A stretch of 64,000 nucleotides of DNA. It comes from a virus (lineage: Duplodnaviria; Caudoviricetes). The translations under genes were made by a program, and so were the position numbers. Positions 1 through 64,000 of this stretch are shown in pieces (position 1 is the stretch's first letter; the number at the start of each line of letters is the position of its first letter). The stretch spans positions 49,341 through 113,340 of the IMG/VR virus record IMGVR_UViG_3300033073_001635. One strand, 5' to 3'. A model generated the notes under the pieces. That model searched no databases. It had not been told where the DNA came from and saw only the letters and a list, made by a program, of their open reading frames with translations.

Positions 1-744
1 GCCAAAAGAATCAGTTTCATTATTTTGTTTTAAATCTTTTAAATATAAGAATTTGTTTTTGCTTCTATAATGAGTCTTTAATCCAATGTAAATTTTTTCT
101 TCAATTGGATTCATGAATTGATCATAACCTCTAAGAGTAACTGATATTTCTCCATTATAGTTAGATACAGGATTATTTTCGGAATAATAAAAAATTCTTT
201 TATCAGTATCGTATTCTTTATGAACAGTTACATAAATGTATTCGCCATCATAATTAAAGAAATAATTTAAACTTCTATGTTTGTCAGTAGTACTTAATAT
301 TAAAGAATTATTTTCATCAGTAATAAAAGTTTCAGATAATTTTACTCTAGTAGGAGGCATACTAAATAATAAATCAAAAGTATCAGAATTATAACATTGA
401 ATAATGTCATTTCCAATTTTCGCAGAAATTGAATTTATTTTAATTTTTTGCCTTGTTCTATTTACATTTAAACTATCCAAAAACAATCTAAAATGATTGT
501 CTTTTATAGAATTTAAAATAGAATCAGAATTTAATCTAATCATAAAAAATAAATCAGGTAATGTTACTGGATTGTTTAACAATACTTCTTTTTCTTTTTT
601 TGATTTTAATAAAAAATTTATAGGTTCATGCATTTTTGAACCAACTAAATCAAATATTTTTGCACCAACAGAATTGTCATCATTTCTGATTCTAGAATAA
701 TCAGGAAATCTGTTTCTATAAAATTGTCCAAAATAGCTTTTCAT
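1..744 (-). CDS. Partial ORF (runs off window), probable baseplate/tail structural protein
   Basis: Read manually: ATG at 742-744, frame open to position 1 (MKSYFGQFYRNRFPDYSRIRNDDNSVG...). Lies directly downstream of baseplate J and is absent from the ORF track because it has no stop in the window. Confidence 0.6.
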   Translation of the reverse strand, partial: MKSYFGQFYRNRFPDYSRIRNDDNSVGAKIFDLVGSKMHEPINFLLKSKKEKEVLLNNPVTLPDLFFMIRLNSDSILNSIKDNHFRLFLDSLNVNRTRQKIKINSISAKIGNDIIQCYNSDTFDLLFSMPPTRVKLSETFITDENNSLILSTTDKHRSLNYFFNYDGEYIYVTVHKEYDTDKRIFYYSENNPVSNYNGEISVTLRGYDQFMNPIEEKIYIGLKTHYRSKNKFLYLKDLKQNNETDSFG

Positions 745-748
745 TAAA

Positions 749-1990
749 TTAATCCTTTAGTTTAAATTCAAAAGTTATTTTTGCAATGTCTATCATTTCA
801 TCGTCTTGTAAAAAGATATCTTCGTTAATATTTATTAAAGAATATTCTTCTATGATATTATTGTTTGAAACTTTAGATGCTTGAATAGAGACATTATAAT
901 CTTTTGAAACAATCATGGATCTGGTTAAAAAAGAATTTATTGAATTGATTAATGAATTATGGAATTCTGATAAGAAGTAACTATTTTCTCCAATTCTTTC
1001 ATTAAAAAAATTTAAAACGTTTTGTTCAGCAGTACTTCGTATTCTATTTTTTATTTCATCAGTATAGTCTATTCTTGGTAAACTTAATGTAATTCTAATA
1101 TTTAAATTCAATCTTCTAGGCTCTATTGCAATAAAACGAAAATTACTTGAATCTTTTGTATCTATAATTCCTTGAACTTTTCTAACTAATTCAGCATTTG
1201 ATTGCTTTGCTTGTCCAAAACAAACTACAGCAGCAGTCCCAACTCCAAAATAAGAATTTATTATTTTAATATTAATAATACCTGGTACATTTAAGCTACT
1301 AAACAAAATGTTATTGTAATTTGTTGATTTTAAAGAATTCAAATGATTCATAATTCTAAATCTAAAATTATCATCAGATTCTGCATCTGAACCATTTAAA
1401 ATAGGATAAGTATTATTTACTAAAAGAGTATTGTTTTCCGAATCTGAGTAATTTAAAAAATCATGATAATTTAAACCTTTATTTAAATTATAACTTTTAC
1501 CAGAATTAATTGCTGTGGCTGATGCATAACCAGTTATAGAATTAGAAGCTAAAACTACATCTTCTGATATTGCATACCTAATGCCACCTATTGAATTTGT
1601 ACTTCCTGTAGTTGAAAGAATAGTGCCAGCAGGAATCAAAATAGAATTACCATTATTTATATCACCAAAACTAGTTTTACCTCTAGCTACTGTAAAATAT
1701 ATATTAAAGTCACTTGCTCTAACATTAGCTTTTCTTGCAGGATATCTAGTTAAACCATACATAGAATAAGCTAAACTATCAAGTGCTTCTCCTTTAGCAT
1801 TTAAAGGAGACATTGAATCCAAAACACTATTTAGCTGATTGATATAGTTACCTGACTCCTGACTAAAAACTTCAGATATAATATTAATTAATGAGTCATT
1901 AGTATAACTGCTATTGGAACCAAAAGATTCCATAATTCTAGTTCTTAAGCTAGAAGAATATCTAGCAACATCAACATTTTGTATTCTCAT
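749..1990 (-). CDS. Baseplate J-like wedge protein
   Basis: AKGEALDSLA..YGLTR, IPAGTIL, GSDAESDDNFRFRI and NVPGI motifs typical of baseplate J/gp47; follows a gp25-like gene. Confidence 0.85.
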   Translation of the reverse strand: MRIQNVDVARYSSSLRTRIMESFGSNSSYTNDSLINIISEVFSQESGNYINQLNSVLDSMSPLNAKGEALDSLAYSMYGLTRYPARKANVRASDFNIYFTVARGKTSFGDINNGNSILIPAGTILSTTGSTNSIGGIRYAISEDVVLASNSITGYASATAINSGKSYNLNKGLNYHDFLNYSDSENNTLLVNNTYPILNGSDAESDDNFRFRIMNHLNSLKSTNYNNILFSSLNVPGIINIKIINSYFGVGTAAVVCFGQAKQSNAELVRKVQGIIDTKDSSNFRFIAIEPRRLNLNIRITLSLPRIDYTDEIKNRIRSTAEQNVLNFFNERIGENSYFLSEFHNSLINSINSFLTRSMIVSKDYNVSIQASKVSNNNIIEEYSLININEDIFLQDDEMIDIAKITFEFKLKD

Positions 1991-1991
1991 T

Positions 1992-2429
1992 CTATCGACC
2001 TAATCTTCTTAAAATTCTAGGAGTAACATGATTGTTTTTTGTATCATAAACTATATTTAAATAAATAGGTAAATTTTTACTTTGTTCTATAGAGATTAAT
2101 AAATAAACTTCTGTTTCTAGTATTTCTTGATTTAAAAATTTCAAATTAGTTGAATCTATCAATCCATCATAAGTTAAGACATTATAAATGTTATACTTTA
2201 ATGTACTTAATAATTCTTGATTTATATTTTTTCCCAAATAATCTAAAAGATCTGCATTTAAAATATTATCTCTACTAGGTACTACATAATCAGAATATGT
2301 CGTTTGTAATCTTTTAATAATAGTTTGTTTTAATCTACTTAAATTAACATCGTCATTTGTTTTTGAAATATTTCTATTTTGATCTAAATAGAAATCACAA
2401 TCTTCAGTATATATTAAATCTCTAATCAT
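1992..2429 (-). CDS. gp25/GPW-like baseplate wedge (sheath initiator)
   Basis: 145 aa; DL..DFYLD, LKQTIIKRLQT and ADLLDYLGK pattern; sits immediately before baseplate J. Confidence 0.65.
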   Translation of the reverse strand: MIRDLIYTEDCDFYLDQNRNISKTNDDVNLSRLKQTIIKRLQTTYSDYVVPSRDNILNADLLDYLGKNINQELLSTLKYNIYNVLTYDGLIDSTNLKFLNQEILETEVYLLISIEQSKNLPIYLNIVYDTKNNHVTPRILRRLGR

Positions 2430-2797
2430 AATATAACTCCTAAAGAACCTAAAGCAGTACCAACTTGCACACCTTTTTTTAGCATATCTAAACTAAAAAA
2501 TGCGCTAGGTGCTTGAGTTACTCCTGGTAGCATTCTATTAAATATAATTGGGTTTTCATAATGTAAGGGTCCTTTAATAGAATAGGTACCTAAAGTAATT
2601 GATTGTCCCGATGAAGGCTGCATATAGATGCCATTGTCAGACACTTCAATTAAATTTGTTTTATTCTGACTACCTGCAGTAAGTACAATATTATTCATTT
2701 CACATACTAAAGCAGCAGTACAAAATGAATTAAATTGAGCTTTTATTATTTTGTTTTGTGGCCCTACAAATACATTGCTCATATTAAAGGTCTCCAA
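2426..2797 (-). CDS. Putative baseplate spike-associated protein
   Basis: Short beta-strand-like segments (NLIEVSDNGIYMQ); position between hub and gp25-like gene. Confidence 0.35.
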   Translation of the reverse strand: METFNMSNVFVGPQNKIIKAQFNSFCTAALVCEMNNIVLTAGSQNKTNLIEVSDNGIYMQPSSGQSITLGTYSIKGPLHYENPIIFNRMLPGVTQAPSAFFSLDMLKKGVQVGTALGSLGVIL

Positions 2798-3300
2798 TTG
2801 AAGCCAATATTTTCACTAGCTTCTTGATTGTAAAACATTCTATCTTCTTTTCTAGATGAATGTCCAAACATATTCCCATAACTAATAGGAACATTTCTAT
2901 CTTCGTTTTCATAATAAGTTGTTTCATATGGTGGGTCAAAATTAATTACACCACCTTTAATAGAAAACTCATCATAACCATTACATTCAATAACAATTCT
3001 TCTTCCAATAATATTAAAATCAGATCCATACTGTTGTCTGATTTGATCATAGCTTAAACTTTTAACTTGTATAGAAATTATTCTTTGTAGTTTTTCTACA
3101 CCACAAATTACAAAAAAACCACCTTGATCAAACTTTTCATTTGGTAAAAACCTGCTAGATGTCTTATTTCCACTAATGATATCAATAATTAAAGCATGTA
3201 CAAAAACTTTCATATCCTTATTAAAGGAAGCTTTGAATATTTCTGAATGATTAACTGCTTTATTAAAATTAGATCTAATGCCTTTGATTTTCTGACTCAT
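2779..3300 (-). CDS. Hypothetical baseplate-region protein
   Basis: 173-aa ORF in the tightly packed operon. Confidence 0.5.
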   Translation of the reverse strand: MSQKIKGIRSNFNKAVNHSEIFKASFNKDMKVFVHALIIDIISGNKTSSRFLPNEKFDQGGFFVICGVEKLQRIISIQVKSLSYDQIRQQYGSDFNIIGRRIVIECNGYDEFSIKGGVINFDPPYETTYYENEDRNVPISYGNMFGHSSRKEDRMFYNQEASENIGFNWRPLI

Positions 3301-3307
3301 AAAAAAC

Positions 3308-6300
3308 CTACTTTAATGATTTATTTATCAATTGATCTGGAGTGTAAGAATTCATATATCCTCTAAGTGTACCCTTTGGTAATTTAAATGGCAAAAGTGT
3401 TTGCCCTGCATCACTTAAAGTACCTATTGCTTCGGAAACAAAATTAGGTTCAGAATAAATGATATTTTCTTTGTTAGCATATTCTTTCAACATAATATTA
3501 AATGTTTCCATTGCATCTGAAAAATCAGTAAATATATTTCCAAACTTGTTTTTAATTCTTCGCTTTGTATTGATCTTATCATAACCAGCGTAAATTAATG
3601 GTTTATTGTTTTTATATAAAGGAAATATTTGCATAAGATTTCCATCTGCAACTTGAGAAACTAGCATATCTCCTGGAATTAATTTATTTGCTAAAAGACT
3701 ATCTGGAGAACGAAGTTGATTAGCTACTACGTTATTAAAATTTGCACTAGCTAAAGCTAAAGCAGAAAAGAATGCAATAGGTAATTTAGTAGTTCTAAAT
3801 TTAATAGTAGTGGCTAAAGCAATTGCAGCAGCACTACTTAAAAGACCAGTTATAGCACTTGTATCAATTAAAGAATCGATTGACGCATTTGGGTTGAGTA
3901 TTTCAGCTTGTAATATAATATTATTAGTTTGAATTTGCTTTAACAAGTCTTCTACAATTGATTCTTTAATTTTTTGTTGTGCTTCAGGTTTCATTTTTAA
4001 TAAATCTGAATATCCAACTTGAATAGTATTAGGAAAAAGACCAAACATTTCAAACGCACCTACTTCTTTTTCAAACCATTTATCAACTAATTCCTTTAAT
4101 CTTTTCTTAATTTGATCCTTACTACTTTGATCTTGATTTTTTCTGTACTTTTTTACAACTTCAACAAAATCAAAAGGTGATTTTTCTGCTAATTCTCGAC
4201 CAACATCATACATAACTACACTATTAATAATAGGATATGTTAAACCTTCATTTGCAGTAACTAAAGCATTTGGTTTGATTTCAGTAATGAATCCAGTATC
4301 CATACTAAAAATATGAGTCACAGCTTCTACTTCAATTGGTCCGTACATTTCAGTATACTGATCATCTAATAAAATAACATCATAAGGATTTATTTCAGGA
4401 TTCCCTAGTATAATAATTTCACCAGCATACATTTCCTTTGCAGCATTTAATAATTCAGAAGTACCATATCTAAGTGCACTGTTAAAGCCCTTGCAATTAT
4501 CATACTTAACAGCTTTTGCATGTATTTGATCTTCAGGTATATTTTCATGTGATCTAATAATTCTTTGTGTATATTCGGGATTCTCTGTGCTAGAATTGTT
4601 AACAAATAAAACAGCTATTTCATTAATCACATCATTATTAACACCTTTGATATTGTTTGCTACTAAATTAAATTTACTAGATACTAAATGATAATTTCTA
4701 AAAGGTATAAACCTCTTTTCAGTAATTCTATTCCATTCGTTTAAAAGTATACTTTTATAAATTTTTATTTTAGGAGCATTAATATTCTCACCTTGTGCTT
4801 TTAGAGATTGGCCAACGTTAGTTATGTCTAAATAATCATCGACAAGATTAGCTGTTTCTCCAACTAATCTACGCATACTTGCTAAATCATTATTAGATAT
4901 TGCTCTAATAATATCATTCATTCTATAAATTGTTCTGTTATTCAATGGTGTACCAAAGTATCTTTGGTTTGGTAAACCAAAAAACATTCTATATTCTAAA
5001 CCATTTCCATATTGTCTAGCACCATAAACCCATCCAGGGTGTCTTAAAGACATCTCATGAAAAACTTCCCAAATAGTATGGTTCTTTAATTTGAATATAT
5101 TTTCTCCAATACTAGCATACATTCTTTTATCCATAGCTAATGTTCGACCTAGTATTATATCTTTTTGAAGTTTTTCAGCAGTAGCTTCAGTACTATACAT
5201 AGAAAATGCATTTAAAAAAGCAATACCGGTTTTTTTAATTAAATCTTTAGATCTAACACTCATTACTTCATTAATAGGTTTTATATATCTATCTGGATGA
5301 GGTGCATAGATTGCATCATCTTGAGGGGATAAAGCAATCTTTTCAGAATAAGGATTTAAAGTATTATTTAATAAATCTACAAGATAATTAGTACTTGCAG
5401 AAACAACACTAGATATTATATCTATACTAGCTCCAATACCTAATGCAAGTAATGAAAATTTTGCTGATTTAACTACGCCTAAACTAACTGCTTCTAATGC
5501 TGAACGTCCTGCATATAAAAGATTAAAATTAGTAGACATTTCTTTTACTAATGCATTTGCTACTTTTTGATTCAATATACCTTGTTGAGTAGCTTTTTGA
5601 ATTCCTGATAGTAAAGCTTTAGGACTTACAGTTAATAAACGTTCTAAATTAGTTCCTGATCTTGCAATATTAAACCCAAAACTTTTTGCAACGCCAGTAA
5701 GGATAGCTCCCCTGCCTCCTGCAGCTGTAGCTTCTAAAGTAGCTCTAACACTAGCTTCAATTGCATCATCTGCTAAAGTTGCAGTTCCAGCTGCAATATC
5801 TTTTAATACAGAGTTTACAATTAAAGTATTTTTAGCTGGATTCCAACCAGAACCAAAAGCCCATCTAAAAGGTGCTAATAATCCCTTAGAATACCATTTA
5901 GTACCAGTTAAAACATTATCTACAATATTCATTGATGAGGCTAAATACTGTGCGGTTTTGCTTATAAAGCTACCTTTAGCCGTACTTTTAGCTGCTGCTT
6001 TTGTAGCTTCAGTTACTGTTGCTTCCGCAGCTTCTTTGGCACCTGCTTCTGCCGCTTCTTTAGCAGCACTTTTTGCTACAGCTTCAGCACCTTCAACTAC
6101 AGCTTCTTTTACAAGACCTTTTGCACCACCAATAAATACAGTACCTACAGAAAATAAAACATCAGCAAGTACAAACCATCCCCAATTTGATTGAAAGAAT
6201 TGGAACATACTATCACTGTAACCAGGAGGAGTTCCAAGATAGCTTTCTTTTGAAACAGCAATTTCTTTAGATTCAGAATTGTTAATACCAGTTTGAAATA

Positions 6301-9300
6301 ATCTTTCTTTTTTAAAGCGACCAAAATGTTTTAATTCGTTTCTAAACATACACCAACCGAGTAATTTGTGAGTAGTATGAAATTCTAATTCGCTTACACC
6401 AGAATCAGCATCTGAAGAACCATATTTCCTAACTTCTAATTCTACACCAAAAGATTGAATTACAACTTCACACATATCACCACTAGAAGACCAAGAAACA
6501 TCGGCAATTTTCCCTGATAAAAGAATAGTTAATTCTTTTGGATTAGATGAATAACCTGCTCTTAATTGACAAGAAACACCTGGTCTTAAAACTAAAGATT
6601 CTATTACTTGAGTATTACTTTGTTCAGCTTTCTTTTCTGCTTCAACTTCTTTAATTCGATTTGTAGCCATTTCATAATCAACATCTCTAATTACTCCAAG
6701 TTTAGTTCCATCAAGCACACCTGAAATATTTTGCAATTTAATAATTGCAGTATCTGCTGCTAATTTTTTAGATTTATAAACTGTAAAATCTTTTACTGCA
6801 CTAAATGAGTAAAAATCATCAAATACAAAATAAGTATCAGATTCGATTGCATCTTCTTCGATTAAAAATAATCTAAAAGTAGGATACGCTTTTTGCATTT
6901 TAAATTGTTTTTCAAATAATTTTCTACCAGATTGTTTCATTACTTCAGATATATCTTGTTTTTTATTGCTCAAATCTGCATCGTCAAAAATACCTAATTT
7001 ACCAGCAATAGCATTATCTGTGTCTGAATTTCCAAAAAATAAAGAATCACTTTTTTCATTATATTTTTTATAAAAATTTAATAGCTCTAATGGTTCATTT
7101 AAAAACCCAGTTCTAGAACCAAAAGCAACATCAATTGCATTCGTTTTATCTTCTATTTCTTTCAATTTATTATTTAATGTAGTTAATTTTTGTGCAGATT
7201 CAGAATTCTCTATTAAATTTTTTATATCTATAAAAGCAATATCATTTGCAGTTAAATTAACATTTGAATCTCGTTCAAATGTAATTTTAACGGATGCATT
7301 TGGATTTAAGATTAATTCTCTAAAACTATCTCCTGAACCACCTTTTATTATATATGAACTAGAAGAAGAATCTTGAGTGTCTATTAGAATATCTTTTATA
7401 TAATTATCCGATGCATTACCTTTTGTAATATTTTTCCCATCTTCAGTAACAAATCCTTTTTCTAAATCATTCATAAATTTTAAAGATTTTTTTAGAATAT
7501 TATTTGCACGTGCATCTATATCAGATAAAAGTTTATCATTAAAATCAGATTCGTAATAGAAAAATCCAGGATTTAAATTTACGTTTGAGTTGATTTCCGC
7601 AGGATCCATTGGCAAGTCTATATCGGGATAATTATTTCTATCTCCTCCAAAATCAAATAGATCCGATGTATTTTCATTCTCAGATATATTCAAATTTGCT
7701 TTAAATAATTCACTTGACAATAGCTCTTTAATTACTTCTTCTAATAGTAATTTTAAGAAAGCTATGGTTTTATCATTATGAGTTTTATATTCTTCAACTA
7801 TTTCTTTCTTCAAGAGAGAAGGAATATTAAAGAATAAATCTTTTAAATTTAAATATTTTAAATCTTCATTTTCCTTTGAAAAATCATAATCTTTTTCATT
7901 ATAATCTTGTTTGTCAAATAAAGATTCGATTTTATCTTCAAATTGAAAAGATTCTGAAATAGAAAATGAAGATTCATTTGTTTTATTTAAATAGTCGTCA
8001 AAATTATTTAAAAATTCTTCTTTTAAATAAGGTATTTTGTTATATAACTCATGCATTGAATCTTTTTCATTTATAGATATTGCAATATAGTTGTCAGTCA
8101 AAGTTAATTTTTCTTTAAAAGTTTTAATTACATTTTTCTTGTTTTCTTCAAACTTTGGTTCTTTTGGCAAATCATTACTAATAAAACTTAATTGAGAATA
8201 AAGAGTAGGCCAATCTGTATTAGAAAATTTTCCAGAAATAATTTCTCCAGAAGGATAAGCAATTTCTAATTCAGTGTTTTTATATGATTCTTTAGCTTGC
8301 TTAAAAATTTCATCTATAGTTAATGAAGAGTCAATTTTATTATAATCACTTTTTGCTTGTTCTAAATTCTTTTTAATATCTTCAATATTTATTATATAAG
8401 TTTCAACTTGTGTATTTAATGGCTCTAAAGTTTTATTAAAGTTTTCTGTTTTAATATTATATAGAGGTCCTCCTTTAACATTTTTTATAAAATCATTCTT
8501 CATTTGTTTTATTTGATTTTTTAAATTTGTTAAGTTTTCATTAGCCAACGCTAAATCATCTTCATACTTCTTTTTCTTATCTTGTAATTCATTTTTTCTT
8601 TTTTTATAATCTTCTTCAGTAATTAACCCTAAATTATCTGTATGAGAAAAAATTTCATTTGCTTCTTCTGTTTTTGATGAAAAATAGTCAAATGAAACTT
8701 CTTTATTTTCTGCGTCAAAATAAATATCATGGTTTTCTTTAAAAAATGGGGTTCCTTTTAAAAAAGGAAAACCTAAAATATATTTTAACCAATCTTCTGC
8801 AAATTTAACTTGAATAACATCATTATTTACTAAACCATTCTTTTCTTTAATTTCTCCTTCTTCAAAATAAGATTGATTAATAATATTGCTCAATGAAAAA
8901 CTTAAGCCTTGATTCATTTCTTTAAAAAAAATACTAGTCTTATAATACTTTAGAATTATAGGATTGTTAATTAAATATTGTTTCACTATATCTTTTGAAA
9001 AATCCCAAACCTCTTCTCCATTGTTTATTCTTTCTAAAAAGTCATTTAAACCAAAAGATAAAGATTCTTCATAATCTATTTGATTATATATTTGAGATAG
9101 AATAGATAGACCTGAGTTTTTATCAAAAGAAACTTTATTAATTCCAGATTGATCCAGAATGATTTGTTTTAAAACTACTATATTGATCCAATTACCTATA
9201 TTGCCGTAATCTTCTCCATAAAAAACTCTTTTATTTTTAATTGATTCATTTTTAAGCCCTGCCAAAAGAGGAACAGGTAGAACAGCTAGAGTAGCTAGTA

Positions 9301-12300
9301 CTAAAGCCATTGTTGTTATAACTGGCATTGTTGAAACGAATAAAACTGTACCCAAAGCACCAAGCACAGCACTGCCAAATATAGAGTTATCTATAATTCT
9401 AGTAAGGCTTGCTTGATTTACTGTTTTCAATAACTTAGCTGTAAAACTTTTTGGATTATGATTTAAAAACAAATCTTTATTAGCAATATTTGGAGTTTGT
9501 TGTTTTAACTTCACATCCTCAACATCATCTTCGTAACTTTCTAAAGATAGACCAGTAATACTATAATATAAATTATTAAAATATAATGGCGTTACATTTA
9601 TTCCATAAAAATTAGAATTTATTCTTTGTAACTCTTTATTGATTTCAGTTTCGCTATCTAAATATACATATGGTTCTATTAACAAAACACTAGCTAGTAA
9701 ATGAAAATCACAAATCATTGAAAGTAATTTTTTTACTTTCAATTCTTCTTTTGCATTTGAAGTTTCTCTTTTAGTAAAAGTTGAAGCAGTTAATGGATCT
9801 AATATATAAATTTTATATTCTAAATCATATTCTGTTCTTTTAGATTCAACAACAGCATCTATTTTATTTTCTTTAAAATAACGTCTTAATACCTCCTCTG
9901 TAGCGGGGTCTCTTTCTTTATTTGTAATTTTATATTTTTCTACGAAGTCATTGTACTTTTCTGATTTTGATAAATCATCAATCGCTTCAACATCATAAAC
10001 ATAAACAGTTGATTCATTTGTTACATTAGAGCTCATTAATTTTTGCTTTATAGAATTTTCTAAATCAACAAATCTTTTTTCTTCATAATTTGTTCCAAAA
10101 AAAGAATCAACTGAATCTCTATTAAAAAGCTCATCTAGTTGTTTTAAAAATTTATCTTGTCTCAAGCTTTCATCATATAAATTGGCTTCTTTTGAAAAAT
10201 TAATTTTAGTATTTTGAATAAAATCTGAATCAACATCATTATCTAATTCGTCTACACCATTCTCATTTTCAACAGGATTTAAAGTAGTGTTAGTATCTGA
10301 TCCAATATTGATTTTATTAAATAAATTTTTAAATTGAGGATGTATTCCAGGATCAGATCCTCCGCCTAATAAAGTTATACTCTCAATAATGTTATTATCT
10401 AAGTAGTCTTTATTTAAATAATAATTTAAAAAATCAAAAGTGTGACCGGTATCTAAATTAGGATTATTTATAATTTCATATATTGTATTCTGTCCCTCAC
10501 TAGGATACTTATCTTTAAAAATATCAACTTTATTTGAACCAAAATTAATTCCATACTTACCATTTTTATCAGCAGACCAAAAATAAGAATTTTGATATTC
10601 AGGTGAATAATTCTCATCAGTTTTAAAAGAATTTATTTTTAAATTTCTTAAAGCAAAATATAATTCTTTTTCTTCTTCATTTAAATTAGAAAACTTTTTT
10701 TTATCAAACTCTTTTAATGCAGCTACTGTAGTATCGTTTTGGTCAGCATATTCTGTTAGTTTTGAATCATAACTTGATTGATCCAACATATTAGATCTTA
10801 AATCAATATGTACAAAACCGGTTTCAGATTTTTGACCACCCATTACTGTAGCGTATTCAAATTCTAAAGCAGGAGTGCTTCCTGGAAATCTAAAAGAATT
10901 TCTTTTTAAAATATCATTACCATATACTCCAATTCCAATTTTACTCTTATTATTTTCAGCAATTTGTTTAAGTCTACGAAAGATATGAATTACATTAAAA
11001 TTTGGCACTACAATATCTACTGCAGATCCAAAATAATGTTGAGAAAAAGTAGTTCTTGTATCTTCTTCTTGAGTTGTAAACCCACTAGTTATTTGAACAC
11101 CTTTAAATAATTCTTTAAACTGCTGCAAATAATCAACTAATGGATCTAGATATTCAGTTGCTAATTTATATAAATTAGTATTTACAACTTTTGAAATTCG
11201 TTTTTGACTAAGTAATGTTTTTAATTCTTCTTTTTTGTTAACATAACTTTTAAAAAAATCCCAAGATTTAAAATATTTACTTTGCCATTCAAAAACATTG
11301 TCATCAGTAAATTCTTGCACTATACCTTGTTTTAAATCAAAATTTCTAGAACTATAATTAGAATTATCACAATTCATTAAAGCATAATTAACAACATCGT
11401 TATATAAATTTTCGTTCTTTGCTGTTTTGTTAGTAGTTAATTCTTTTAATCTTTCTGAATCATATACATTGGTTTCACTTAAACGCATAGTATATGCAGA
11501 AGCTCCAGGATTAGATTCTAAAGTTCTATATTCAGTACTTTCAATACTGATTGGTTTCTTTACATTTATAAAGTAACTTTCCTTATCGTCTATGTTTTCT
11601 TTAATTAGATATTCTTCTTTAAAAGAACCAAATAGTCTTGTAATAAAAGAATCAACTAAGATGCCAGTACCATCTGGTACAAATTTATATTCTCTAGCAG
11701 TTCTAAGTGTTGTAGTATTTATTTCCTCTAAACGTTTTATTGCATTTGGAAGATCACTTGCAGAATCTTCCAAACCATTTGCATGCATGTTATTAGAAGC
11801 AATTAAATTTAATTGATAATTTGGCTCCATACTACTTAAAAATTGTGTAGTAGGATATGCTTGTCCTAATATTGGAATATTTGCTGTTAAAGAATTGATT
11901 CCACCAGAAACTGAAACTAAAACATTATCTTTTGTTTTAAAATCAGGTCCATCTTCAATAGTTAAAGGGAGTACTTTTGTCTTAGTAAATATATTACTTA
12001 CATAGTTTTTTTCCAACCATGGTTGATATGGCGATTCATTTGTTTCAGATCCATTTAAAAACGAATTCATTGTTTTGAATGTTTTTAAATCATCTTCTGT
12101 TAAATATTTTAGTGGCCATGCTTCTTCAACAACAGGCGTTGGTGTCTGAATTTCAGGTTTTGGTTCTGGTTTCGGTGGTTCAGGTGGAATTTCAGCGACA
12201 GGAGCTGGTTCTACTACTGGTGGAGGTACTGGTTCAGGTATTGGTTGAGGTGGAGGCGCAGGCAGTTCAGGAGTAGCATTTGCAGGTACAATCGCTTGAG

Positions 12301-13711
12301 GTTTTACTTCTTCTTTTTTTGTATAAGGTCTTAGTTGCAGATAATACCTTAAGGTATTATCTGCAAATTTATAACCAAATTTATCAAAATAAAGCCTAAT
12401 AAAAGGGGCTATTATTTTAAAGACTTCTTCCTCTTTTACTAATTTGTCTAAACCTTTTCCATAAATAGCAAATCCTTCTGGGGTACCTGAACTAAAACGT
12501 AAATTTATTTCATTTTTTACATTATCATAATGTACTAAAATGGAACTGTTAATAGTTACTTTATTAAAATTAAGAAATTGGAATTGCATGTTTTCATCTA
12601 TATTACCTTGTTCTAATTTTCTTAATTTTTCCAAATTAGTTGTAAGTCTTTCTTTAGTATCTGTTGAACTAGGATTTTCAATTAAAAATTTTTCAATAAA
12701 TTTAATAGATTCAGGATTTTTCTTTAAAGAAATAGAAGGTAGATAAACTTCATTGCCAGAATCGTAAAACTCAGAAACTTGAGCATCGTTAAAATTTTCT
12801 GCAAGAAAAGTATAAAAGGAATTCTCGTTAGCTATTTCTAAATTTTTTCTTGATTTTAAAGTACGTAAAGCATCATTTATTTTTTCTCTTACTTCTTCAG
12901 ATACAGATTCTCCTTTAAAACTTTCTACTTGATTTCCCATATCAATAAAAAAATCCATTTTCTCTTTAAATGGAGTATTATTTGGTTTTTTTATTTGACT
13001 ATAGAATTCTTTTATAAAAAAGAATTCAGTTTTAGAATATTTATAAAATATATCATATGTTTTCTCTGACATTACATAAAAATGATCGTTAATTATTTCG
13101 TAATACTGTCCCATAGGCGCAGTAAATTCATTTTTTCCAGGCTCTACTGCGCCTGGTCTGTCTCCTGGTCTTTTTTCTGCTAGCCAACGAAAATGACTTC
13201 TACCGTCAGTGAAAAAGAATATAAAACAAAAATTTTCTTTAATATACTTTTTATATTCTTCTGAATTGTTAAATCCTAAAGAATTAATTAATTCTTTAGT
13301 TGTATTACTATAAAAACGAGAATAAGTATCATCTAATAAATATAGGGTTAAAGGCTTATCTACTTTTTTTAAATTAATCGAAATTGGAGAATTAGAAATA
13401 TTATCAAAAAACCCACCATGTAGAATTTGAAATCCCTCTACACAAGGTGGACAGCCTGTACTACCTTCTGTAAGAAAAATTACTTTTTTTGTAGCTTTAC
13501 TATATCTTTTTAATGCGGTTGCAAATGCAGTAGCTTTATTTTTTAAAGCTTGTCTGACTTTTGGTACATTGTAATCATCTGTAGAATCCCCAATACCAAA
13601 ATACATTACTTCAGCATATTCGTCAGAAATCCCTAATCTCTCAATTGACATGTTTTGTGCAGCTGCATATTCTTTTGCAGTCATTAATCCTTTGATACCT
13701 AATTCATTCAT
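3308..13711 (-). CDS. Giant baseplate hub protein (gp27/gpD-like) with M15 peptidase domain and hydrophobic insertions
   Basis: Hub-like segments LRPGVSCQLRAGYS..LLSGKIADV and GEIIILGNPEINPYD..VEAVTHIFS..GFITEI; M15 Zn motifs SQHYFGSAVD (H892) and GFVHIDLR (H968); position upstream of spike/wedge genes. Confidence 0.7.
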   Translation of the reverse strand: MNELGIKGLMTAKEYAAAQNMSIERLGISDEYAEVMYFGIGDSTDDYNVPKVRQALKNKATAFATALKRYSKATKKVIFLTEGSTGCPPCVEGFQILHGGFFDNISNSPISINLKKVDKPLTLYLLDDTYSRFYSNTTKELINSLGFNNSEEYKKYIKENFCFIFFFTDGRSHFRWLAEKRPGDRPGAVEPGKNEFTAPMGQYYEIINDHFYVMSEKTYDIFYKYSKTEFFFIKEFYSQIKKPNNTPFKEKMDFFIDMGNQVESFKGESVSEEVREKINDALRTLKSRKNLEIANENSFYTFLAENFNDAQVSEFYDSGNEVYLPSISLKKNPESIKFIEKFLIENPSSTDTKERLTTNLEKLRKLEQGNIDENMQFQFLNFNKVTINSSILVHYDNVKNEINLRFSSGTPEGFAIYGKGLDKLVKEEEVFKIIAPFIRLYFDKFGYKFADNTLRYYLQLRPYTKKEEVKPQAIVPANATPELPAPPPQPIPEPVPPPVVEPAPVAEIPPEPPKPEPKPEIQTPTPVVEEAWPLKYLTEDDLKTFKTMNSFLNGSETNESPYQPWLEKNYVSNIFTKTKVLPLTIEDGPDFKTKDNVLVSVSGGINSLTANIPILGQAYPTTQFLSSMEPNYQLNLIASNNMHANGLEDSASDLPNAIKRLEEINTTTLRTAREYKFVPDGTGILVDSFITRLFGSFKEEYLIKENIDDKESYFINVKKPISIESTEYRTLESNPGASAYTMRLSETNVYDSERLKELTTNKTAKNENLYNDVVNYALMNCDNSNYSSRNFDLKQGIVQEFTDDNVFEWQSKYFKSWDFFKSYVNKKEELKTLLSQKRISKVVNTNLYKLATEYLDPLVDYLQQFKELFKGVQITSGFTTQEEDTRTTFSQHYFGSAVDIVVPNFNVIHIFRRLKQIAENNKSKIGIGVYGNDILKRNSFRFPGSTPALEFEYATVMGGQKSETGFVHIDLRSNMLDQSSYDSKLTEYADQNDTTVAALKEFDKKKFSNLNEEEKELYFALRNLKINSFKTDENYSPEYQNSYFWSADKNGKYGINFGSNKVDIFKDKYPSEGQNTIYEIINNPNLDTGHTFDFLNYYLNKDYLDNNIIESITLLGGGSDPGIHPQFKNLFNKINIGSDTNTTLNPVENENGVDELDNDVDSDFIQNTKINFSKEANLYDESLRQDKFLKQLDELFNRDSVDSFFGTNYEEKRFVDLENSIKQKLMSSNVTNESTVYVYDVEAIDDLSKSEKYNDFVEKYKITNKERDPATEEVLRRYFKENKIDAVVESKRTEYDLEYKIYILDPLTASTFTKRETSNAKEELKVKKLLSMICDFHLLASVLLIEPYVYLDSETEINKELQRINSNFYGINVTPLYFNNLYYSITGLSLESYEDDVEDVKLKQQTPNIANKDLFLNHNPKSFTAKLLKTVNQASLTRIIDNSIFGSAVLGALGTVLFVSTMPVITTMALVLATLAVLPVPLLAGLKNESIKNKRVFYGEDYGNIGNWINIVVLKQIILDQSGINKVSFDKNSGLSILSQIYNQIDYEESLSFGLNDFLERINNGEEVWDFSKDIVKQYLINNPIILKYYKTSIFFKEMNQGLSFSLSNIINQSYFEEGEIKEKNGLVNNDVIQVKFAEDWLKYILGFPFLKGTPFFKENHDIYFDAENKEVSFDYFSSKTEEANEIFSHTDNLGLITEEDYKKRKNELQDKKKKYEDDLALANENLTNLKNQIKQMKNDFIKNVKGGPLYNIKTENFNKTLEPLNTQVETYIINIEDIKKNLEQAKSDYNKIDSSLTIDEIFKQAKESYKNTELEIAYPSGEIISGKFSNTDWPTLYSQLSFISNDLPKEPKFEENKKNVIKTFKEKLTLTDNYIAISINEKDSMHELYNKIPYLKEEFLNNFDDYLNKTNESSFSISESFQFEDKIESLFDKQDYNEKDYDFSKENEDLKYLNLKDLFFNIPSLLKKEIVEEYKTHNDKTIAFLKLLLEEVIKELLSSELFKANLNISENENTSDLFDFGGDRNNYPDIDLPMDPAEINSNVNLNPGFFYYESDFNDKLLSDIDARANNILKKSLKFMNDLEKGFVTEDGKNITKGNASDNYIKDILIDTQDSSSSSYIIKGGSGDSFRELILNPNASVKITFERDSNVNLTANDIAFIDIKNLIENSESAQKLTTLNNKLKEIEDKTNAIDVAFGSRTGFLNEPLELLNFYKKYNEKSDSLFFGNSDTDNAIAGKLGIFDDADLSNKKQDISEVMKQSGRKLFEKQFKMQKAYPTFRLFLIEEDAIESDTYFVFDDFYSFSAVKDFTVYKSKKLAADTAIIKLQNISGVLDGTKLGVIRDVDYEMATNRIKEVEAEKKAEQSNTQVIESLVLRPGVSCQLRAGYSSNPKELTILLSGKIADVSWSSSGDMCEVVIQSFGVELEVRKYGSSDADSGVSELEFHTTHKLLGWCMFRNELKHFGRFKKERLFQTGINNSESKEIAVSKESYLGTPPGYSDSMFQFFQSNWGWFVLADVLFSVGTVFIGGAKGLVKEAVVEGAEAVAKSAAKEAAEAGAKEAAEATVTEATKAAAKSTAKGSFISKTAQYLASSMNIVDNVLTGTKWYSKGLLAPFRWAFGSGWNPAKNTLIVNSVLKDIAAGTATLADDAIEASVRATLEATAAGGRGAILTGVAKSFGFNIARSGTNLERLLTVSPKALLSGIQKATQQGILNQKVANALVKEMSTNFNLLYAGRSALEAVSLGVVKSAKFSLLALGIGASIDIISSVVSASTNYLVDLLNNTLNPYSEKIALSPQDDAIYAPHPDRYIKPINEVMSVRSKDLIKKTGIAFLNAFSMYSTEATAEKLQKDIILGRTLAMDKRMYASIGENIFKLKNHTIWEVFHEMSLRHPGWVYGARQYGNGLEYRMFFGLPNQRYFGTPLNNRTIYRMNDIIRAISNNDLASMRRLVGETANLVDDYLDITNVGQSLKAQGENINAPKIKIYKSILLNEWNRITEKRFIPFRNYHLVSSKFNLVANNIKGVNNDVINEIAVLFVNNSSTENPEYTQRIIRSHENIPEDQIHAKAVKYDNCKGFNSALRYGTSELLNAAKEMYAGEIIILGNPEINPYDVILLDDQYTEMYGPIEVEAVTHIFSMDTGFITEIKPNALVTANEGLTYPIINSVVMYDVGRELAEKSPFDFVEVVKKYRKNQDQSSKDQIKKRLKELVDKWFEKEVGAFEMFGLFPNTIQVGYSDLLKMKPEAQQKIKESIVEDLLKQIQTNNIILQAEILNPNASIDSLIDTSAITGLLSSAAAIALATTIKFRTTKLPIAFFSALALASANFNNVVANQLRSPDSLLANKLIPGDMLVSQVADGNLMQIFPLYKNNKPLIYAGYDKINTKRRIKNKFGNIFTDFSDAMETFNIMLKEYANKENIIYSEPNFVSEAIGTLSDAGQTLLPFKLPKGTLRGYMNSYTPDQLINKSLK

Positions 13712-13713
13712 TT

Positions 13714-14925
13714 TTAATTACCTTCTTCATTTGAAATTTTGATTAAAGCTTGAGCTATTTTCTTTTGATTTTCAAGAATTCTAATTTTTTTTTCTTTAGG
13801 ATCACTTATGACTTCTGTACCATTTAGAATTTCTAGTCTATAGTTTTTTAACACTTCACCTGGTAAATTCAAATAGTAATATTGATTATAATAGATTTTC
13901 ATATTTAAATCTTTTTCTAACATTTTTAAAATCAATTTTATTTTTATGTATTCAGGTAAATATGCAGAATGCAATCCTATTACTAAATTTTGAAAATTCT
14001 CCCCAACTAAACCAGATTCTAAGACTTTCATTTCTTCTTTATTAAAGATTGATTGATCAACGCAATTAATTCCAAAGTTCTCAGTCAAAGATTTAATTTG
14101 CAAATAATTGTAATATCTAACATATACGTTACTAAAATAAGGTTCTCTAACACTCATTGAAAAATTATATTTTTTTAAATTTCTATACATTGAAGTAAAA
14201 TATGTTTCTGATTCTTTTTTAGTAGAATTAGAAGTAGAATTTGTTTCTGTAGTTGCTTCTTGATTTCGTGTTTGTGTTGTTAAAGTATATCTTATTTGTG
14301 CTAATTTTTTAATATCAAAAACAGGGAAAACAAAACTAGAAAAATAAGTATCGCTTATGGGTATTAAAAGTGATTCTAATTCTTTTCGAAACATCAAATT
14401 AGGAGAATAAGGATAATAATTAAAATATTTTAAATCCAATTCCGCTTCAAAAGAAGAAACACCAGCTTGATAAGAACTAATTCTAAATCCGACTACAGTG
14501 CAAAACAAATTAGTAGGATTATTTTTATCAAATGCTAAATTAGGATCAATTTCTAAAATAGAATTTTTAATATAATCATTCTTTACCCATACAAAAGGAT
14601 TATTCCTTATCTGAATAATCAATCTATGTAACATTAAAATCATCTCTCTATTAAATAATAATTTAATTTGAATACCAACACTACTTCTACCAGAAACAAC
14701 TTTAGTGGTTGTCTTTGATCTTAATGTTTTATAACCCCAATTAAAATTATCTTTTTGAATTTGAATAGAAATTGGTGGAATAGGAAATAAAATATCATTT
14801 AAAATAAATCCTGTATTTTCTCCTAATTCTCGTAAATGATTACTTACTTCTGAAAAAACCATTTCTCCAGTATATTCAAAATAATCTCTATTAATAATTT
14901 CTTTATTTAAGTCTAAAACAGCCAA
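13714..14925 (-). CDS. Putative tail-tube initiator/baseplate protein (TTG start)
   Basis: FPIPPISIQI..YKTLRSKTT pattern resembling tube-initiator folds; synteny between the tape-measure region and the hub. Confidence 0.4.
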   Translation of the reverse strand: MAVLDLNKEIINRDYFEYTGEMVFSEVSNHLRELGENTGFILNDILFPIPPISIQIQKDNFNWGYKTLRSKTTTKVVSGRSSVGIQIKLLFNREMILMLHRLIIQIRNNPFVWVKNDYIKNSILEIDPNLAFDKNNPTNLFCTVVGFRISSYQAGVSSFEAELDLKYFNYYPYSPNLMFRKELESLLIPISDTYFSSFVFPVFDIKKLAQIRYTLTTQTRNQEATTETNSTSNSTKKESETYFTSMYRNLKKYNFSMSVREPYFSNVYVRYYNYLQIKSLTENFGINCVDQSIFNKEEMKVLESGLVGENFQNLVIGLHSAYLPEYIKIKLILKMLEKDLNMKIYYNQYYYLNLPGEVLKNYRLEILNGTEVISDPKEKKIRILENQKKIAQALIKISNEEGN

Positions 14926-14927
14926 AA

Positions 14928-17900
14928 TTATTCTCCCATAAGTTGATCAAGATAACCACCTGTTAATGGTCTACGATTATCATTGATCATGATACTTGAA
15001 CTACCTCCATTTTGCAAAGCAATCTTATTCATATAATTCGCTTCTTCAATATTTCTAACGTTTCCTTTAATTAAATATGATTGATTTCTTGCAAGCATTG
15101 TACTCCCAGGACTTTGAACTCTACCAACCATATCTTTATAAAAAGGTCTTTGCATAGAGTCTGGAGACATTGATACATCTGAATTGTAATTTTGAACTTG
15201 AGCTAATTCTCTATTTTTAATTTTCTCATTTACTCTTGTATCAGTAAAAATTTCTTCAGGTCGAAGTTCTTCAGTATCATAAGAAGAAGATAATAAATAT
15301 GATGCGCCAACTACTGCTGCAGTAGCAGCAGTCATCTTCATGTTTGATAAATTAGCAATATTATCACCAATCATATTTAAAACATTTGATTGTCTATTAC
15401 CAAGTAGGTTTTCAAATAAAGCTTGTTGTTCAGGAGTACTTAAACCTTGAGATCCAACCGCAGCTTCAAGCACATCAAAATTTCTAACCAACTTTAAATA
15501 ATCTTCATTTGTAAAACGTTTATTCTTACCTGCGCTCATTAAAGCGCCTAGCATATTGTCAGAAGCGTAAGGACTTAAATTATTTGCTTTTACAGTTTTA
15601 ATAATATTTCTGAGCCCTTCAAAAATATCATCAAGATTAAATGTAATTCTCTCTTTATTTAAACCTTCTGTATAAGCTGAAGCTAATGGTTCAGGCATAT
15701 TTTCTACACTAACATTTTTTACAATTAAATCATTTAAGAAATCGGTGTCTTTAAAAACAGTTCCTCTCATAAAGTTTTCAAAATCAGTAGTATCCCCAGT
15801 TTCAAAAGCTGTGTTCAAAGTTTTAGTAAATAGCTCGCCGATATTAGTAGCTAAATCAAGAGATTTAGATTTAATAACAACAGATTCTTGAGAAGCAGAA
15901 ATCAATAATTGTGCTGCTAAATCTGTTTTTCTAAAATCATTTAAATTCATATTTCCTTTAGCTAAATTATAAGCTGCACCAACTGCTACTTTTTTAACTG
16001 CAACGTCAACAGAACCAGTACCAGCTTTAAGAATTCTTTCTTTTGAAGATTCTGATTTTAATAAATCTTGATATGTAATATTTGCAACATCCATTCTTTC
16101 TGCAACTTTTGACATTGCTTTTTTAGCAATCTCCATATTTACAACCATCATGGCACCGGTTTTTTGCATCTCTCTTATATTTCTTTGTATCTGACCCTTG
16201 AATGCATTACTGGTTTTTTCATTATTTAAAATGATTTGATAGATATCACCGTCAAAGTCACCCACTGCAGCTCTAGATATATCTGTACGTACTTTTATAT
16301 CGAAAGTATTAGATGGATCTTTTGTATTTTCAAATTTAAAAGTAGTTTCAAATTCAGGATACACTGCTCTACCAGCACCCAAACCAGTAGCTCTTGTATA
16401 ATTCTGATCATATAGATCTACAGCTTCATTAATAATATCATCTAAACTATGATATTGTTTTTCTTCAGTTAAATCTATATTTGCTATTTTATTATCTATC
16501 TCTGATATTTTAACATTTTCTTCTTCTATAAAACCTTGTAATTTTTCAATTTTTTCATTTTGCTCTAAAGTTGTTAAATCCATATTTCTCGGTGAACGAA
16601 GAATTGGTTTATAAAGTAATCTTTGAGAATCACCTTGTTCAAAATCGTCTAATTTTTGCAAAAGATTGTCTTCATTATTTTTTACTTTTTCCAATAATTG
16701 TTCTTGTTTTGTACGTACATCATCATGCTCTACATAATATGCTTCATCTTCTTCATGATAAAAATCATCATAAATAAGTTCATCCATTTCTGTAAAATAA
16801 TTATGCGCACGAATAAAGTTCTTTAATAAATCTTTATTTACTTTTTTTACAGTTATTCTCTCTGGTTCATCAGTTGGTATATGTGTACCTGTTTCAGGAT
16901 CGTAATTAGTTTTATAAACAATTTCTGATTCACCAGTTTCTTGATTATATTTAGTTAAATTAATTTCTTCTTCTTCAGTAAAAGCTTCTAATCCTAAAAT
17001 TATATCCGATTTACCTAGAAAAGTTTCTGGTTGTCTAGAAGTAATTGGCATCCCCATATCATCAAGTGCATTAACGTATGTAGGTTTACCTTCTGAATCA
17101 AGTATCACATTTCCTTCAGTATCTATTGCTAGATTTTTAAGTTCTCCCTTTTTTATTATATTACCATCAGTATCATACTCATCAAAATCAGAAGCTAATT
17201 CTTCATAATAGAAATTTGCACTAGTTTTTCGACTTAGACCATTATTTTCTAATTCATCAATTGATGAATCAATATTAAATTTTTCTCGTCTAGCTTCTTT
17301 TGCTTTTTCTTGTAAAGTAGCTAGTTTCTCTTCTTCTTCTTTAATTAACTGAGCATTTTTATTAATGCGCCCTACTTTATATTTTGTTCTTTCTTCTGCT
17401 TCGTATTTAGATATATCTTCATCTAATTCTTCTAAAGTGCTGTATTGTTTGCTTTCGTCATGATAAGTAGGTTTTGTTTTATCAGGTTTTCCATCGGGTC
17501 CTAATTCATAACCTTTGATTATTTTTACTTTAGAAAGTGCTTTCTTTTGTTTTTCACCTAAAGCCTCTTCTACTTTATTCTCTAAATGATTTTTATAAAA
17601 CTCTTTTTGATCATCATCTAACTCTTCAAAAGGTTTCATTAATCGAGTAGCAGATATTTTACCAAAAGTTGTTTGATCTGGATTCTGTTTTAAATTATCT
17701 TGAAAAGCTTTAATTAAAGCTTTGTCTTCGTCTGAATCTGTAATATTTCTAACAAATTTACCTTCATCATCAACAACATGATAATCATATTCATCACTAA
17801 AAAACGATTGAAGAAAATCTTTACGAGCTTGATAAATTTCTTGTTCTTCCCGTATGAGCATTTTAGGAATTATAGATTGTGCATAATATAACATTGAATT

Positions 17901-20900
17901 TACAAAGTTATTTGCACCTTTTGTTTTTCCTTGAATCATTGATTCTACAAATTGTTTTTTTAAAGTAAATTCTTGAATTTTTGCTTCAGAATTACTTGTA
18001 TTAGTTATTTGATCTTGGTATTTACCTTCTTTTAGATTCTCTAATAGATCAAAAAGCATTGAAGTTGCATGAAAATGATTTGTGGTTGGAACATCTGGAT
18101 CTTCCATTAATGTTTTTACAAAAGAAAACAAACTTTCAATCGCTTTCTTCTTTTCTTGTTTATGTAATTTTGAGAATGGTATCAATTTTCCATTCTCATC
18201 ATAAGTCATTGCTGTAAAATTATTTGATACATCACGCCTAAGATAATCCGAAGTAAACAATAATTCAGCAAAATCATCTTTGACTTCATGTAAAAATCTA
18301 GGCAATTCTAATAAATCTAATTGATCAGTATCAACTCCTAAAGTTCTATTTTGTTGTAAACCAAAATCTTGCAATGCAAAAATATCACTAATAGCTTGGC
18401 TATTTATTTCAGTAGGACTTATTGGACGCTTTAAATTTAAATTTTCTTTTAATGATTCTCGATACAGTTTAGAATCATTTAAAAATCTATTTAATCCTTT
18501 TTGTATGACATCTTCAGCTAGTGCAGGAGAATATCCAAAATGAGCATATGCTTCTTGTAATGTTTTGATTTCTTTATTAATACTACTAGCTTTTTCATTC
18601 ATTTTTTTATAATTAAAAATTTTAAAAAATGCTTTGTAAATAGGATTATCATTTAAATCTGAATGTTCGGTAGGATCACTACTTAATTGTTGAATATAAT
18701 TTTCTAAATAAGTATATACTGTTTTGCTATTTACACTTACTTGTTTATTTTTGTCAGAAATATATTTTACAATAGTTTTATTAGGATCATTAGGGTCTGC
18801 GTAATCAATTAAATTTCCATTCTCATCAATATTTTCAATATTATATTTTATATAATTAAACCCAGAATAAGTTCTTTCCTTGCCGTTTCTAGTTACAGTT
18901 TTTGATTCCCTATCAAAAGTTATGATTTTTCTAATTTTGTTACCTTCAGAGTCTTTTAGAAAATCAGATCCATCATGTTCATAAAAAACTTTTTGAGCAT
19001 CATCATCTAAAGAATCTATAAATGGTATAAATCTTTTAGCAACTCTAGCACGACCAAGTCCTTTGTTTTCAAGCTGTGTTCTTTCTTCAAAACTTAAATC
19101 GGAATTATTCATCTCATATAAGAAATCAAATAAATTTAATCTTGCTTTTTTATTCTTAAAAAAAGCATTAGCTTCATCTGATTGCATGGTATCTTTCATG
19201 CTTTCAAATACTTTATTAAACTCTTCTATTTTTGTTCTATTGTAAAATTCATGACTTCCAAAAGTTTCAAGAATCTCTTTATTTGTAATAGGAAAATCAG
19301 GATGTATGATTGTTAAATTTAAAAATTTCTCAGTTTGGGTTTTATAAACAGGTTTACCAAACTTATCAAGCATAGGCTTTCCTTTATTTTTTCCACTTTG
19401 ATGTAATACTTCGATTTGACTTAAAATTTCCTCTTCATGTCCACCAAAAGAATTAATAATTACTTTTTGAAAATCACGTTGTTTATTTAGTTTCTCTAAA
19501 TTACTTTTACTACGTTTACTTTGCGTCAAAAGTAATTTCAATCTATGAGATTGAAGATCAATTTCTCTATAATTTTTAATTATAGCTTCTTCATAAGTAT
19601 TGTCATATCCATATCCTCTATAATATCTATCTAAAGCATCAGTTCTTTTTATTTGATCTCCAACATTTTCAAAAGAAGTCCCTGTACTATCTAGTATCAT
19701 ATTAGGATTCAAACTGTTATAAGCATATCTAGAATCCTTACCTAATAACCTGCCTGCTTGAAGTCTTCGATTCCTATCATTTTTGATATCTTTTATATTA
19801 GAAGATTTTTGTTTATAATAATTTAAAAACCCTTTTCCTACTCTATCTACTGATTCTTCAACATTAGTATCTTTATTTATTCTAGTATAAGAAAAATTAC
19901 CTTTAAACATTTCACTTCTTTGTTGTCGTAAAGTTTGAATGAAATCTTGTTTTTGTTGTATATTCCCAGCTAAACGTTCTTGCTTTTGTTGCTTTTGATT
20001 TGAAAAGAATCTTGCTTTTGCTATTCTTTCTTGAAGATTTTCATAACTTGAAATTAGATTAGAATTTAAAGTATTTTCAATACCTTTTACATTTCTTTGA
20101 TATGCAGTTTGTAAATTAAAAATTCTTTCATTTAAATTAGAAACGTTACTTTCTATTTTATTTCTTTTATTAGTTAAATATTCCATTGTAGTTTTTTGAA
20201 AATCAAACGATAAATCTTTAAAAATACCAGTTTTGTTTAATTGATTTAAAACATTTAAAGTTTTAAAATTTAAAAAAGAAAAGTTATTTCCAGAATCGGC
20301 TGCTGATTGTATTGATTGATCAATGTAATTAATAACATCTTCGCCGCCATTCTGAATTATCTTATCTCTAAATGCACTGTTATTACCCATAAATTCAGAT
20401 AAAGATGATAAGAATATTTGCCCTTTAGTATTATAATTCAACACATCAGAATAATGAGATTCAGGTAGATTCTCCCCAATATATTTATACATATCAATAT
20501 TTAAAGCAATGTGAGACATACCTAGTTGTGGATTACGAAAATTTATACCCGAAATACCTTGAGGTTTAAAACTTCCATTTTCTAAACTATTTACTATTCT
20601 CATAGTTCCATCTGAAATTTGCAAAACATCCTCTTCCATACCAAATAAAAACTTTTTATATAGTTCTCGTTTTTCTGTTGGATCTTGTGCATTAAACGTT
20701 TTACTAGCATACATAAATGCTTGCGTATCCAAAAACATATTATAACCATTGGATTCAATAAAAGCTGCATTCATTTTTTGAAGAATTTTAGCATTATCTA
20801 AATCATCGCTTACAAATCTAGTAATTTGATCTTTTTCAGGATCACCTAAACGAACACCCTTACCTTCTAACGTTGCAGAACCAGACATTCTACCAGCTAA

Positions 20901-23900
20901 AATCTGTCGTTGCATACCCCCTAACATGTGTTGTAATTGTTTTACATGATACATTGCTTGATTTACTTTATTTGTTTGATCAACTTCTTCAGTTGAAGTA
21001 GATGCTTCTCTTAAAAAAGCAAAAATATCATTTACTTTTCTATATAATTCAGATTCAATTTTTAAATCTTTTTGATTACTTTTAATTTCAACACCAGAAA
21101 CAACATCTAAAACATTGCTTAAAGGCACTACAATTTCAGTTTTAGTTTCGCCAATTTGTTTTAAAAAGCTTTGATATGCAGCAGTATTTATATTTTCATT
21201 ACCTTCAACACCTCTAAGAAACATTTGTTGAATATCCATAACAAAGCCCATGGCTTGAGGATTTAATTCTTGTTGTTCTTTTAAAAAATTACTTAAAGCG
21301 GTAGCTGAATCAATATCAACATTTGCTCTTAAAAACTTTTTAGTAAATTCTTCATCGGCTCTAAACAAATAACCTTGACCTACAAAATCATCAATTGAAT
21401 GTTTCAAAGCACCTGCATCCATACTGGGATGCAATGACTGCCCCATTAATAGCAATGGTGTCATTGCTTGAGCTTTTTCAGCAACACCAGATTGTTTTGA
21501 AAATAATTCAGCCATATATTCTGCTGCTTCATCTTCATTCATTTGAAACATACCCATTAAATTACCCATTACAAAGTTAGCAAAACGAGGTTCTACTCTA
21601 GCCATTCTATCTTTGTTAATAGTAGATTGTGTACCAGCAAATGTAGACATTGCACCAATAAAAAATCCTCTTTCAGCAGTTTCAAAAACTACTTTTTGTT
21701 GCTCAGCAGTTAATCTTGTATTAGCTAAAAGACCTTTTAATTGATCTTTAAAAGCAACGGCTTTTTTACCAGGTTCAGTTGCTGGTTCTTTTAAATTATG
21801 GTACGCAGGAATTAACAAGTTTCCTAAAACTTCAGGAGTTACTTGTTGAGCTGTTGCGCCTGATGCAGTAGGTAATTCAGCATTATCAGCAATTAAATTA
21901 GAAAAAGTTTCAATGATATTTTCTGCTACAATCTTTTGATATTTAGGTGCATGCTGTTTTACCTTTGTATCCATTTCAGCAGCTTCAATTTTTCCTTGCA
22001 TATTAAAAACATTAGATTCAATAAAATCATCAGCATAACCTAACATTTTTAAAGAACCATAAAGTAAAGAAGACAAAAATTGTGGGCCCTTTGTAACAAC
22101 GTCCATACCTGCTAACATTGTACTTTCAATTTTACCACCAAATGTTTTCATATAAGTATTTTCAAAAAAACGACTAGCTTCTTGCATTGCAGCTTCTCTA
22201 TTTATAAATTTTCCAGTAACTGGATCTTTTTTATATAAAGCCTGCGCTAAAACATTTTTCATACCACCTTCATCAAGTATTTGTTCTTCACCAAAGAAAA
22301 CACCCTTAACAGCTTCTGAAAATATCTTACCTTCATGACTACCATAAACTTCACCAGCAATACTAAACATACCAGTTCTTTCAGTATTAACATTGGTATT
22401 CATTTTTAACTTCAAACCCATCATGCCTTTTTGTTTTTTTATCAAAGTAGGCATGTTATCTTTAAAACCTAAAACTAGATTTCCATCTTTATCTCCATAA
22501 TTTTTAAAAAAAGTTTCTAATTCACTTCCAAACAAATTAACTTCTTCACCAGCTAATATCTTTTGAAAAACATCAGATTCATAAATACTTAGATTAGTCA
22601 TCCCCTTAGTATATTGAAAAGATTTTTGTAAAGGTTCTGATACTAAATGCATACCACCTCTATATTGCATTGCATCTGCCAAACCTAATCTTTGACCTTT
22701 TTTAGCATTACTATTGAAATCTATAATTACACCAGTATTTGCACCTACTAAATCTAAATTTTGAAATTCTTTACCAACTACTAATAAATCAGCACCTTTA
22801 GTTGCAGATGTTTTAATAGAACCAGTTCTACCAAAACTTAAAGATTGCATTCCTCTTTGCATATCTTCAAAGGTTTCAAATTTAGTATTTGCAGGAAAAT
22901 AACCAAGCATAGCTTCTGGTTTAGCAAATAACTGAGCAATACGTGCAGAACCAGGTAATAAAGATTGATCTTTAATACCATGAGTTCTAGCAATATTATA
23001 AGGTATCACTGCAGGATTAGAAACGTTTTGACGTCCAAGAATTGCATTTGGATCAAGTATTACAGCTTGTTGTTCAAAAGAAGTGCTCTTTAATTCCTTT
23101 CTAATTGTACCTGCTTGACCTTGTGCAGGACCAAAAATACCAATATTTAAAGATACTAATTCATTTAAATCTACAGGAAATTGACCACCTGTTTTACCTC
23201 TATTAAAAAAATAAGCAGTATTTGACATTATTTGAATGCCGTGCTTTTGTTGAATACCAGCATAACCAAAATTCATTTGACCATGCGTAGGGTAATATTG
23301 AGTTAAACCAGAAAGAACTTCCATAAAAGAATTTCTTTCAGCTTGATTCATATAATGAATGTCTTCTGGAGAATAAGTTTTTAATAAATTAATTGCAAAA
23401 TCTTCAAAAGAAGATTTAGGCATTTTTTTTGCAAAAATATTTCTAGCAATTTTTTGTTTTTCAGCAAGATTCGCACCCTTACTAACTTCAGCAAAATCTG
23501 CTGCATCAAAATAATGATTATGTGCAACCTTTGCATTTCCGTAATCACTAGATAATCTTACATATCTTCCATGTGTACCTTCAGCAGCCATTAAAGGAAT
23601 TATTAATGGTTGTTTTGAAGATCTATTATGAGTAGAACTTATTCTAGCATAAACACCATATGCATCTTCATTAGCTTCTTTTATAATATCAAAAGAAACT
23701 TTAAAATTAGGATTATTATTTCCCAATCTCAAATGATCACTAATTATATTAAATCTATTTAGAACAGTGTTCTTTACTTCGTTACTTTTACCTTTAAAAA
23801 TACTCCATAGCTGATCATCTTGTAAAGATGATGCAGTTAAATTTTGTTTATGATAAATTGTATTCACATTCTTTTGCGCACTAAAAGTTTCGAATGGATT

Positions 23901-24596
23901 AGTGATAGTTACATTTCCACCATTATTAGTTCTTCGAGAGCTAGTAGATATTAAATGTGCAACACTAGAATTTTTTTGATGTAAACTAACATATTTTTCT
24001 TCGAGCGTTTTATTACTTCTAATTGAATCTAAAAAACCTGCTATATCTGCTTTGTCAGCATCACTCATTCTAGAAGAATCTTCAATTGCACCTCGAACCT
24101 TTGTTATTAATTTAGCTTTAGCTTCTTCATCTAAAGCTAAATCAGGATCATTAACCATATCTAATATAACTGATAAATGACTAATTCTTTGATTTTCTTT
24201 TGCAGCTAAAATTTCATCTAATTTTGATCGAGCATCTACAGTAGCCATTTCATCAAATAAATTAAGTGTAACTTCTTTTGCTTTCTCTTTTGCTAAAGCA
24301 TTTCTAGCTTGATAATCACTAATTGATCTATCTCTAATAGCTTTACCAATTTTTCTAGTAGGTAATGCAGTGTCTTCCTTTATCCCACTAGAATTCATAA
24401 AATTAGTTAAATTTCTAACACCAGGAATAGGGTTCTTCATATTAGGATTATCATTTGCAAATCCTAAGTAACCTGCACCTAAAACAAAAGAAGCACCACC
24501 AATAGTTTTTAAAACATCAAAACTATTTCTTGCAAAAGCTCTACGTTCTTCTGTGTCTTTTTTATAAACATTATAAATTAAACTTGGATTTGTCAT
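14928..24596 (-). CDS. Putative single-chain two-barrel (DPBB) RNA polymerase, probably virion-associated
   Basis: Catalytic GDFDGD (D2780-D2784, nt 16245-16259), FRNPQL RxP motif (R1354), beta-like lysine pair GKIFSEAVKG (K757/K764); located in the tail operon. Confidence 0.7.
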   Translation of the reverse strand: MTNPSLIYNVYKKDTEERRAFARNSFDVLKTIGGASFVLGAGYLGFANDNPNMKNPIPGVRNLTNFMNSSGIKEDTALPTRKIGKAIRDRSISDYQARNALAKEKAKEVTLNLFDEMATVDARSKLDEILAAKENQRISHLSVILDMVNDPDLALDEEAKAKLITKVRGAIEDSSRMSDADKADIAGFLDSIRSNKTLEEKYVSLHQKNSSVAHLISTSSRRTNNGGNVTITNPFETFSAQKNVNTIYHKQNLTASSLQDDQLWSIFKGKSNEVKNTVLNRFNIISDHLRLGNNNPNFKVSFDIIKEANEDAYGVYARISSTHNRSSKQPLIIPLMAAEGTHGRYVRLSSDYGNAKVAHNHYFDAADFAEVSKGANLAEKQKIARNIFAKKMPKSSFEDFAINLLKTYSPEDIHYMNQAERNSFMEVLSGLTQYYPTHGQMNFGYAGIQQKHGIQIMSNTAYFFNRGKTGGQFPVDLNELVSLNIGIFGPAQGQAGTIRKELKSTSFEQQAVILDPNAILGRQNVSNPAVIPYNIARTHGIKDQSLLPGSARIAQLFAKPEAMLGYFPANTKFETFEDMQRGMQSLSFGRTGSIKTSATKGADLLVVGKEFQNLDLVGANTGVIIDFNSNAKKGQRLGLADAMQYRGGMHLVSEPLQKSFQYTKGMTNLSIYESDVFQKILAGEEVNLFGSELETFFKNYGDKDGNLVLGFKDNMPTLIKKQKGMMGLKLKMNTNVNTERTGMFSIAGEVYGSHEGKIFSEAVKGVFFGEEQILDEGGMKNVLAQALYKKDPVTGKFINREAAMQEASRFFENTYMKTFGGKIESTMLAGMDVVTKGPQFLSSLLYGSLKMLGYADDFIESNVFNMQGKIEAAEMDTKVKQHAPKYQKIVAENIIETFSNLIADNAELPTASGATAQQVTPEVLGNLLIPAYHNLKEPATEPGKKAVAFKDQLKGLLANTRLTAEQQKVVFETAERGFFIGAMSTFAGTQSTINKDRMARVEPRFANFVMGNLMGMFQMNEDEAAEYMAELFSKQSGVAEKAQAMTPLLLMGQSLHPSMDAGALKHSIDDFVGQGYLFRADEEFTKKFLRANVDIDSATALSNFLKEQQELNPQAMGFVMDIQQMFLRGVEGNENINTAAYQSFLKQIGETKTEIVVPLSNVLDVVSGVEIKSNQKDLKIESELYRKVNDIFAFLREASTSTEEVDQTNKVNQAMYHVKQLQHMLGGMQRQILAGRMSGSATLEGKGVRLGDPEKDQITRFVSDDLDNAKILQKMNAAFIESNGYNMFLDTQAFMYASKTFNAQDPTEKRELYKKFLFGMEEDVLQISDGTMRIVNSLENGSFKPQGISGINFRNPQLGMSHIALNIDMYKYIGENLPESHYSDVLNYNTKGQIFLSSLSEFMGNNSAFRDKIIQNGGEDVINYIDQSIQSAADSGNNFSFLNFKTLNVLNQLNKTGIFKDLSFDFQKTTMEYLTNKRNKIESNVSNLNERIFNLQTAYQRNVKGIENTLNSNLISSYENLQERIAKARFFSNQKQQKQERLAGNIQQKQDFIQTLRQQRSEMFKGNFSYTRINKDTNVEESVDRVGKGFLNYYKQKSSNIKDIKNDRNRRLQAGRLLGKDSRYAYNSLNPNMILDSTGTSFENVGDQIKRTDALDRYYRGYGYDNTYEEAIIKNYREIDLQSHRLKLLLTQSKRSKSNLEKLNKQRDFQKVIINSFGGHEEEILSQIEVLHQSGKNKGKPMLDKFGKPVYKTQTEKFLNLTIIHPDFPITNKEILETFGSHEFYNRTKIEEFNKVFESMKDTMQSDEANAFFKNKKARLNLFDFLYEMNNSDLSFEERTQLENKGLGRARVAKRFIPFIDSLDDDAQKVFYEHDGSDFLKDSEGNKIRKIITFDRESKTVTRNGKERTYSGFNYIKYNIENIDENGNLIDYADPNDPNKTIVKYISDKNKQVSVNSKTVYTYLENYIQQLSSDPTEHSDLNDNPIYKAFFKIFNYKKMNEKASSINKEIKTLQEAYAHFGYSPALAEDVIQKGLNRFLNDSKLYRESLKENLNLKRPISPTEINSQAISDIFALQDFGLQQNRTLGVDTDQLDLLELPRFLHEVKDDFAELLFTSDYLRRDVSNNFTAMTYDENGKLIPFSKLHKQEKKKAIESLFSFVKTLMEDPDVPTTNHFHATSMLFDLLENLKEGKYQDQITNTSNSEAKIQEFTLKKQFVESMIQGKTKGANNFVNSMLYYAQSIIPKMLIREEQEIYQARKDFLQSFFSDEYDYHVVDDEGKFVRNITDSDEDKALIKAFQDNLKQNPDQTTFGKISATRLMKPFEELDDDQKEFYKNHLENKVEEALGEKQKKALSKVKIIKGYELGPDGKPDKTKPTYHDESKQYSTLEELDEDISKYEAEERTKYKVGRINKNAQLIKEEEEKLATLQEKAKEARREKFNIDSSIDELENNGLSRKTSANFYYEELASDFDEYDTDGNIIKKGELKNLAIDTEGNVILDSEGKPTYVNALDDMGMPITSRQPETFLGKSDIILGLEAFTEEEEINLTKYNQETGESEIVYKTNYDPETGTHIPTDEPERITVKKVNKDLLKNFIRAHNYFTEMDELIYDDFYHEEDEAYYVEHDDVRTKQEQLLEKVKNNEDNLLQKLDDFEQGDSQRLLYKPILRSPRNMDLTTLEQNEKIEKLQGFIEEENVKISEIDNKIANIDLTEEKQYHSLDDIINEAVDLYDQNYTRATGLGAGRAVYPEFETTFKFENTKDPSNTFDIKVRTDISRAAVGDFDGDIYQIILNNEKTSNAFKGQIQRNIREMQKTGAMMVVNMEIAKKAMSKVAERMDVANITYQDLLKSESSKERILKAGTGSVDVAVKKVAVGAAYNLAKGNMNLNDFRKTDLAAQLLISASQESVVIKSKSLDLATNIGELFTKTLNTAFETGDTTDFENFMRGTVFKDTDFLNDLIVKNVSVENMPEPLASAYTEGLNKERITFNLDDIFEGLRNIIKTVKANNLSPYASDNMLGALMSAGKNKRFTNEDYLKLVRNFDVLEAAVGSQGLSTPEQQALFENLLGNRQSNVLNMIGDNIANLSNMKMTAATAAVVGASYLLSSSYDTEELRPEEIFTDTRVNEKIKNRELAQVQNYNSDVSMSPDSMQRPFYKDMVGRVQSPGSTMLARNQSYLIKGNVRNIEEANYMNKIALQNGGSSSIMINDNRRPLTGGYLDQLMGE

Positions 24597-24599
24597 TTA

Positions 24600-27500
24600 T
24601 CAGTATCCACTTCTATAAGAATTAATGAATGCATTTATTTCATTTTGTCTATCATCGTTATACATCAATTGTGTTCTATTTTGAAAATCACTTGTTGTAT
24701 TTACAGTAAAATTACTATTTAATCTTTCATATGGGTTTGCATATCTTAACAAACTATCAACCATACCTCTATTTGAAAAAGACTCTTCATACATAAATTC
24801 ATGTGCTTTATTTAAAGCATGATGTCTTTTTACACGTCTAGCTTGAGAATCCCAAAGATCATAATCTCTCATTTCGTCCCCTAAAGAAGCAACATAATTT
24901 ACTTTTATATCATTTATATCTACTTCTTTATTCCAACCAACCCAATCAGGTTCAGGCATAGGATATTCTCCCATATCTAAGTTAGAATATTGTTCTTGTA
25001 GATATCGCTCATCATATCTTGGTTTTTCTTCAATCAAAGAAGTAGGATCTATACCTGCATCAAGATTACTCCATAATCCTTGATACAAGTGCTGTTGATC
25101 TTCTGGAATCATTTCCAAAATTCTATCTCGCTCAGATCCTTGTGCATTTGCAAATGCATCAAAAAATTTCTTTTCTTCACTAGGCAAAGACATATAGATA
25201 CTTAAAGGATCACCATAGGGATTTACACCAGCTCTAGTTTTGGCTGCTTGTGCTAACATTTGTTTCTTCTCATACATGCTGCCAGCCTGTTGAGAAAGAT
25301 TCATGAATTTGTAAAAATTCAATTGATCATATTGTTTAGACAGTGCTTCTCTATTTTCAACATATCCTGGCTTACCTTCCCAGCCTAAAGCATTCAATCC
25401 TGAATAAAATGCGGGTCTAACCCAATCTCTAATTGGTTTATCCCAAAAAGCTAATTGAGTACCATACAACCTTTCATACTCATATTGATCAATTGCATCT
25501 CTCTCTCCACCAAGTAATTTTTGTGCAGGTCTAAAACCAAAAGGAACAACAGATTCAACAGGTTGTGCTATCGTTCTAATACCTTCTTTTAATTGATAAT
25601 AACCTGCTTGAGTTACATCTGATAAAACAGGTATTTTTATTTGATTCTCGTAACCTTTAAATTCTTGCATGCCTAATACTTTAGCATGAGATTCCGCAAC
25701 CATATCCATTAAATTGTTTTCAAATTCACTAGTGATTCCAGCAGCTCTTCTTTCATAAAGTTGATTTCTTAATTTAACAACTTCTCTAGAAGTAGGGTCT
25801 ACATCTGCTAATATTTTATATTTAAATACATCAGGATAATCTTCTGGTTCAAATCCTTCTAGTACTGGAAATACAGCTTCAAAACCTTCACCAGGTAATC
25901 TAGCATAGGCATTTTGTATTTTTGTATATGGGTCGCCTCTTCTAAATTTATCAGGCATCCATGATGGCATAGTATTACTGATTGGATTATATTGTTCTAT
26001 TTCTTTTTTTGGTCTTGGATACAAACGTCTAAGTGCTTCAGACATAAACATCATACCCCCAAGATCTTTGTCCCAAAAAGCCGCAATTGAAGAATCTATT
26101 TGATTAGCACTAGCTAATACAGGATAATCTGTTCCATATATTTCTCTTCCGGTAACTGCTTTCTGAACCATATTTTTAACCCAACCAGTTAAACCTTCAA
26201 GTTCTCTAAATTGATATTGAATTTTACCAGGAAGTAATTTTCCTTCATAAGGTGAAATTGGTGGACCATTTGGTGTAGTACCACCAATTTCTCTTGTAGT
26301 ACCAACTTCAGGAGGATAATAATATTCTAATTCATTATTATCATTTACACGCATATATTCATTAGCATGCATTATCTTTGCTGGTTTTATTAAACGACCA
26401 ATAGTATGAGCCAGAATGGGTCCAAGAATAGGAACATTTTCAAAAGCAACACCAGTAATAGGATAAGGTCTATCATAAAAATGTTTTTCTTCTAAATGAT
26501 AAGTAAAGTTTTTTAAGAACCATTTAGATATAGGATTGTATTGTTCGTCTTCTTCTCCCCAAATAGATTTTTCTTCTGCTCTAGTCATTAATAAATGATA
26601 TGCATGTGGTCTTGAATATAAGACATCAGAACCTTCATAAGGCAAGCCACCACCTTCCCAGAATCTACCCTTTCTAACATCAACAAATTTATTACCACTA
26701 TATATCTCTTTTAATTCCCCTGGATTTTCCATTGTACCTAAAAGACTACCTGTCATTACTGAATGTAATAAGAAACCCCCAGCAAAAACAGTACCTAGTC
26801 TTCTAAAAAATGGAGTGTAATCAATTGATCTTGCAAGAGTATCAAATTCATCACCTTGCATAGTTGCACCTTGCATTGCATGATAAAACTCAGTAGCAAA
26901 TATCTCCATTCTTTCCATAATAGGTGCAAAAAGACTTTTACTGTTTAAATATGAAGCTTTAATACTTTCAACTCTATTCAATAAAGAGTAGTTCAAAAAA
27001 TTCTTAGTATTTTGTCTATCGTATACTCTTGTTTTTATTAAATTATGGATTTCATTATCAAAATCTAGTCTTCTGGATCTTGCTGTAATATCATCTTCGT
27101 TATTAAAAAATTCTTCAGTAATTATTTTAAAAAAATTATTTAAAAGGTTACTTTTACCAGTAGTTTCCATATTAACTGAAGAATATTCACCTACTCTACT
27201 ATTTAAAATATCAAAGTATCTTTTAAATACTGGAGATGTTCTTAATAAATTTTGTTTATTTGCTTTTAATGTTTCTAGTTCTTTATTTAAAGTTTCAATT
27301 TTACTTGCATCAGTAGGATTTACTTTAGAAATTACTTCATTTAAATTTTTAATTTGAGAATTTAAATTTTTAAAATTAGATTGTAAATCACTTAAACCTT
27401 CTATTTTATCTTGGTTTTGAAAAAATGTACCAAATATAGGATTGTACTTTTCAAATATTTCTGATTCAGTTTCGTAAAATAATTCTTTCAAAAGATTAAA

Positions 27501-29084
27501 ATGTTCAGTCTTTTTATCTGCACCAAGTATCAACCCCTTTTTATTTCGATACATATCTATCATGTTTCCAGTTGTTAAATCTGGAACTTGCATAAAACCA
27601 TATCTATTTAAAAATTTTTTAGGTAGTAAAGGTTTTGATTTTTCATCTAATAATCTATCTCTAAGGATATTAGAGTATGCTAACCCAACAGTAGCCAAAC
27701 CTACACCAATACCAATTGATGGATCAGTAAATCCTGGAAGTAATCCTTCAATACCTCTTCTATAAAAACTCATACCAGTAGCTAATCCAAGATAACTTCT
27801 ACCAACGTCTAAAGATGTAAACATAGTAGCTATACCTGGTACCAAACCTTCACTAAAGCCAGGTAACATTTGCATACCAAATGCAGCAATACCAATTTGT
27901 AAAGGTTTAAATTTTCTGGTTGCTGCTTCAGTCACAGAACCATACAAATGACTAGCTCCATAAGCTAAAGCACTACTTATAATTAAATGACTTGGAGTAT
28001 CAAATTTTCTTCTATAATGATCTATTGTTTCCAACCCTAAATAAGCTGCAGATAAAGCAGTAGCTTTAGCACCTAAAGAAAAAAATTGTTTATATGCTGG
28101 GCCAGGTGTAGTTCTTAAATTCAAATGTAATTTATCAGCAACCTTACCAACAAAATCTCCAAGTACAGGCACTTGATCAGCAGTAGCAGATAAAAGCCTA
28201 TTGAATCTGTTAAAACCAAAATTTAAATAAGAAGTTAAATATGCAGTGCGTCTTTTTAAATCAGGTATACTTTCTAATGAACCTCCAATTGATGGAATTA
28301 AAGAAAATTTAGCTGCACTCTTAATATTTCCATGTGCGTCTACTTCTGAAAATATCTTATTGAGTGCGCCTTCTTTTTGTGGAAGTTTACTTGGTATTTC
28401 TAAACTTTGTTGCACAGCTACATTTGCTGGATTTGGTTTTTGTTCAATATCAGCTGAAGTTAAAATATCATAAGCGTCTGCATTATAACCTCTAAACATC
28501 AACATAACTTCATCAGAAACTAACTCTTGATGTATTAATTCTTTTTGTGCATTAAAAGAACGTAAAAATAATTTACCCCTACCAGTATTGTCTAATTCTT
28601 GTTCGTATCGAAGTTCATGATTAATATCAACTGTTGGAATATCTATTTTATTTGCAATTTTTTGATAAGCTTTTTCTCCTAGAATTTCTTTTAAAGCAAC
28701 TTTCGTTTCGTTATTATCAAAATGTTTTTGTTGAAAAGTGTATTGACCAATTTGTTTTTTATTAGATGCATCTACACTGCGTTCTACACCTAAACCTAAA
28801 CCTTTAGGTGACATATATGGTGACATAAACTCTGGAATACGGAAAGTATTAAGTACGCCAAAAGTAAAAGGCAAAGTATTAAGTGTATTGCGCAATTGTT
28901 TTTGAACTAAATCATACGCAGTGTTTTTACCTTGAGCTAAATTGTATTGCGAAAGTTTTTTTGCTCCAAAATAACCAGCTACATAAACTGAATTTTCTAC
29001 TAAAAATTCAAATAAGAAACTATTTTCTGGAGGCGTACCTTCAGCGGTAAAGTAACCTCTACCACGACCTTCTGCTTGTTGCAT
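24600..29084 (-). CDS. Probable tape measure / ejected virion protein
   Basis: 1494 aa, directly after the tail chaperone genes; several Gly/Ala-rich hydrophobic helices and a coiled-coil segment. Confidence 0.5.
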   Translation of the reverse strand: MQQAEGRGRGYFTAEGTPPENSFLFEFLVENSVYVAGYFGAKKLSQYNLAQGKNTAYDLVQKQLRNTLNTLPFTFGVLNTFRIPEFMSPYMSPKGLGLGVERSVDASNKKQIGQYTFQQKHFDNNETKVALKEILGEKAYQKIANKIDIPTVDINHELRYEQELDNTGRGKLFLRSFNAQKELIHQELVSDEVMLMFRGYNADAYDILTSADIEQKPNPANVAVQQSLEIPSKLPQKEGALNKIFSEVDAHGNIKSAAKFSLIPSIGGSLESIPDLKRRTAYLTSYLNFGFNRFNRLLSATADQVPVLGDFVGKVADKLHLNLRTTPGPAYKQFFSLGAKATALSAAYLGLETIDHYRRKFDTPSHLIISSALAYGASHLYGSVTEAATRKFKPLQIGIAAFGMQMLPGFSEGLVPGIATMFTSLDVGRSYLGLATGMSFYRRGIEGLLPGFTDPSIGIGVGLATVGLAYSNILRDRLLDEKSKPLLPKKFLNRYGFMQVPDLTTGNMIDMYRNKKGLILGADKKTEHFNLLKELFYETESEIFEKYNPIFGTFFQNQDKIEGLSDLQSNFKNLNSQIKNLNEVISKVNPTDASKIETLNKELETLKANKQNLLRTSPVFKRYFDILNSRVGEYSSVNMETTGKSNLLNNFFKIITEEFFNNEDDITARSRRLDFDNEIHNLIKTRVYDRQNTKNFLNYSLLNRVESIKASYLNSKSLFAPIMERMEIFATEFYHAMQGATMQGDEFDTLARSIDYTPFFRRLGTVFAGGFLLHSVMTGSLLGTMENPGELKEIYSGNKFVDVRKGRFWEGGGLPYEGSDVLYSRPHAYHLLMTRAEEKSIWGEEDEQYNPISKWFLKNFTYHLEEKHFYDRPYPITGVAFENVPILGPILAHTIGRLIKPAKIMHANEYMRVNDNNELEYYYPPEVGTTREIGGTTPNGPPISPYEGKLLPGKIQYQFRELEGLTGWVKNMVQKAVTGREIYGTDYPVLASANQIDSSIAAFWDKDLGGMMFMSEALRRLYPRPKKEIEQYNPISNTMPSWMPDKFRRGDPYTKIQNAYARLPGEGFEAVFPVLEGFEPEDYPDVFKYKILADVDPTSREVVKLRNQLYERRAAGITSEFENNLMDMVAESHAKVLGMQEFKGYENQIKIPVLSDVTQAGYYQLKEGIRTIAQPVESVVPFGFRPAQKLLGGERDAIDQYEYERLYGTQLAFWDKPIRDWVRPAFYSGLNALGWEGKPGYVENREALSKQYDQLNFYKFMNLSQQAGSMYEKKQMLAQAAKTRAGVNPYGDPLSIYMSLPSEEKKFFDAFANAQGSERDRILEMIPEDQQHLYQGLWSNLDAGIDPTSLIEEKPRYDERYLQEQYSNLDMGEYPMPEPDWVGWNKEVDINDIKVNYVASLGDEMRDYDLWDSQARRVKRHHALNKAHEFMYEESFSNRGMVDSLLRYANPYERLNSNFTVNTTSDFQNRTQLMYNDDRQNEINAFINSYRSGY

Positions 29085-29086
29085 TA

Positions 29087-29800
29087 TTAACCCCGTTTAT
29101 GTCTAGCGTCTAATTCTCTTAACATTTTTAATTTTAATTCTTCTTCTCGTTCTTTTCTATATTTTTCTTCAGCTTCTTGCTTTTCCCAATAACCAACTGA
29201 ACTTTCCAAAGTAGACATATCAGAAGCAACAGCACTTACATCAATATTACTATGTACAATCTCTTTTTCCTTCTCTTTTTCTTTAGGTGGTGAATTTACA
29301 GAATCATATAGAGCTTTTAAATCTAAGCGTTTAAAATTAGGTGTTGTTTTTGTCATTACATTTTCTGCAACAACAAATAGCTCAACAAATTCATCTTGAG
29401 TCATTTGTTCAATTTCAGATAATTTATATGATTTAAAAACATTTAATATAACTGAACGCATATGCTCATAAACAGTGCCTAAACTATTCTTTTTTCTGAC
29501 TTTAGCTATTTTAAATAGAATATCAGTTTGCTTTTCTTCAGTACTTAATTTTAAAGCTAATTGACCAATAGTTATTAAATAACCAATTGGTGTTTTTTCG
29601 CTTAAATAAGATGTATCTCCAATATATACTAATTTAAATATTTCTTCATATAAAATTAAAGGCATCATACTTTTGCTTTCCATAATACCAATAAAGATTT
29701 TGCTTTCCTTAATAGTAAGATTCCTAAATACAAAACTTTGTTTTCCAAAGTTAATTTTATAATAAGTATGATTTGATTTAATTCTATCTAAAAAGTTCAT
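29087..29800 (-). CDS. Putative tail assembly chaperone
   Basis: FVFRNLTIKE motif, helical C-terminus, position between tube genes and tape measure. Confidence 0.5.
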   Translation of the reverse strand: MNFLDRIKSNHTYYKINFGKQSFVFRNLTIKESKIFIGIMESKSMMPLILYEEIFKLVYIGDTSYLSEKTPIGYLITIGQLALKLSTEEKQTDILFKIAKVRKKNSLGTVYEHMRSVILNVFKSYKLSEIEQMTQDEFVELFVVAENVMTKTTPNFKRLDLKALYDSVNSPPKEKEKEKEIVHSNIDVSAVASDMSTLESSVGYWEKQEAEEKYRKEREEELKLKMLRELDARHKRG

Positions 29801-29801
29801 T

Positions 29802-30821
29802 TTATAATTGTGCAGTTAAAAGCATTGCTTGTTGAGGAGTTAAAAATCCGCTATTTAAAAGAATCATTTGATAGAGAGAATCAATTACACCAGCCTTACA
29901 GTTTTCAACCCATTTTGTATCTAGCTTTGGATACAAAACACAACCAACGCAAACTTTTTCTTTTAATTTTTCTTCGACTTCATCGGATTGTTCTGGATCT
30001 AATTTAGACATAATGTCTTTAATTGTACGCCATTGTTTTCTAGTCAGATGATGATATACATATACATCGTCTTGACCAAAAGCCATAACATGTACACCTG
30101 ATTGACCATATTCATCTTTCCAAATTTTAATTTGATTAACAGTTGGAGCATCAGGTCTGTTTTCAAGTAATTCAAAAATTTGTTGTTTCATCATAACTTC
30201 GGGATTTTCATTTTGACCAGAAGTTTGATTTGCTAAAGATTCTAATTCATCGTCTAAATTCATTGTTAACTCTCTTTGGATTTCTAATTTTTTGTATAGT
30301 GGCGGGATAGCCTTTTCAAATAAGATACTATATTTTTCTAAAATATCAAGTGGTATCTGTTCATACTTATACAACTGTTCTAACTTTAATTTTTCTAAAG
30401 TAACTTTGTACATAGGAATTTTAAAATAAAAATCTTTTGTACATAAATCAAAAGTGTCAATAAACTCTTGAAAAATAGTGTCTTTATTTACACGATTTTT
30501 CGTGTAAATATTTACATTGTTTTCTGGCAAGTTATTGACACTTTCCGTTTCAGTAGATTGCATTTTTTTAAGTTGCAATCTACTAGGTTTTGCAGGTATT
30601 TCTTTTACAGAATTAACCTGTGTTTGAATTTTCAATTCTCTTTGAATCTTTTCAAGCAAAGCTTTTTCTTCTAATTCTGCTTGAATAAAAGCTTCTTTAG
30701 GAATTGCCTTTAAAATAACATCTGCAGTTGGAGAATTTCTTCTTAAAGCATTTAATGCTTTTTCGTTTAATTCGTCTCCAAATAAAACATACCCTCTTTC
30801 ATCCATTAAACCTTTTGGCAT
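29802..30821 (-). CDS. Putative tail assembly chaperone
   Basis: C-terminal half IKIWKDEYG..VYVYHHLTRKQW..CVLYP..AGVIDSL..ILLNSGF resembles phage tail chaperones; synteny. Confidence 0.55.
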   Translation of the reverse strand: MPKGLMDERGYVLFGDELNEKALNALRRNSPTADVILKAIPKEAFIQAELEEKALLEKIQRELKIQTQVNSVKEIPAKPSRLQLKKMQSTETESVNNLPENNVNIYTKNRVNKDTIFQEFIDTFDLCTKDFYFKIPMYKVTLEKLKLEQLYKYEQIPLDILEKYSILFEKAIPPLYKKLEIQRELTMNLDDELESLANQTSGQNENPEVMMKQQIFELLENRPDAPTVNQIKIWKDEYGQSGVHVMAFGQDDVYVYHHLTRKQWRTIKDIMSKLDPEQSDEVEEKLKEKVCVGCVLYPKLDTKWVENCKAGVIDSLYQMILLNSGFLTPQQAMLLTAQL

Positions 30822-30844
30822 TATTAATAATCCTATTCTTTTTA

Positions 30845-31276
30845 TTAATCTATATGTTCTATTTCTCTACCAATAAAATTATATTCAGTCAAGATAACAT
30901 TATCATCTATTTGAATAGATTGTCCATGACCCATAATAAAGCAATTTTTTAATTTCATTTTTTTTGAACTACTGCAATCCATCCAAAATTCAATAGTAAT
31001 ATCAAAAAAATCTATTTGAGAAAAATCAATATTTGAACCTGCTTTGACTTCAGAATAAACATCATTAGGAGATTTAAAATTAATAACAAATCTTCCTTGA
31101 ACAATATGTTTGCCTTCTAAAACTGCATCAAATTTATTCGAATAGTAAGAGTATACAGGTTGTTTTGAATAAGTTACTTGATAAGATACACCAACTGCAT
31201 CTATTTCATTATTATTAATTAATAATTTAATATTCGCACCAGAAAAATACTCATATGAATAATTATCAGTTGTCAT
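30845..31276 (-). CDS. Tail tube-like protein (paralogue 3)
   Basis: YFSGANIKL..VSYQV..KQPVY..VQGRF..IDDNVILTEYNFIGRE aligns by eye with the 246-aa tube protein. Confidence 0.65.
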   Translation of the reverse strand: MTTDNYSYEYFSGANIKLLINNNEIDAVGVSYQVTYSKQPVYSYYSNKFDAVLEGKHIVQGRFVINFKSPNDVYSEVKAGSNIDFSQIDFFDITIEFWMDCSSSKKMKLKNCFIMGHGQSIQIDDNVILTEYNFIGREIEHID

Positions 31277-31994
31277 TTTGCCGCCCCTTCACTTTATTGA
31301 TTTCTTCTTTAATCCTATTTATTTGTTTGTCTAATGTTTGTCTTTGTGCATCTGTTAAATTTTCATTAATTAAACCTAAAACTACATTCATTTGTTTTTC
31401 TAATTGATTTATAGTTTCTGACTCTGTTGCTTTTGGTGGTTCATTTGTAGCTACTTTCTTTTTGGCACTTCTTTCTATTAATTTGAAATCATCAAAATCT
31501 TTTGCCATAAATTGAAAAACCATTTCAGTCACCATGTCATTTACAGAAGTTACCATAGATTGAGAAATTAAACTAATTCCTTTAATTTTAAATTCTGAAT
31601 AAAAACTCTTATGACCTTCAGATTGATAAATTAAAAGCAAATCAAAACTTTGATTATTTAAAATACTTAAAGATCCTGAACGTGCAGAGTCTCCGTTTAC
31701 GCATTGAGTTTTAACTGCATTTTGTTCGCTTTCAGTAGCTTTTTTTAAAAAAGCTAATGGATGATCTTTCAATACAGTTAAAACTAAAGTTCCTGCAATA
31801 GTACGAATAGCTTTTGTAAATCCAACCGGAATAGCAAAACCTAATCTTCGAACAGGATTCCTCATTTCATTTACTTGAAATGAAATAGTAGAGAGTGAAT
31901 TCAATTTGTAAGTTTCATTACCTTGAATTATATATGCTTCAACATCTGTTCCCGAAAAAGAGAATGGATAATTATAATTATTTTCAATAGTCAT
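31266..31994 (-). CDS. Tail tube-like protein (paralogue 2)
   Basis: SFSGTDV..ISFQV..PVRRLG..RTIAGT..VNDMVTEMVFQFMAKD. Confidence 0.65.
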   Translation of the reverse strand: MTIENNYNYPFSFSGTDVEAYIIQGNETYKLNSLSTISFQVNEMRNPVRRLGFAIPVGFTKAIRTIAGTLVLTVLKDHPLAFLKKATESEQNAVKTQCVNGDSARSGSLSILNNQSFDLLLIYQSEGHKSFYSEFKIKGISLISQSMVTSVNDMVTEMVFQFMAKDFDDFKLIERSAKKKVATNEPPKATESETINQLEKQMNVVLGLINENLTDAQRQTLDKQINRIKEEINKVKGRQNDN

Positions 31995-32023
31995 AATAGT
32001 ATTATGGCCCTTTTATTTATTTA

Positions 32024-32764
32024 TTAAGCTTGAGTGCCTTGTTGATCTCTGTTACTGTTATTAAAATCACTACTAGTGCTTGCAACTGCTAAAGCAGTCC
32101 AAGGCAACAAAGTTCTACAAACATATGTCATTTGGTTTTCAATGACGATGTCATCAATTGAGAAACCAGAACCTTCATTCAAAATTTCACAACCAAACAA
32201 TCTCATTTGAGCAGAATTACCATATTCATTAACAGCATGAATAACAACATCAAAAGGCAAAATTTGATCAACATAAAAAACTTTATTCCAAGCATAATTA
32301 GCAGTAATATCATCTACCTTTAATGCTGCATTTTGTTGTTCATATTGAGTACGTTGTCCAGCACCACCACTACTTAAACTTAAACCTGTTTGATTACTGT
32401 TACCTAAAGCTTGTAGCATCTCAGATGAACCTTTAGCGCTAACATTTTTAGCAGCATCAGCATTTGTACCAATAGAAGCAAAAATTTCACCTTTATCCAA
32501 GTAAGCTTTTTCATTTTTAAAAGCATCTGAATTAAGCATATGTTGATTTAACATCAAACTAATCATTGTACCAGCAATACCACGTTTACCACGAGAAAAA
32601 CTGATTGGATCTACGGAACCCATTACATAAATAGGTGCTTTTTCACGTTGAATAGCATATGAAACAGCTTGCATAGAACCAGCAACTTGACCGTTCATAA
32701 CTACTTTAATATCTACACCTGCAAAAGAGGTATAAGTTTTAGCAAGATCTAAACTACTAGCCAT
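32024..32764 (-). CDS. Major tail tube protein
   Basis: SFAGVDIK..QAVSYAIQREKAPIYVMG..SRGKRGIAGT; immediately follows the sheath gene; SD GGAG. Confidence 0.75.
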   Translation of the reverse strand: MASSLDLAKTYTSFAGVDIKVVMNGQVAGSMQAVSYAIQREKAPIYVMGSVDPISFSRGKRGIAGTMISLMLNQHMLNSDAFKNEKAYLDKGEIFASIGTNADAAKNVSAKGSSEMLQALGNSNQTGLSLSSGGAGQRTQYEQQNAALKVDDITANYAWNKVFYVDQILPFDVVIHAVNEYGNSAQMRLFGCEILNEGSGFSIDDIVIENQMTYVCRTLLPWTALAVASTSSDFNNSNRDQQGTQA

Positions 32765-32780
32765 ATTAATTGTCTCCTAA

Positions 32781-35339
32781 TTATTGAGGAGGAAGAACTG
32801 TCATGTCTACATTAACAGTTTCCAAAGAAAAAGGTGGAATAAATGACACGGAAACATTCAATCTACCAGCTATTTCATCAGCTTTTGTAGCTGAAATTTT
32901 TGCTGGTTGATAACCTTGAATGTTACCAAGTCTAACTTCGCCGGTCATAAAACCTTCAATTCGTTGAGCCATTGTTGTTCTTGCAAAATCAACAGTTTTA
33001 CCCAAGAAAGGTAATGCCATATCTCTAATGTTTGAGAGAATTCTGTTAGCTGCTCTAAGAGTAGAAACTCTTGTATAATCACTAGTTGGCAATGCTGCTG
33101 TTCTAAGAATACTTAATGAACCAGCACTGTCAAACATGCAAACTCTACCAAGAGCTAAACTATTTAATAATGATTTTGGAACAGAAACACCAAGTACACT
33201 TACGCCAGCAATTCTACCATTAACTGGACCAATTGGTTCTTCGTTAATTGGTAAAGCTAATAACTTACCCATAACTGCAGGTGCAAGATTTACAAACTTT
33301 GAAACTTTTGGCAAAGCAAGAATCTTATCTGTTCTAGTATTTTGAGGAGTGATAGTACCCCAAGAACCAACAATAACAACATGCTTACCAATATCAATTG
33401 GCAATCCTTTTGAATCTACAGCTTCATCAGTATCATCAATACCATAGGGTTCGCCGTTTGGCAATTGATTACCAGTAGTTAGAATTATACCACCAAATGG
33501 TCTGCCACTTCTATAATCTGAAGCACCAAACAACAACTTGCAACCTTGAAGCATTGTACCATTTTGAGCTACTACCAATTCGCCAGTATCTTCATCAATT
33601 TGATACAAAGGAGATTTACCAGCCCATTTTTGAACACCATCGTTTGATGGTTTAGGTTGACTAACTGGTACAAAAGCAACGCATTGTCTATATACATTAG
33701 AAGCTTTATAGGCCATAGATGCAGCTTGATGTAAGAAACTAATCTCACGAATATATTCTGGTTTTATATTCAAGCTAACTGTTGTATTTAATGGCGTTGT
33801 CCAACTACTAAAGCTTAATAACTCTTCAATTACGGTTTCAGGTACCAATTGACCAGTTAATTTAAATGCACTAATTACAAAAGGATCACAATTAATTACT
33901 TTGTCATAATCAAGATTTGTATCATTCTTAGCAATCAAATAATCAGAAAGCGCTAAAGTTCCAGCCACCTTAGATGCTCTAATTGTAAATTTAGCTGTTT
34001 TACCTGCTAAACTATAGGTAGATTTAATTTTGATTGTAAAGATAATTTCATCTGGTTTACCAATCTTGATTTCCTTTGTAGTACCATCAGCAATTGATGC
34101 TGTTTTAACAGCAACTTTAATCTTTCCACTCTCTAATGGAAACATTTCAACACTATCACTAACAGCAGCTAAATCAAGAATTTCAACTTCAAATAAATTA
34201 AGCAGATCGCCAAGTTGAACACCAGCAGAACCTACTTGATAACTTAATTGAGTAACAGTACCACCAGCATTAGTAGCCAAAACTCTTTCAGCAGTAGAAA
34301 CGTTATCAGGATTTAATGCATCTTTTCTACCAAACATATAAAGATATGGGGTGCCTTCATGTACATATTTCCACATGTAACCTAAATTATAACTACCATA
34401 ATCAATTGCTTGAGAAATGGTTGCATTTTCTAAATCCAAAGGCAAAACATCTGCATAACAACCTTCAACATAAATCATGTCAGAAGTTAAATAATCTAAG
34501 TCTTGATATTTAACTTCTAAAGATGCATATTTATTTAAATAATCTGGTTCATAATCACTACTAGTTACATGTTTTGTAACTTTGTATGTTGAAGAATTAG
34601 CAGCTGCGGAAGCAGTAGTAGAACTACTGTTAAAAGAATGAATATCAGCTATAGTTAATTCGTCAAACTTTTTACAACCTGTCATTATTATTGTTTTTGA
34701 TACTGCATCACTAAGACTCAAAGGAGCACTTCCAGCGTATGCACTAGGTGTAAAAAGAATTTGATCATTGCCAACATCATTGTTAATTTCTACATCGAAA
34801 TCTGCAAGATTTTGAGTTAATTCTAACTCTGAATCATAAATAATAGATTGAGTAGATGCAGTTAATTCTTGAATAATAACAACTCTTTGCTTGTAAATAT
34901 TTCCTTTTTTAACAGGAACCAATGCTAAACGAAAAGCTTTGAAAGCATCAAGTTGTTGATTACCTACTAAAACATCTCCTTGTCTTTTAGGAGAAATCTT
35001 AATAACGGTTTCATATTCTGAAGAATTTGCTTGCACTAATTTTTGAATTAAAAGATGTTCTGATTTAGTTGCAATTCTAACTAAATCAACATTTGATGCT
35101 TCAGGTAAATTTGCAAGCGCTGTTTGATAAGCAGTTGCAAGTTCACTAAATTCACCAAATTCTGAAACAGTAGATTCTAAAGATTCTGCAGTAAATAAAC
35201 GACCGGCAATACCTTTTACGGCGCTAGCAGCAATCATAACTCTTGGTCCAGCTTCCTGATTCTTTGCAACAGAAAGTGAGCCATCATTGTAAGTGACATT
35301 TGCACCAGGTACTCGTGTATAAAAATCTTTGTAAGCCAT
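32781..35339 (-). CDS. Contractile tail sheath protein
   Basis: N-terminal VPGANV; C-terminal YTRVSTLRAANRI..PFLG..GRLNVSVSFIPPFSLETV; strong SD AGGAGG. Confidence 0.85.
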   Translation of the reverse strand: MAYKDFYTRVPGANVTYNDGSLSVAKNQEAGPRVMIAASAVKGIAGRLFTAESLESTVSEFGEFSELATAYQTALANLPEASNVDLVRIATKSEHLLIQKLVQANSSEYETVIKISPKRQGDVLVGNQQLDAFKAFRLALVPVKKGNIYKQRVVIIQELTASTQSIIYDSELELTQNLADFDVEINNDVGNDQILFTPSAYAGSAPLSLSDAVSKTIIMTGCKKFDELTIADIHSFNSSSTTASAAANSSTYKVTKHVTSSDYEPDYLNKYASLEVKYQDLDYLTSDMIYVEGCYADVLPLDLENATISQAIDYGSYNLGYMWKYVHEGTPYLYMFGRKDALNPDNVSTAERVLATNAGGTVTQLSYQVGSAGVQLGDLLNLFEVEILDLAAVSDSVEMFPLESGKIKVAVKTASIADGTTKEIKIGKPDEIIFTIKIKSTYSLAGKTAKFTIRASKVAGTLALSDYLIAKNDTNLDYDKVINCDPFVISAFKLTGQLVPETVIEELLSFSSWTTPLNTTVSLNIKPEYIREISFLHQAASMAYKASNVYRQCVAFVPVSQPKPSNDGVQKWAGKSPLYQIDEDTGELVVAQNGTMLQGCKLLFGASDYRSGRPFGGIILTTGNQLPNGEPYGIDDTDEAVDSKGLPIDIGKHVVIVGSWGTITPQNTRTDKILALPKVSKFVNLAPAVMGKLLALPINEEPIGPVNGRIAGVSVLGVSVPKSLLNSLALGRVCMFDSAGSLSILRTAALPTSDYTRVSTLRAANRILSNIRDMALPFLGKTVDFARTTMAQRIEGFMTGEVRLGNIQGYQPAKISATKADEIAGRLNVSVSFIPPFSLETVNVDMTVLPPQ

Positions 35340-35350
35340 AATAGCCTCCT

Positions 35351-36094
35351 CTAAATTTTGTTAATACTAATTAGTAATTCTCTAAGTATTGATTCAGCTT
35401 TAATATCGAATTCTCTAAAACGTAGAAAGAAATGAATTGGTCTATAAAACAATCTTTGACCACCAACTGTCATGTAAGTGTCAGAATGTCTTGCTTCCCA
35501 ATAGAATCTTTCTGCGCCTTTGATTTCAAATACAAAAGCATTGTTTATTAATAATTTTTCTAACCAAATAGCTCTATCATTTGCAAGTTTATTTGTTTTT
35601 GCCCAACAATTAAATTCTACAATGTGATCTACTGGTCTAGATTCTACAGTTAAAATCTTATTTGGATAATTTGGTGAGCCTGATTCAAATGAATAAGTTG
35701 ATTTACGTACAGGTCTGCCTGTACCAGTTTTATTCATCATACCAGGTTTCCTAGAAACTACTTTGAAAGTAATAACTTCATCTCCATAAGTATCCATCGT
35801 TTCTGGTGGATATTCTTCTACAAGTTTAACAATTTTATTTTCTAAAATTCCAGATCTTTTTTGTGCATCTGCAATTAAATTAGAAGCAGTAGAAAAAAAC
35901 TCTTCTAAAGTTAAAGGATTTGTGTTTGGTAAAAAATCATTTAAATTAATTTGATAAGGATTTTCTATTTTTATTTTAGATTCTAATTGATTCATTATAT
36001 TATCGTCTTGATCTAAAATTTGAAGAATTACATCTTGTTCTTTTTTTAAATCGTCCATATCATAATTAAAATTTAAAATATCTTTTTTCATCAA
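35351..36094 (-). CDS. Putative tail completion/terminator protein
   Basis: VEFNCWAKTNKLANDRAIWLE pattern; position between neck and sheath genes. Confidence 0.5.
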   Translation of the reverse strand: MMKKDILNFNYDMDDLKKEQDVILQILDQDDNIMNQLESKIKIENPYQINLNDFLPNTNPLTLEEFFSTASNLIADAQKRSGILENKIVKLVEEYPPETMDTYGDEVITFKVVSRKPGMMNKTGTGRPVRKSTYSFESGSPNYPNKILTVESRPVDHIVEFNCWAKTNKLANDRAIWLEKLLINNAFVFEIKGAERFYWEARHSDTYMTVGGQRLFYRPIHFFLRFREFDIKAESILRELLISINKI

Positions 36095-36633
36095 TTGTTC
36101 AACCTTATGGAGTTTTCTTCTCTACAATGAATTGCTAAATATTCAAGCCTTCCATTATCAGAACGATATTCTTGAATAGTTTCAGGTCTGTATATTACAT
36201 TTCTAACATATGGTATACTTGGATTACCATCATAATCAAGTTTTAACTCAATTATTTTATCTTTATATGTAAATAAAGTATCGTAACGAAAGAAAAAGGT
36301 TTTATAATCAGTTCTTATCTCACCTGCTTGAATTCTTCTAAATCGAGTATGAAAAGAATCTCCACCTCTCATCATCGAATAAGTTTCAGCCCATTCTTCG
36401 TCCCAAATATATTTTTCACCTAAACAAAAATTACAAGAAGATTCAGTTGTAGCTTCATCTGATAAAGGTGATGCGCATTTACATTTTAGTAATTCGTTAT
36501 TTTCATTGCGACGAAATCTTCTAATTAAAACTTTATGAGCATGTTTTATTCCACCAGATTTACCAAGAATAAAATCATCAAAAGTTTTTCTTAAATCTTT
36601 TTCTCTACTGATTTTATGAAATGAGCGTTTCAT
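36091..36633 (-). CDS. Putative head closure/neck protein with Zn-ribbon
   Basis: CKC..CNFCLG cysteine cluster; synteny. Confidence 0.5.
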   Translation of the reverse strand: MKRSFHKISREKDLRKTFDDFILGKSGGIKHAHKVLIRRFRRNENNELLKCKCASPLSDEATTESSCNFCLGEKYIWDEEWAETYSMMRGGDSFHTRFRRIQAGEIRTDYKTFFFRYDTLFTYKDKIIELKLDYDGNPSIPYVRNVIYRPETIQEYRSDNGRLEYLAIHCREENSIRLNN

Positions 36634-36634
36634 A

Positions 36635-37636
36635 TTATTGACCTCTACCTAATCTACCAGTAGTGAAGTAGTGATAGTTCCAAATAGTGTAACCTGACTT
36701 GTATTTGTTTTCACCAGGTTTCATATATTTACTATTATTGGTTGGTAACCAATAATATTCATTCCAAGGATCATGCCATTGGCGAGATATAAGATTTTTA
36801 TCAGATCTTTTAATTCCTTTTTCACCAAAAGTTGTACCAAATGATTGACCAAAAGTAACATGTCCACCAGCATTGATTACTCTCATCCATTCATCTCTTT
36901 GCTCTTTATATTCTTTTAACAAATCTTTAATATCTAAATCTAAATCAGCATTTTGAACAGATAGATCTCCAAGTGTTTTGTGTGTTTTAGAATTAGAGCC
37001 ATATGCACCAACAGGCATAGTAAATAAAGAGATTGCAGCGTCAAATAAAACAAATCTAGTTCTTGCATAAAAATAATTCTGACCTACAGGTTTTTTACAA
37101 GTAAATTGATCTGCTTTTATAGAAGACCAATGAATTGCTAATCCTAAAGTGTCATCTGGTATATCATTCATCCAAGTACCACATTCAACTCTAAGCATTT
37201 CAATAGGTGCATAAAATGGATTGAATTCTGTACAATAATAGAATTCATAATCTTCATTTAATTTATTGCCTTCAAAATCTGAAATGTTTGAATCTAAAGT
37301 TATTAAAATTAATTCATTATAATCTATAATATTTTGACCAGCTTTTATTTCTCCACCAGCAAAAACAGAAAAAGAAAAATCATATAGAATTTCTTCCCCA
37401 TCAATAACTGCAATCCATTCTTCTATATATTGACCAGCAATATCTGTTTGATCAAATTCATATACAAAGAATCCTGTTTCTAAATTTAAAAACCCGTCAT
37501 TAATAATAATTTGTTCTGAATTTGGTTTAGTAATTACTAATGTAATTTCAGATGGATTTACTGGTTGTGATTTAAAATTATTAAATACAACTTTTAATTT
37601 GATTGCAGTATTTAAACTTACACTTCTACTTGCCAT
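36635..37636 (-). CDS. Putative head-tail adaptor with N-terminal Ig-like domain
   Basis: N-terminal beta-sandwich pattern (ETGFFVYEF..AGQYIEEW); C-terminal KTLGDLSV adaptor-like motif. Confidence 0.5.
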   Translation of the reverse strand: MASRSVSLNTAIKLKVVFNNFKSQPVNPSEITLVITKPNSEQIIINDGFLNLETGFFVYEFDQTDIAGQYIEEWIAVIDGEEILYDFSFSVFAGGEIKAGQNIIDYNELILITLDSNISDFEGNKLNEDYEFYYCTEFNPFYAPIEMLRVECGTWMNDIPDDTLGLAIHWSSIKADQFTCKKPVGQNYFYARTRFVLFDAAISLFTMPVGAYGSNSKTHKTLGDLSVQNADLDLDIKDLLKEYKEQRDEWMRVINAGGHVTFGQSFGTTFGEKGIKRSDKNLISRQWHDPWNEYYWLPTNNSKYMKPGENKYKSGYTIWNYHYFTTGRLGRGQ

Positions 37637-37649
37637 ATTTAATAACTCC

Positions 37650-38771
37650 TTAAATTTCTATAATAATTTTATTTTCTACAACGGAAACTATTTTGTAAAG
37701 TTTTTTAGTTTTTGGATGAGAGCTATATACATTATTATAATAACCTGAAACTGGCAAAACATCTATTTTTACCGAATCTTGAGTTACAGAAGCAGGATCT
37801 AGTATTTTATTAAAATGAATTTCTATTAAATTGTTAGTCAAAGGCACATTGATTGCACCTTCATGTGGAGTAACTTTAATTATTGCTAGTGGTTCAAAAT
37901 TATTAATCAGAACAGTGTTGATAGGTGATGTTGACTTATAATCTGGTTCAGGTTCTGTATACACAGCTCCATTATTTGTGCTAAAATTAATTATATAACT
38001 AGATTCAAGAAAATCAGTTTTATAGCATTTAATAGTTATTAATTCACCAGCATTATATTGAATATTATCAAATTTAATATTTAAACCCTTATCTACGCTT
38101 CTCCATCTTGCAGAACATCTAGATAATCTTTCCATATTTTTATTTTGGTCATCAAAATAATAAATATATTGAGCAGCATTACCAATCCCAGTTTCTACTA
38201 TTTCAATAGTTAATAAACTACCAATTCCATTTTCGCCTCTATACAATCCTTTAACTTTAACTCTATCATCTACTGAATTATTAAATTTTGCAGAATATAT
38301 AGTTCTTAAAGAAATTGCATTATTGTTTTTATACATTGGATCTAAATTTTGAGTATTACTTCCAATTAAATATATCTGATACTCACTGTTTAAAGCTAAA
38401 GTTTTTTTAGGTTTAATTATTGCAGCGGTATAATAATTACTTCTGTCAAAATCATTTTCGGGTGTAACTATTTCTTTAGTTACAGGATCTAAAAAACTAA
38501 TTTCAACATCAAATTCACAAAAACCTTTATAACTAGGTGAACGTAAAAAGTTTTTATTTTCACCACTAGTTTCATTAATCCACAAAGCATTATCAGGCAT
38601 TGTAGTTCTATCAAAATCCAAACCAATTAAAATAACTGAATTCTTAATAGATTCGATATCTACTTCTTTGTCAAAAACTAATCTAAAAGTAGAACCATTA
38701 GGAATGTTTGTGCTTAGATTCTGTGGGTAACTCAGTGTTGGTAGAAAATTTATTGTCATTTTTGTTTTCAC
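37650..38771 (-). CDS. Virion protein with two Big_5-type Ig-like domains (start may be ATG 38759)
   Basis: SYPQNLSTNIP..FRLVFDKEVDIESI and VTPHEGAINVP..IEIHFNKILDPASV repeats. Confidence 0.6.
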   Translation of the reverse strand: MKTKMTINFLPTLSYPQNLSTNIPNGSTFRLVFDKEVDIESIKNSVILIGLDFDRTTMPDNALWINETSGENKNFLRSPSYKGFCEFDVEISFLDPVTKEIVTPENDFDRSNYYTAAIIKPKKTLALNSEYQIYLIGSNTQNLDPMYKNNNAISLRTIYSAKFNNSVDDRVKVKGLYRGENGIGSLLTIEIVETGIGNAAQYIYYFDDQNKNMERLSRCSARWRSVDKGLNIKFDNIQYNAGELITIKCYKTDFLESSYIINFSTNNGAVYTEPEPDYKSTSPINTVLINNFEPLAIIKVTPHEGAINVPLTNNLIEIHFNKILDPASVTQDSVKIDVLPVSGYYNNVYSSHPKTKKLYKIVSVVENKIIIEI

Positions 38772-38895
38772 CTATTTTAACTTCTATAAATTCTTCTTCA
38801 TCTATTACTTGATGATTGTATGGATTTGTTGGATCAAAAATAAAGTATTCTTCTTCAAATAATTCTAATTCTTTTTTTTCTTTAAACCAAGACAT
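38698..38895 (-). CDS. Small acidic hypothetical protein
   Basis: SD AGGAG upstream of ATG; overlaps the start of the next gene. Confidence 0.5.
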   Translation of the reverse strand: MSWFKEKKELELFEEEYFIFDPTNPYNHQVIDEEEFIEVKIGENKNDNKFSTNTELPTESKHKHS

Positions 38896-38914
38896 ATATA
38901 TCTCCTATAAAAGC

Positions 38915-38944
38915 AGAAAGGGAAGCGGATCCGCTTCCCTTTCT
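38915..38944. terminator. Intrinsic terminator after the major capsid gene (perfect 30-bp palindrome)
   Basis: AGAAAGGGAAGCGGA-TCCGCTTCCCTTTCT with T-rich tails on both strands. Confidence 0.8.
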
Positions 38945-38981
38945 TTTATACAAGAATCATTTACAGTTTACAAGCAATGAA

Positions 38982-40316
38982 TTACATTTGATTCTTTACT
39001 TGTGCTTCAGAGATATCACTCATTTCAGCAAGAGCCTTAACAGTGCCATCCCAGAATTGTTCAGTTCTCTTAACATTCTTGAATACGCCAACACCTTGAC
39101 CTTCGTGAGCTACAGCAAAACCATAACGTTCACGGATCTTAATCTTTACGGATTCAGTGTTTTCATCACGCCATTCAACAGTTGTAGGTTCTTCATCAAC
39201 CAAGTGATAACCAACATTACCACCAGAAAGCAAGAAGATATCGCCTGTTTCTGATTCTGGATCATAAGGACAAAGAGGAGAAACTTGAATTTGGAAATTG
39301 AATGGGAAATAGCTTGGAAGATTTGGAGCAGAAGTAGCTTGTTGTGAACGAGCAGTTACTGGAGAAATCTCAGAACCATTGCTACCTTGACCAGAAGAAC
39401 CAATGCCACGACCATTGTTAATCTTTGTACCATTTGAAGGACCCATTGAACCCATAGTACCATTGTTATATGGAGTGAGAACACCAGGTGCGCCACTATA
39501 AGCATTAAACCAAGATCCCCCACCATGCATCAACATCATTTGACGTAAAATAGGATCTTGAATGAATGAGTAATAGAATAAAGGATGCATAAGCAATGTT
39601 GTAGCAGAGAAACCTTCTTCAGCCATGTGAGCCATACCACGCATAAGATTATCCATAGTAAGAGCACCATTGCCAACCAAAACATTTCCAGACAAACCTC
39701 TACCTGTAGTTACACCATAGATAGAAGAAGATGGATTAATGTTATCATAAAGAGTAGTACCAAGTTGCTTCAAGAAAGCAACGGCTTTTTGTTCCTTGTG
39801 ACGGACAAGTGCATTACCCATAAGTTCAAGGTTCTTTGCCATGATATCAAATGTAGAATATCTCAATGCTTCATCCGTGAAAGAAGCAGCAATACCACTC
39901 TTACCGATATAAGCAGTAGAAACAGCACCACCCATTTGGAAATTAACTTCTGGATATGTACCAAGTTCTTGTACATCACCAGCATATACAGCGCCCATAG
40001 CACCCATCAAAATTTGAGTGTTAAGACCTTGTGCTTGAATACGTGTAAAGAGAGGTGTAATTACTGCATTTGGTTCAACTGGTTCACGGATTAAAATTTC
40101 CATAGAAGTTTGAAGCAAAGGTGTGATTTCAGAAGCCTTAACCATGTCCTTATTCTTAGGACTGATTGTTTCAGCAAAAGCTTTCCAAGATACTTTTTGT
40201 TCACTATCAGGTAATTGACCATTGTTACGGATCATATCAGCTAAATAACGTGAAGCTGCTTTTTGATTGCTAGGCAATTGAATTTGAGTGCCATCGACTA
40301 ATTTTAATACTGTCAT
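38982..40316 (-). CDS. Major capsid protein (HK97 fold)
   Basis: 444 aa; ELGTYPEV..IGKSGIAASFTDEALRYS and IKIRERYGFAV motifs; follows protease and a second capsid gene; terminator downstream. Confidence 0.85.
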   Translation of the reverse strand: MTVLKLVDGTQIQLPSNQKAASRYLADMIRNNGQLPDSEQKVSWKAFAETISPKNKDMVKASEITPLLQTSMEILIREPVEPNAVITPLFTRIQAQGLNTQILMGAMGAVYAGDVQELGTYPEVNFQMGGAVSTAYIGKSGIAASFTDEALRYSTFDIMAKNLELMGNALVRHKEQKAVAFLKQLGTTLYDNINPSSSIYGVTTGRGLSGNVLVGNGALTMDNLMRGMAHMAEEGFSATTLLMHPLFYYSFIQDPILRQMMLMHGGGSWFNAYSGAPGVLTPYNNGTMGSMGPSNGTKINNGRGIGSSGQGSNGSEISPVTARSQQATSAPNLPSYFPFNFQIQVSPLCPYDPESETGDIFLLSGGNVGYHLVDEEPTTVEWRDENTESVKIKIRERYGFAVAHEGQGVGVFKNVKRTEQFWDGTVKALAEMSDISEAQVKNQM

Positions 40317-40336
40317 ATTATTAACTCTCCTATAAA

Positions 40337-41695
40337 TTATTGAATCTTTACGTTGATAACAGCGATTTGATCAGCAACAATTTCATGAGAAAGAGTAATC
40401 AAATCTGAGAAGCCCTTTGTAGCACTACCAGGCATTTTACCAGTAGCGCCAAATTCATCACCTTGGAAACCAGTGCGAACTCTTTCAAGTAGACTCTTTG
40501 GTTCCTTGAAAACTTGTAGCAAACGACCACAAATCATACCATTAGCAAATGCTTCAGCAAGATCAGCAGGTTGAATTGCTTTGAAATTTGAATTTTCATC
40601 AAAAGTTACATAATCACCAGGACGACCAACACCTACAAAATGTTGCATTCTTTCTTGTGTAGAAGAAGCACCCACATAAGTATAGAATGAAAGATGCTTA
40701 CCTGAAAATACTCCGGGAAGATTTGTACCTTCACCATCTTCAGAGTAAATTACAACTAAACCTGTAAAATCATCAATGAACCAGTCGCCTTCTTTAGCAA
40801 GAAGATCAATACCACTACGCAAACGAGTAGAAGCACCATTAGCTAGATCAGTCCACTTAATTGGTGTACGAGTTGTATTACCAGCAATTTCAGAAGGAAT
40901 ACCAAATTGAACAGCTACAAGCTTTTCAACTGGAAGACCAGCAAAACGTGGCATTGCAGCAAGAGTTGCACCAGAAATTACATTTGCTTGAAGGATTTGT
41001 GCAGCTTCACCTTGTACAGCAACTTGAGGTACCTTTACTTGAATGTCAGTAAAGAATTGAATTAAATGTTGCTTTTGATAATTTGTAAAATGTAAATTAG
41101 CAGGATCATCACCAGCCCAAACAAAAACATCATAAGCTAAAACACCAACTGGAGAAGAAATACAATCATAAACAGCATTAGCTAATTTTGCCATTTCAGC
41201 TTGTCTATCAATTAAAGCGGCTTGATCATCAGCAATTACATCTAAATCTGCAGAAAAAGCTTCATGATCAAAAGCAATTAAACCATGATCTCTAAGCGCA
41301 GAGACAAAATCTAAAAGGCTAACTTGCTTAACACCATTAACAGCAACATCAACAAATTTACCAGTAGTAATATCAATTACTCTAGCATCTTCATCTTGTT
41401 GTTGATAAGTAAGCATTACTTGTTCTGGATTTAAATCCATAGCAGCCTTAGCAGCACGTGCTAAAAGACCTGCAGGAACTACTCTACCATCAGCAAAGAA
41501 AGATACAACTTTCCCAGCAGACATTACAAAGTAATCCTTGCTTCTTTGATTTTGCCAAATAACTGGTAACCAAGCAGCTGGCTTCCATTCGCCGGCAGGT
41601 ACAGAAACATTTGTTTGTACTACATTATTTGGGGTGATTTGATCCATCAAATCATTACGAGTTTTAAATCTACTCTGGAATCTATCAATAGACAT
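40337..41695 (-). CDS. Capsid-associated (decoration/cement) protein
   Basis: Between protease and MCP; SD GGAG; base composition similar to the MCP gene. Confidence 0.55.
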   Translation of the reverse strand: MSIDRFQSRFKTRNDLMDQITPNNVVQTNVSVPAGEWKPAAWLPVIWQNQRSKDYFVMSAGKVVSFFADGRVVPAGLLARAAKAAMDLNPEQVMLTYQQQDEDARVIDITTGKFVDVAVNGVKQVSLLDFVSALRDHGLIAFDHEAFSADLDVIADDQAALIDRQAEMAKLANAVYDCISSPVGVLAYDVFVWAGDDPANLHFTNYQKQHLIQFFTDIQVKVPQVAVQGEAAQILQANVISGATLAAMPRFAGLPVEKLVAVQFGIPSEIAGNTTRTPIKWTDLANGASTRLRSGIDLLAKEGDWFIDDFTGLVVIYSEDGEGTNLPGVFSGKHLSFYTYVGASSTQERMQHFVGVGRPGDYVTFDENSNFKAIQPADLAEAFANGMICGRLLQVFKEPKSLLERVRTGFQGDEFGATGKMPGSATKGFSDLITLSHEIVADQIAVINVKIQ

Positions 41696-41726
41696 ATTGG
41701 AACTCCTATATAATTAAGTTATCTAT

Positions 41727-44270
41727 TTAAAAGTTGTTAGGATGAAAACCACGTGGAAGATATGCGGATTTAGAATATAGATATTCTTCCGCTGCATCTA
41801 ATCCAAACTGCTCTACATATTGTTTATATGTATCTACTACAGTTTGTTCATAAGCTGCAAGCTTGCTTTGCTGAACAGTGGTTTTGACTTCATCATCTGC
41901 TTTTAAATGCTCTGATGGATTCTCTACTTTTTTGTTCAACAAATCAAGATTATTTTTGTCATTTTTTGCAAGAATAATTGTGTCAATATTTACACTATTT
42001 TCAGCGTCATTATTTACACTGTTTTCTTGGACTTTATTGACACTTTCTTGATCTTCAATAGGCTTATCTATTTCTAAACCTTTGTTTGCAAGAAATTCAA
42101 GTATTTGTTTAAATTTATCTTCTAAAAGATTAATTTTAATTAAAGCATCATTATAATTCTTCTTTAATTCTTCATAATCATTTTTACTTGAAGATTCACA
42201 TTCTAAGGTTTTTGCTTTAGTATTAACGCAAGCTAAAACTTTTTTCTTTTGATCATCTGAAATTTTGCTTTGATTAATCAATCTTCTAGCAGCTGTTACA
42301 TGCGCACAATCTGGTACTGGAAATGATTTATCTGGACCACAAAATACATCAGTGGGTAATCTGTTTCTAGCTTCTGCAGAAAGAGCTTTATCTTCCATTA
42401 ATGCAGTTAGAGCTAAGTCAAGTGTAAACCAGTCAATATCTAAATCATCACTAAAAGAATCATCATGTGCTTGTTGTTCTTCTGGTGTAGGTTCAACTAC
42501 TGGTTCTAACAAATCGTTATCTAGTTCGTTATTTTCGTTTGACATATTAAAATCTTTCTCTGTCTTTGATTTATTATTTGATTTTTTTGGATGCCCTGAA
42601 GGTAATAAGTCGTTGTCGGTTGTATATTTTGGATTAGAAGGACTTCCAGATCTAACTAATTTTAGAAATGCATTAACTCTTGCTACACCCCAACCAGAAC
42701 GAGACATTCCAGGTCTATGTGTGCTAGAGAAAGCACCAGCACCTCTACGGTAAACAGCTTTCAACATTCCCAATGTTACCTTTTTTCCTTCTTTATCTCC
42801 ATGTTTTTCGTTATGTTCTTTAACTTTTGCTTTTAATGATTCAAGTACAGAACCAACTTCAATTGATTTACTAGAATTAGATGCAGACCCCTCTTTATTA
42901 ACTTCTGAACCTTTTATTCTTTCAGAAGGTTTAGCAGGAGTTTTTGCTCCCTTACCTTCAGGTGAAGATCTTTCTGCATCTTCTACTTCGTCATTATTAG
43001 CTTCAGAAATTTTAATCGCCCAATCAATACCTGAAGTACCACCCCAACCCAACCACGCAACATATCCACGATCTTTCCATGGTTCAGATTTAAATTTAGG
43101 ATCAACTGTAGCATTCTTTCTGTGACGATTAAACATAGCCATACGTTTCACTGTGCTCAATCCAATTTCTGGTTTGGTAGCTAATTGTCTAGCACGAGCC
43201 CAACCAACAGAAGTCATACCTTTAACTTCAGATCCATGCTTTTCTTTCCAATCAAGTACTTGTTGTGCATTACCTTTAGCACCTGCAGGAACTTTAAATG
43301 TTTTTTCATCATTTAAATTAAAAAGATCAAAATCTTCTAATATTTCTTGGGTTGTTTCTTTGTTGTTTTCTTGGGTTTCATTGGTTTTTTCATTGGTGTT
43401 GGACTCATCGGAAGATCCTCTCTCGTTTTGAATGTCATTATCATTATCCATTTCGAAATCAGTAAAAATGATTTCAATTGCGTTGTTGTCTTTAATTTGT
43501 TTTTCATTAACTGGTAATTCTGAATCAGTCATTCTTTCAATAGAAACTACTTGTGAAAAATTATCAGCAGGTGTATTTACTACCGAACCTTCATGTACAT
43601 TAAAATCACCACAAACAAATACACACATTTCACCATCATAATCTCTACCATGATCATGTTCGCAAGGACCATCACTAGCCCAATCAGAATTACAAATAGA
43701 ACAAACATGTCTGTTAGTAGATGAGCCTGCGCTGAATGTTAAATATCTACCATCAAGAAATTTTTTAATTGCGTCTTCGTCAGTAATATTTGCTTTAACA
43801 CGCATTCTACCAACACCTGGCCAATCAGTATTTTTTAATAATGAGTATTTACTTAAAGATCTATAAATATGTTCTGGTTCATCAGAATCAAATGCATGTC
43901 TTAATTGATTATAAGCTGCTAAATCATTCTTTAAATGACCCATAATATGTTCTGATAAATCTTGATATTCTCCACCAATAAATCTACCAATAGGATCTGA
44001 ATGTTGATCATGGTGTCTAAGTATGGGCTTATTAAAGGGATTAGTTAAAGATTCAATGCCTTTGCGTTGTCCACGTGCACTATAAATTCTATTATTAATT
44101 TTTCTACCAGAGTGAGATAGGTCATAAGTAATTACAAGACCTTTACCTTTAGTATAAGAATTAGTAATTAAATTATCTGTAATTTTAATTTTGTCTTCTT
44201 TTGATAAACTCAAGATTCTTGAATCAGGATTTATCTGTACATAATCATTAAATTTAATTATATTAGGCAT
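41727..44270 (-). CDS. Prohead protease/scaffold with extra inserted domains
   Basis: INNRIY, KPILRHHD..PIGR, LDGRYLTFSAG, CSIC..CEH and EGSVVNTPAD motifs; acidic/coiled-coil C-terminus. Confidence 0.8.
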   Translation of the reverse strand: MPNIIKFNDYVQINPDSRILSLSKEDKIKITDNLITNSYTKGKGLVITYDLSHSGRKINNRIYSARGQRKGIESLTNPFNKPILRHHDQHSDPIGRFIGGEYQDLSEHIMGHLKNDLAAYNQLRHAFDSDEPEHIYRSLSKYSLLKNTDWPGVGRMRVKANITDEDAIKKFLDGRYLTFSAGSSTNRHVCSICNSDWASDGPCEHDHGRDYDGEMCVFVCGDFNVHEGSVVNTPADNFSQVVSIERMTDSELPVNEKQIKDNNAIEIIFTDFEMDNDNDIQNERGSSDESNTNEKTNETQENNKETTQEILEDFDLFNLNDEKTFKVPAGAKGNAQQVLDWKEKHGSEVKGMTSVGWARARQLATKPEIGLSTVKRMAMFNRHRKNATVDPKFKSEPWKDRGYVAWLGWGGTSGIDWAIKISEANNDEVEDAERSSPEGKGAKTPAKPSERIKGSEVNKEGSASNSSKSIEVGSVLESLKAKVKEHNEKHGDKEGKKVTLGMLKAVYRRGAGAFSSTHRPGMSRSGWGVARVNAFLKLVRSGSPSNPKYTTDNDLLPSGHPKKSNNKSKTEKDFNMSNENNELDNDLLEPVVEPTPEEQQAHDDSFSDDLDIDWFTLDLALTALMEDKALSAEARNRLPTDVFCGPDKSFPVPDCAHVTAARRLINQSKISDDQKKKVLACVNTKAKTLECESSSKNDYEELKKNYNDALIKINLLEDKFKQILEFLANKGLEIDKPIEDQESVNKVQENSVNNDAENSVNIDTIILAKNDKNNLDLLNKKVENPSEHLKADDEVKTTVQQSKLAAYEQTVVDTYKQYVEQFGLDAAEEYLYSKSAYLPRGFHPNNF

Positions 44271-44279
44271 TCTGCCTCC

Positions 44280-46037
44280 TTAATCTACTTTATTCGTAGA
44301 CTGAATAAAGTTTTCAAGTAATTCATTAATATCATCAGTAGATAATAAACTATTCATAGTATTAAAAATCAAGTTATTCAAATCTTTTTGATTATTTTCA
44401 TTTAAGCTATTGACACTTAAATTTTCGTGTACATTATCTTTAGTAAGCTTGGGTGCTAAGCGAACCCCCCGTTGGTTCGCTGGTCTAGCTTGATTATTAG
44501 ATTGATTAGCAGGTCCTGGTTTAATTACATTTCCTAAATTATTTGTTTTAACAGGTTGCTTTTCAGCAACTGCTTTCTTTTCATTTTTCTCTTTATTTAA
44601 TTGTTCAGTTGTAATATTTGAACTTGGATTAGATGCTAAAGCTTGTGCTGAGGCATCAGCAGCAGAACCCATTATTTTTAATAAAGCCGCAGGCTCTTCA
44701 TATAATTTATAATATGTGAATTCTCTATCTTTATCTTGTAAAGATTTTTCACCAAGACGTTTTCTAGCTTCGTCTTCAGTAATTAATTTATTTAACCAAA
44801 GTTGAATAGTTTGATTTTCCATCTTTGATTTTTCTTCTTTATCTACTGTACCAAATTTAATTTCAACTCTTTTATCTGGATCTAAAATAGCATCATCAAA
44901 TCCACCTTCTAAAAGCAATTCATTTATAATATAAGTATCAATAAACATTTTAATATTAGCTTGTAATGCTTCTACATCTTGAATAGCAGATTTAGATAAA
45001 GTGCTTGCTGTACTGCTATTTGCAGAATCTGCTTCACCCATATCCATTGGACTAACACCTAAACCTGCAAAAACTCTTCTTTTGAAATAATCTAGATATT
45101 CCATTGCATTCAATGCTTTTCCTTCAGATCCAATAGCTTCTATTTTGTGTCTATGATCAGACACAAAGATACCACCACTAGGCATGTATTCAATAGTCTG
45201 TCTTACTAAATCTGTTTCTTTTTGACCGTCAGGTCCATATCTTTCTGGATGTGAATCTGTACCTACAGTATAATGAAACAAAGGATGCAAGTTTGCATCA
45301 ACCATAGATTCTACATTTTCTTCTAATCTTCTTAATAAAGCTAAATCTTCCAATACAGGTAATATTTCAGGAGTTCCCATTGTAAATCCCGGTTTTTTAT
45401 TAGTAAAGAAATGCACTACATCTTCAGGTGCAAATTCTTTCATTTTACCTGTATTATGCATTATTTGCATAACTTTTTTAATTTCACCATTTGGTTTAAC
45501 TTTAAACCAAAGAGTTTCAAAAGGTAAAATAAAATAACCAGCTACAGGATCAACTTCTTTATTTTGATGAGGTCTAATAACTCCTGAAGAAGCTTCAGAA
45601 TTTCTAACTTTAACCCACATACAATTAGAAAAGCGAGCTAAATCATGTGCAGTATTAATAACCATCATATCAAATGGCATGCCAGAAACTATTTCAATTT
45701 CTCTTAAACGTTTCTTTATGTAATCTACAACTTCTTTGTCTTTACCTACAAATTCCCAACCAGCTAAAATGACTTTATGAACTTTTTTTTGAATTGCTTT
45801 AAACAAGTAAGCATCTGTGTCTTGAGCAATTTGCAATTCAGTTAAATCATATTCAGGTTTAAACCAATTTCCTCTAAAACGATCAGAATAAGAATAGGCT
45901 TTATTATCTACTTTTTTAATAGAGACACCATTTAGATTGTTTACCCAAACTGGTTTATTTTGATCTTGATGTAATTTGTTTTGCAAATCTAATGTTTGAA
46001 TAGCTTTGTTTATTAATTTAAATTTACTTGTTGACAT
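44280..46037 (-). CDS. Portal protein
   Basis: FILPFETL, FAPEDVVHF, GTPEILPV, FAGLGVSP, KLITEDEARKRLG motifs. ATG 46037 is preferred over GTG 46046. Confidence 0.85.
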   Translation of the reverse strand: MSTSKFKLINKAIQTLDLQNKLHQDQNKPVWVNNLNGVSIKKVDNKAYSYSDRFRGNWFKPEYDLTELQIAQDTDAYLFKAIQKKVHKVILAGWEFVGKDKEVVDYIKKRLREIEIVSGMPFDMMVINTAHDLARFSNCMWVKVRNSEASSGVIRPHQNKEVDPVAGYFILPFETLWFKVKPNGEIKKVMQIMHNTGKMKEFAPEDVVHFFTNKKPGFTMGTPEILPVLEDLALLRRLEENVESMVDANLHPLFHYTVGTDSHPERYGPDGQKETDLVRQTIEYMPSGGIFVSDHRHKIEAIGSEGKALNAMEYLDYFKRRVFAGLGVSPMDMGEADSANSSTASTLSKSAIQDVEALQANIKMFIDTYIINELLLEGGFDDAILDPDKRVEIKFGTVDKEEKSKMENQTIQLWLNKLITEDEARKRLGEKSLQDKDREFTYYKLYEEPAALLKIMGSAADASAQALASNPSSNITTEQLNKEKNEKKAVAEKQPVKTNNLGNVIKPGPANQSNNQARPANQRGVRLAPKLTKDNVHENLSVNSLNENNQKDLNNLIFNTMNSLLSTDDINELLENFIQSTNKVD

Positions 46038-46182
46038 TTGAATCACTCTTCTTTTCTACAGTTAGTTTTGAAATTAATTTTAAATTCATTTCAGAAAGCA
46101 ACAATTGAATCCTTTGAGGATCGTTTGCAAGTCTTTTTGCAGCATCAAAAAACAAAGTTGCCTTTAATTGATTTAAATCCAT
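46024..46182 (-). CDS. Small 52-aa hypothetical protein (not in ORF track)
   Basis: MDLNQLKATLFFDAAKRLANDPQRIQLLLSEMNLKLISKLTVEKKSDSNVNK; fills the gap before the portal; AAGGTG upstream. Confidence 0.6.
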   Translation of the reverse strand: MDLNQLKATLFFDAAKRLANDPQRIQLLLSEMNLKLISKLTVEKKSDSNVNK

Positions 46183-46183
46183 A

Positions 46184-48538
46184 TTACACCTTACCTGTAT
46201 GCATGTTCATTATTAATTCATTATAAACTTTATCTAAGTTTTCGTCATTTATTTTTACATTAGTAAACCCATTACATTCATCTGGATCTAAATAATACTT
46301 TTTGCCATTGTTTAAATTAGTAACTTGAACTTGTCCAAATAAACTTTGAGCATTTAAAGTATTTGTAGAAGCATTTAAAGGATTATTAACTACAGTATCG
46401 ATTTGGATTTGATTATTATAATTTTGTGCAATTATAGAGTTTACTAATTTTGGATTTTGTTTAAATTTTTTACAATCTGTTAAACCAGATTGTATTAATT
46501 TCCAAATAACTCTAACAAATCTAATTAAATGTAATAACTCTAAAATACTACCAGTAATTTGAATATCGTAATCTAAAGTTTCATTAATATATAATGATAA
46601 AGCCTTTATAGAATTTATTAAATCTCCCGTTAAGTCTTTTATAAATTTTTTTGTAGTTTTTAAAGTATTAATCCATTTTTCTAGTAATTGATTAACTGGA
46701 GAAGCAGTGTAACTTTTTAATAGTTCTGATTTAAATTTAATAGTAGGGCCATCTAAATAAGTATCTACATAATTTACTTTTCCATTCAAACCATATGGTT
46801 TTAATACTGGATCCATTGAATCAGTTATTTTTTTATTTATTTTATTTAACAAAGAATATTGTGAATTAAAAATTTTTGATACAGTCGGTCTTGTATTTGC
46901 CCTGAAGTCAAAAACATCTTTTTTCTCAACTCTATACTTTACATCTGTTTTATCAAGCTCTTCAAATAATTTTTTATCATTATCTAATTTTTCTTTGTAA
47001 TTTACTAGCAGCATCGTTATATCTGAAATATGAATTAGAGTTTGAAAGTTAAAATTTTGTTGCGTGTTTTCTTTTAAAAAACTAATAGAGATATTAGTGT
47101 CTTTAAAAGAGAAAACATCTTCCGAACCATTCATTAAAAATATTTCACTTTCATTTCCAATTTTAGAAATTAAACCTAAAGAATTTGTTTCAAACAAAGA
47201 TTCATTTAAAAGATTCTCGATAAACATTAATTTAAAAGATTTTTCAACTAACACCTCAATTACAGATAGCAAATAATCTGGATCAAATGGAATTTCTTCT
47301 TCTAGAATCAAACAAGCAGATAAATATTCTTCAGTAATAGTATTGTATAAATTAATCGCTTCCTTGTATTCATAATATTTTCCAGATTTAAAAAAATCTA
47401 AAGTTAATTCGACATTTGGATTAACTTTACTTTTTATTTTTCCAGAAAAATCATTTGCTACAATTTTTGCTTTTTGAGGTATATCTAGAAAAGCATTCAA
47501 TCCAGCAGTCACTTGATTAGCAGCTTTATCAGCTAATGATAAATAATTTTTAATTAAATAATTAACACCAATTAAACCGTTAATCATACAATCTAAAATA
47601 GGATTTACTAATTTTGGAATATTTTCTAAAGAAGAAACTAAAGCGCCAGCAACTGTTTTTATTAATGGTAGAAAAAAACCACTTAAAGATAACCTAACAT
47701 TTAATAAATCAAATGTGTATTTGGTAAATAAAGTAGGGAAAATTAAAGCTAATGGTGGTAAATTTTTTGGACAAATACCATTATTTTTTAAAGCCTCTAA
47801 TAAAGCACAAATTCCTAGCATAGGTCCTGTTGGATCTAATGCAGCATTCATCTTTTTTAAAAAATCTTTTAATTTATTTAAAATTTTTTTAAAATCAAAA
47901 CTCCATTCTAAAGAAGGTATGTGTAAATCCAATTTAAAATCAACTAAGCAATTTAAACAATTTTCTAATCCAAAATTAGTTTTCCAACCAAATAAATTAA
48001 TTTTATCTTGTAAACCATCCCCATTAGAATCATAGACTCCCATTTTTTCATTTAAATATCTAGTAATATTTTTATTTCTAATTGTATCTAACGAGTATTT
48101 AAAATCATTAGTTGCTTTGTATCCAAAAGCTGCTTTAGGAGTTTTTTTAGGAGTCCAACTATACATATCTCCAATATCAATATCAACATCTGAAAAAGCT
48201 TTATTTGCAATAATGCTTGGATTAGCAGAACCAGTTATATGTTTGCCATCAATAGTACACTCTTCATAAAATGAAGTTTGCTGTTTTTTGGAAACATAAT
48301 TTATATTATCATTTTTCGGTTCTAATAACTCTTCTTTTACACTTTTTGCTGATTCACAAATTGACAATCCAAAACCTAATTCGCCAGTTTCAACAGCAGC
48401 TTCCATGTTAACAACTTGAGCCATCATTAATATTTTAGGAGTAGTTTCTGTTTCTTTCTTAGGTACAGATAATATCAGACCTCTTTCATAAGCATTAACT
48501 AATTCACAAACAGATAAATATAATTTCTCAGTGCTCAT
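46184..48538 (-). CDS. Hypothetical helical protein, 784 aa
   Basis: Long ORF in the operon with amphipathic helices and scattered cysteines; no family recognised. Confidence 0.6.
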   Translation of the reverse strand: MSTEKLYLSVCELVNAYERGLILSVPKKETETTPKILMMAQVVNMEAAVETGELGFGLSICESAKSVKEELLEPKNDNINYVSKKQQTSFYEECTIDGKHITGSANPSIIANKAFSDVDIDIGDMYSWTPKKTPKAAFGYKATNDFKYSLDTIRNKNITRYLNEKMGVYDSNGDGLQDKINLFGWKTNFGLENCLNCLVDFKLDLHIPSLEWSFDFKKILNKLKDFLKKMNAALDPTGPMLGICALLEALKNNGICPKNLPPLALIFPTLFTKYTFDLLNVRLSLSGFFLPLIKTVAGALVSSLENIPKLVNPILDCMINGLIGVNYLIKNYLSLADKAANQVTAGLNAFLDIPQKAKIVANDFSGKIKSKVNPNVELTLDFFKSGKYYEYKEAINLYNTITEEYLSACLILEEEIPFDPDYLLSVIEVLVEKSFKLMFIENLLNESLFETNSLGLISKIGNESEIFLMNGSEDVFSFKDTNISISFLKENTQQNFNFQTLIHISDITMLLVNYKEKLDNDKKLFEELDKTDVKYRVEKKDVFDFRANTRPTVSKIFNSQYSLLNKINKKITDSMDPVLKPYGLNGKVNYVDTYLDGPTIKFKSELLKSYTASPVNQLLEKWINTLKTTKKFIKDLTGDLINSIKALSLYINETLDYDIQITGSILELLHLIRFVRVIWKLIQSGLTDCKKFKQNPKLVNSIIAQNYNNQIQIDTVVNNPLNASTNTLNAQSLFGQVQVTNLNNGKKYYLDPDECNGFTNVKINDENLDKVYNELIMNMHTGKV

Positions 48539-48846
48539 ATTATATCCTTATATTTTTTCTTTTTATTAGATGCAGTATTTAAATTCTTTTCATATTCCAA
48601 TGCAATTGATTTTGCATGATTTTGTTCATCTAAGCTATTTAAAGATGCAGAAATAGAAATCAAAGCAGTAGGATTATTTGCTGCTAAATGTGTTAAAACC
48701 TCTGAAAGTATTTGTTTGAAATCTTCTTTAGTTAAAAAATCTCTAGCAATCTTTTTAAATAATTTTTCATATTGTTCTTCATCTACATTTTCAGCAGATG
48801 CACTATCCAAAGTTTCGTTTTTGTTTAATTTACTCAAAAATGGCAT
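48535..48846 (-). CDS. Hypothetical protein
   Basis: Overlapping start/stop coupling with neighbours. Confidence 0.55.
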   Translation of the reverse strand: MPFLSKLNKNETLDSASAENVDEEQYEKLFKKIARDFLTKEDFKQILSEVLTHLAANNPTALISISASLNSLDEQNHAKSIALEYEKNLNTASNKKKKYKDII

Positions 48847-49324
48847 TTTCTTCCTCTAACAGTAAATTTGTTTGCTCATCTATTTCCATTTGTTTTTTTA
48901 ATTCTAATAAAGTTACATAATCTTCATAAGATATTTTATTTTTGCTAGTATTAAAAACTTCGATTGAAGCTTTTTTTAAAGCTTCATTCTTGCTAATATC
49001 TAAAGCAAATTTATCTGTTTGTTGAGATATATTATCATGTAATAAAGATTTAAATCTATACAACTGATCTTTAATTATAGGTACTTCTTTTTTTAAATCC
49101 TCAATAAACTTATTTGCTTTTTTTACTTCTAACTCACTAAATGGTCTATCAACATCATTTCTTGAATTAACTAATATTGCTTCAATTTCTTCTTCAGTTA
49201 CGTTAACAACATCTAAAGAATTATTTCTATTAGAGAGAATGTTTTGCGCTTCTTTTTTTAACAAAGAACCATAATTAATATCTAATTCGTTTTTATAGAT
49301 TTGATTAAAAAAATCTTTAAGCAT
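48830..49324 (-). CDS. Hypothetical protein
   Basis: Overlapping start/stop coupling with neighbours. Confidence 0.55.
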   Translation of the reverse strand: MLKDFFNQIYKNELDINYGSLLKKEAQNILSNRNNSLDVVNVTEEEIEAILVNSRNDVDRPFSELEVKKANKFIEDLKKEVPIIKDQLYRFKSLLHDNISQQTDKFALDISKNEALKKASIEVFNTSKNKISYEDYVTLLELKKQMEIDEQTNLLLEEENAIFE

Positions 49325-49724
49325 TTACCAATCTTTCTAAATACTTTAATTTTAAAGAAATATTATTTTTAATTTGTGCAGGAGTTAATCCAGGACAATA
49401 AACACGCACCCAATAGCTTATTGGATTCATAGTATTTAAAACAGAAACTACACATTCCTGATTTATAAAAACTTTATTCCATTCGAATTCTGTAGGTTGA
49501 ATTTCTGTTTGTTTTATTTTTACAGACCAACCAGATTCAGTTAAAATATTATTAGAAATTAAATCTGGGAATACAGCAGATAAAACTACGTTTTCATAAT
49601 ATTTATTTGAATCATCATTTTGTAAATATAATTTAAATTCATAACTGCCTCCGGTATAACCATTGTGTGTTGTTTTGAACTCAATTACAGAATTCAAATC
49701 AGCATCTAAAACATTTAAACTCAT
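49317..49724 (-). CDS. Hypothetical beta-rich structural protein
   Basis: Beta-strand pattern (YWVRVYCPG); operon coupling. Confidence 0.5.
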   Translation of the reverse strand: MSLNVLDADLNSVIEFKTTHNGYTGGSYEFKLYLQNDDSNKYYENVVLSAVFPDLISNNILTESGWSVKIKQTEIQPTEFEWNKVFINQECVVSVLNTMNPISYWVRVYCPGLTPAQIKNNISLKLKYLERLVNA

Positions 49725-51859
49725 ATTCTATTTCCTCTGTTTGCGTTGAATCCTCTTCTATGATCTCTTTTTTTAGGTGTAAAAGCTACACCAGCAAGTG
49801 CAGCGCCACTCAAAGTCATAGCTCTACCGCCTGTTACAGCAGAGTTTTCAAACATGTTACTTGTACCAAAATTTTTTGTTAGTTTATCTTTATACATTTT
49901 ATCCATAAAATCAAGTGCTTCGTCATCTAAACTTTCAACCGCTTCTAATTGTTGAGGTCTAGTTTTTCCTTTAGCGCTATCTTTTAATAAACTATTTATC
50001 ATTTTGCCTTCAAACATTTCAGTATTATTGCGTAATAAACTTGCAGCATTTCTACCTATACTTGCACCAACCATACCTGCTACAAAACCAGCCTCTGGAT
50101 TATCATCTGTTGCAGTTCCGATTGCTGCACCAGCTATACCACCAATAATAGATCTACCTGCAAATTTTCTAAAATTATCATCAGAATTAGTAGAAAAGAA
50201 ACCTTCTTGTTTATTATCCATTTTTTGATTTACAGATAATCTAGCTTGTCTAGGTGTCATGTTTTCGTTTAAATTCTGACTATATTGTTGAAACCAACCT
50301 TCAACCCCTTCTTCATCCATATTTTCAAAACTTGAATTAAAAAATGCCTTTAGCGGTTCCGCTTCTTTATCATCTATAACTCCTTGATTTTTATAAAAAT
50401 CTATTCTTTGATTCACAGTTTCTGGATTGTTATTTCTTGCTGCACCTATAAGCTCGTTTTGAAGCATTATATTTTCTTTGTCTCCCATTGCTCTTCTAAA
50501 TACATCAGAAGCAATACTGCCGTCATCAGGCATTGCTTCTAGATTTCTAGTATTATTTAAAGCAGCATAATTAGGATTGTTTTTTAATCTTGCTTCATGA
50601 GATGTTTTTCTTTTTTCTGCAAGTATTTCTGCGTCTGTTTTAACTGGCGGCGGTGGGCTTATTTGTTGTGTTGGTTTTGTAGTATTGGTATTAGTTGGTG
50701 GAGATGAACTATTTAATACTTGATCTAAGGGATTGGGTGTTTGAGATTGATTAATTAAAGGATTGTTCGTCGAGGGAGTTGGATTTGACAGTTGATTTAC
50801 TGATTGTGGATTAACAAAAGGTGAATTTAGTTGTTGTATTGGTGTAATTGGTGGTGGTGGGGGTATTAGACTTCCATTTTGATTAAAGGAAGGTATTTGA
50901 TTTGTTGGATGTGAAATAAGAAAATTTTGAGTTGGTGGTGGTAGTGGTATAATTGGTGGTGGTGGTGGTGGTACTTGGTTTAGATTTGGATTTATTGGTG
51001 TATCGTTTGTTGTACTTCGAAAAAAATCATCTAATTCATCATCAAAATCATCACTAGGTGTATTTATCTGATTAGTGTTTTGTGGTTCATTTTCATGGAT
51101 TTGATTTATAACATTTCGGAAACCTTGAGCATCTTCTTTATGTTTTTGAAGTATATTTTGTCTCGCTGTAACTAAAGTCTTATAATTTTCTTGACTATAA
51201 TTTTCATTTTTATCTGAGATTATTCTTGCTATATTTTCATTTTCATTTTGGTTATTTGCTAATACAGAATCATAATTCTTCAAATAATTATAATGCGTTA
51301 CTTGTGCCTCTTGTAAAATTTCATTAGATACAGTTATTTCTCCTGATCTAATTTGATCCATTTTTTTTGTAACAACGGGCTTAAAAGATTTTAAATACTC
51401 GAACTCTTTTTCGTCAAGCAATTCCTTATGCCGGAATGTTTTTTCATTTAAAAAAAATAATTTTTCTGAGTCCTTATCTGCCAATTCTTTTTCATTTGAA
51501 TTCAATAATTTATTTGGATTTATAAAATCAAATTCATCATCAAGAATAAGGTTGCGACCTTGCAAAGCATTAGTAAAAATTTTCCTATCCTCAGAAATTT
51601 GATGACCTTTTATAGCATTAATATAATCAGTGTCGTTGCTTAAAGTACCAAAAATTTTATCTCTAGCAACCGCTAGATCTCCTGAACCAGATACATCCAT
51701 ATGTGCATGTAGATTAAAATGAAATTTATCTTGTACATATTGTAAAGCCATTGCTTCATCAGATGCATCATTTGACAACCTTTCTGCTACATTACTTAAA
51801 GTACCTGATCTTACTTTAGTTAAAATTCTTCCAAAAGCTTCTACGCCCATAATTACCAA
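49721..51859 (-). CDS. Hypothetical protein with Pro/Gln/Asn-rich linker and C-terminal Gly/Ala hydrophobic helices
   Basis: Poly-Pro tracts at about 50640-51000; IIGGIAGAAIG and AGFVAGMVGASIG segments. Confidence 0.6.
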   Translation of the reverse strand: MVIMGVEAFGRILTKVRSGTLSNVAERLSNDASDEAMALQYVQDKFHFNLHAHMDVSGSGDLAVARDKIFGTLSNDTDYINAIKGHQISEDRKIFTNALQGRNLILDDEFDFINPNKLLNSNEKELADKDSEKLFFLNEKTFRHKELLDEKEFEYLKSFKPVVTKKMDQIRSGEITVSNEILQEAQVTHYNYLKNYDSVLANNQNENENIARIISDKNENYSQENYKTLVTARQNILQKHKEDAQGFRNVINQIHENEPQNTNQINTPSDDFDDELDDFFRSTTNDTPINPNLNQVPPPPPPIIPLPPPTQNFLISHPTNQIPSFNQNGSLIPPPPPITPIQQLNSPFVNPQSVNQLSNPTPSTNNPLINQSQTPNPLDQVLNSSSPPTNTNTTKPTQQISPPPPVKTDAEILAEKRKTSHEARLKNNPNYAALNNTRNLEAMPDDGSIASDVFRRAMGDKENIMLQNELIGAARNNNPETVNQRIDFYKNQGVIDDKEAEPLKAFFNSSFENMDEEGVEGWFQQYSQNLNENMTPRQARLSVNQKMDNKQEGFFSTNSDDNFRKFAGRSIIGGIAGAAIGTATDDNPEAGFVAGMVGASIGRNAASLLRNNTEMFEGKMINSLLKDSAKGKTRPQQLEAVESLDDEALDFMDKMYKDKLTKNFGTSNMFENSAVTGGRAMTLSGAALAGVAFTPKKRDHRRGFNANRGNRI

Positions 51860-54039
51860 CTCCTATTTTTAGAACCAAATCTGCCTCTTTTTTGTACTGC
51901 ACCAAAAGAAGCTGTTTGATTGTTTTTTAATGATTCAAGTATAGAAATTTCTTCTTTAGGATTCAAATCTCTAGATTTCTTATTTGTATTTGGTTGATAT
52001 GCAGGTAAATTATTCTTTTTATTATCTGGGTCTTTTTCATTGAATTCACCACGCATTATTTTTAATACATTTATTTGCCCTGGATATGATTTTTTTTGCA
52101 AATCACTAATTTTTTGATTAGCTTCTTCATCTGGAGTTAAAGATTCATAAGTATTTTTGCCAGTAGAAATAAATTTAGGAGCGCTTATTCCAATTCCTTT
52201 ACCACTAAATACTGATTCTTCAATTACTAAAGCTCCCAAAGCTAACATCATTGCATCTAATCTGTGATCTCCTATTTTTTCATTCTGCATGCCATATACT
52301 GGTTTTCCAGTTTGTGCATTTCTTTTTAATATAATATAATTAGCTAACTGTAATTTTAATCTTTCATCTTCTGCCGGAAATATAATTAAATTCTCTTGAA
52401 AAATTCTAATAGCATTTTCTACTAAGAAATTTTTAGCAGCTTTTTTAACTACATCATTTGTAATTGGATCTTTTAGTTCAACATTTCCTGAAAAATTAAA
52501 AGAAGTTAATCTGTCTGGTATTAAAACAGTTTCAACATCTATTGCAGTTTTATTTCTTTTTTCTCTCAACTGATAAGCTTGAAATCTTAAATCTTCGATA
52601 ATAGTATGTCCATAACCTTCATCTGCATAAATATAATTTGGTTTCCATTTATAATTTAAAGCAATCAATTCTTTAATCCAACGTTTTGCAGAGTATTCTT
52701 CTGCAGGTACATTTATTGCATCTAAAGCAACCCATAATTGTGACTCTGGAAAATAACCAATTACATAAAATTCAGTGCCTGCATTTTTATTCCAATCTAT
52801 GCCAATCGAAACAATTCTTGAATTTGGTGCTTGTATACCAATTCTTGCTAAAGTGTGATTATTAGAAGCATCTAAATAAGTGTAATCAGTTCTTGCTTTT
52901 TGAATCCAATCAGATCTAAATACTCCGCTTTCAGAATCAATAAATTCAGCCATATACTCTGCTAAAAAAGATTCTTTAGTAGACTCTCTAATTATTTCTT
53001 CTTTAATTTGTTCCCAGTGAGGAATCACTGTTGATGGATGAAAATCTTCTTTAAAATCTGGACGCTCTAAACACCATTCATAAAATTTAGATTTCTTACC
53101 AATTGGTGTAGATGTTGCAATTAACATTGTATCTGGTGTAGTAGCTAAAATAGGATTGATAACTTTATCTAATACATCTTTTGGAATCATATCCATTTCA
53201 TCTAGATAAACAATATCTGCAGAAAAACCACGCATAGTACCACCACCAGAACCATCTTGACGCATACCAATACCTGAAACAAAACCTGTAATTGTAGCTT
53301 GATTTTTGAATTCCATTTTAAAAGTTGGAGTTTTTACATAGAGATTATCTCCGGTGCCTGATGTAACTTCTAAACGTAATTCATAATTACGTTTAACTAA
53401 CTTTTCCATTTCTTCAAAAATATTAGTTAATTGAGCTTGATAAGGTGTTACTATCATTATACTTGGACCAAGCATGACTTCATTACCTTGCAAATCTCTA
53501 CCTTTAGATACTTTCAAATTAAATGCATAGTAAAGTAATTTAAGTGCGCTCATAAATGTTTTACCAGAACGACGTCCTTCTCTAATTGCAATACGCTTAG
53601 AAGTACATCTCAATTGCTCTTTTTGGTATGCTCTTAATTTCCATTTATTATCTTTATCATCAAAGCCAAAAATTAATTCAGCCCAAGCCACAGGATCAAT
53701 TGTAGCAAGCATTAATTTTTTAGCATGTTCTTTATCCATTTTTGTAGTCTTTACAATTTCATCTAATCTTTCAGCAGAACCTGGAGGCAACCCTCTAGGG
53801 ATGCCTTTGCAAGGTATAATAAACTTACTTTCTTCAGGATATTTTTCTATTTGTCTAATTTGACAAGATATACACGTCTTATGTACATCAGTTCTGATTC
53901 CATGATTTTCTTTATAATACTGCACAACTTCTTCAGGTATATCTGCATGTATTTTATGATGTCGAATTCCATATTCATTTATTTCATATAAAGTGTTAAT
54001 ATCTGGTTTTTTCATTTTATAATCTTCCAAAAGTAGCAA
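51853..54039 (-). CDS. terL: Terminase large subunit
   Basis: LRAYQ adenine-binding motif, Walker A GRRSGKT, Walker B VYLDE, coupling TSTP, nuclease IGIDWN and GDHRLDA. True start may be ATG 54015. Confidence 0.92.
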   Translation of the reverse strand: MLLLEDYKMKKPDINTLYEINEYGIRHHKIHADIPEEVVQYYKENHGIRTDVHKTCISCQIRQIEKYPEESKFIIPCKGIPRGLPPGSAERLDEIVKTTKMDKEHAKKLMLATIDPVAWAELIFGFDDKDNKWKLRAYQKEQLRCTSKRIAIREGRRSGKTFMSALKLLYYAFNLKVSKGRDLQGNEVMLGPSIMIVTPYQAQLTNIFEEMEKLVKRNYELRLEVTSGTGDNLYVKTPTFKMEFKNQATITGFVSGIGMRQDGSGGGTMRGFSADIVYLDEMDMIPKDVLDKVINPILATTPDTMLIATSTPIGKKSKFYEWCLERPDFKEDFHPSTVIPHWEQIKEEIIRESTKESFLAEYMAEFIDSESGVFRSDWIQKARTDYTYLDASNNHTLARIGIQAPNSRIVSIGIDWNKNAGTEFYVIGYFPESQLWVALDAINVPAEEYSAKRWIKELIALNYKWKPNYIYADEGYGHTIIEDLRFQAYQLREKRNKTAIDVETVLIPDRLTSFNFSGNVELKDPITNDVVKKAAKNFLVENAIRIFQENLIIFPAEDERLKLQLANYIILKRNAQTGKPVYGMQNEKIGDHRLDAMMLALGALVIEESVFSGKGIGISAPKFISTGKNTYESLTPDEEANQKISDLQKKSYPGQINVLKIMRGEFNEKDPDNKKNNLPAYQPNTNKKSRDLNPKEEISILESLKNNQTASFGAVQKRGRFGSKNRSW

Positions 54040-55504
54040 AGTAATCTCTATTAGTATGCATTATTGCAGCTTCATTACCTAAAGCATTTCTAGCATTCAT
54101 ATGAGAAGAACTCATTGCTTGTAAAGCTCTTTGACGCATCGTTACTGCATTTCTAGAGAAAAACGGTTGAGGATCTTTAGCAAAATCAAATCGATTATGT
54201 GCTTCGCCAATTCTTTTAAATCCTTCTCCCATTATACCACTTGCTGCAGAAGTTGCAAGCATAGCAGAACCAGCAACTGCAGCAGTTACTGCTAAACTAC
54301 CAATATTACTAAACGCCATAGAACCAACAGGTGCTAATGCAGCAGCACCAAAAATACCACCACCAACACCTGCAATAAAGGTATTATCTGCGCCTAACAT
54401 TTCAGAAGCAGATGTAGCTAAAGAGCTACCTATTGAATAACCAACCGATGCAAACATATAAGAACCTATACCAGGTGCAATTAAACCTAAAGCTCTATCG
54501 ATATATGGAATTGCTTTCATTGCACCAAAGCTACCAACTCTAAAAAAAGAATTTGCTTGATAAACTTTTGAAGTTTCTGTTATAGCTGGCTCAGCTTGAA
54601 CTTGTTGATTTAATTTAAAAATAGAACCTTCGATTAGTTTTGTATCAACTTGTAATGCTTTAGCTCTTTGTATTTTCTTTTCTAATCTGGCTGTTACTTT
54701 TGGATTTCTTTCAGAACCAGAAACGTATTTTCGTTTTTGTGTTTCTAGGTTTTTTATTTCTTGTTCTCTTTTTAAGTTACTTTCTAATCTTCTTTCTAAT
54801 CTTGGAATTTGTTCTCTTTTTTGAGTTAATTTACCTTTAGGTTGAGAAGGATCTTTAGCATGTATTTTATCTTGATTTCTATTTTCTATATATCTGTTTA
54901 TTTCATTTTGAGTAAAACCACCTTGTTGCATAAATTTACTAAGTTTTCTATCACTTAAATTTCCTACAGTATGTTCTCGTTGAGAAGCTTGTATGCCATA
55001 ACCATAAGACAAACTCATAGTAGTTGCTTCTTGAAAAACCCCTTCTGCACCATTTTCGCTATAACCAGAATATAATCCATATGCAAAACCTAAAGGATTT
55101 AAAACTCTAAAAAGCATAGGCATGGGAACATTCCCAATACCTCTACCAGGAGTTAAATTATCAGTTAAATTTACAATACTTTTATTTACTTCCGATGCTG
55201 ATAAAGCTCTACCAAATCCATTTTCATTATATATTTTAGGTCCATTAGTTGTCATTTTGTAAAAATTAGTATTATTATTCATCTCTTGATTATAGAATAC
55301 AGGAGCAATAGTTGTACTATTTAAATTATTACCTTGAACATTCATAGAAGAAAAAATACTAGAGTGAGCACCTCTAGATAACATTTCTCTAGAACCATAA
55401 CCTACACCCATTAAAGCTGCACCACCAGTAAGCATGGAAATAGTATCCGCTTTGCTTACATTCTTCTCTTTTTTCTCTTTATATATCTCTGAATAATCTG
55501 CCAT
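54017..55504 (-). CDS. Hypothetical Gly/Ala-rich hydrophobic protein (candidate ejected/internal virion protein)
   Basis: Long GA-rich hydrophobic C-terminal half and a basic coiled-coil middle. Confidence 0.55.
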   Translation of the reverse strand: MADYSEIYKEKKEKNVSKADTISMLTGGAALMGVGYGSREMLSRGAHSSIFSSMNVQGNNLNSTTIAPVFYNQEMNNNTNFYKMTTNGPKIYNENGFGRALSASEVNKSIVNLTDNLTPGRGIGNVPMPMLFRVLNPLGFAYGLYSGYSENGAEGVFQEATTMSLSYGYGIQASQREHTVGNLSDRKLSKFMQQGGFTQNEINRYIENRNQDKIHAKDPSQPKGKLTQKREQIPRLERRLESNLKREQEIKNLETQKRKYVSGSERNPKVTARLEKKIQRAKALQVDTKLIEGSIFKLNQQVQAEPAITETSKVYQANSFFRVGSFGAMKAIPYIDRALGLIAPGIGSYMFASVGYSIGSSLATSASEMLGADNTFIAGVGGGIFGAAALAPVGSMAFSNIGSLAVTAAVAGSAMLATSAASGIMGEGFKRIGEAHNRFDFAKDPQPFFSRNAVTMRQRALQAMSSSHMNARNALGNEAAIMHTNRDYFATFGRL

Positions 55505-55506
55505 TT

Positions 55507-58500
55507 TTACATCCTAGTGTGATTTTGTTTTAAGTGAATTAAAGCTTTATGTTGAGCATTTTGCATATTGTTAAATCTTCTAGCTCTAATTGCTTTATTA
55601 GTTGTTTGATTTGTTATTTTTGTAATTTCAGAATTATTGCTTGTTGTTTGTACAGTTTCTATTAAATCAATATTATTCTGTAACATTTGTCCAGAATATT
55701 TAAGTTTATTTTCAACATCTTTACTACCTTTAGTTTCTATTAAACGTTTTAAATCATATTGTAAACTAGGCATATGTTCATTATGTCTAGCCATTTTTCT
55801 ATGTTGATCAAAATCTGCATCAAAAGGTCTAATATTCTTTTTTTGAGAATATTTCTTTTTTAAATCTTCTGAAATTAAAACACTAGGTTCAATAGAAACT
55901 TGCCTAGTATTATTCTTAATTTCATTAAAAGTTTGATCCATTTCTTCTCTATGAAAGTCAGATATTCTACCTTGTTTTTGCGCACTTAACATAATACCTA
56001 ATATATTAGTTAAATTTGCGTTTTCAGCACTTTTAGTTTTATTTGCAAAAGTATTAAAAGTAACAGTTTGTTGAGTTTGTTTATTCATTTCATTATATAC
56101 TTGAAAAAATGGTTCACTCCACATACCTCGACGTTGTTCTACTGCATATTTTTGAGCGGCACTAAAAGCTTTTTCATTGTACATTTGCTCTTGACCTTTA
56201 CCTTCATAAGGTAAGTAAGCAACCGCACCTCTCTTTAATAATTCTAAATTTAAATTTCTGTCTCCAGCAAATAAAGTAGCAACTTGACGTCCATAAGTAA
56301 TATTTGTTGGATCAAATACTAAAGACAATTCTTTTCCTTGCATTAAAGATTTCAACATTTCTTTTGAAATCTCAGCATGTGGCTGTGCTGCTCTTTCATC
56401 ATGTGAAGTTTCAGGAGCATCAATACCAGCCAAACGAAATGAATAATTACCGCTACCCATAAACTTAGAAAGAGGATTATCTGTAACGCCCTTTCTTTGT
56501 AATGTAATAGTATCGGCGTCTTCTACTGAGATATGAAAATCATCTTTGTTTATTACTAAACGCTTTAAATTATTACCTTTTAAACTTAATAATTGTTCTT
56601 GAGTTAATCCTTGATTAGGGCTAGCAAATTCTCTAAATATCTCTCTCATTTCAGGTTTGTAAGCTACGTGACTTCTTAAAAGATTAAATATATCTCCTCT
56701 TTCAGTAAAATGTCTTTCGTTAAACATATAAGAAGAATATTTTTGGCGTTCTCTTATTAATTCTTGATCTTCAAAAACACTATATGATGTTGCAGGACCT
56801 TGATAAGGAGAACCGAAATCTGTATTTACTTTACGCATTAAAGATGCTAAACCATTTTCAGCCAAACCATCATTTTCTGCAAAATATTTATCTTTAATTG
56901 CAGTTTTAAAATTACTTTCAGATCCAAAAAATTTCTTTTGATTTTCAAACCATCTATCATAACTAGGAGAAAGATTAGATGTTTCACTTGCCTTTGTTAA
57001 AGGTGAATCTTGAACTAAACTTAATGTAGCTAAAGCAGCTGCACCAACACCATACATACCAAAAAATTTTAAGCCTGCAGGAGAACTAGCAAATTCTGTA
57101 AATACTTTATTTAAACCATTATCAAAATTTTGTTCAATAATAGTATTTGCAATATTATCTAACTCGGAAACACTTAAACCAGCAGGTAATGCTTTTATAT
57201 TGCTAGCTGCAGTTTCTAATGCAACTGCACTAGGTTGCAAGAATGGTTTAGATTGTATATTCTCTGGTACTTTTCTATCAAAAACATAATTCTTTATTTC
57301 TTTTTCAGTATATAAAGGCACAGCACCTTTATCGTTTTTTGGCATATTAAAAGATTCTTCTAATCTAAAATTCAAATCAGCATATCTTTTAGCTTGTTCA
57401 TTTAAATCTACTGAAGCATCATGCGCAGGATCCGTATAAGTAGCACCATAAGAAGTTTTTATTTCACCATAATCTATATAATTTCTAAAACCAGACTTAT
57501 AATCTCCTAAAGTTTTTTGGTTATAAACAGGCACTTTATTTAAATCTTGTTCAAATTTTAAATTCGTATCGCCTAAATCAATTTGTCTTTGAGCAGATTG
57601 TTCAATTACTTTTTTTGTTAACTCTCCATAATTTGAAGCTCTTGATGTTACATATTGTTTTGAATCCATTACTTGACCAGTGGTTTCGTAATGTTTTATC
57701 TCAAAAAAAGCTCTTCCAAAAGCAGCTTCTCTATTTGTTTCAGGCGGAGTAATAAAAATTTTTTCATTTTTTTGTGCAACTAATGGTTCTCCTGCAAGAA
57801 ATTTTTCTTTAGCTAAATTAATTTCCGCTTCAGAATAACCACTAGTAGTTTTCTGATAACCAGGTTCAGCAACAAATGCATGATGTTGTATTTCATTAAT
57901 CATCGCTTCAACAGGTATTGGTTTTGATCTAGATTGTAATAAACTAGCTGTATGTTTGTGTTCTGTAGCTTTTTTAATTACATCTCTGATTTTCTCAGTA
58001 GTCTTTACTTCATGCGGTTTTTTAAATTTTTCTAAATTTAATTGAGGTAATTTTTTTGGAGTTCTTGATGTTAAAGACAAATCTACTCTATTTGTAAAGT
58101 CAGAAGATATAAACCTTTCAGATAATGATTCAAATCCTTTTATTAAATCGTGTACTTTATTACCTCTAGTACTTAAAAAATTCTTTAGATCTGCACGTTT
58201 TTTTATTGCAGTTTCACTTTGTTTTCTACTATCTAATAGATCAGAATCAAATTCATAAGATTCACCGGTATGATAAATAAAATTTCTCTCTAGTAATTCT
58301 TGTTCTAAAGTTTCTATTTCTTTAGCTCTACCTGAGTAATTATATAAATTGTTTTGAATTAAACTCTTTTTAAAAGAATTATAAGAAGCAATTATCTTTC
58401 TATTATAAGATGGTGTCTTTATTTTTTCAGTAACAATAGTATCTGAATACAAGCTTTTTAATTGTTGAACATTCTCTTCTGGAACTCCTTGATTCCTTAA

Positions 58501-60357
58501 AACTTGTTCTGCGCTTTGAATATGTTGTTGTTCTCTATATAAAGGTGTTTCAGTTAATTGAGAAGCTGAAATTTGTGCGGTATCTGCAATTTCTCCTAAA
58601 TCTGAAACAATTCTAGATTGTAAATTAATTTCTTGAATCTTAGGTACAATCTCTTCAAAAATTTTAGAATATGTAGCCGCTCTATATAAAGGGTCTGTTC
58701 TTTTTAAATTTTTTATATGTGCTATTTTTTCTTCTTCTGACATTTTAGAAAAACGTGACAAAGCTTCTGCTTGCACTACTGATTCTCTTAATACTATATT
58801 TTCATGTATTAAAGTATCCAAACCTGCAGTGTGAGTTTCTTTAAAACTAGAAAGTATTTCTTTTAATTCTGCTTCTGGAGCGTTTTCACTTAAAGCATTT
58901 GTAAACATATACAAACGAGATTGTGCTTCAATTGAAAGCCCTAAAGGAGACGAGACGTTTGAAAGTAAACCTTCTTTAACCAACATAGATTGTTGGGATC
59001 TAATTACATCTTGAATATCTCTTGCACTGCCTGGTTTTGTAGTTTGAAAAAATACATCAGAAACATTGCTATAATCACCATGTACTCTTGCTTCTGCTAG
59101 AGCAGCATTATACTCAATGCCAGTAGAGTAAAAAGGTTCACCAGTAGAAGCAGATGCAGGGATTCCTGCAATAGTCATAAATGGATTATTTTTTATAAAT
59201 GCACGACTTCTTAAATCTGCAATTTGACGTTTAGTTAAAGAAACGTTATCTGGGATTGCATTTTCTTTTCTATAAGCTTCCTCTGCAAGAATCATTTCCT
59301 CTCTTGCTTCAGAAGCAATTTGTGAACCAAATTTTTTCGCTTCAAATTTAATATTAGCAACATAAAGAGCTTTGTTTTTCATTAGCTGTGCTAATTGTTG
59401 TTGCATTTGTTTCATTGAAACATTGGTATGCACATTTATTTTAACATCTTTTGTTAAACCGGAAATTCTTTGACTAGAATATTTAAATTTAGAAAAGTAA
59501 TCTTGCATCAAAGCATTAAAAGTACTTGAATCGTATTGCATATTTCTAGTACGCATATACCTTAAATACTCTGCTTCAGCAGGATTTGAAGTTAAAAATT
59601 TATTAAAACTTTCAGAACCTTCCAATATATATCTTGAAAGAAACGGTTCATCTCTCTCAAACGCAGCATGCAACCCAACTTCTTTTAATAATCTAGTATC
59701 TTCTAATTGAGGATTTAAAGCATCGTTTTCTATTAACAAAGTTTCTGCTTTTAAAATTTCATTAGCAGCGCTAGAATCCTTATCAAAATTTTTTACTTTA
59801 ATTAATTTCTTTTCTAAAGATTCTATTTGATTCTGTAATACAGTATCTAAATTATTAAAATAGGTAGCATTTCTTTTTAAATTTTTTATATTTTCAAGTA
59901 TTTCATTGTAACTATTCTTATTCATTAAATAGTCAACAATAGCAATATCTCTAAAAGACATCTGCTTTACTAAATCAGGATGCATGCCTTTCAATACATT
60001 TACTTGATTCAACTTAGAAGAGGAAACCATATTGGCATTAGTATCTTCTAATTTTCTAATTAAATTAGCTTCCGGAATAAATATATTTAATTCATTTTGC
60101 TCTAAATTGAATAAAGCAACTTCATGCATAGATTCAGTTTTTAAACCTAGAGTTTCAATATCTAAAATCGCTGCATTTTTTAAAATATCTTTAGAATCAG
60201 TAAAAGGTAAAGACTTAGTATCTAAGGTACTAGTTGCTACTTGCTGTTCTCTTTTTTGAATTTGAAAAATAAAACTTTCTGATTCAGAAAAAGCAAGACT
60301 TGATTTAGAAGTATCTAAGGGTTTGTAAGTAGTTCTGAGATATTTTTGCTGTGTCAT
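55507..60357 (-). CDS. Large protein with N-terminal DEDDh 3'-5' exonuclease and C-terminal SNase (thermonuclease) domains
   Basis: ExoI ILDIETLG (D66), ExoII-like ANIKFE, ExoIII HTAGLD (H509/D514); SNase EDADT (D1280), RLAGIDAPE, YGRQVA, LNLELLKRG, RRGMWS. Confidence 0.75.
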   Translation of the reverse strand: MTQQKYLRTTYKPLDTSKSSLAFSESESFIFQIQKREQQVATSTLDTKSLPFTDSKDILKNAAILDIETLGLKTESMHEVALFNLEQNELNIFIPEANLIRKLEDTNANMVSSSKLNQVNVLKGMHPDLVKQMSFRDIAIVDYLMNKNSYNEILENIKNLKRNATYFNNLDTVLQNQIESLEKKLIKVKNFDKDSSAANEILKAETLLIENDALNPQLEDTRLLKEVGLHAAFERDEPFLSRYILEGSESFNKFLTSNPAEAEYLRYMRTRNMQYDSSTFNALMQDYFSKFKYSSQRISGLTKDVKINVHTNVSMKQMQQQLAQLMKNKALYVANIKFEAKKFGSQIASEAREEMILAEEAYRKENAIPDNVSLTKRQIADLRSRAFIKNNPFMTIAGIPASASTGEPFYSTGIEYNAALAEARVHGDYSNVSDVFFQTTKPGSARDIQDVIRSQQSMLVKEGLLSNVSSPLGLSIEAQSRLYMFTNALSENAPEAELKEILSSFKETHTAGLDTLIHENIVLRESVVQAEALSRFSKMSEEEKIAHIKNLKRTDPLYRAATYSKIFEEIVPKIQEINLQSRIVSDLGEIADTAQISASQLTETPLYREQQHIQSAEQVLRNQGVPEENVQQLKSLYSDTIVTEKIKTPSYNRKIIASYNSFKKSLIQNNLYNYSGRAKEIETLEQELLERNFIYHTGESYEFDSDLLDSRKQSETAIKKRADLKNFLSTRGNKVHDLIKGFESLSERFISSDFTNRVDLSLTSRTPKKLPQLNLEKFKKPHEVKTTEKIRDVIKKATEHKHTASLLQSRSKPIPVEAMINEIQHHAFVAEPGYQKTTSGYSEAEINLAKEKFLAGEPLVAQKNEKIFITPPETNREAAFGRAFFEIKHYETTGQVMDSKQYVTSRASNYGELTKKVIEQSAQRQIDLGDTNLKFEQDLNKVPVYNQKTLGDYKSGFRNYIDYGEIKTSYGATYTDPAHDASVDLNEQAKRYADLNFRLEESFNMPKNDKGAVPLYTEKEIKNYVFDRKVPENIQSKPFLQPSAVALETAASNIKALPAGLSVSELDNIANTIIEQNFDNGLNKVFTEFASSPAGLKFFGMYGVGAAALATLSLVQDSPLTKASETSNLSPSYDRWFENQKKFFGSESNFKTAIKDKYFAENDGLAENGLASLMRKVNTDFGSPYQGPATSYSVFEDQELIRERQKYSSYMFNERHFTERGDIFNLLRSHVAYKPEMREIFREFASPNQGLTQEQLLSLKGNNLKRLVINKDDFHISVEDADTITLQRKGVTDNPLSKFMGSGNYSFRLAGIDAPETSHDERAAQPHAEISKEMLKSLMQGKELSLVFDPTNITYGRQVATLFAGDRNLNLELLKRGAVAYLPYEGKGQEQMYNEKAFSAAQKYAVEQRRGMWSEPFFQVYNEMNKQTQQTVTFNTFANKTKSAENANLTNILGIMLSAQKQGRISDFHREEMDQTFNEIKNNTRQVSIEPSVLISEDLKKKYSQKKNIRPFDADFDQHRKMARHNEHMPSLQYDLKRLIETKGSKDVENKLKYSGQMLQNNIDLIETVQTTSNNSEITKITNQTTNKAIRARRFNNMQNAQHKALIHLKQNHTRM

Positions 60358-61091
60358 TTCGCATCATCCAAGAGAATTTCATCTTTTACAACTATAACAT
60401 TCTCTTGTGCAATTAATAAAGCTTCTCTAAGTTTTTGAATTTCGCCTAAAACCTTTGAATTTTGATTTTCATTACCTAATCTAGAAACAAAATCTGCTTT
60501 AGACTTTCTAGTTTCCATCAATTTTTCTAACCAACGTTCTCTTCTTCTCTCTAATTTATCAATTAATTCTAACAATGGATGTAATTTAGTTTGAGTAGCT
60601 ACATCTCCATTTTCATTAAAACCAGTAATTTCAGTTAAAAGAAAATCTCTACCAAAACCATTCTTATCTCCATTGCTCAAAACAGTAATAGAACGTTGTT
60701 TATATAAATCAATTAAAGCTAACTCATTAATAATACTCATCTCTACAGGGTTGGAAGGATCTACATCTAAATGCTGTATATAATCTATAATCTGTTGCTC
60801 TACAAAATTTTTCTCTAAAACACAAGACATACCAATAGGATAGTCTTGTAAATTTGCTTTTTGAATCTTGCCATTGACATCTACATCGTTAATTGGACAA
60901 CTAGCAAAAAAAGGACATTTATCTGGGCCATGACAAGTCAAGGGAGAAGCAGTATAAACTCCTTGATTTTTTAAATTAACTGCAATTTTAGATTTTTTTT
61001 CTTCAGTTAATTTATTTAAATAATTGTCATATCTAGAATTACTATTTCCTAATTTATTAAAATATTCTAATTGACGTGCTTCTTTAGACAT
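60354..61091 (-). CDS. Putative terminase small subunit
   Basis: First gene of the packaging/structural module; Cys cluster CHGPDKCPFFASC..C; helical C-terminus with LHP motif. Confidence 0.4.
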   Translation of the reverse strand: MSKEARQLEYFNKLGNSNSRYDNYLNKLTEEKKSKIAVNLKNQGVYTASPLTCHGPDKCPFFASCPINDVDVNGKIQKANLQDYPIGMSCVLEKNFVEQQIIDYIQHLDVDPSNPVEMSIINELALIDLYKQRSITVLSNGDKNGFGRDFLLTEITGFNENGDVATQTKLHPLLELIDKLERRRERWLEKLMETRKSKADFVSRLGNENQNSKVLGEIQKLREALLIAQENVIVVKDEILLDDAK

Positions 61092-61173
61092 AAAATTTCC
61101 TTATAGGCGATTTTTTTTGGTTAATTATTTTTTTAGAATACTGCTTTTTTCAGAATTAATAAAGCGAAAAATA

Positions 61174-61299
61174 CAGACCACCCCGGTCTACTATTAGTAA
61201 TTTTAAATATAGTGTCGATTGGGGGGAGGTAATATATATATTGCGCCAGAACTTTTCATTCTTTTTCAGCCCACCCCGGTGCTAGGTACATGTCGTACC
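61174..61299. promoter_or_regulatory. GC-rich repeated/hairpin motifs in divergent intergenic region
   Basis: CAG(A/C)CCACCCCGGT at 61174-61187 and 61267-61280; hairpins AGACC-ACCCC-GGTCT and GGTAC-ATGTC-GTACC; G6 run at 61221-61226. Confidence 0.45.
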
Positions 61300-61341
61300 A
61301 AGAAGAGTTGCAATCACCTGTACACAGAAAGGATTTCATAA

Positions 61342-62310
61342 ATGTACACTTTTTTCCTCAATTTTCTAAGTTGCTTTGTATTCTCCGAAAAAGAAGCAAA
61401 CCTAGGAAGTCTAGGCTATGTCCTAGGTCGTTTAACCATACCAATTCTCTTGCTTCACGTAAGCATCGAATGTGGTTCGTACTATTGTGTACCCCTTAAT
61501 GGTTTCCTTGGAATTATTGTTTTAGGTTGTCAAACCAGTAATCTACCAATCTTCTATGTTGCTGCAACTGAACGCTTTGAAGTGGAAGCGGCAAAAAGCA
61601 TAGATAAGCTGACATCTCTAATCATTATGATTCAAACAGTGCTCACCCTTGTAATTCTTTCAGGTACTTATCAAGATCCCAACTTGGTAGTAGTAGCTCC
61701 TGATGAAATTAATGCCTTCTCTAAAAGCGCTTTCTTCCATGAGAAAGTGTTAAGTAAAGAAGAGCTGATTTCTTACTGGAAAGAAAAAGAAGGTGCACTT
61801 GATGTTTCTAAGGAAATCTCTGAAGATTTCCTTAAACAACAGCATGATCTCAGAGTGTTCTTTTTAAAGAATCCTCAAGTTTGTATTGTAGGTGTTCCTG
61901 AACCCTATATGGGAGCTTTTGAAGCTACCAGAGGGTTAACTAGGCTTTTGTGGTCAGTACCACAAGCTTGGTATCATGAAAGAATGCACAGTTGCAAAAT
62001 TGGTTTATCTTTTTCCCATGGAGATAATGATCATATTAAAGTTCTCTCTTCCAAGAGGGCTTCAAAGGGTCATGATTCTGCCAGATGGATAGCTGCAGAA
62101 GACATGAAAAAAGCTTTTTCTCAGATAGATCTTGTGTTTATCACCTGTAGAGGTGATAGAGAACCTTTCTATGAAGGGGATTTTATCCTAGATCATCAAA
62201 CTGCAATTTGGTGGTCTACGGAAAAAGGCAGATCAACATCTGCTGATTGGCTATGGCATGTATACAATAACGGCAATTTGCAAAAATTTGTAGATATGTA
62301 TCGTTATTAA
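61342..62310 (+). CDS. Hypothetical membrane protein, 322 aa
   Basis: SD AAAGGA; several N-terminal hydrophobic segments and a soluble C-terminal domain. Confidence 0.65.
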   Translation: MYTFFLNFLSCFVFSEKEANLGSLGYVLGRLTIPILLLHVSIECGSYYCVPLNGFLGIIVLGCQTSNLPIFYVAATERFEVEAAKSIDKLTSLIIMIQTVLTLVILSGTYQDPNLVVVAPDEINAFSKSAFFHEKVLSKEELISYWKEKEGALDVSKEISEDFLKQQHDLRVFFLKNPQVCIVGVPEPYMGAFEATRGLTRLLWSVPQAWYHERMHSCKIGLSFSHGDNDHIKVLSSKRASKGHDSARWIAAEDMKKAFSQIDLVFITCRGDREPFYEGDFILDHQTAIWWSTEKGRSTSADWLWHVYNNGNLQKFVDMYRY

Positions 62311-62335
62311 ACTCTTTACAACAACCCTTAACAGG

Positions 62336-62387
62336 GAGGTCCACAGGTAGTGCCCTGTGCTGATGATGGCTTAGAAGCCGAAACCTC
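62336..62387 (+). ncRNA. Type III hammerhead ribozyme, copy 1 (cleavage after C62341)
   Basis: GAGGUC / stem I CACAGG-UAGUGC-CCUGUG / CUGAUGA / U / stem II GGCU-UAGA-AGCC / GAAA / CCUC closing stem III. Confidence 0.93.
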
Positions 62388-62422
62388 AGAAAACAAAACC
62401 CAAAACAAAAAGGAAGTCCCAT

Positions 62423-62632
62423 ATGGCTACTCTCAACTATAAAGACAGACATGGCAACAAAATGAGCGTATTGAACGTTCCAGTCGAAGTTGCGCAATCA
62501 TTAATTCTTAACAAAAAGCAATTCAACAAAATTAACCGATCTTGGTTAAGAAACGAAGAAGCAAATGTGGTATTTGATTGTTGCTGTTCCGAAAAAGTAG
62601 ATTACTTAATTTGGAGTCGTTTCTCTAAGTAA
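62423..62632 (+). CDS. 69-aa hypothetical protein between two hammerheads
   Basis: SD AAAGGA after an unstructured A/C-rich leader; the ORF fills the inter-ribozyme space. Confidence 0.7.
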   Translation: MATLNYKDRHGNKMSVLNVPVEVAQSLILNKKQFNKINRSWLRNEEANVVFDCCCSEKVDYLIWSRFSK

Positions 62633-62659
62633 TCGATTAACAAAAAAACCTTTTAAAAG

Positions 62660-62711
62660 GAGGTCCATGCGTAGTGCCGCATGCTGATGATGGCTTAGAA
62701 GCCGAAACCTC
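62660..62711 (+). ncRNA. Type III hammerhead ribozyme, copy 2 (cleavage after C62665)
   Basis: GAGGUC / stem I CAUGCG-UAGUGC-CGCAUG / CUGAUGA / U / GGCU-UAGA-AGCC / GAAA / CCUC; three compensatory pair changes relative to copy 1. Confidence 0.93.
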
Positions 62712-62772
62712 AGAACACACACTTGTAAGAGTCTTTAAGTTTAAAGACTTTAAATAAATAAACTTATCTCAA

Positions 62773-63384
62773 ATGTTAAAATCAATTATTTTCAGTTTAA
62801 TTTTCAGTATTTTATGTTTTGTAGTTTTAGACTACAAAACGCTGGTTTTCTTAAACAATGTTGTCATTCTATTGGTGCCAATATATGGAGCACCAATGTT
62901 TGTTGGTAAACCTGAGAAATGTAAAGACCCAATTATCATCTTATTTTTAATGGTATTTGCTTTCTCATTTTGTATTAGCCCAATCAAAATGATGTCTTCT
63001 CAAGAGAAACAACAATTACCTTGTAAAGGGTATATTGATCCTGAATTGGAAAGTAAATTCAACTATTTGCCAGAATATTCTCACAAATGCACCAGTGTGT
63101 TTCATGCTGGTCATGGAAGAATTGTAAATGGAGTACATCTACTCAGTTACAAAGATGTAGAATATTCTACAAGAGATATGATCGACCAATACAAACAAAA
63201 GAAGCAATATGTCTTTTCTTGTAGAGGAAAACAAAATCCAATATTGGATTTGATGAAACTGAATATCTCGTTTTTGTTTCAAGACAAAAACATTGAAGAG
63301 CAAGATGATAAAGAGATTATTTGGTTTGCCAAAGAAGGCACATTATTAGTGTCACTAATAAGTGTATGGGTCGATTTTAATTAA
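62773..63384 (+). CDS. Hypothetical membrane protein, 203 aa
   Basis: Two to three N-terminal hydrophobic helices. Confidence 0.65.
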   Translation: MLKSIIFSLIFSILCFVVLDYKTLVFLNNVVILLVPIYGAPMFVGKPEKCKDPIIILFLMVFAFSFCISPIKMMSSQEKQQLPCKGYIDPELESKFNYLPEYSHKCTSVFHAGHGRIVNGVHLLSYKDVEYSTRDMIDQYKQKKQYVFSCRGKQNPILDLMKLNISFLFQDKNIEEQDDKEIIWFAKEGTLLVSLISVWVDFN

Positions 63385-63436
63385 CACATGTAACCGTCTA
63401 GCTTAAAGACATTAAAGAAAAGCAAAGGATGAAATC

Positions 63437-64000
63437 ATGGATGTTTTGTTTATGAAAAAAGTTTCTGCTATTGATTTAATTGATAGCGTTGAGAAAGCAA
63501 AGAGTGTCACTTCTCAGCCTTGTACATCTCAGGGGATGTTTAGGGAAGTTTGGGTGGGTAATTATGGAGTATTGAAGAAAGGCAAAGATGTACCTGGAGG
63601 AGGTTTTGATATCTCTCTTGGGGGAGGAGAGATGAATAGGAGGGAATTTGAAGTGTGGACAAAGTATAACCATCTTGGTCTTTTGGCAAAAATCAATTGG
63701 GTCTCTCCTGATAATTTATATTTGTCCATGGAAAAGTTGAATATGAACGAAGGCTTGAAAAACAAAGCAATTAAAGATCTATTCTTTGATTTTTGGGTAG
63801 ACCAAAATGACGACAGAGAATCTGCTATCAATTGTTTAAACAGGGTGAAACTAGTGTTGTGGGCTTTATTAAAAGCTAACAACGAAAGAAAGTTGGCAAC
63901 TTATTTGATTAAATTGAATGGCTTTGATGGGTTGATGAACCCAGGAAAAGTCGATTTAAATAGGGAAATCTATGGGAAGTTATTACAACTTCCCAAAGAT
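63437..64000 (+). CDS. Partial ORF, protein kinase-like N-lobe
   Basis: Read manually: SD AAAGGA, ATG 63437, frame open to the window end; SQGMFREVW, VLKK, NRREFEVW, LLAKI..YLSMEK. Confidence 0.55.
   Translation, partial: MDVLFMKKVSAIDLIDSVEKAKSVTSQPCTSQGMFREVWVGNYGVLKKGKDVPGGGFDISLGGGEMNRREFEVWTKYNHLGLLAKINWVSPDNLYLSMEKLNMNEGLKNKAIKDLFFDFWVDQNDDRESAINCLNRVKLVLWALLKANNERKLATYLIKLNGFDGLMNPGKVDLNREIYGKLLQLPKD

Follow-up and report, generated by a model that had tools for sequence, protein, structure and literature searches.

Type III hammerhead motifs on both sides of a small phage gene and their arrays in related genomes

The early polycistronic RNA of phage T7 is processed by host RNase III, whose intergenic cuts give the cistrons defined ends. 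Synthetic ribozyme insulators of the RiboJ type also provide cistrons with ends that are defined and independent of context. At the locus described here, in contrast to T7, the RNA would cut itself and no host enzyme would be needed.

The closest described systems are the phage and prophage arrays of Perreault et al. 2011 (PMC3088659), in which several co-oriented hammerhead ribozymes lie between genes and flank single genes or short gene blocks whose identity is not constant. Clustered hammerheads of this kind cleave in vitro and, in one case, in vivo, and their role was proposed to be the processing of transcripts into single-gene mRNAs (Perreault et al. 2011, PMC3088659). A benefit of such processing has been demonstrated for no phage hammerhead array (review PMC6765202). 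The layout was already published in 2011, and the present locus is a further example of it. Unlike the arrays of 2011, the hammerheads here are all type III, belong to one sub-family, and number up to six per array. They also sit in a fixed module format with a 3' hairpin, and 19 contigs show at least 12 configurations of the genes between them.

The (+) hammerhead of CChMVd and the Rfam family RF00008 share the core and the three-helix topology with the elements at this locus, and the CChMVd hammerhead also shares the extra residue between A9 and G10.1. The phage elements differ in being DNA-encoded within an mRNA operon and in scoring below the family threshold, and they are accompanied by neither a ribozyme of opposite polarity nor a rolling-circle replicon. 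Retrozymes and viroid-like RNAs (PMC4918200, PMC7761336) resemble the locus in another respect, as they consist of a unit between two direct type III copies whose joined ends re-form a hammerhead. Those RNAs, however, do not code for protein or are replicons, fold into stable rods or branched structures, and are closed into circles by known ligases (PMC4918200, PMC7761336), whereas the RNA considered here is a weakly structured ordinary mRNA whose 3' end is predicted to prefer a local hairpin. In further contrast to retrozymes, only two copies are present in the 113-kb record, and no reverse transcriptase was found among the operon proteins scanned.

Hammerhead motifs at the start of a phage operon

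The window is a stretch of 64,000 nt that forms the last 64 kb of a 113,340-bp IMG/VR virus record (IMGVR_UViG_3300033073_001635; CheckV completeness estimate 69%). The record belongs to an uncultured, contractile-tailed phage of ~155 kb. The minus strand of the window encodes structural genes, namely the major head protein, portal, large terminase and tail sheath, together with several giant ORFs. An ORF of 1616 aa (55507-60357, minus strand) carries a Pfam SNase (staphylococcal-nuclease) domain at residues 1306-1414 (E = 5e-16) and lies just downstream, on the minus strand, of an ORF matching large-terminase PHROGs.

The plus-strand gene block starts at 61342, and the hammerheads separate genes at the 5' end of one operon. 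A leader motif, CAGCCCACCCCGG, is located at the start of this plus-strand operon (61267-61279, plus strand), and a second copy, CAGACCACCCCGG, is found at 61174-61186, 93 bp from the first. The shared sequence, CAGMCCACCCCGG, thus occurs twice at the strand switch and is absent elsewhere in the record and the 158-kb relative described below, which makes it a probable promoter or leader signal for the transcription unit. The counterpart of the copy at 61267-61279 directly adjoins the first hammerhead in five related loci (L128, L132, L136, L159 and L163), and in L130 the leader is joined to a hammerhead and the gene F8. In a simple scan, the spacers between F2, F8, F4 and F1 contained neither a terminator-like site nor, on the plus strand, a sigma-70-like promoter. 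Because of this, and because a locus-specific motif marks the operon start, the operon genes are read as co-transcribed. The first of them, F2 (61342-62310, plus strand), is a 322-aa ORF without a known family, and its homologues in L124 and in the 158-kb relative (G001) show 62-81% identity.

Hammerhead 1 (HH1) follows F2 at 62336-62387 on the plus strand. It begins with the 5' strand of stem III, GAGGU (62336-62340), and C17 at 62341, followed by the stem I hairpin (62342-62359), the core CUGAUGA (62360-62366), an extra U at 62367 between A9 and G10.1, the stem II hairpin (62368-62379), GAA (62380-62382), and the 3' strand of stem III, ACCUC (62383-62387). The predicted cut lies between C62341 and C62342. 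Hammerhead 2 (HH2; 62660-62711, plus strand) has the same layout, with C17 at 62665 and the cut between C62665 and C62666. HH1 and HH2 have the same core, stem II and stem III, and their stem I differs at three pairs, all fully compensatory. At minimum energy, each copy folds into a three-way junction in which stems I and II are capped by loops and stem III is open, which is the type III topology.

A type II reading was dropped, as stem II is closed by a loop. At E values up to 10 on 600 nt, Rfam returned only a partial type II alignment (13.5 bits), because the upstream hairpin and GUC together resemble a closed stem III. The SD-like GGAGGU that contains the stem III 5' strand was also considered as a ribosome site and dropped, there being no start codon at suitable spacing downstream.

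The residues of the hammerhead core (C3 U4 G5 A6 N7 G8 A9, G12 A13 A14, the A15.1-U16.1 pair, and H17) are intact in HH1, in HH2, and in 26 of 26 distinct relatives. An extra core nucleotide is present in 9 of the 26. The CChMVd hammerhead likewise has an additional nucleotide at position 10, and a U there is reported to make cleavage 3-4 fold faster (PMC3705267, citing De la Pena & Flores 2001). The types of loop 1 and loop 2 are mostly paired, UAGUGC occurring with CUUAGAAG and UUAUCU with GCGAAUUGAAGC, although exceptions occur. This co-occurrence would be as expected for a tertiary contact between the loops.

Relatives were collected by a motif search on stem III and the core, which yielded one viral contig, nine metagenome contigs and one MAG contig, and the family alignment comprises 26 distinct hammerheads from the first ten loci. 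Within it, 92% of cells pair on the hammerhead structure, compared with 30-41% in controls with slid partners. Changes on both sides of a pair, i.e., compensatory changes, are observed in 12 of the 15 base pairs, and the observed covariation score was reached by none of 500 shuffles. Since 13 core positions are constant in all 26 copies while the helices compensate, selection appears to act on the RNA fold and not on the DNA. A covariance model built from these family members assigns 70.4 bits to HH1 and 70.1 bits to HH2 (E about 1e-20). It detects no third copy in the 113-kb record, whose opposite strand is likewise free of matches, and no minus-strand hammerhead at the related loci scanned.

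The Rfam model RF00008 (Hammerhead_3) aligns to HH1 over its full length but scores 28.3 bits, below its gathering score of 48.5. Relatives that do not have the extra U score 35-39 bits, also under the threshold. An Rfam scan of the whole window at the gathering level accordingly gives zero matches, and standard annotation overlooks both elements as a result. Judged by their sequence, HH1 and HH2 are nonetheless genuine type III hammerheads that look active and would be expected to cleave.

Several other searches were carried out. An exact search of viral contigs with the 25-nt core and a blastn search of window positions 61300-64000 against a phage collection each gave no match. A loose motif pattern gave at least 120 matches, mostly due to chance, and was abandoned; L126 and L133 are chance matches within GC-rich coding sequence. 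A candidate in the same record, L140, was rejected as a hammerhead because it is without stem II and GAAA. The unrelated GC-rich metagenome contig L131 contains a well-formed type III hammerhead (2151-2208, minus strand; 27.9 bits with the family model) with stem III GGAGGUC/GAAACCUC, as in the present locus.

Ribozyme-bounded genes in related phages

According to the initial annotation, double cleavage would release nt 62342-62665. These coordinates are exact, with cuts after C62341 and C62665 giving a piece of 324 nt, and the content ascribed to it (an A/C-rich leader, an SD and a complete 69-aa ORF) is confirmed in the sequence. The leader (62388-62422, plus strand) is A/C-rich and unstructured; its SD, AAGGAAG, occupies 62410-62416 and is separated from the ATG by 6 nt. 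In L130, L132 and L164, too, F8 is preceded by this leader. F8 itself (62423-62632, plus strand) is the cargo of the ribozyme-bounded unit and encodes an ORFan of 69 aa plus stop. Its frame of 210 nt has zero indels across three loci. Among 5.8 billion proteins, its homologues form only 3 clusters, all at least 86% identical. Comparison of F8 with Pfam and PHROG gave no family, an Atlas look-up gave no usable match (model pLDDT 0.47), and a peptide-based search of viral contigs found no match.

Hairpins are located next to both cut sites. The trailer hairpin CCCU-UAAC-AGGG (62325-62336, plus strand) abuts or overlaps the stem III 5' strand of HH1 and is the predicted 3'-terminal hairpin of the upstream product. 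The trailer hairpin ACCUUUU-AAA-AGGAGGU (62648-62664, plus strand) competes with stem III of HH2; with pair probabilities of about 0.6, it is predicted to form the 3' end of the excised RNA. A 3'-terminal hairpin overlapping the stem III strand is found in 22 of 28 distinct upstream segments, which are related by descent, compared with 41% of random 26-mers. Between HH2 and F4 lies a leader hairpin of 20 nt, AGUCUUUAAG/UUUAAAGACU (62730-62749, plus strand), with UGUAAG in front. In relatives, versions of it with wobble and compensatory changes are present in the F4, F20, F1 and F6 leaders, and it can be regarded as a second conserved RNA module at the locus.

F4 (62773-63384, plus strand) is a 203-aa ORF with hydrophobic segments which, judged from the translation, look membrane-spanning. 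It is followed by F1 (63437-64000, plus strand), an ORF cut by the record end that is about 215 aa in relatives and matches phrog_4301, a PHROG of unknown function. Searches of the cassette proteins against Pfam and PHROGs gave no known family for any, and the weak matches were limited to one sub-threshold Pfam match for F20 and a metalloprotease-like match for F5. Downstream of the variable region, F1 serves as a conserved anchor gene, and a hammerhead follows it in every relative whose sequence continues. The F4-F1 junction (63385-63436) is without a hammerhead in every genome carrying F4; hence, F4 and F1 would remain together on one bicistronic RNA.

The 19 related contigs contain 2-6 hammerheads each. 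Runs and assemblies that yielded relatives are SRR9061355, SRR10036078, SRR29424596, SRR32380199, ERZ28594277 and ERZ28615069. All 43 hammerheads measured, from 11 loci, are intergenic and on the coding strand. In this set the distance from the stop codon to the cut has a median of 34 nt and is mostly 29-36 nt, and the distance from the cut to the next ATG has a median of 91 nt. The intergenic module runs from the stop codon through ~30 nt that include a small hairpin to the cut, continues with the 47-nt ribozyme body and an SD-containing leader of ~30-60 nt, and ends at the ATG. Within the variable region a hammerhead is present at almost every gene junction, the F4-F1 junction being the consistent exception.

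At least 12 gene configurations are observed over one interval in the 19 contigs. With P for the leader motif and a slash for a hammerhead, the window reads P F2 / F8 / F4 F1. Maps in which F2 stands first or directly after P are G001 (P F2 / F20 / F1 / F3 F5 /), L124 (F2 / F1 / F16 / F3 F5), L129 (F2 / F9 / F1 / F3 F5), L134 (F2 / F18 / F1 / F3) and L148 (P F2 / F8 / F1 / x / F3 F5). A hammerhead directly follows the leader motif in L136 (P / F2 / F9 / F6 / F20 / F4 F1 / F3), L132 (P / F19 / F6 / F8 / F4 F1 / F16 / F3 F5), L159 (P / F2 / F9 / F6 / F8 / F4), L130 (P / F8 / F20 / F4) and L163 (P / F19 / F8), and L164 reads F8 / F9. The other contigs show the same patterns again or cover the region partially. 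In some family members stem III consists of 3 bp only, and these copies may cut slowly.

The contig G001:C1 (CAYOWH010000001.1, 158,217 bp) has 88% DNA identity to the record over 19 kb of structural genes and is therefore a near-complete close relative. Its fourth hammerhead is located 7 kb farther along, behind a gene of 1859 aa. The contig, in which locus L147 spans 36000-54000, is filed in a MAG labelled uncultured Bacteriovoracaceae and is either a mis-binned phage or a hint of the host. Past the last hammerhead of the variable region, the long leaders of F3 and F5 contain GACGAGACGAAA-like repeats (L124, 8369-8382 and 9220-9245), which are conserved in L129, L132, L134, L136, L148 and G001 and may be the promoter or operator of the next transcription unit.

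The initial annotation also raised the possibility of an exchangeable, ribozyme-bounded gene cassette and proposed comparing cassette content across relatives. This comparison supports the idea. In each of the several related genomes that carry F8, hammerheads flank it on both sides, and the gene sets vary, with at least 12 of them in contigs spanning the interval. The upstream neighbour of F8 is one of four (F2, the operon leader, F6 or F19), and its downstream neighbour is also one of four (F4, F20, F1 or F9). The flanks and interiors of the hammerheads are mosaic, in that their nearest relatives differ. The flanks of HH2 match the UUAUCU-loop hammerhead of L130 and L132 while its interior matches HH1, which indicates a patch of gene conversion. 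This mosaic pattern points to recombination or gene conversion of DNA within the repeated module as the source of cassette turnover. A module of 60-100 bp recurring between genes would provide homology for DNA recombination, and this shared homology would explain why related phages carry small genes in different sets and orders.

Two other origins were rejected. Exchange of cassettes as RNA, precisely at the sites of cleavage, does not fit because homology breakpoints occur on either side of the ribozyme and inside it, as expected for DNA recombination. A purely deletional origin from one collinear super-array is contradicted by gene order, which is F8-F9 in L164 and F9-F6-F8 in L159.

Probable processing of the transcript and possible fates of the excised RNA

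The arrangement is probably best explained by one long transcript that is cut into linear single-gene mRNAs with insulated ends, the module being used for recombination as well. During transcription of the operon in vivo, each ribozyme would fold and cut, converting the polycistronic RNA into linear mRNAs of a single gene or, in some cases, two genes. Each new mRNA would start with a 5'-OH and the two ribozyme hairpins. The upstream piece would end in a 2',3'-cyclic phosphate, 1-5 bases past a hairpin formed from the released stem III strand. Such a hairpin design would favour product release together with defined, protected ends. Every gene would thereby receive the same context-independent ends, giving insulation and probably protection from exonucleases.

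The same hairpin allows a second reading, in which cleavage is regulated. Here the hairpin upstream of the cut would sequester the stem III 5' strand, so that cutting awaits a signal and tunes the expression of neighbouring genes; candidate signals are a ribosome terminating 29-36 nt upstream and a phage protein. By competing with stem III, the hairpin could keep the ribozyme inactive instead of acting once cleavage has occurred. In most copies the hairpin and stem III cannot form together, the distance from stop to cut is kept at 29-36 nt, and the stem III 5' strand reads GGAGGU, a perfect SD-like sequence, also in copies whose own 3' strand pairs with only 3 of its bases. However, at -4 to -6 kcal/mol these hairpins have little stability, folding of the entire element at minimum energy gives the complete hammerhead, and no ligand-binding or protein-binding feature was identified. 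Regulated cleavage is unlikely, though it is the strongest of the alternatives.

A circular mRNA is less probable still. The 324-nt RNA would in that case be closed either by reversal of the hammerhead reaction or by an RtcB-type ligase of the host, giving an exonuclease-resistant message for the 69-aa protein. The ends of hammerhead products are chemically suited to both routes. The initial annotation had pointed out that joining the ends would rebuild a hammerhead, which necessarily holds, HH1 and HH2 having identical stem III halves. The predicted back-junction of the closed RNA is ...AAAAGGAGGUC joined to CACAGGUAGUGC..., and a junction hammerhead could form there. Nearly all hammerheads of known circular RNAs are likewise of type III (PMC13725137). 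In each of the four F8 units tested, the ends are compatible over 5 bp, owing to the leader being inherited with F8. Across the arrays, however, compatible ends occur in 11 of 30 ribozyme-bounded segments, which is fewer than the 49% of random family pairs, and the last unit before F3 can never close because the two stem III types differ.

The further evidence gives no support to the circular or ultra-stable mRNA that the initial annotation had envisaged. A search for rtcB, which it had suggested, found no RtcB in the 113-kb record; an Rnl2-type ligase was likewise not found in the record, nor was RtcB found in the MAG holding the 158-kb relative. The opposite strand carries no hammerhead in either the record or the related loci. 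The 324-nt RNA is no better folded than shuffled sequence (z = -0.53) and is not rod-like. The junction helix is predicted at ~2.5%, against ~60% for the local 3' hairpin, and enforcing the helix costs 2.2 kcal/mol. No permuted junction was present in 12 contigs fetched via F8 homologues, all of which are collinear DNA contexts. Perreault et al. 2011 raised the same idea for such arrays and detected no circular or spliced products (PMC3088659). If the reading were true, a DNA phage would possess a class of exonuclease-resistant, circular, translatable mRNAs for variable accessory genes.

About as improbable as the circle is the view that the motifs are catalytically idle repeats, i.e., intergenic DNA serving as recombination sites or structural RNA with no meaningful self-cleavage: the Rfam scores of 28-39 bits against the threshold of 48.5, the 3-bp stem III of some copies and the extra core nucleotide would agree with it, but 13 core positions are conserved in every copy of the alignment while the helices compensate, all copies are on the coding strand, and the extra-nucleotide variant is active in CChMVd (PMC3705267).

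Possible meaning for phage accessory genes

The purpose of phage hammerhead arrays has been a standing question since 2011 (PMC3088659, PMC6765202). To the published layout, the present locus adds a sub-family below the Rfam threshold, a fixed module format, and comparative evidence for interchangeable ribozyme-bounded genes. It is a compact test case, comprising a 324-nt single-gene unit, two nearly identical ribozymes and a near-complete 158-kb relative, and F8 in its four contexts per side provides natural variants. The comparison suggests a ribozyme module with two roles, which would insulate small accessory genes at the RNA level and supply the homology for their gain, loss and reordering.
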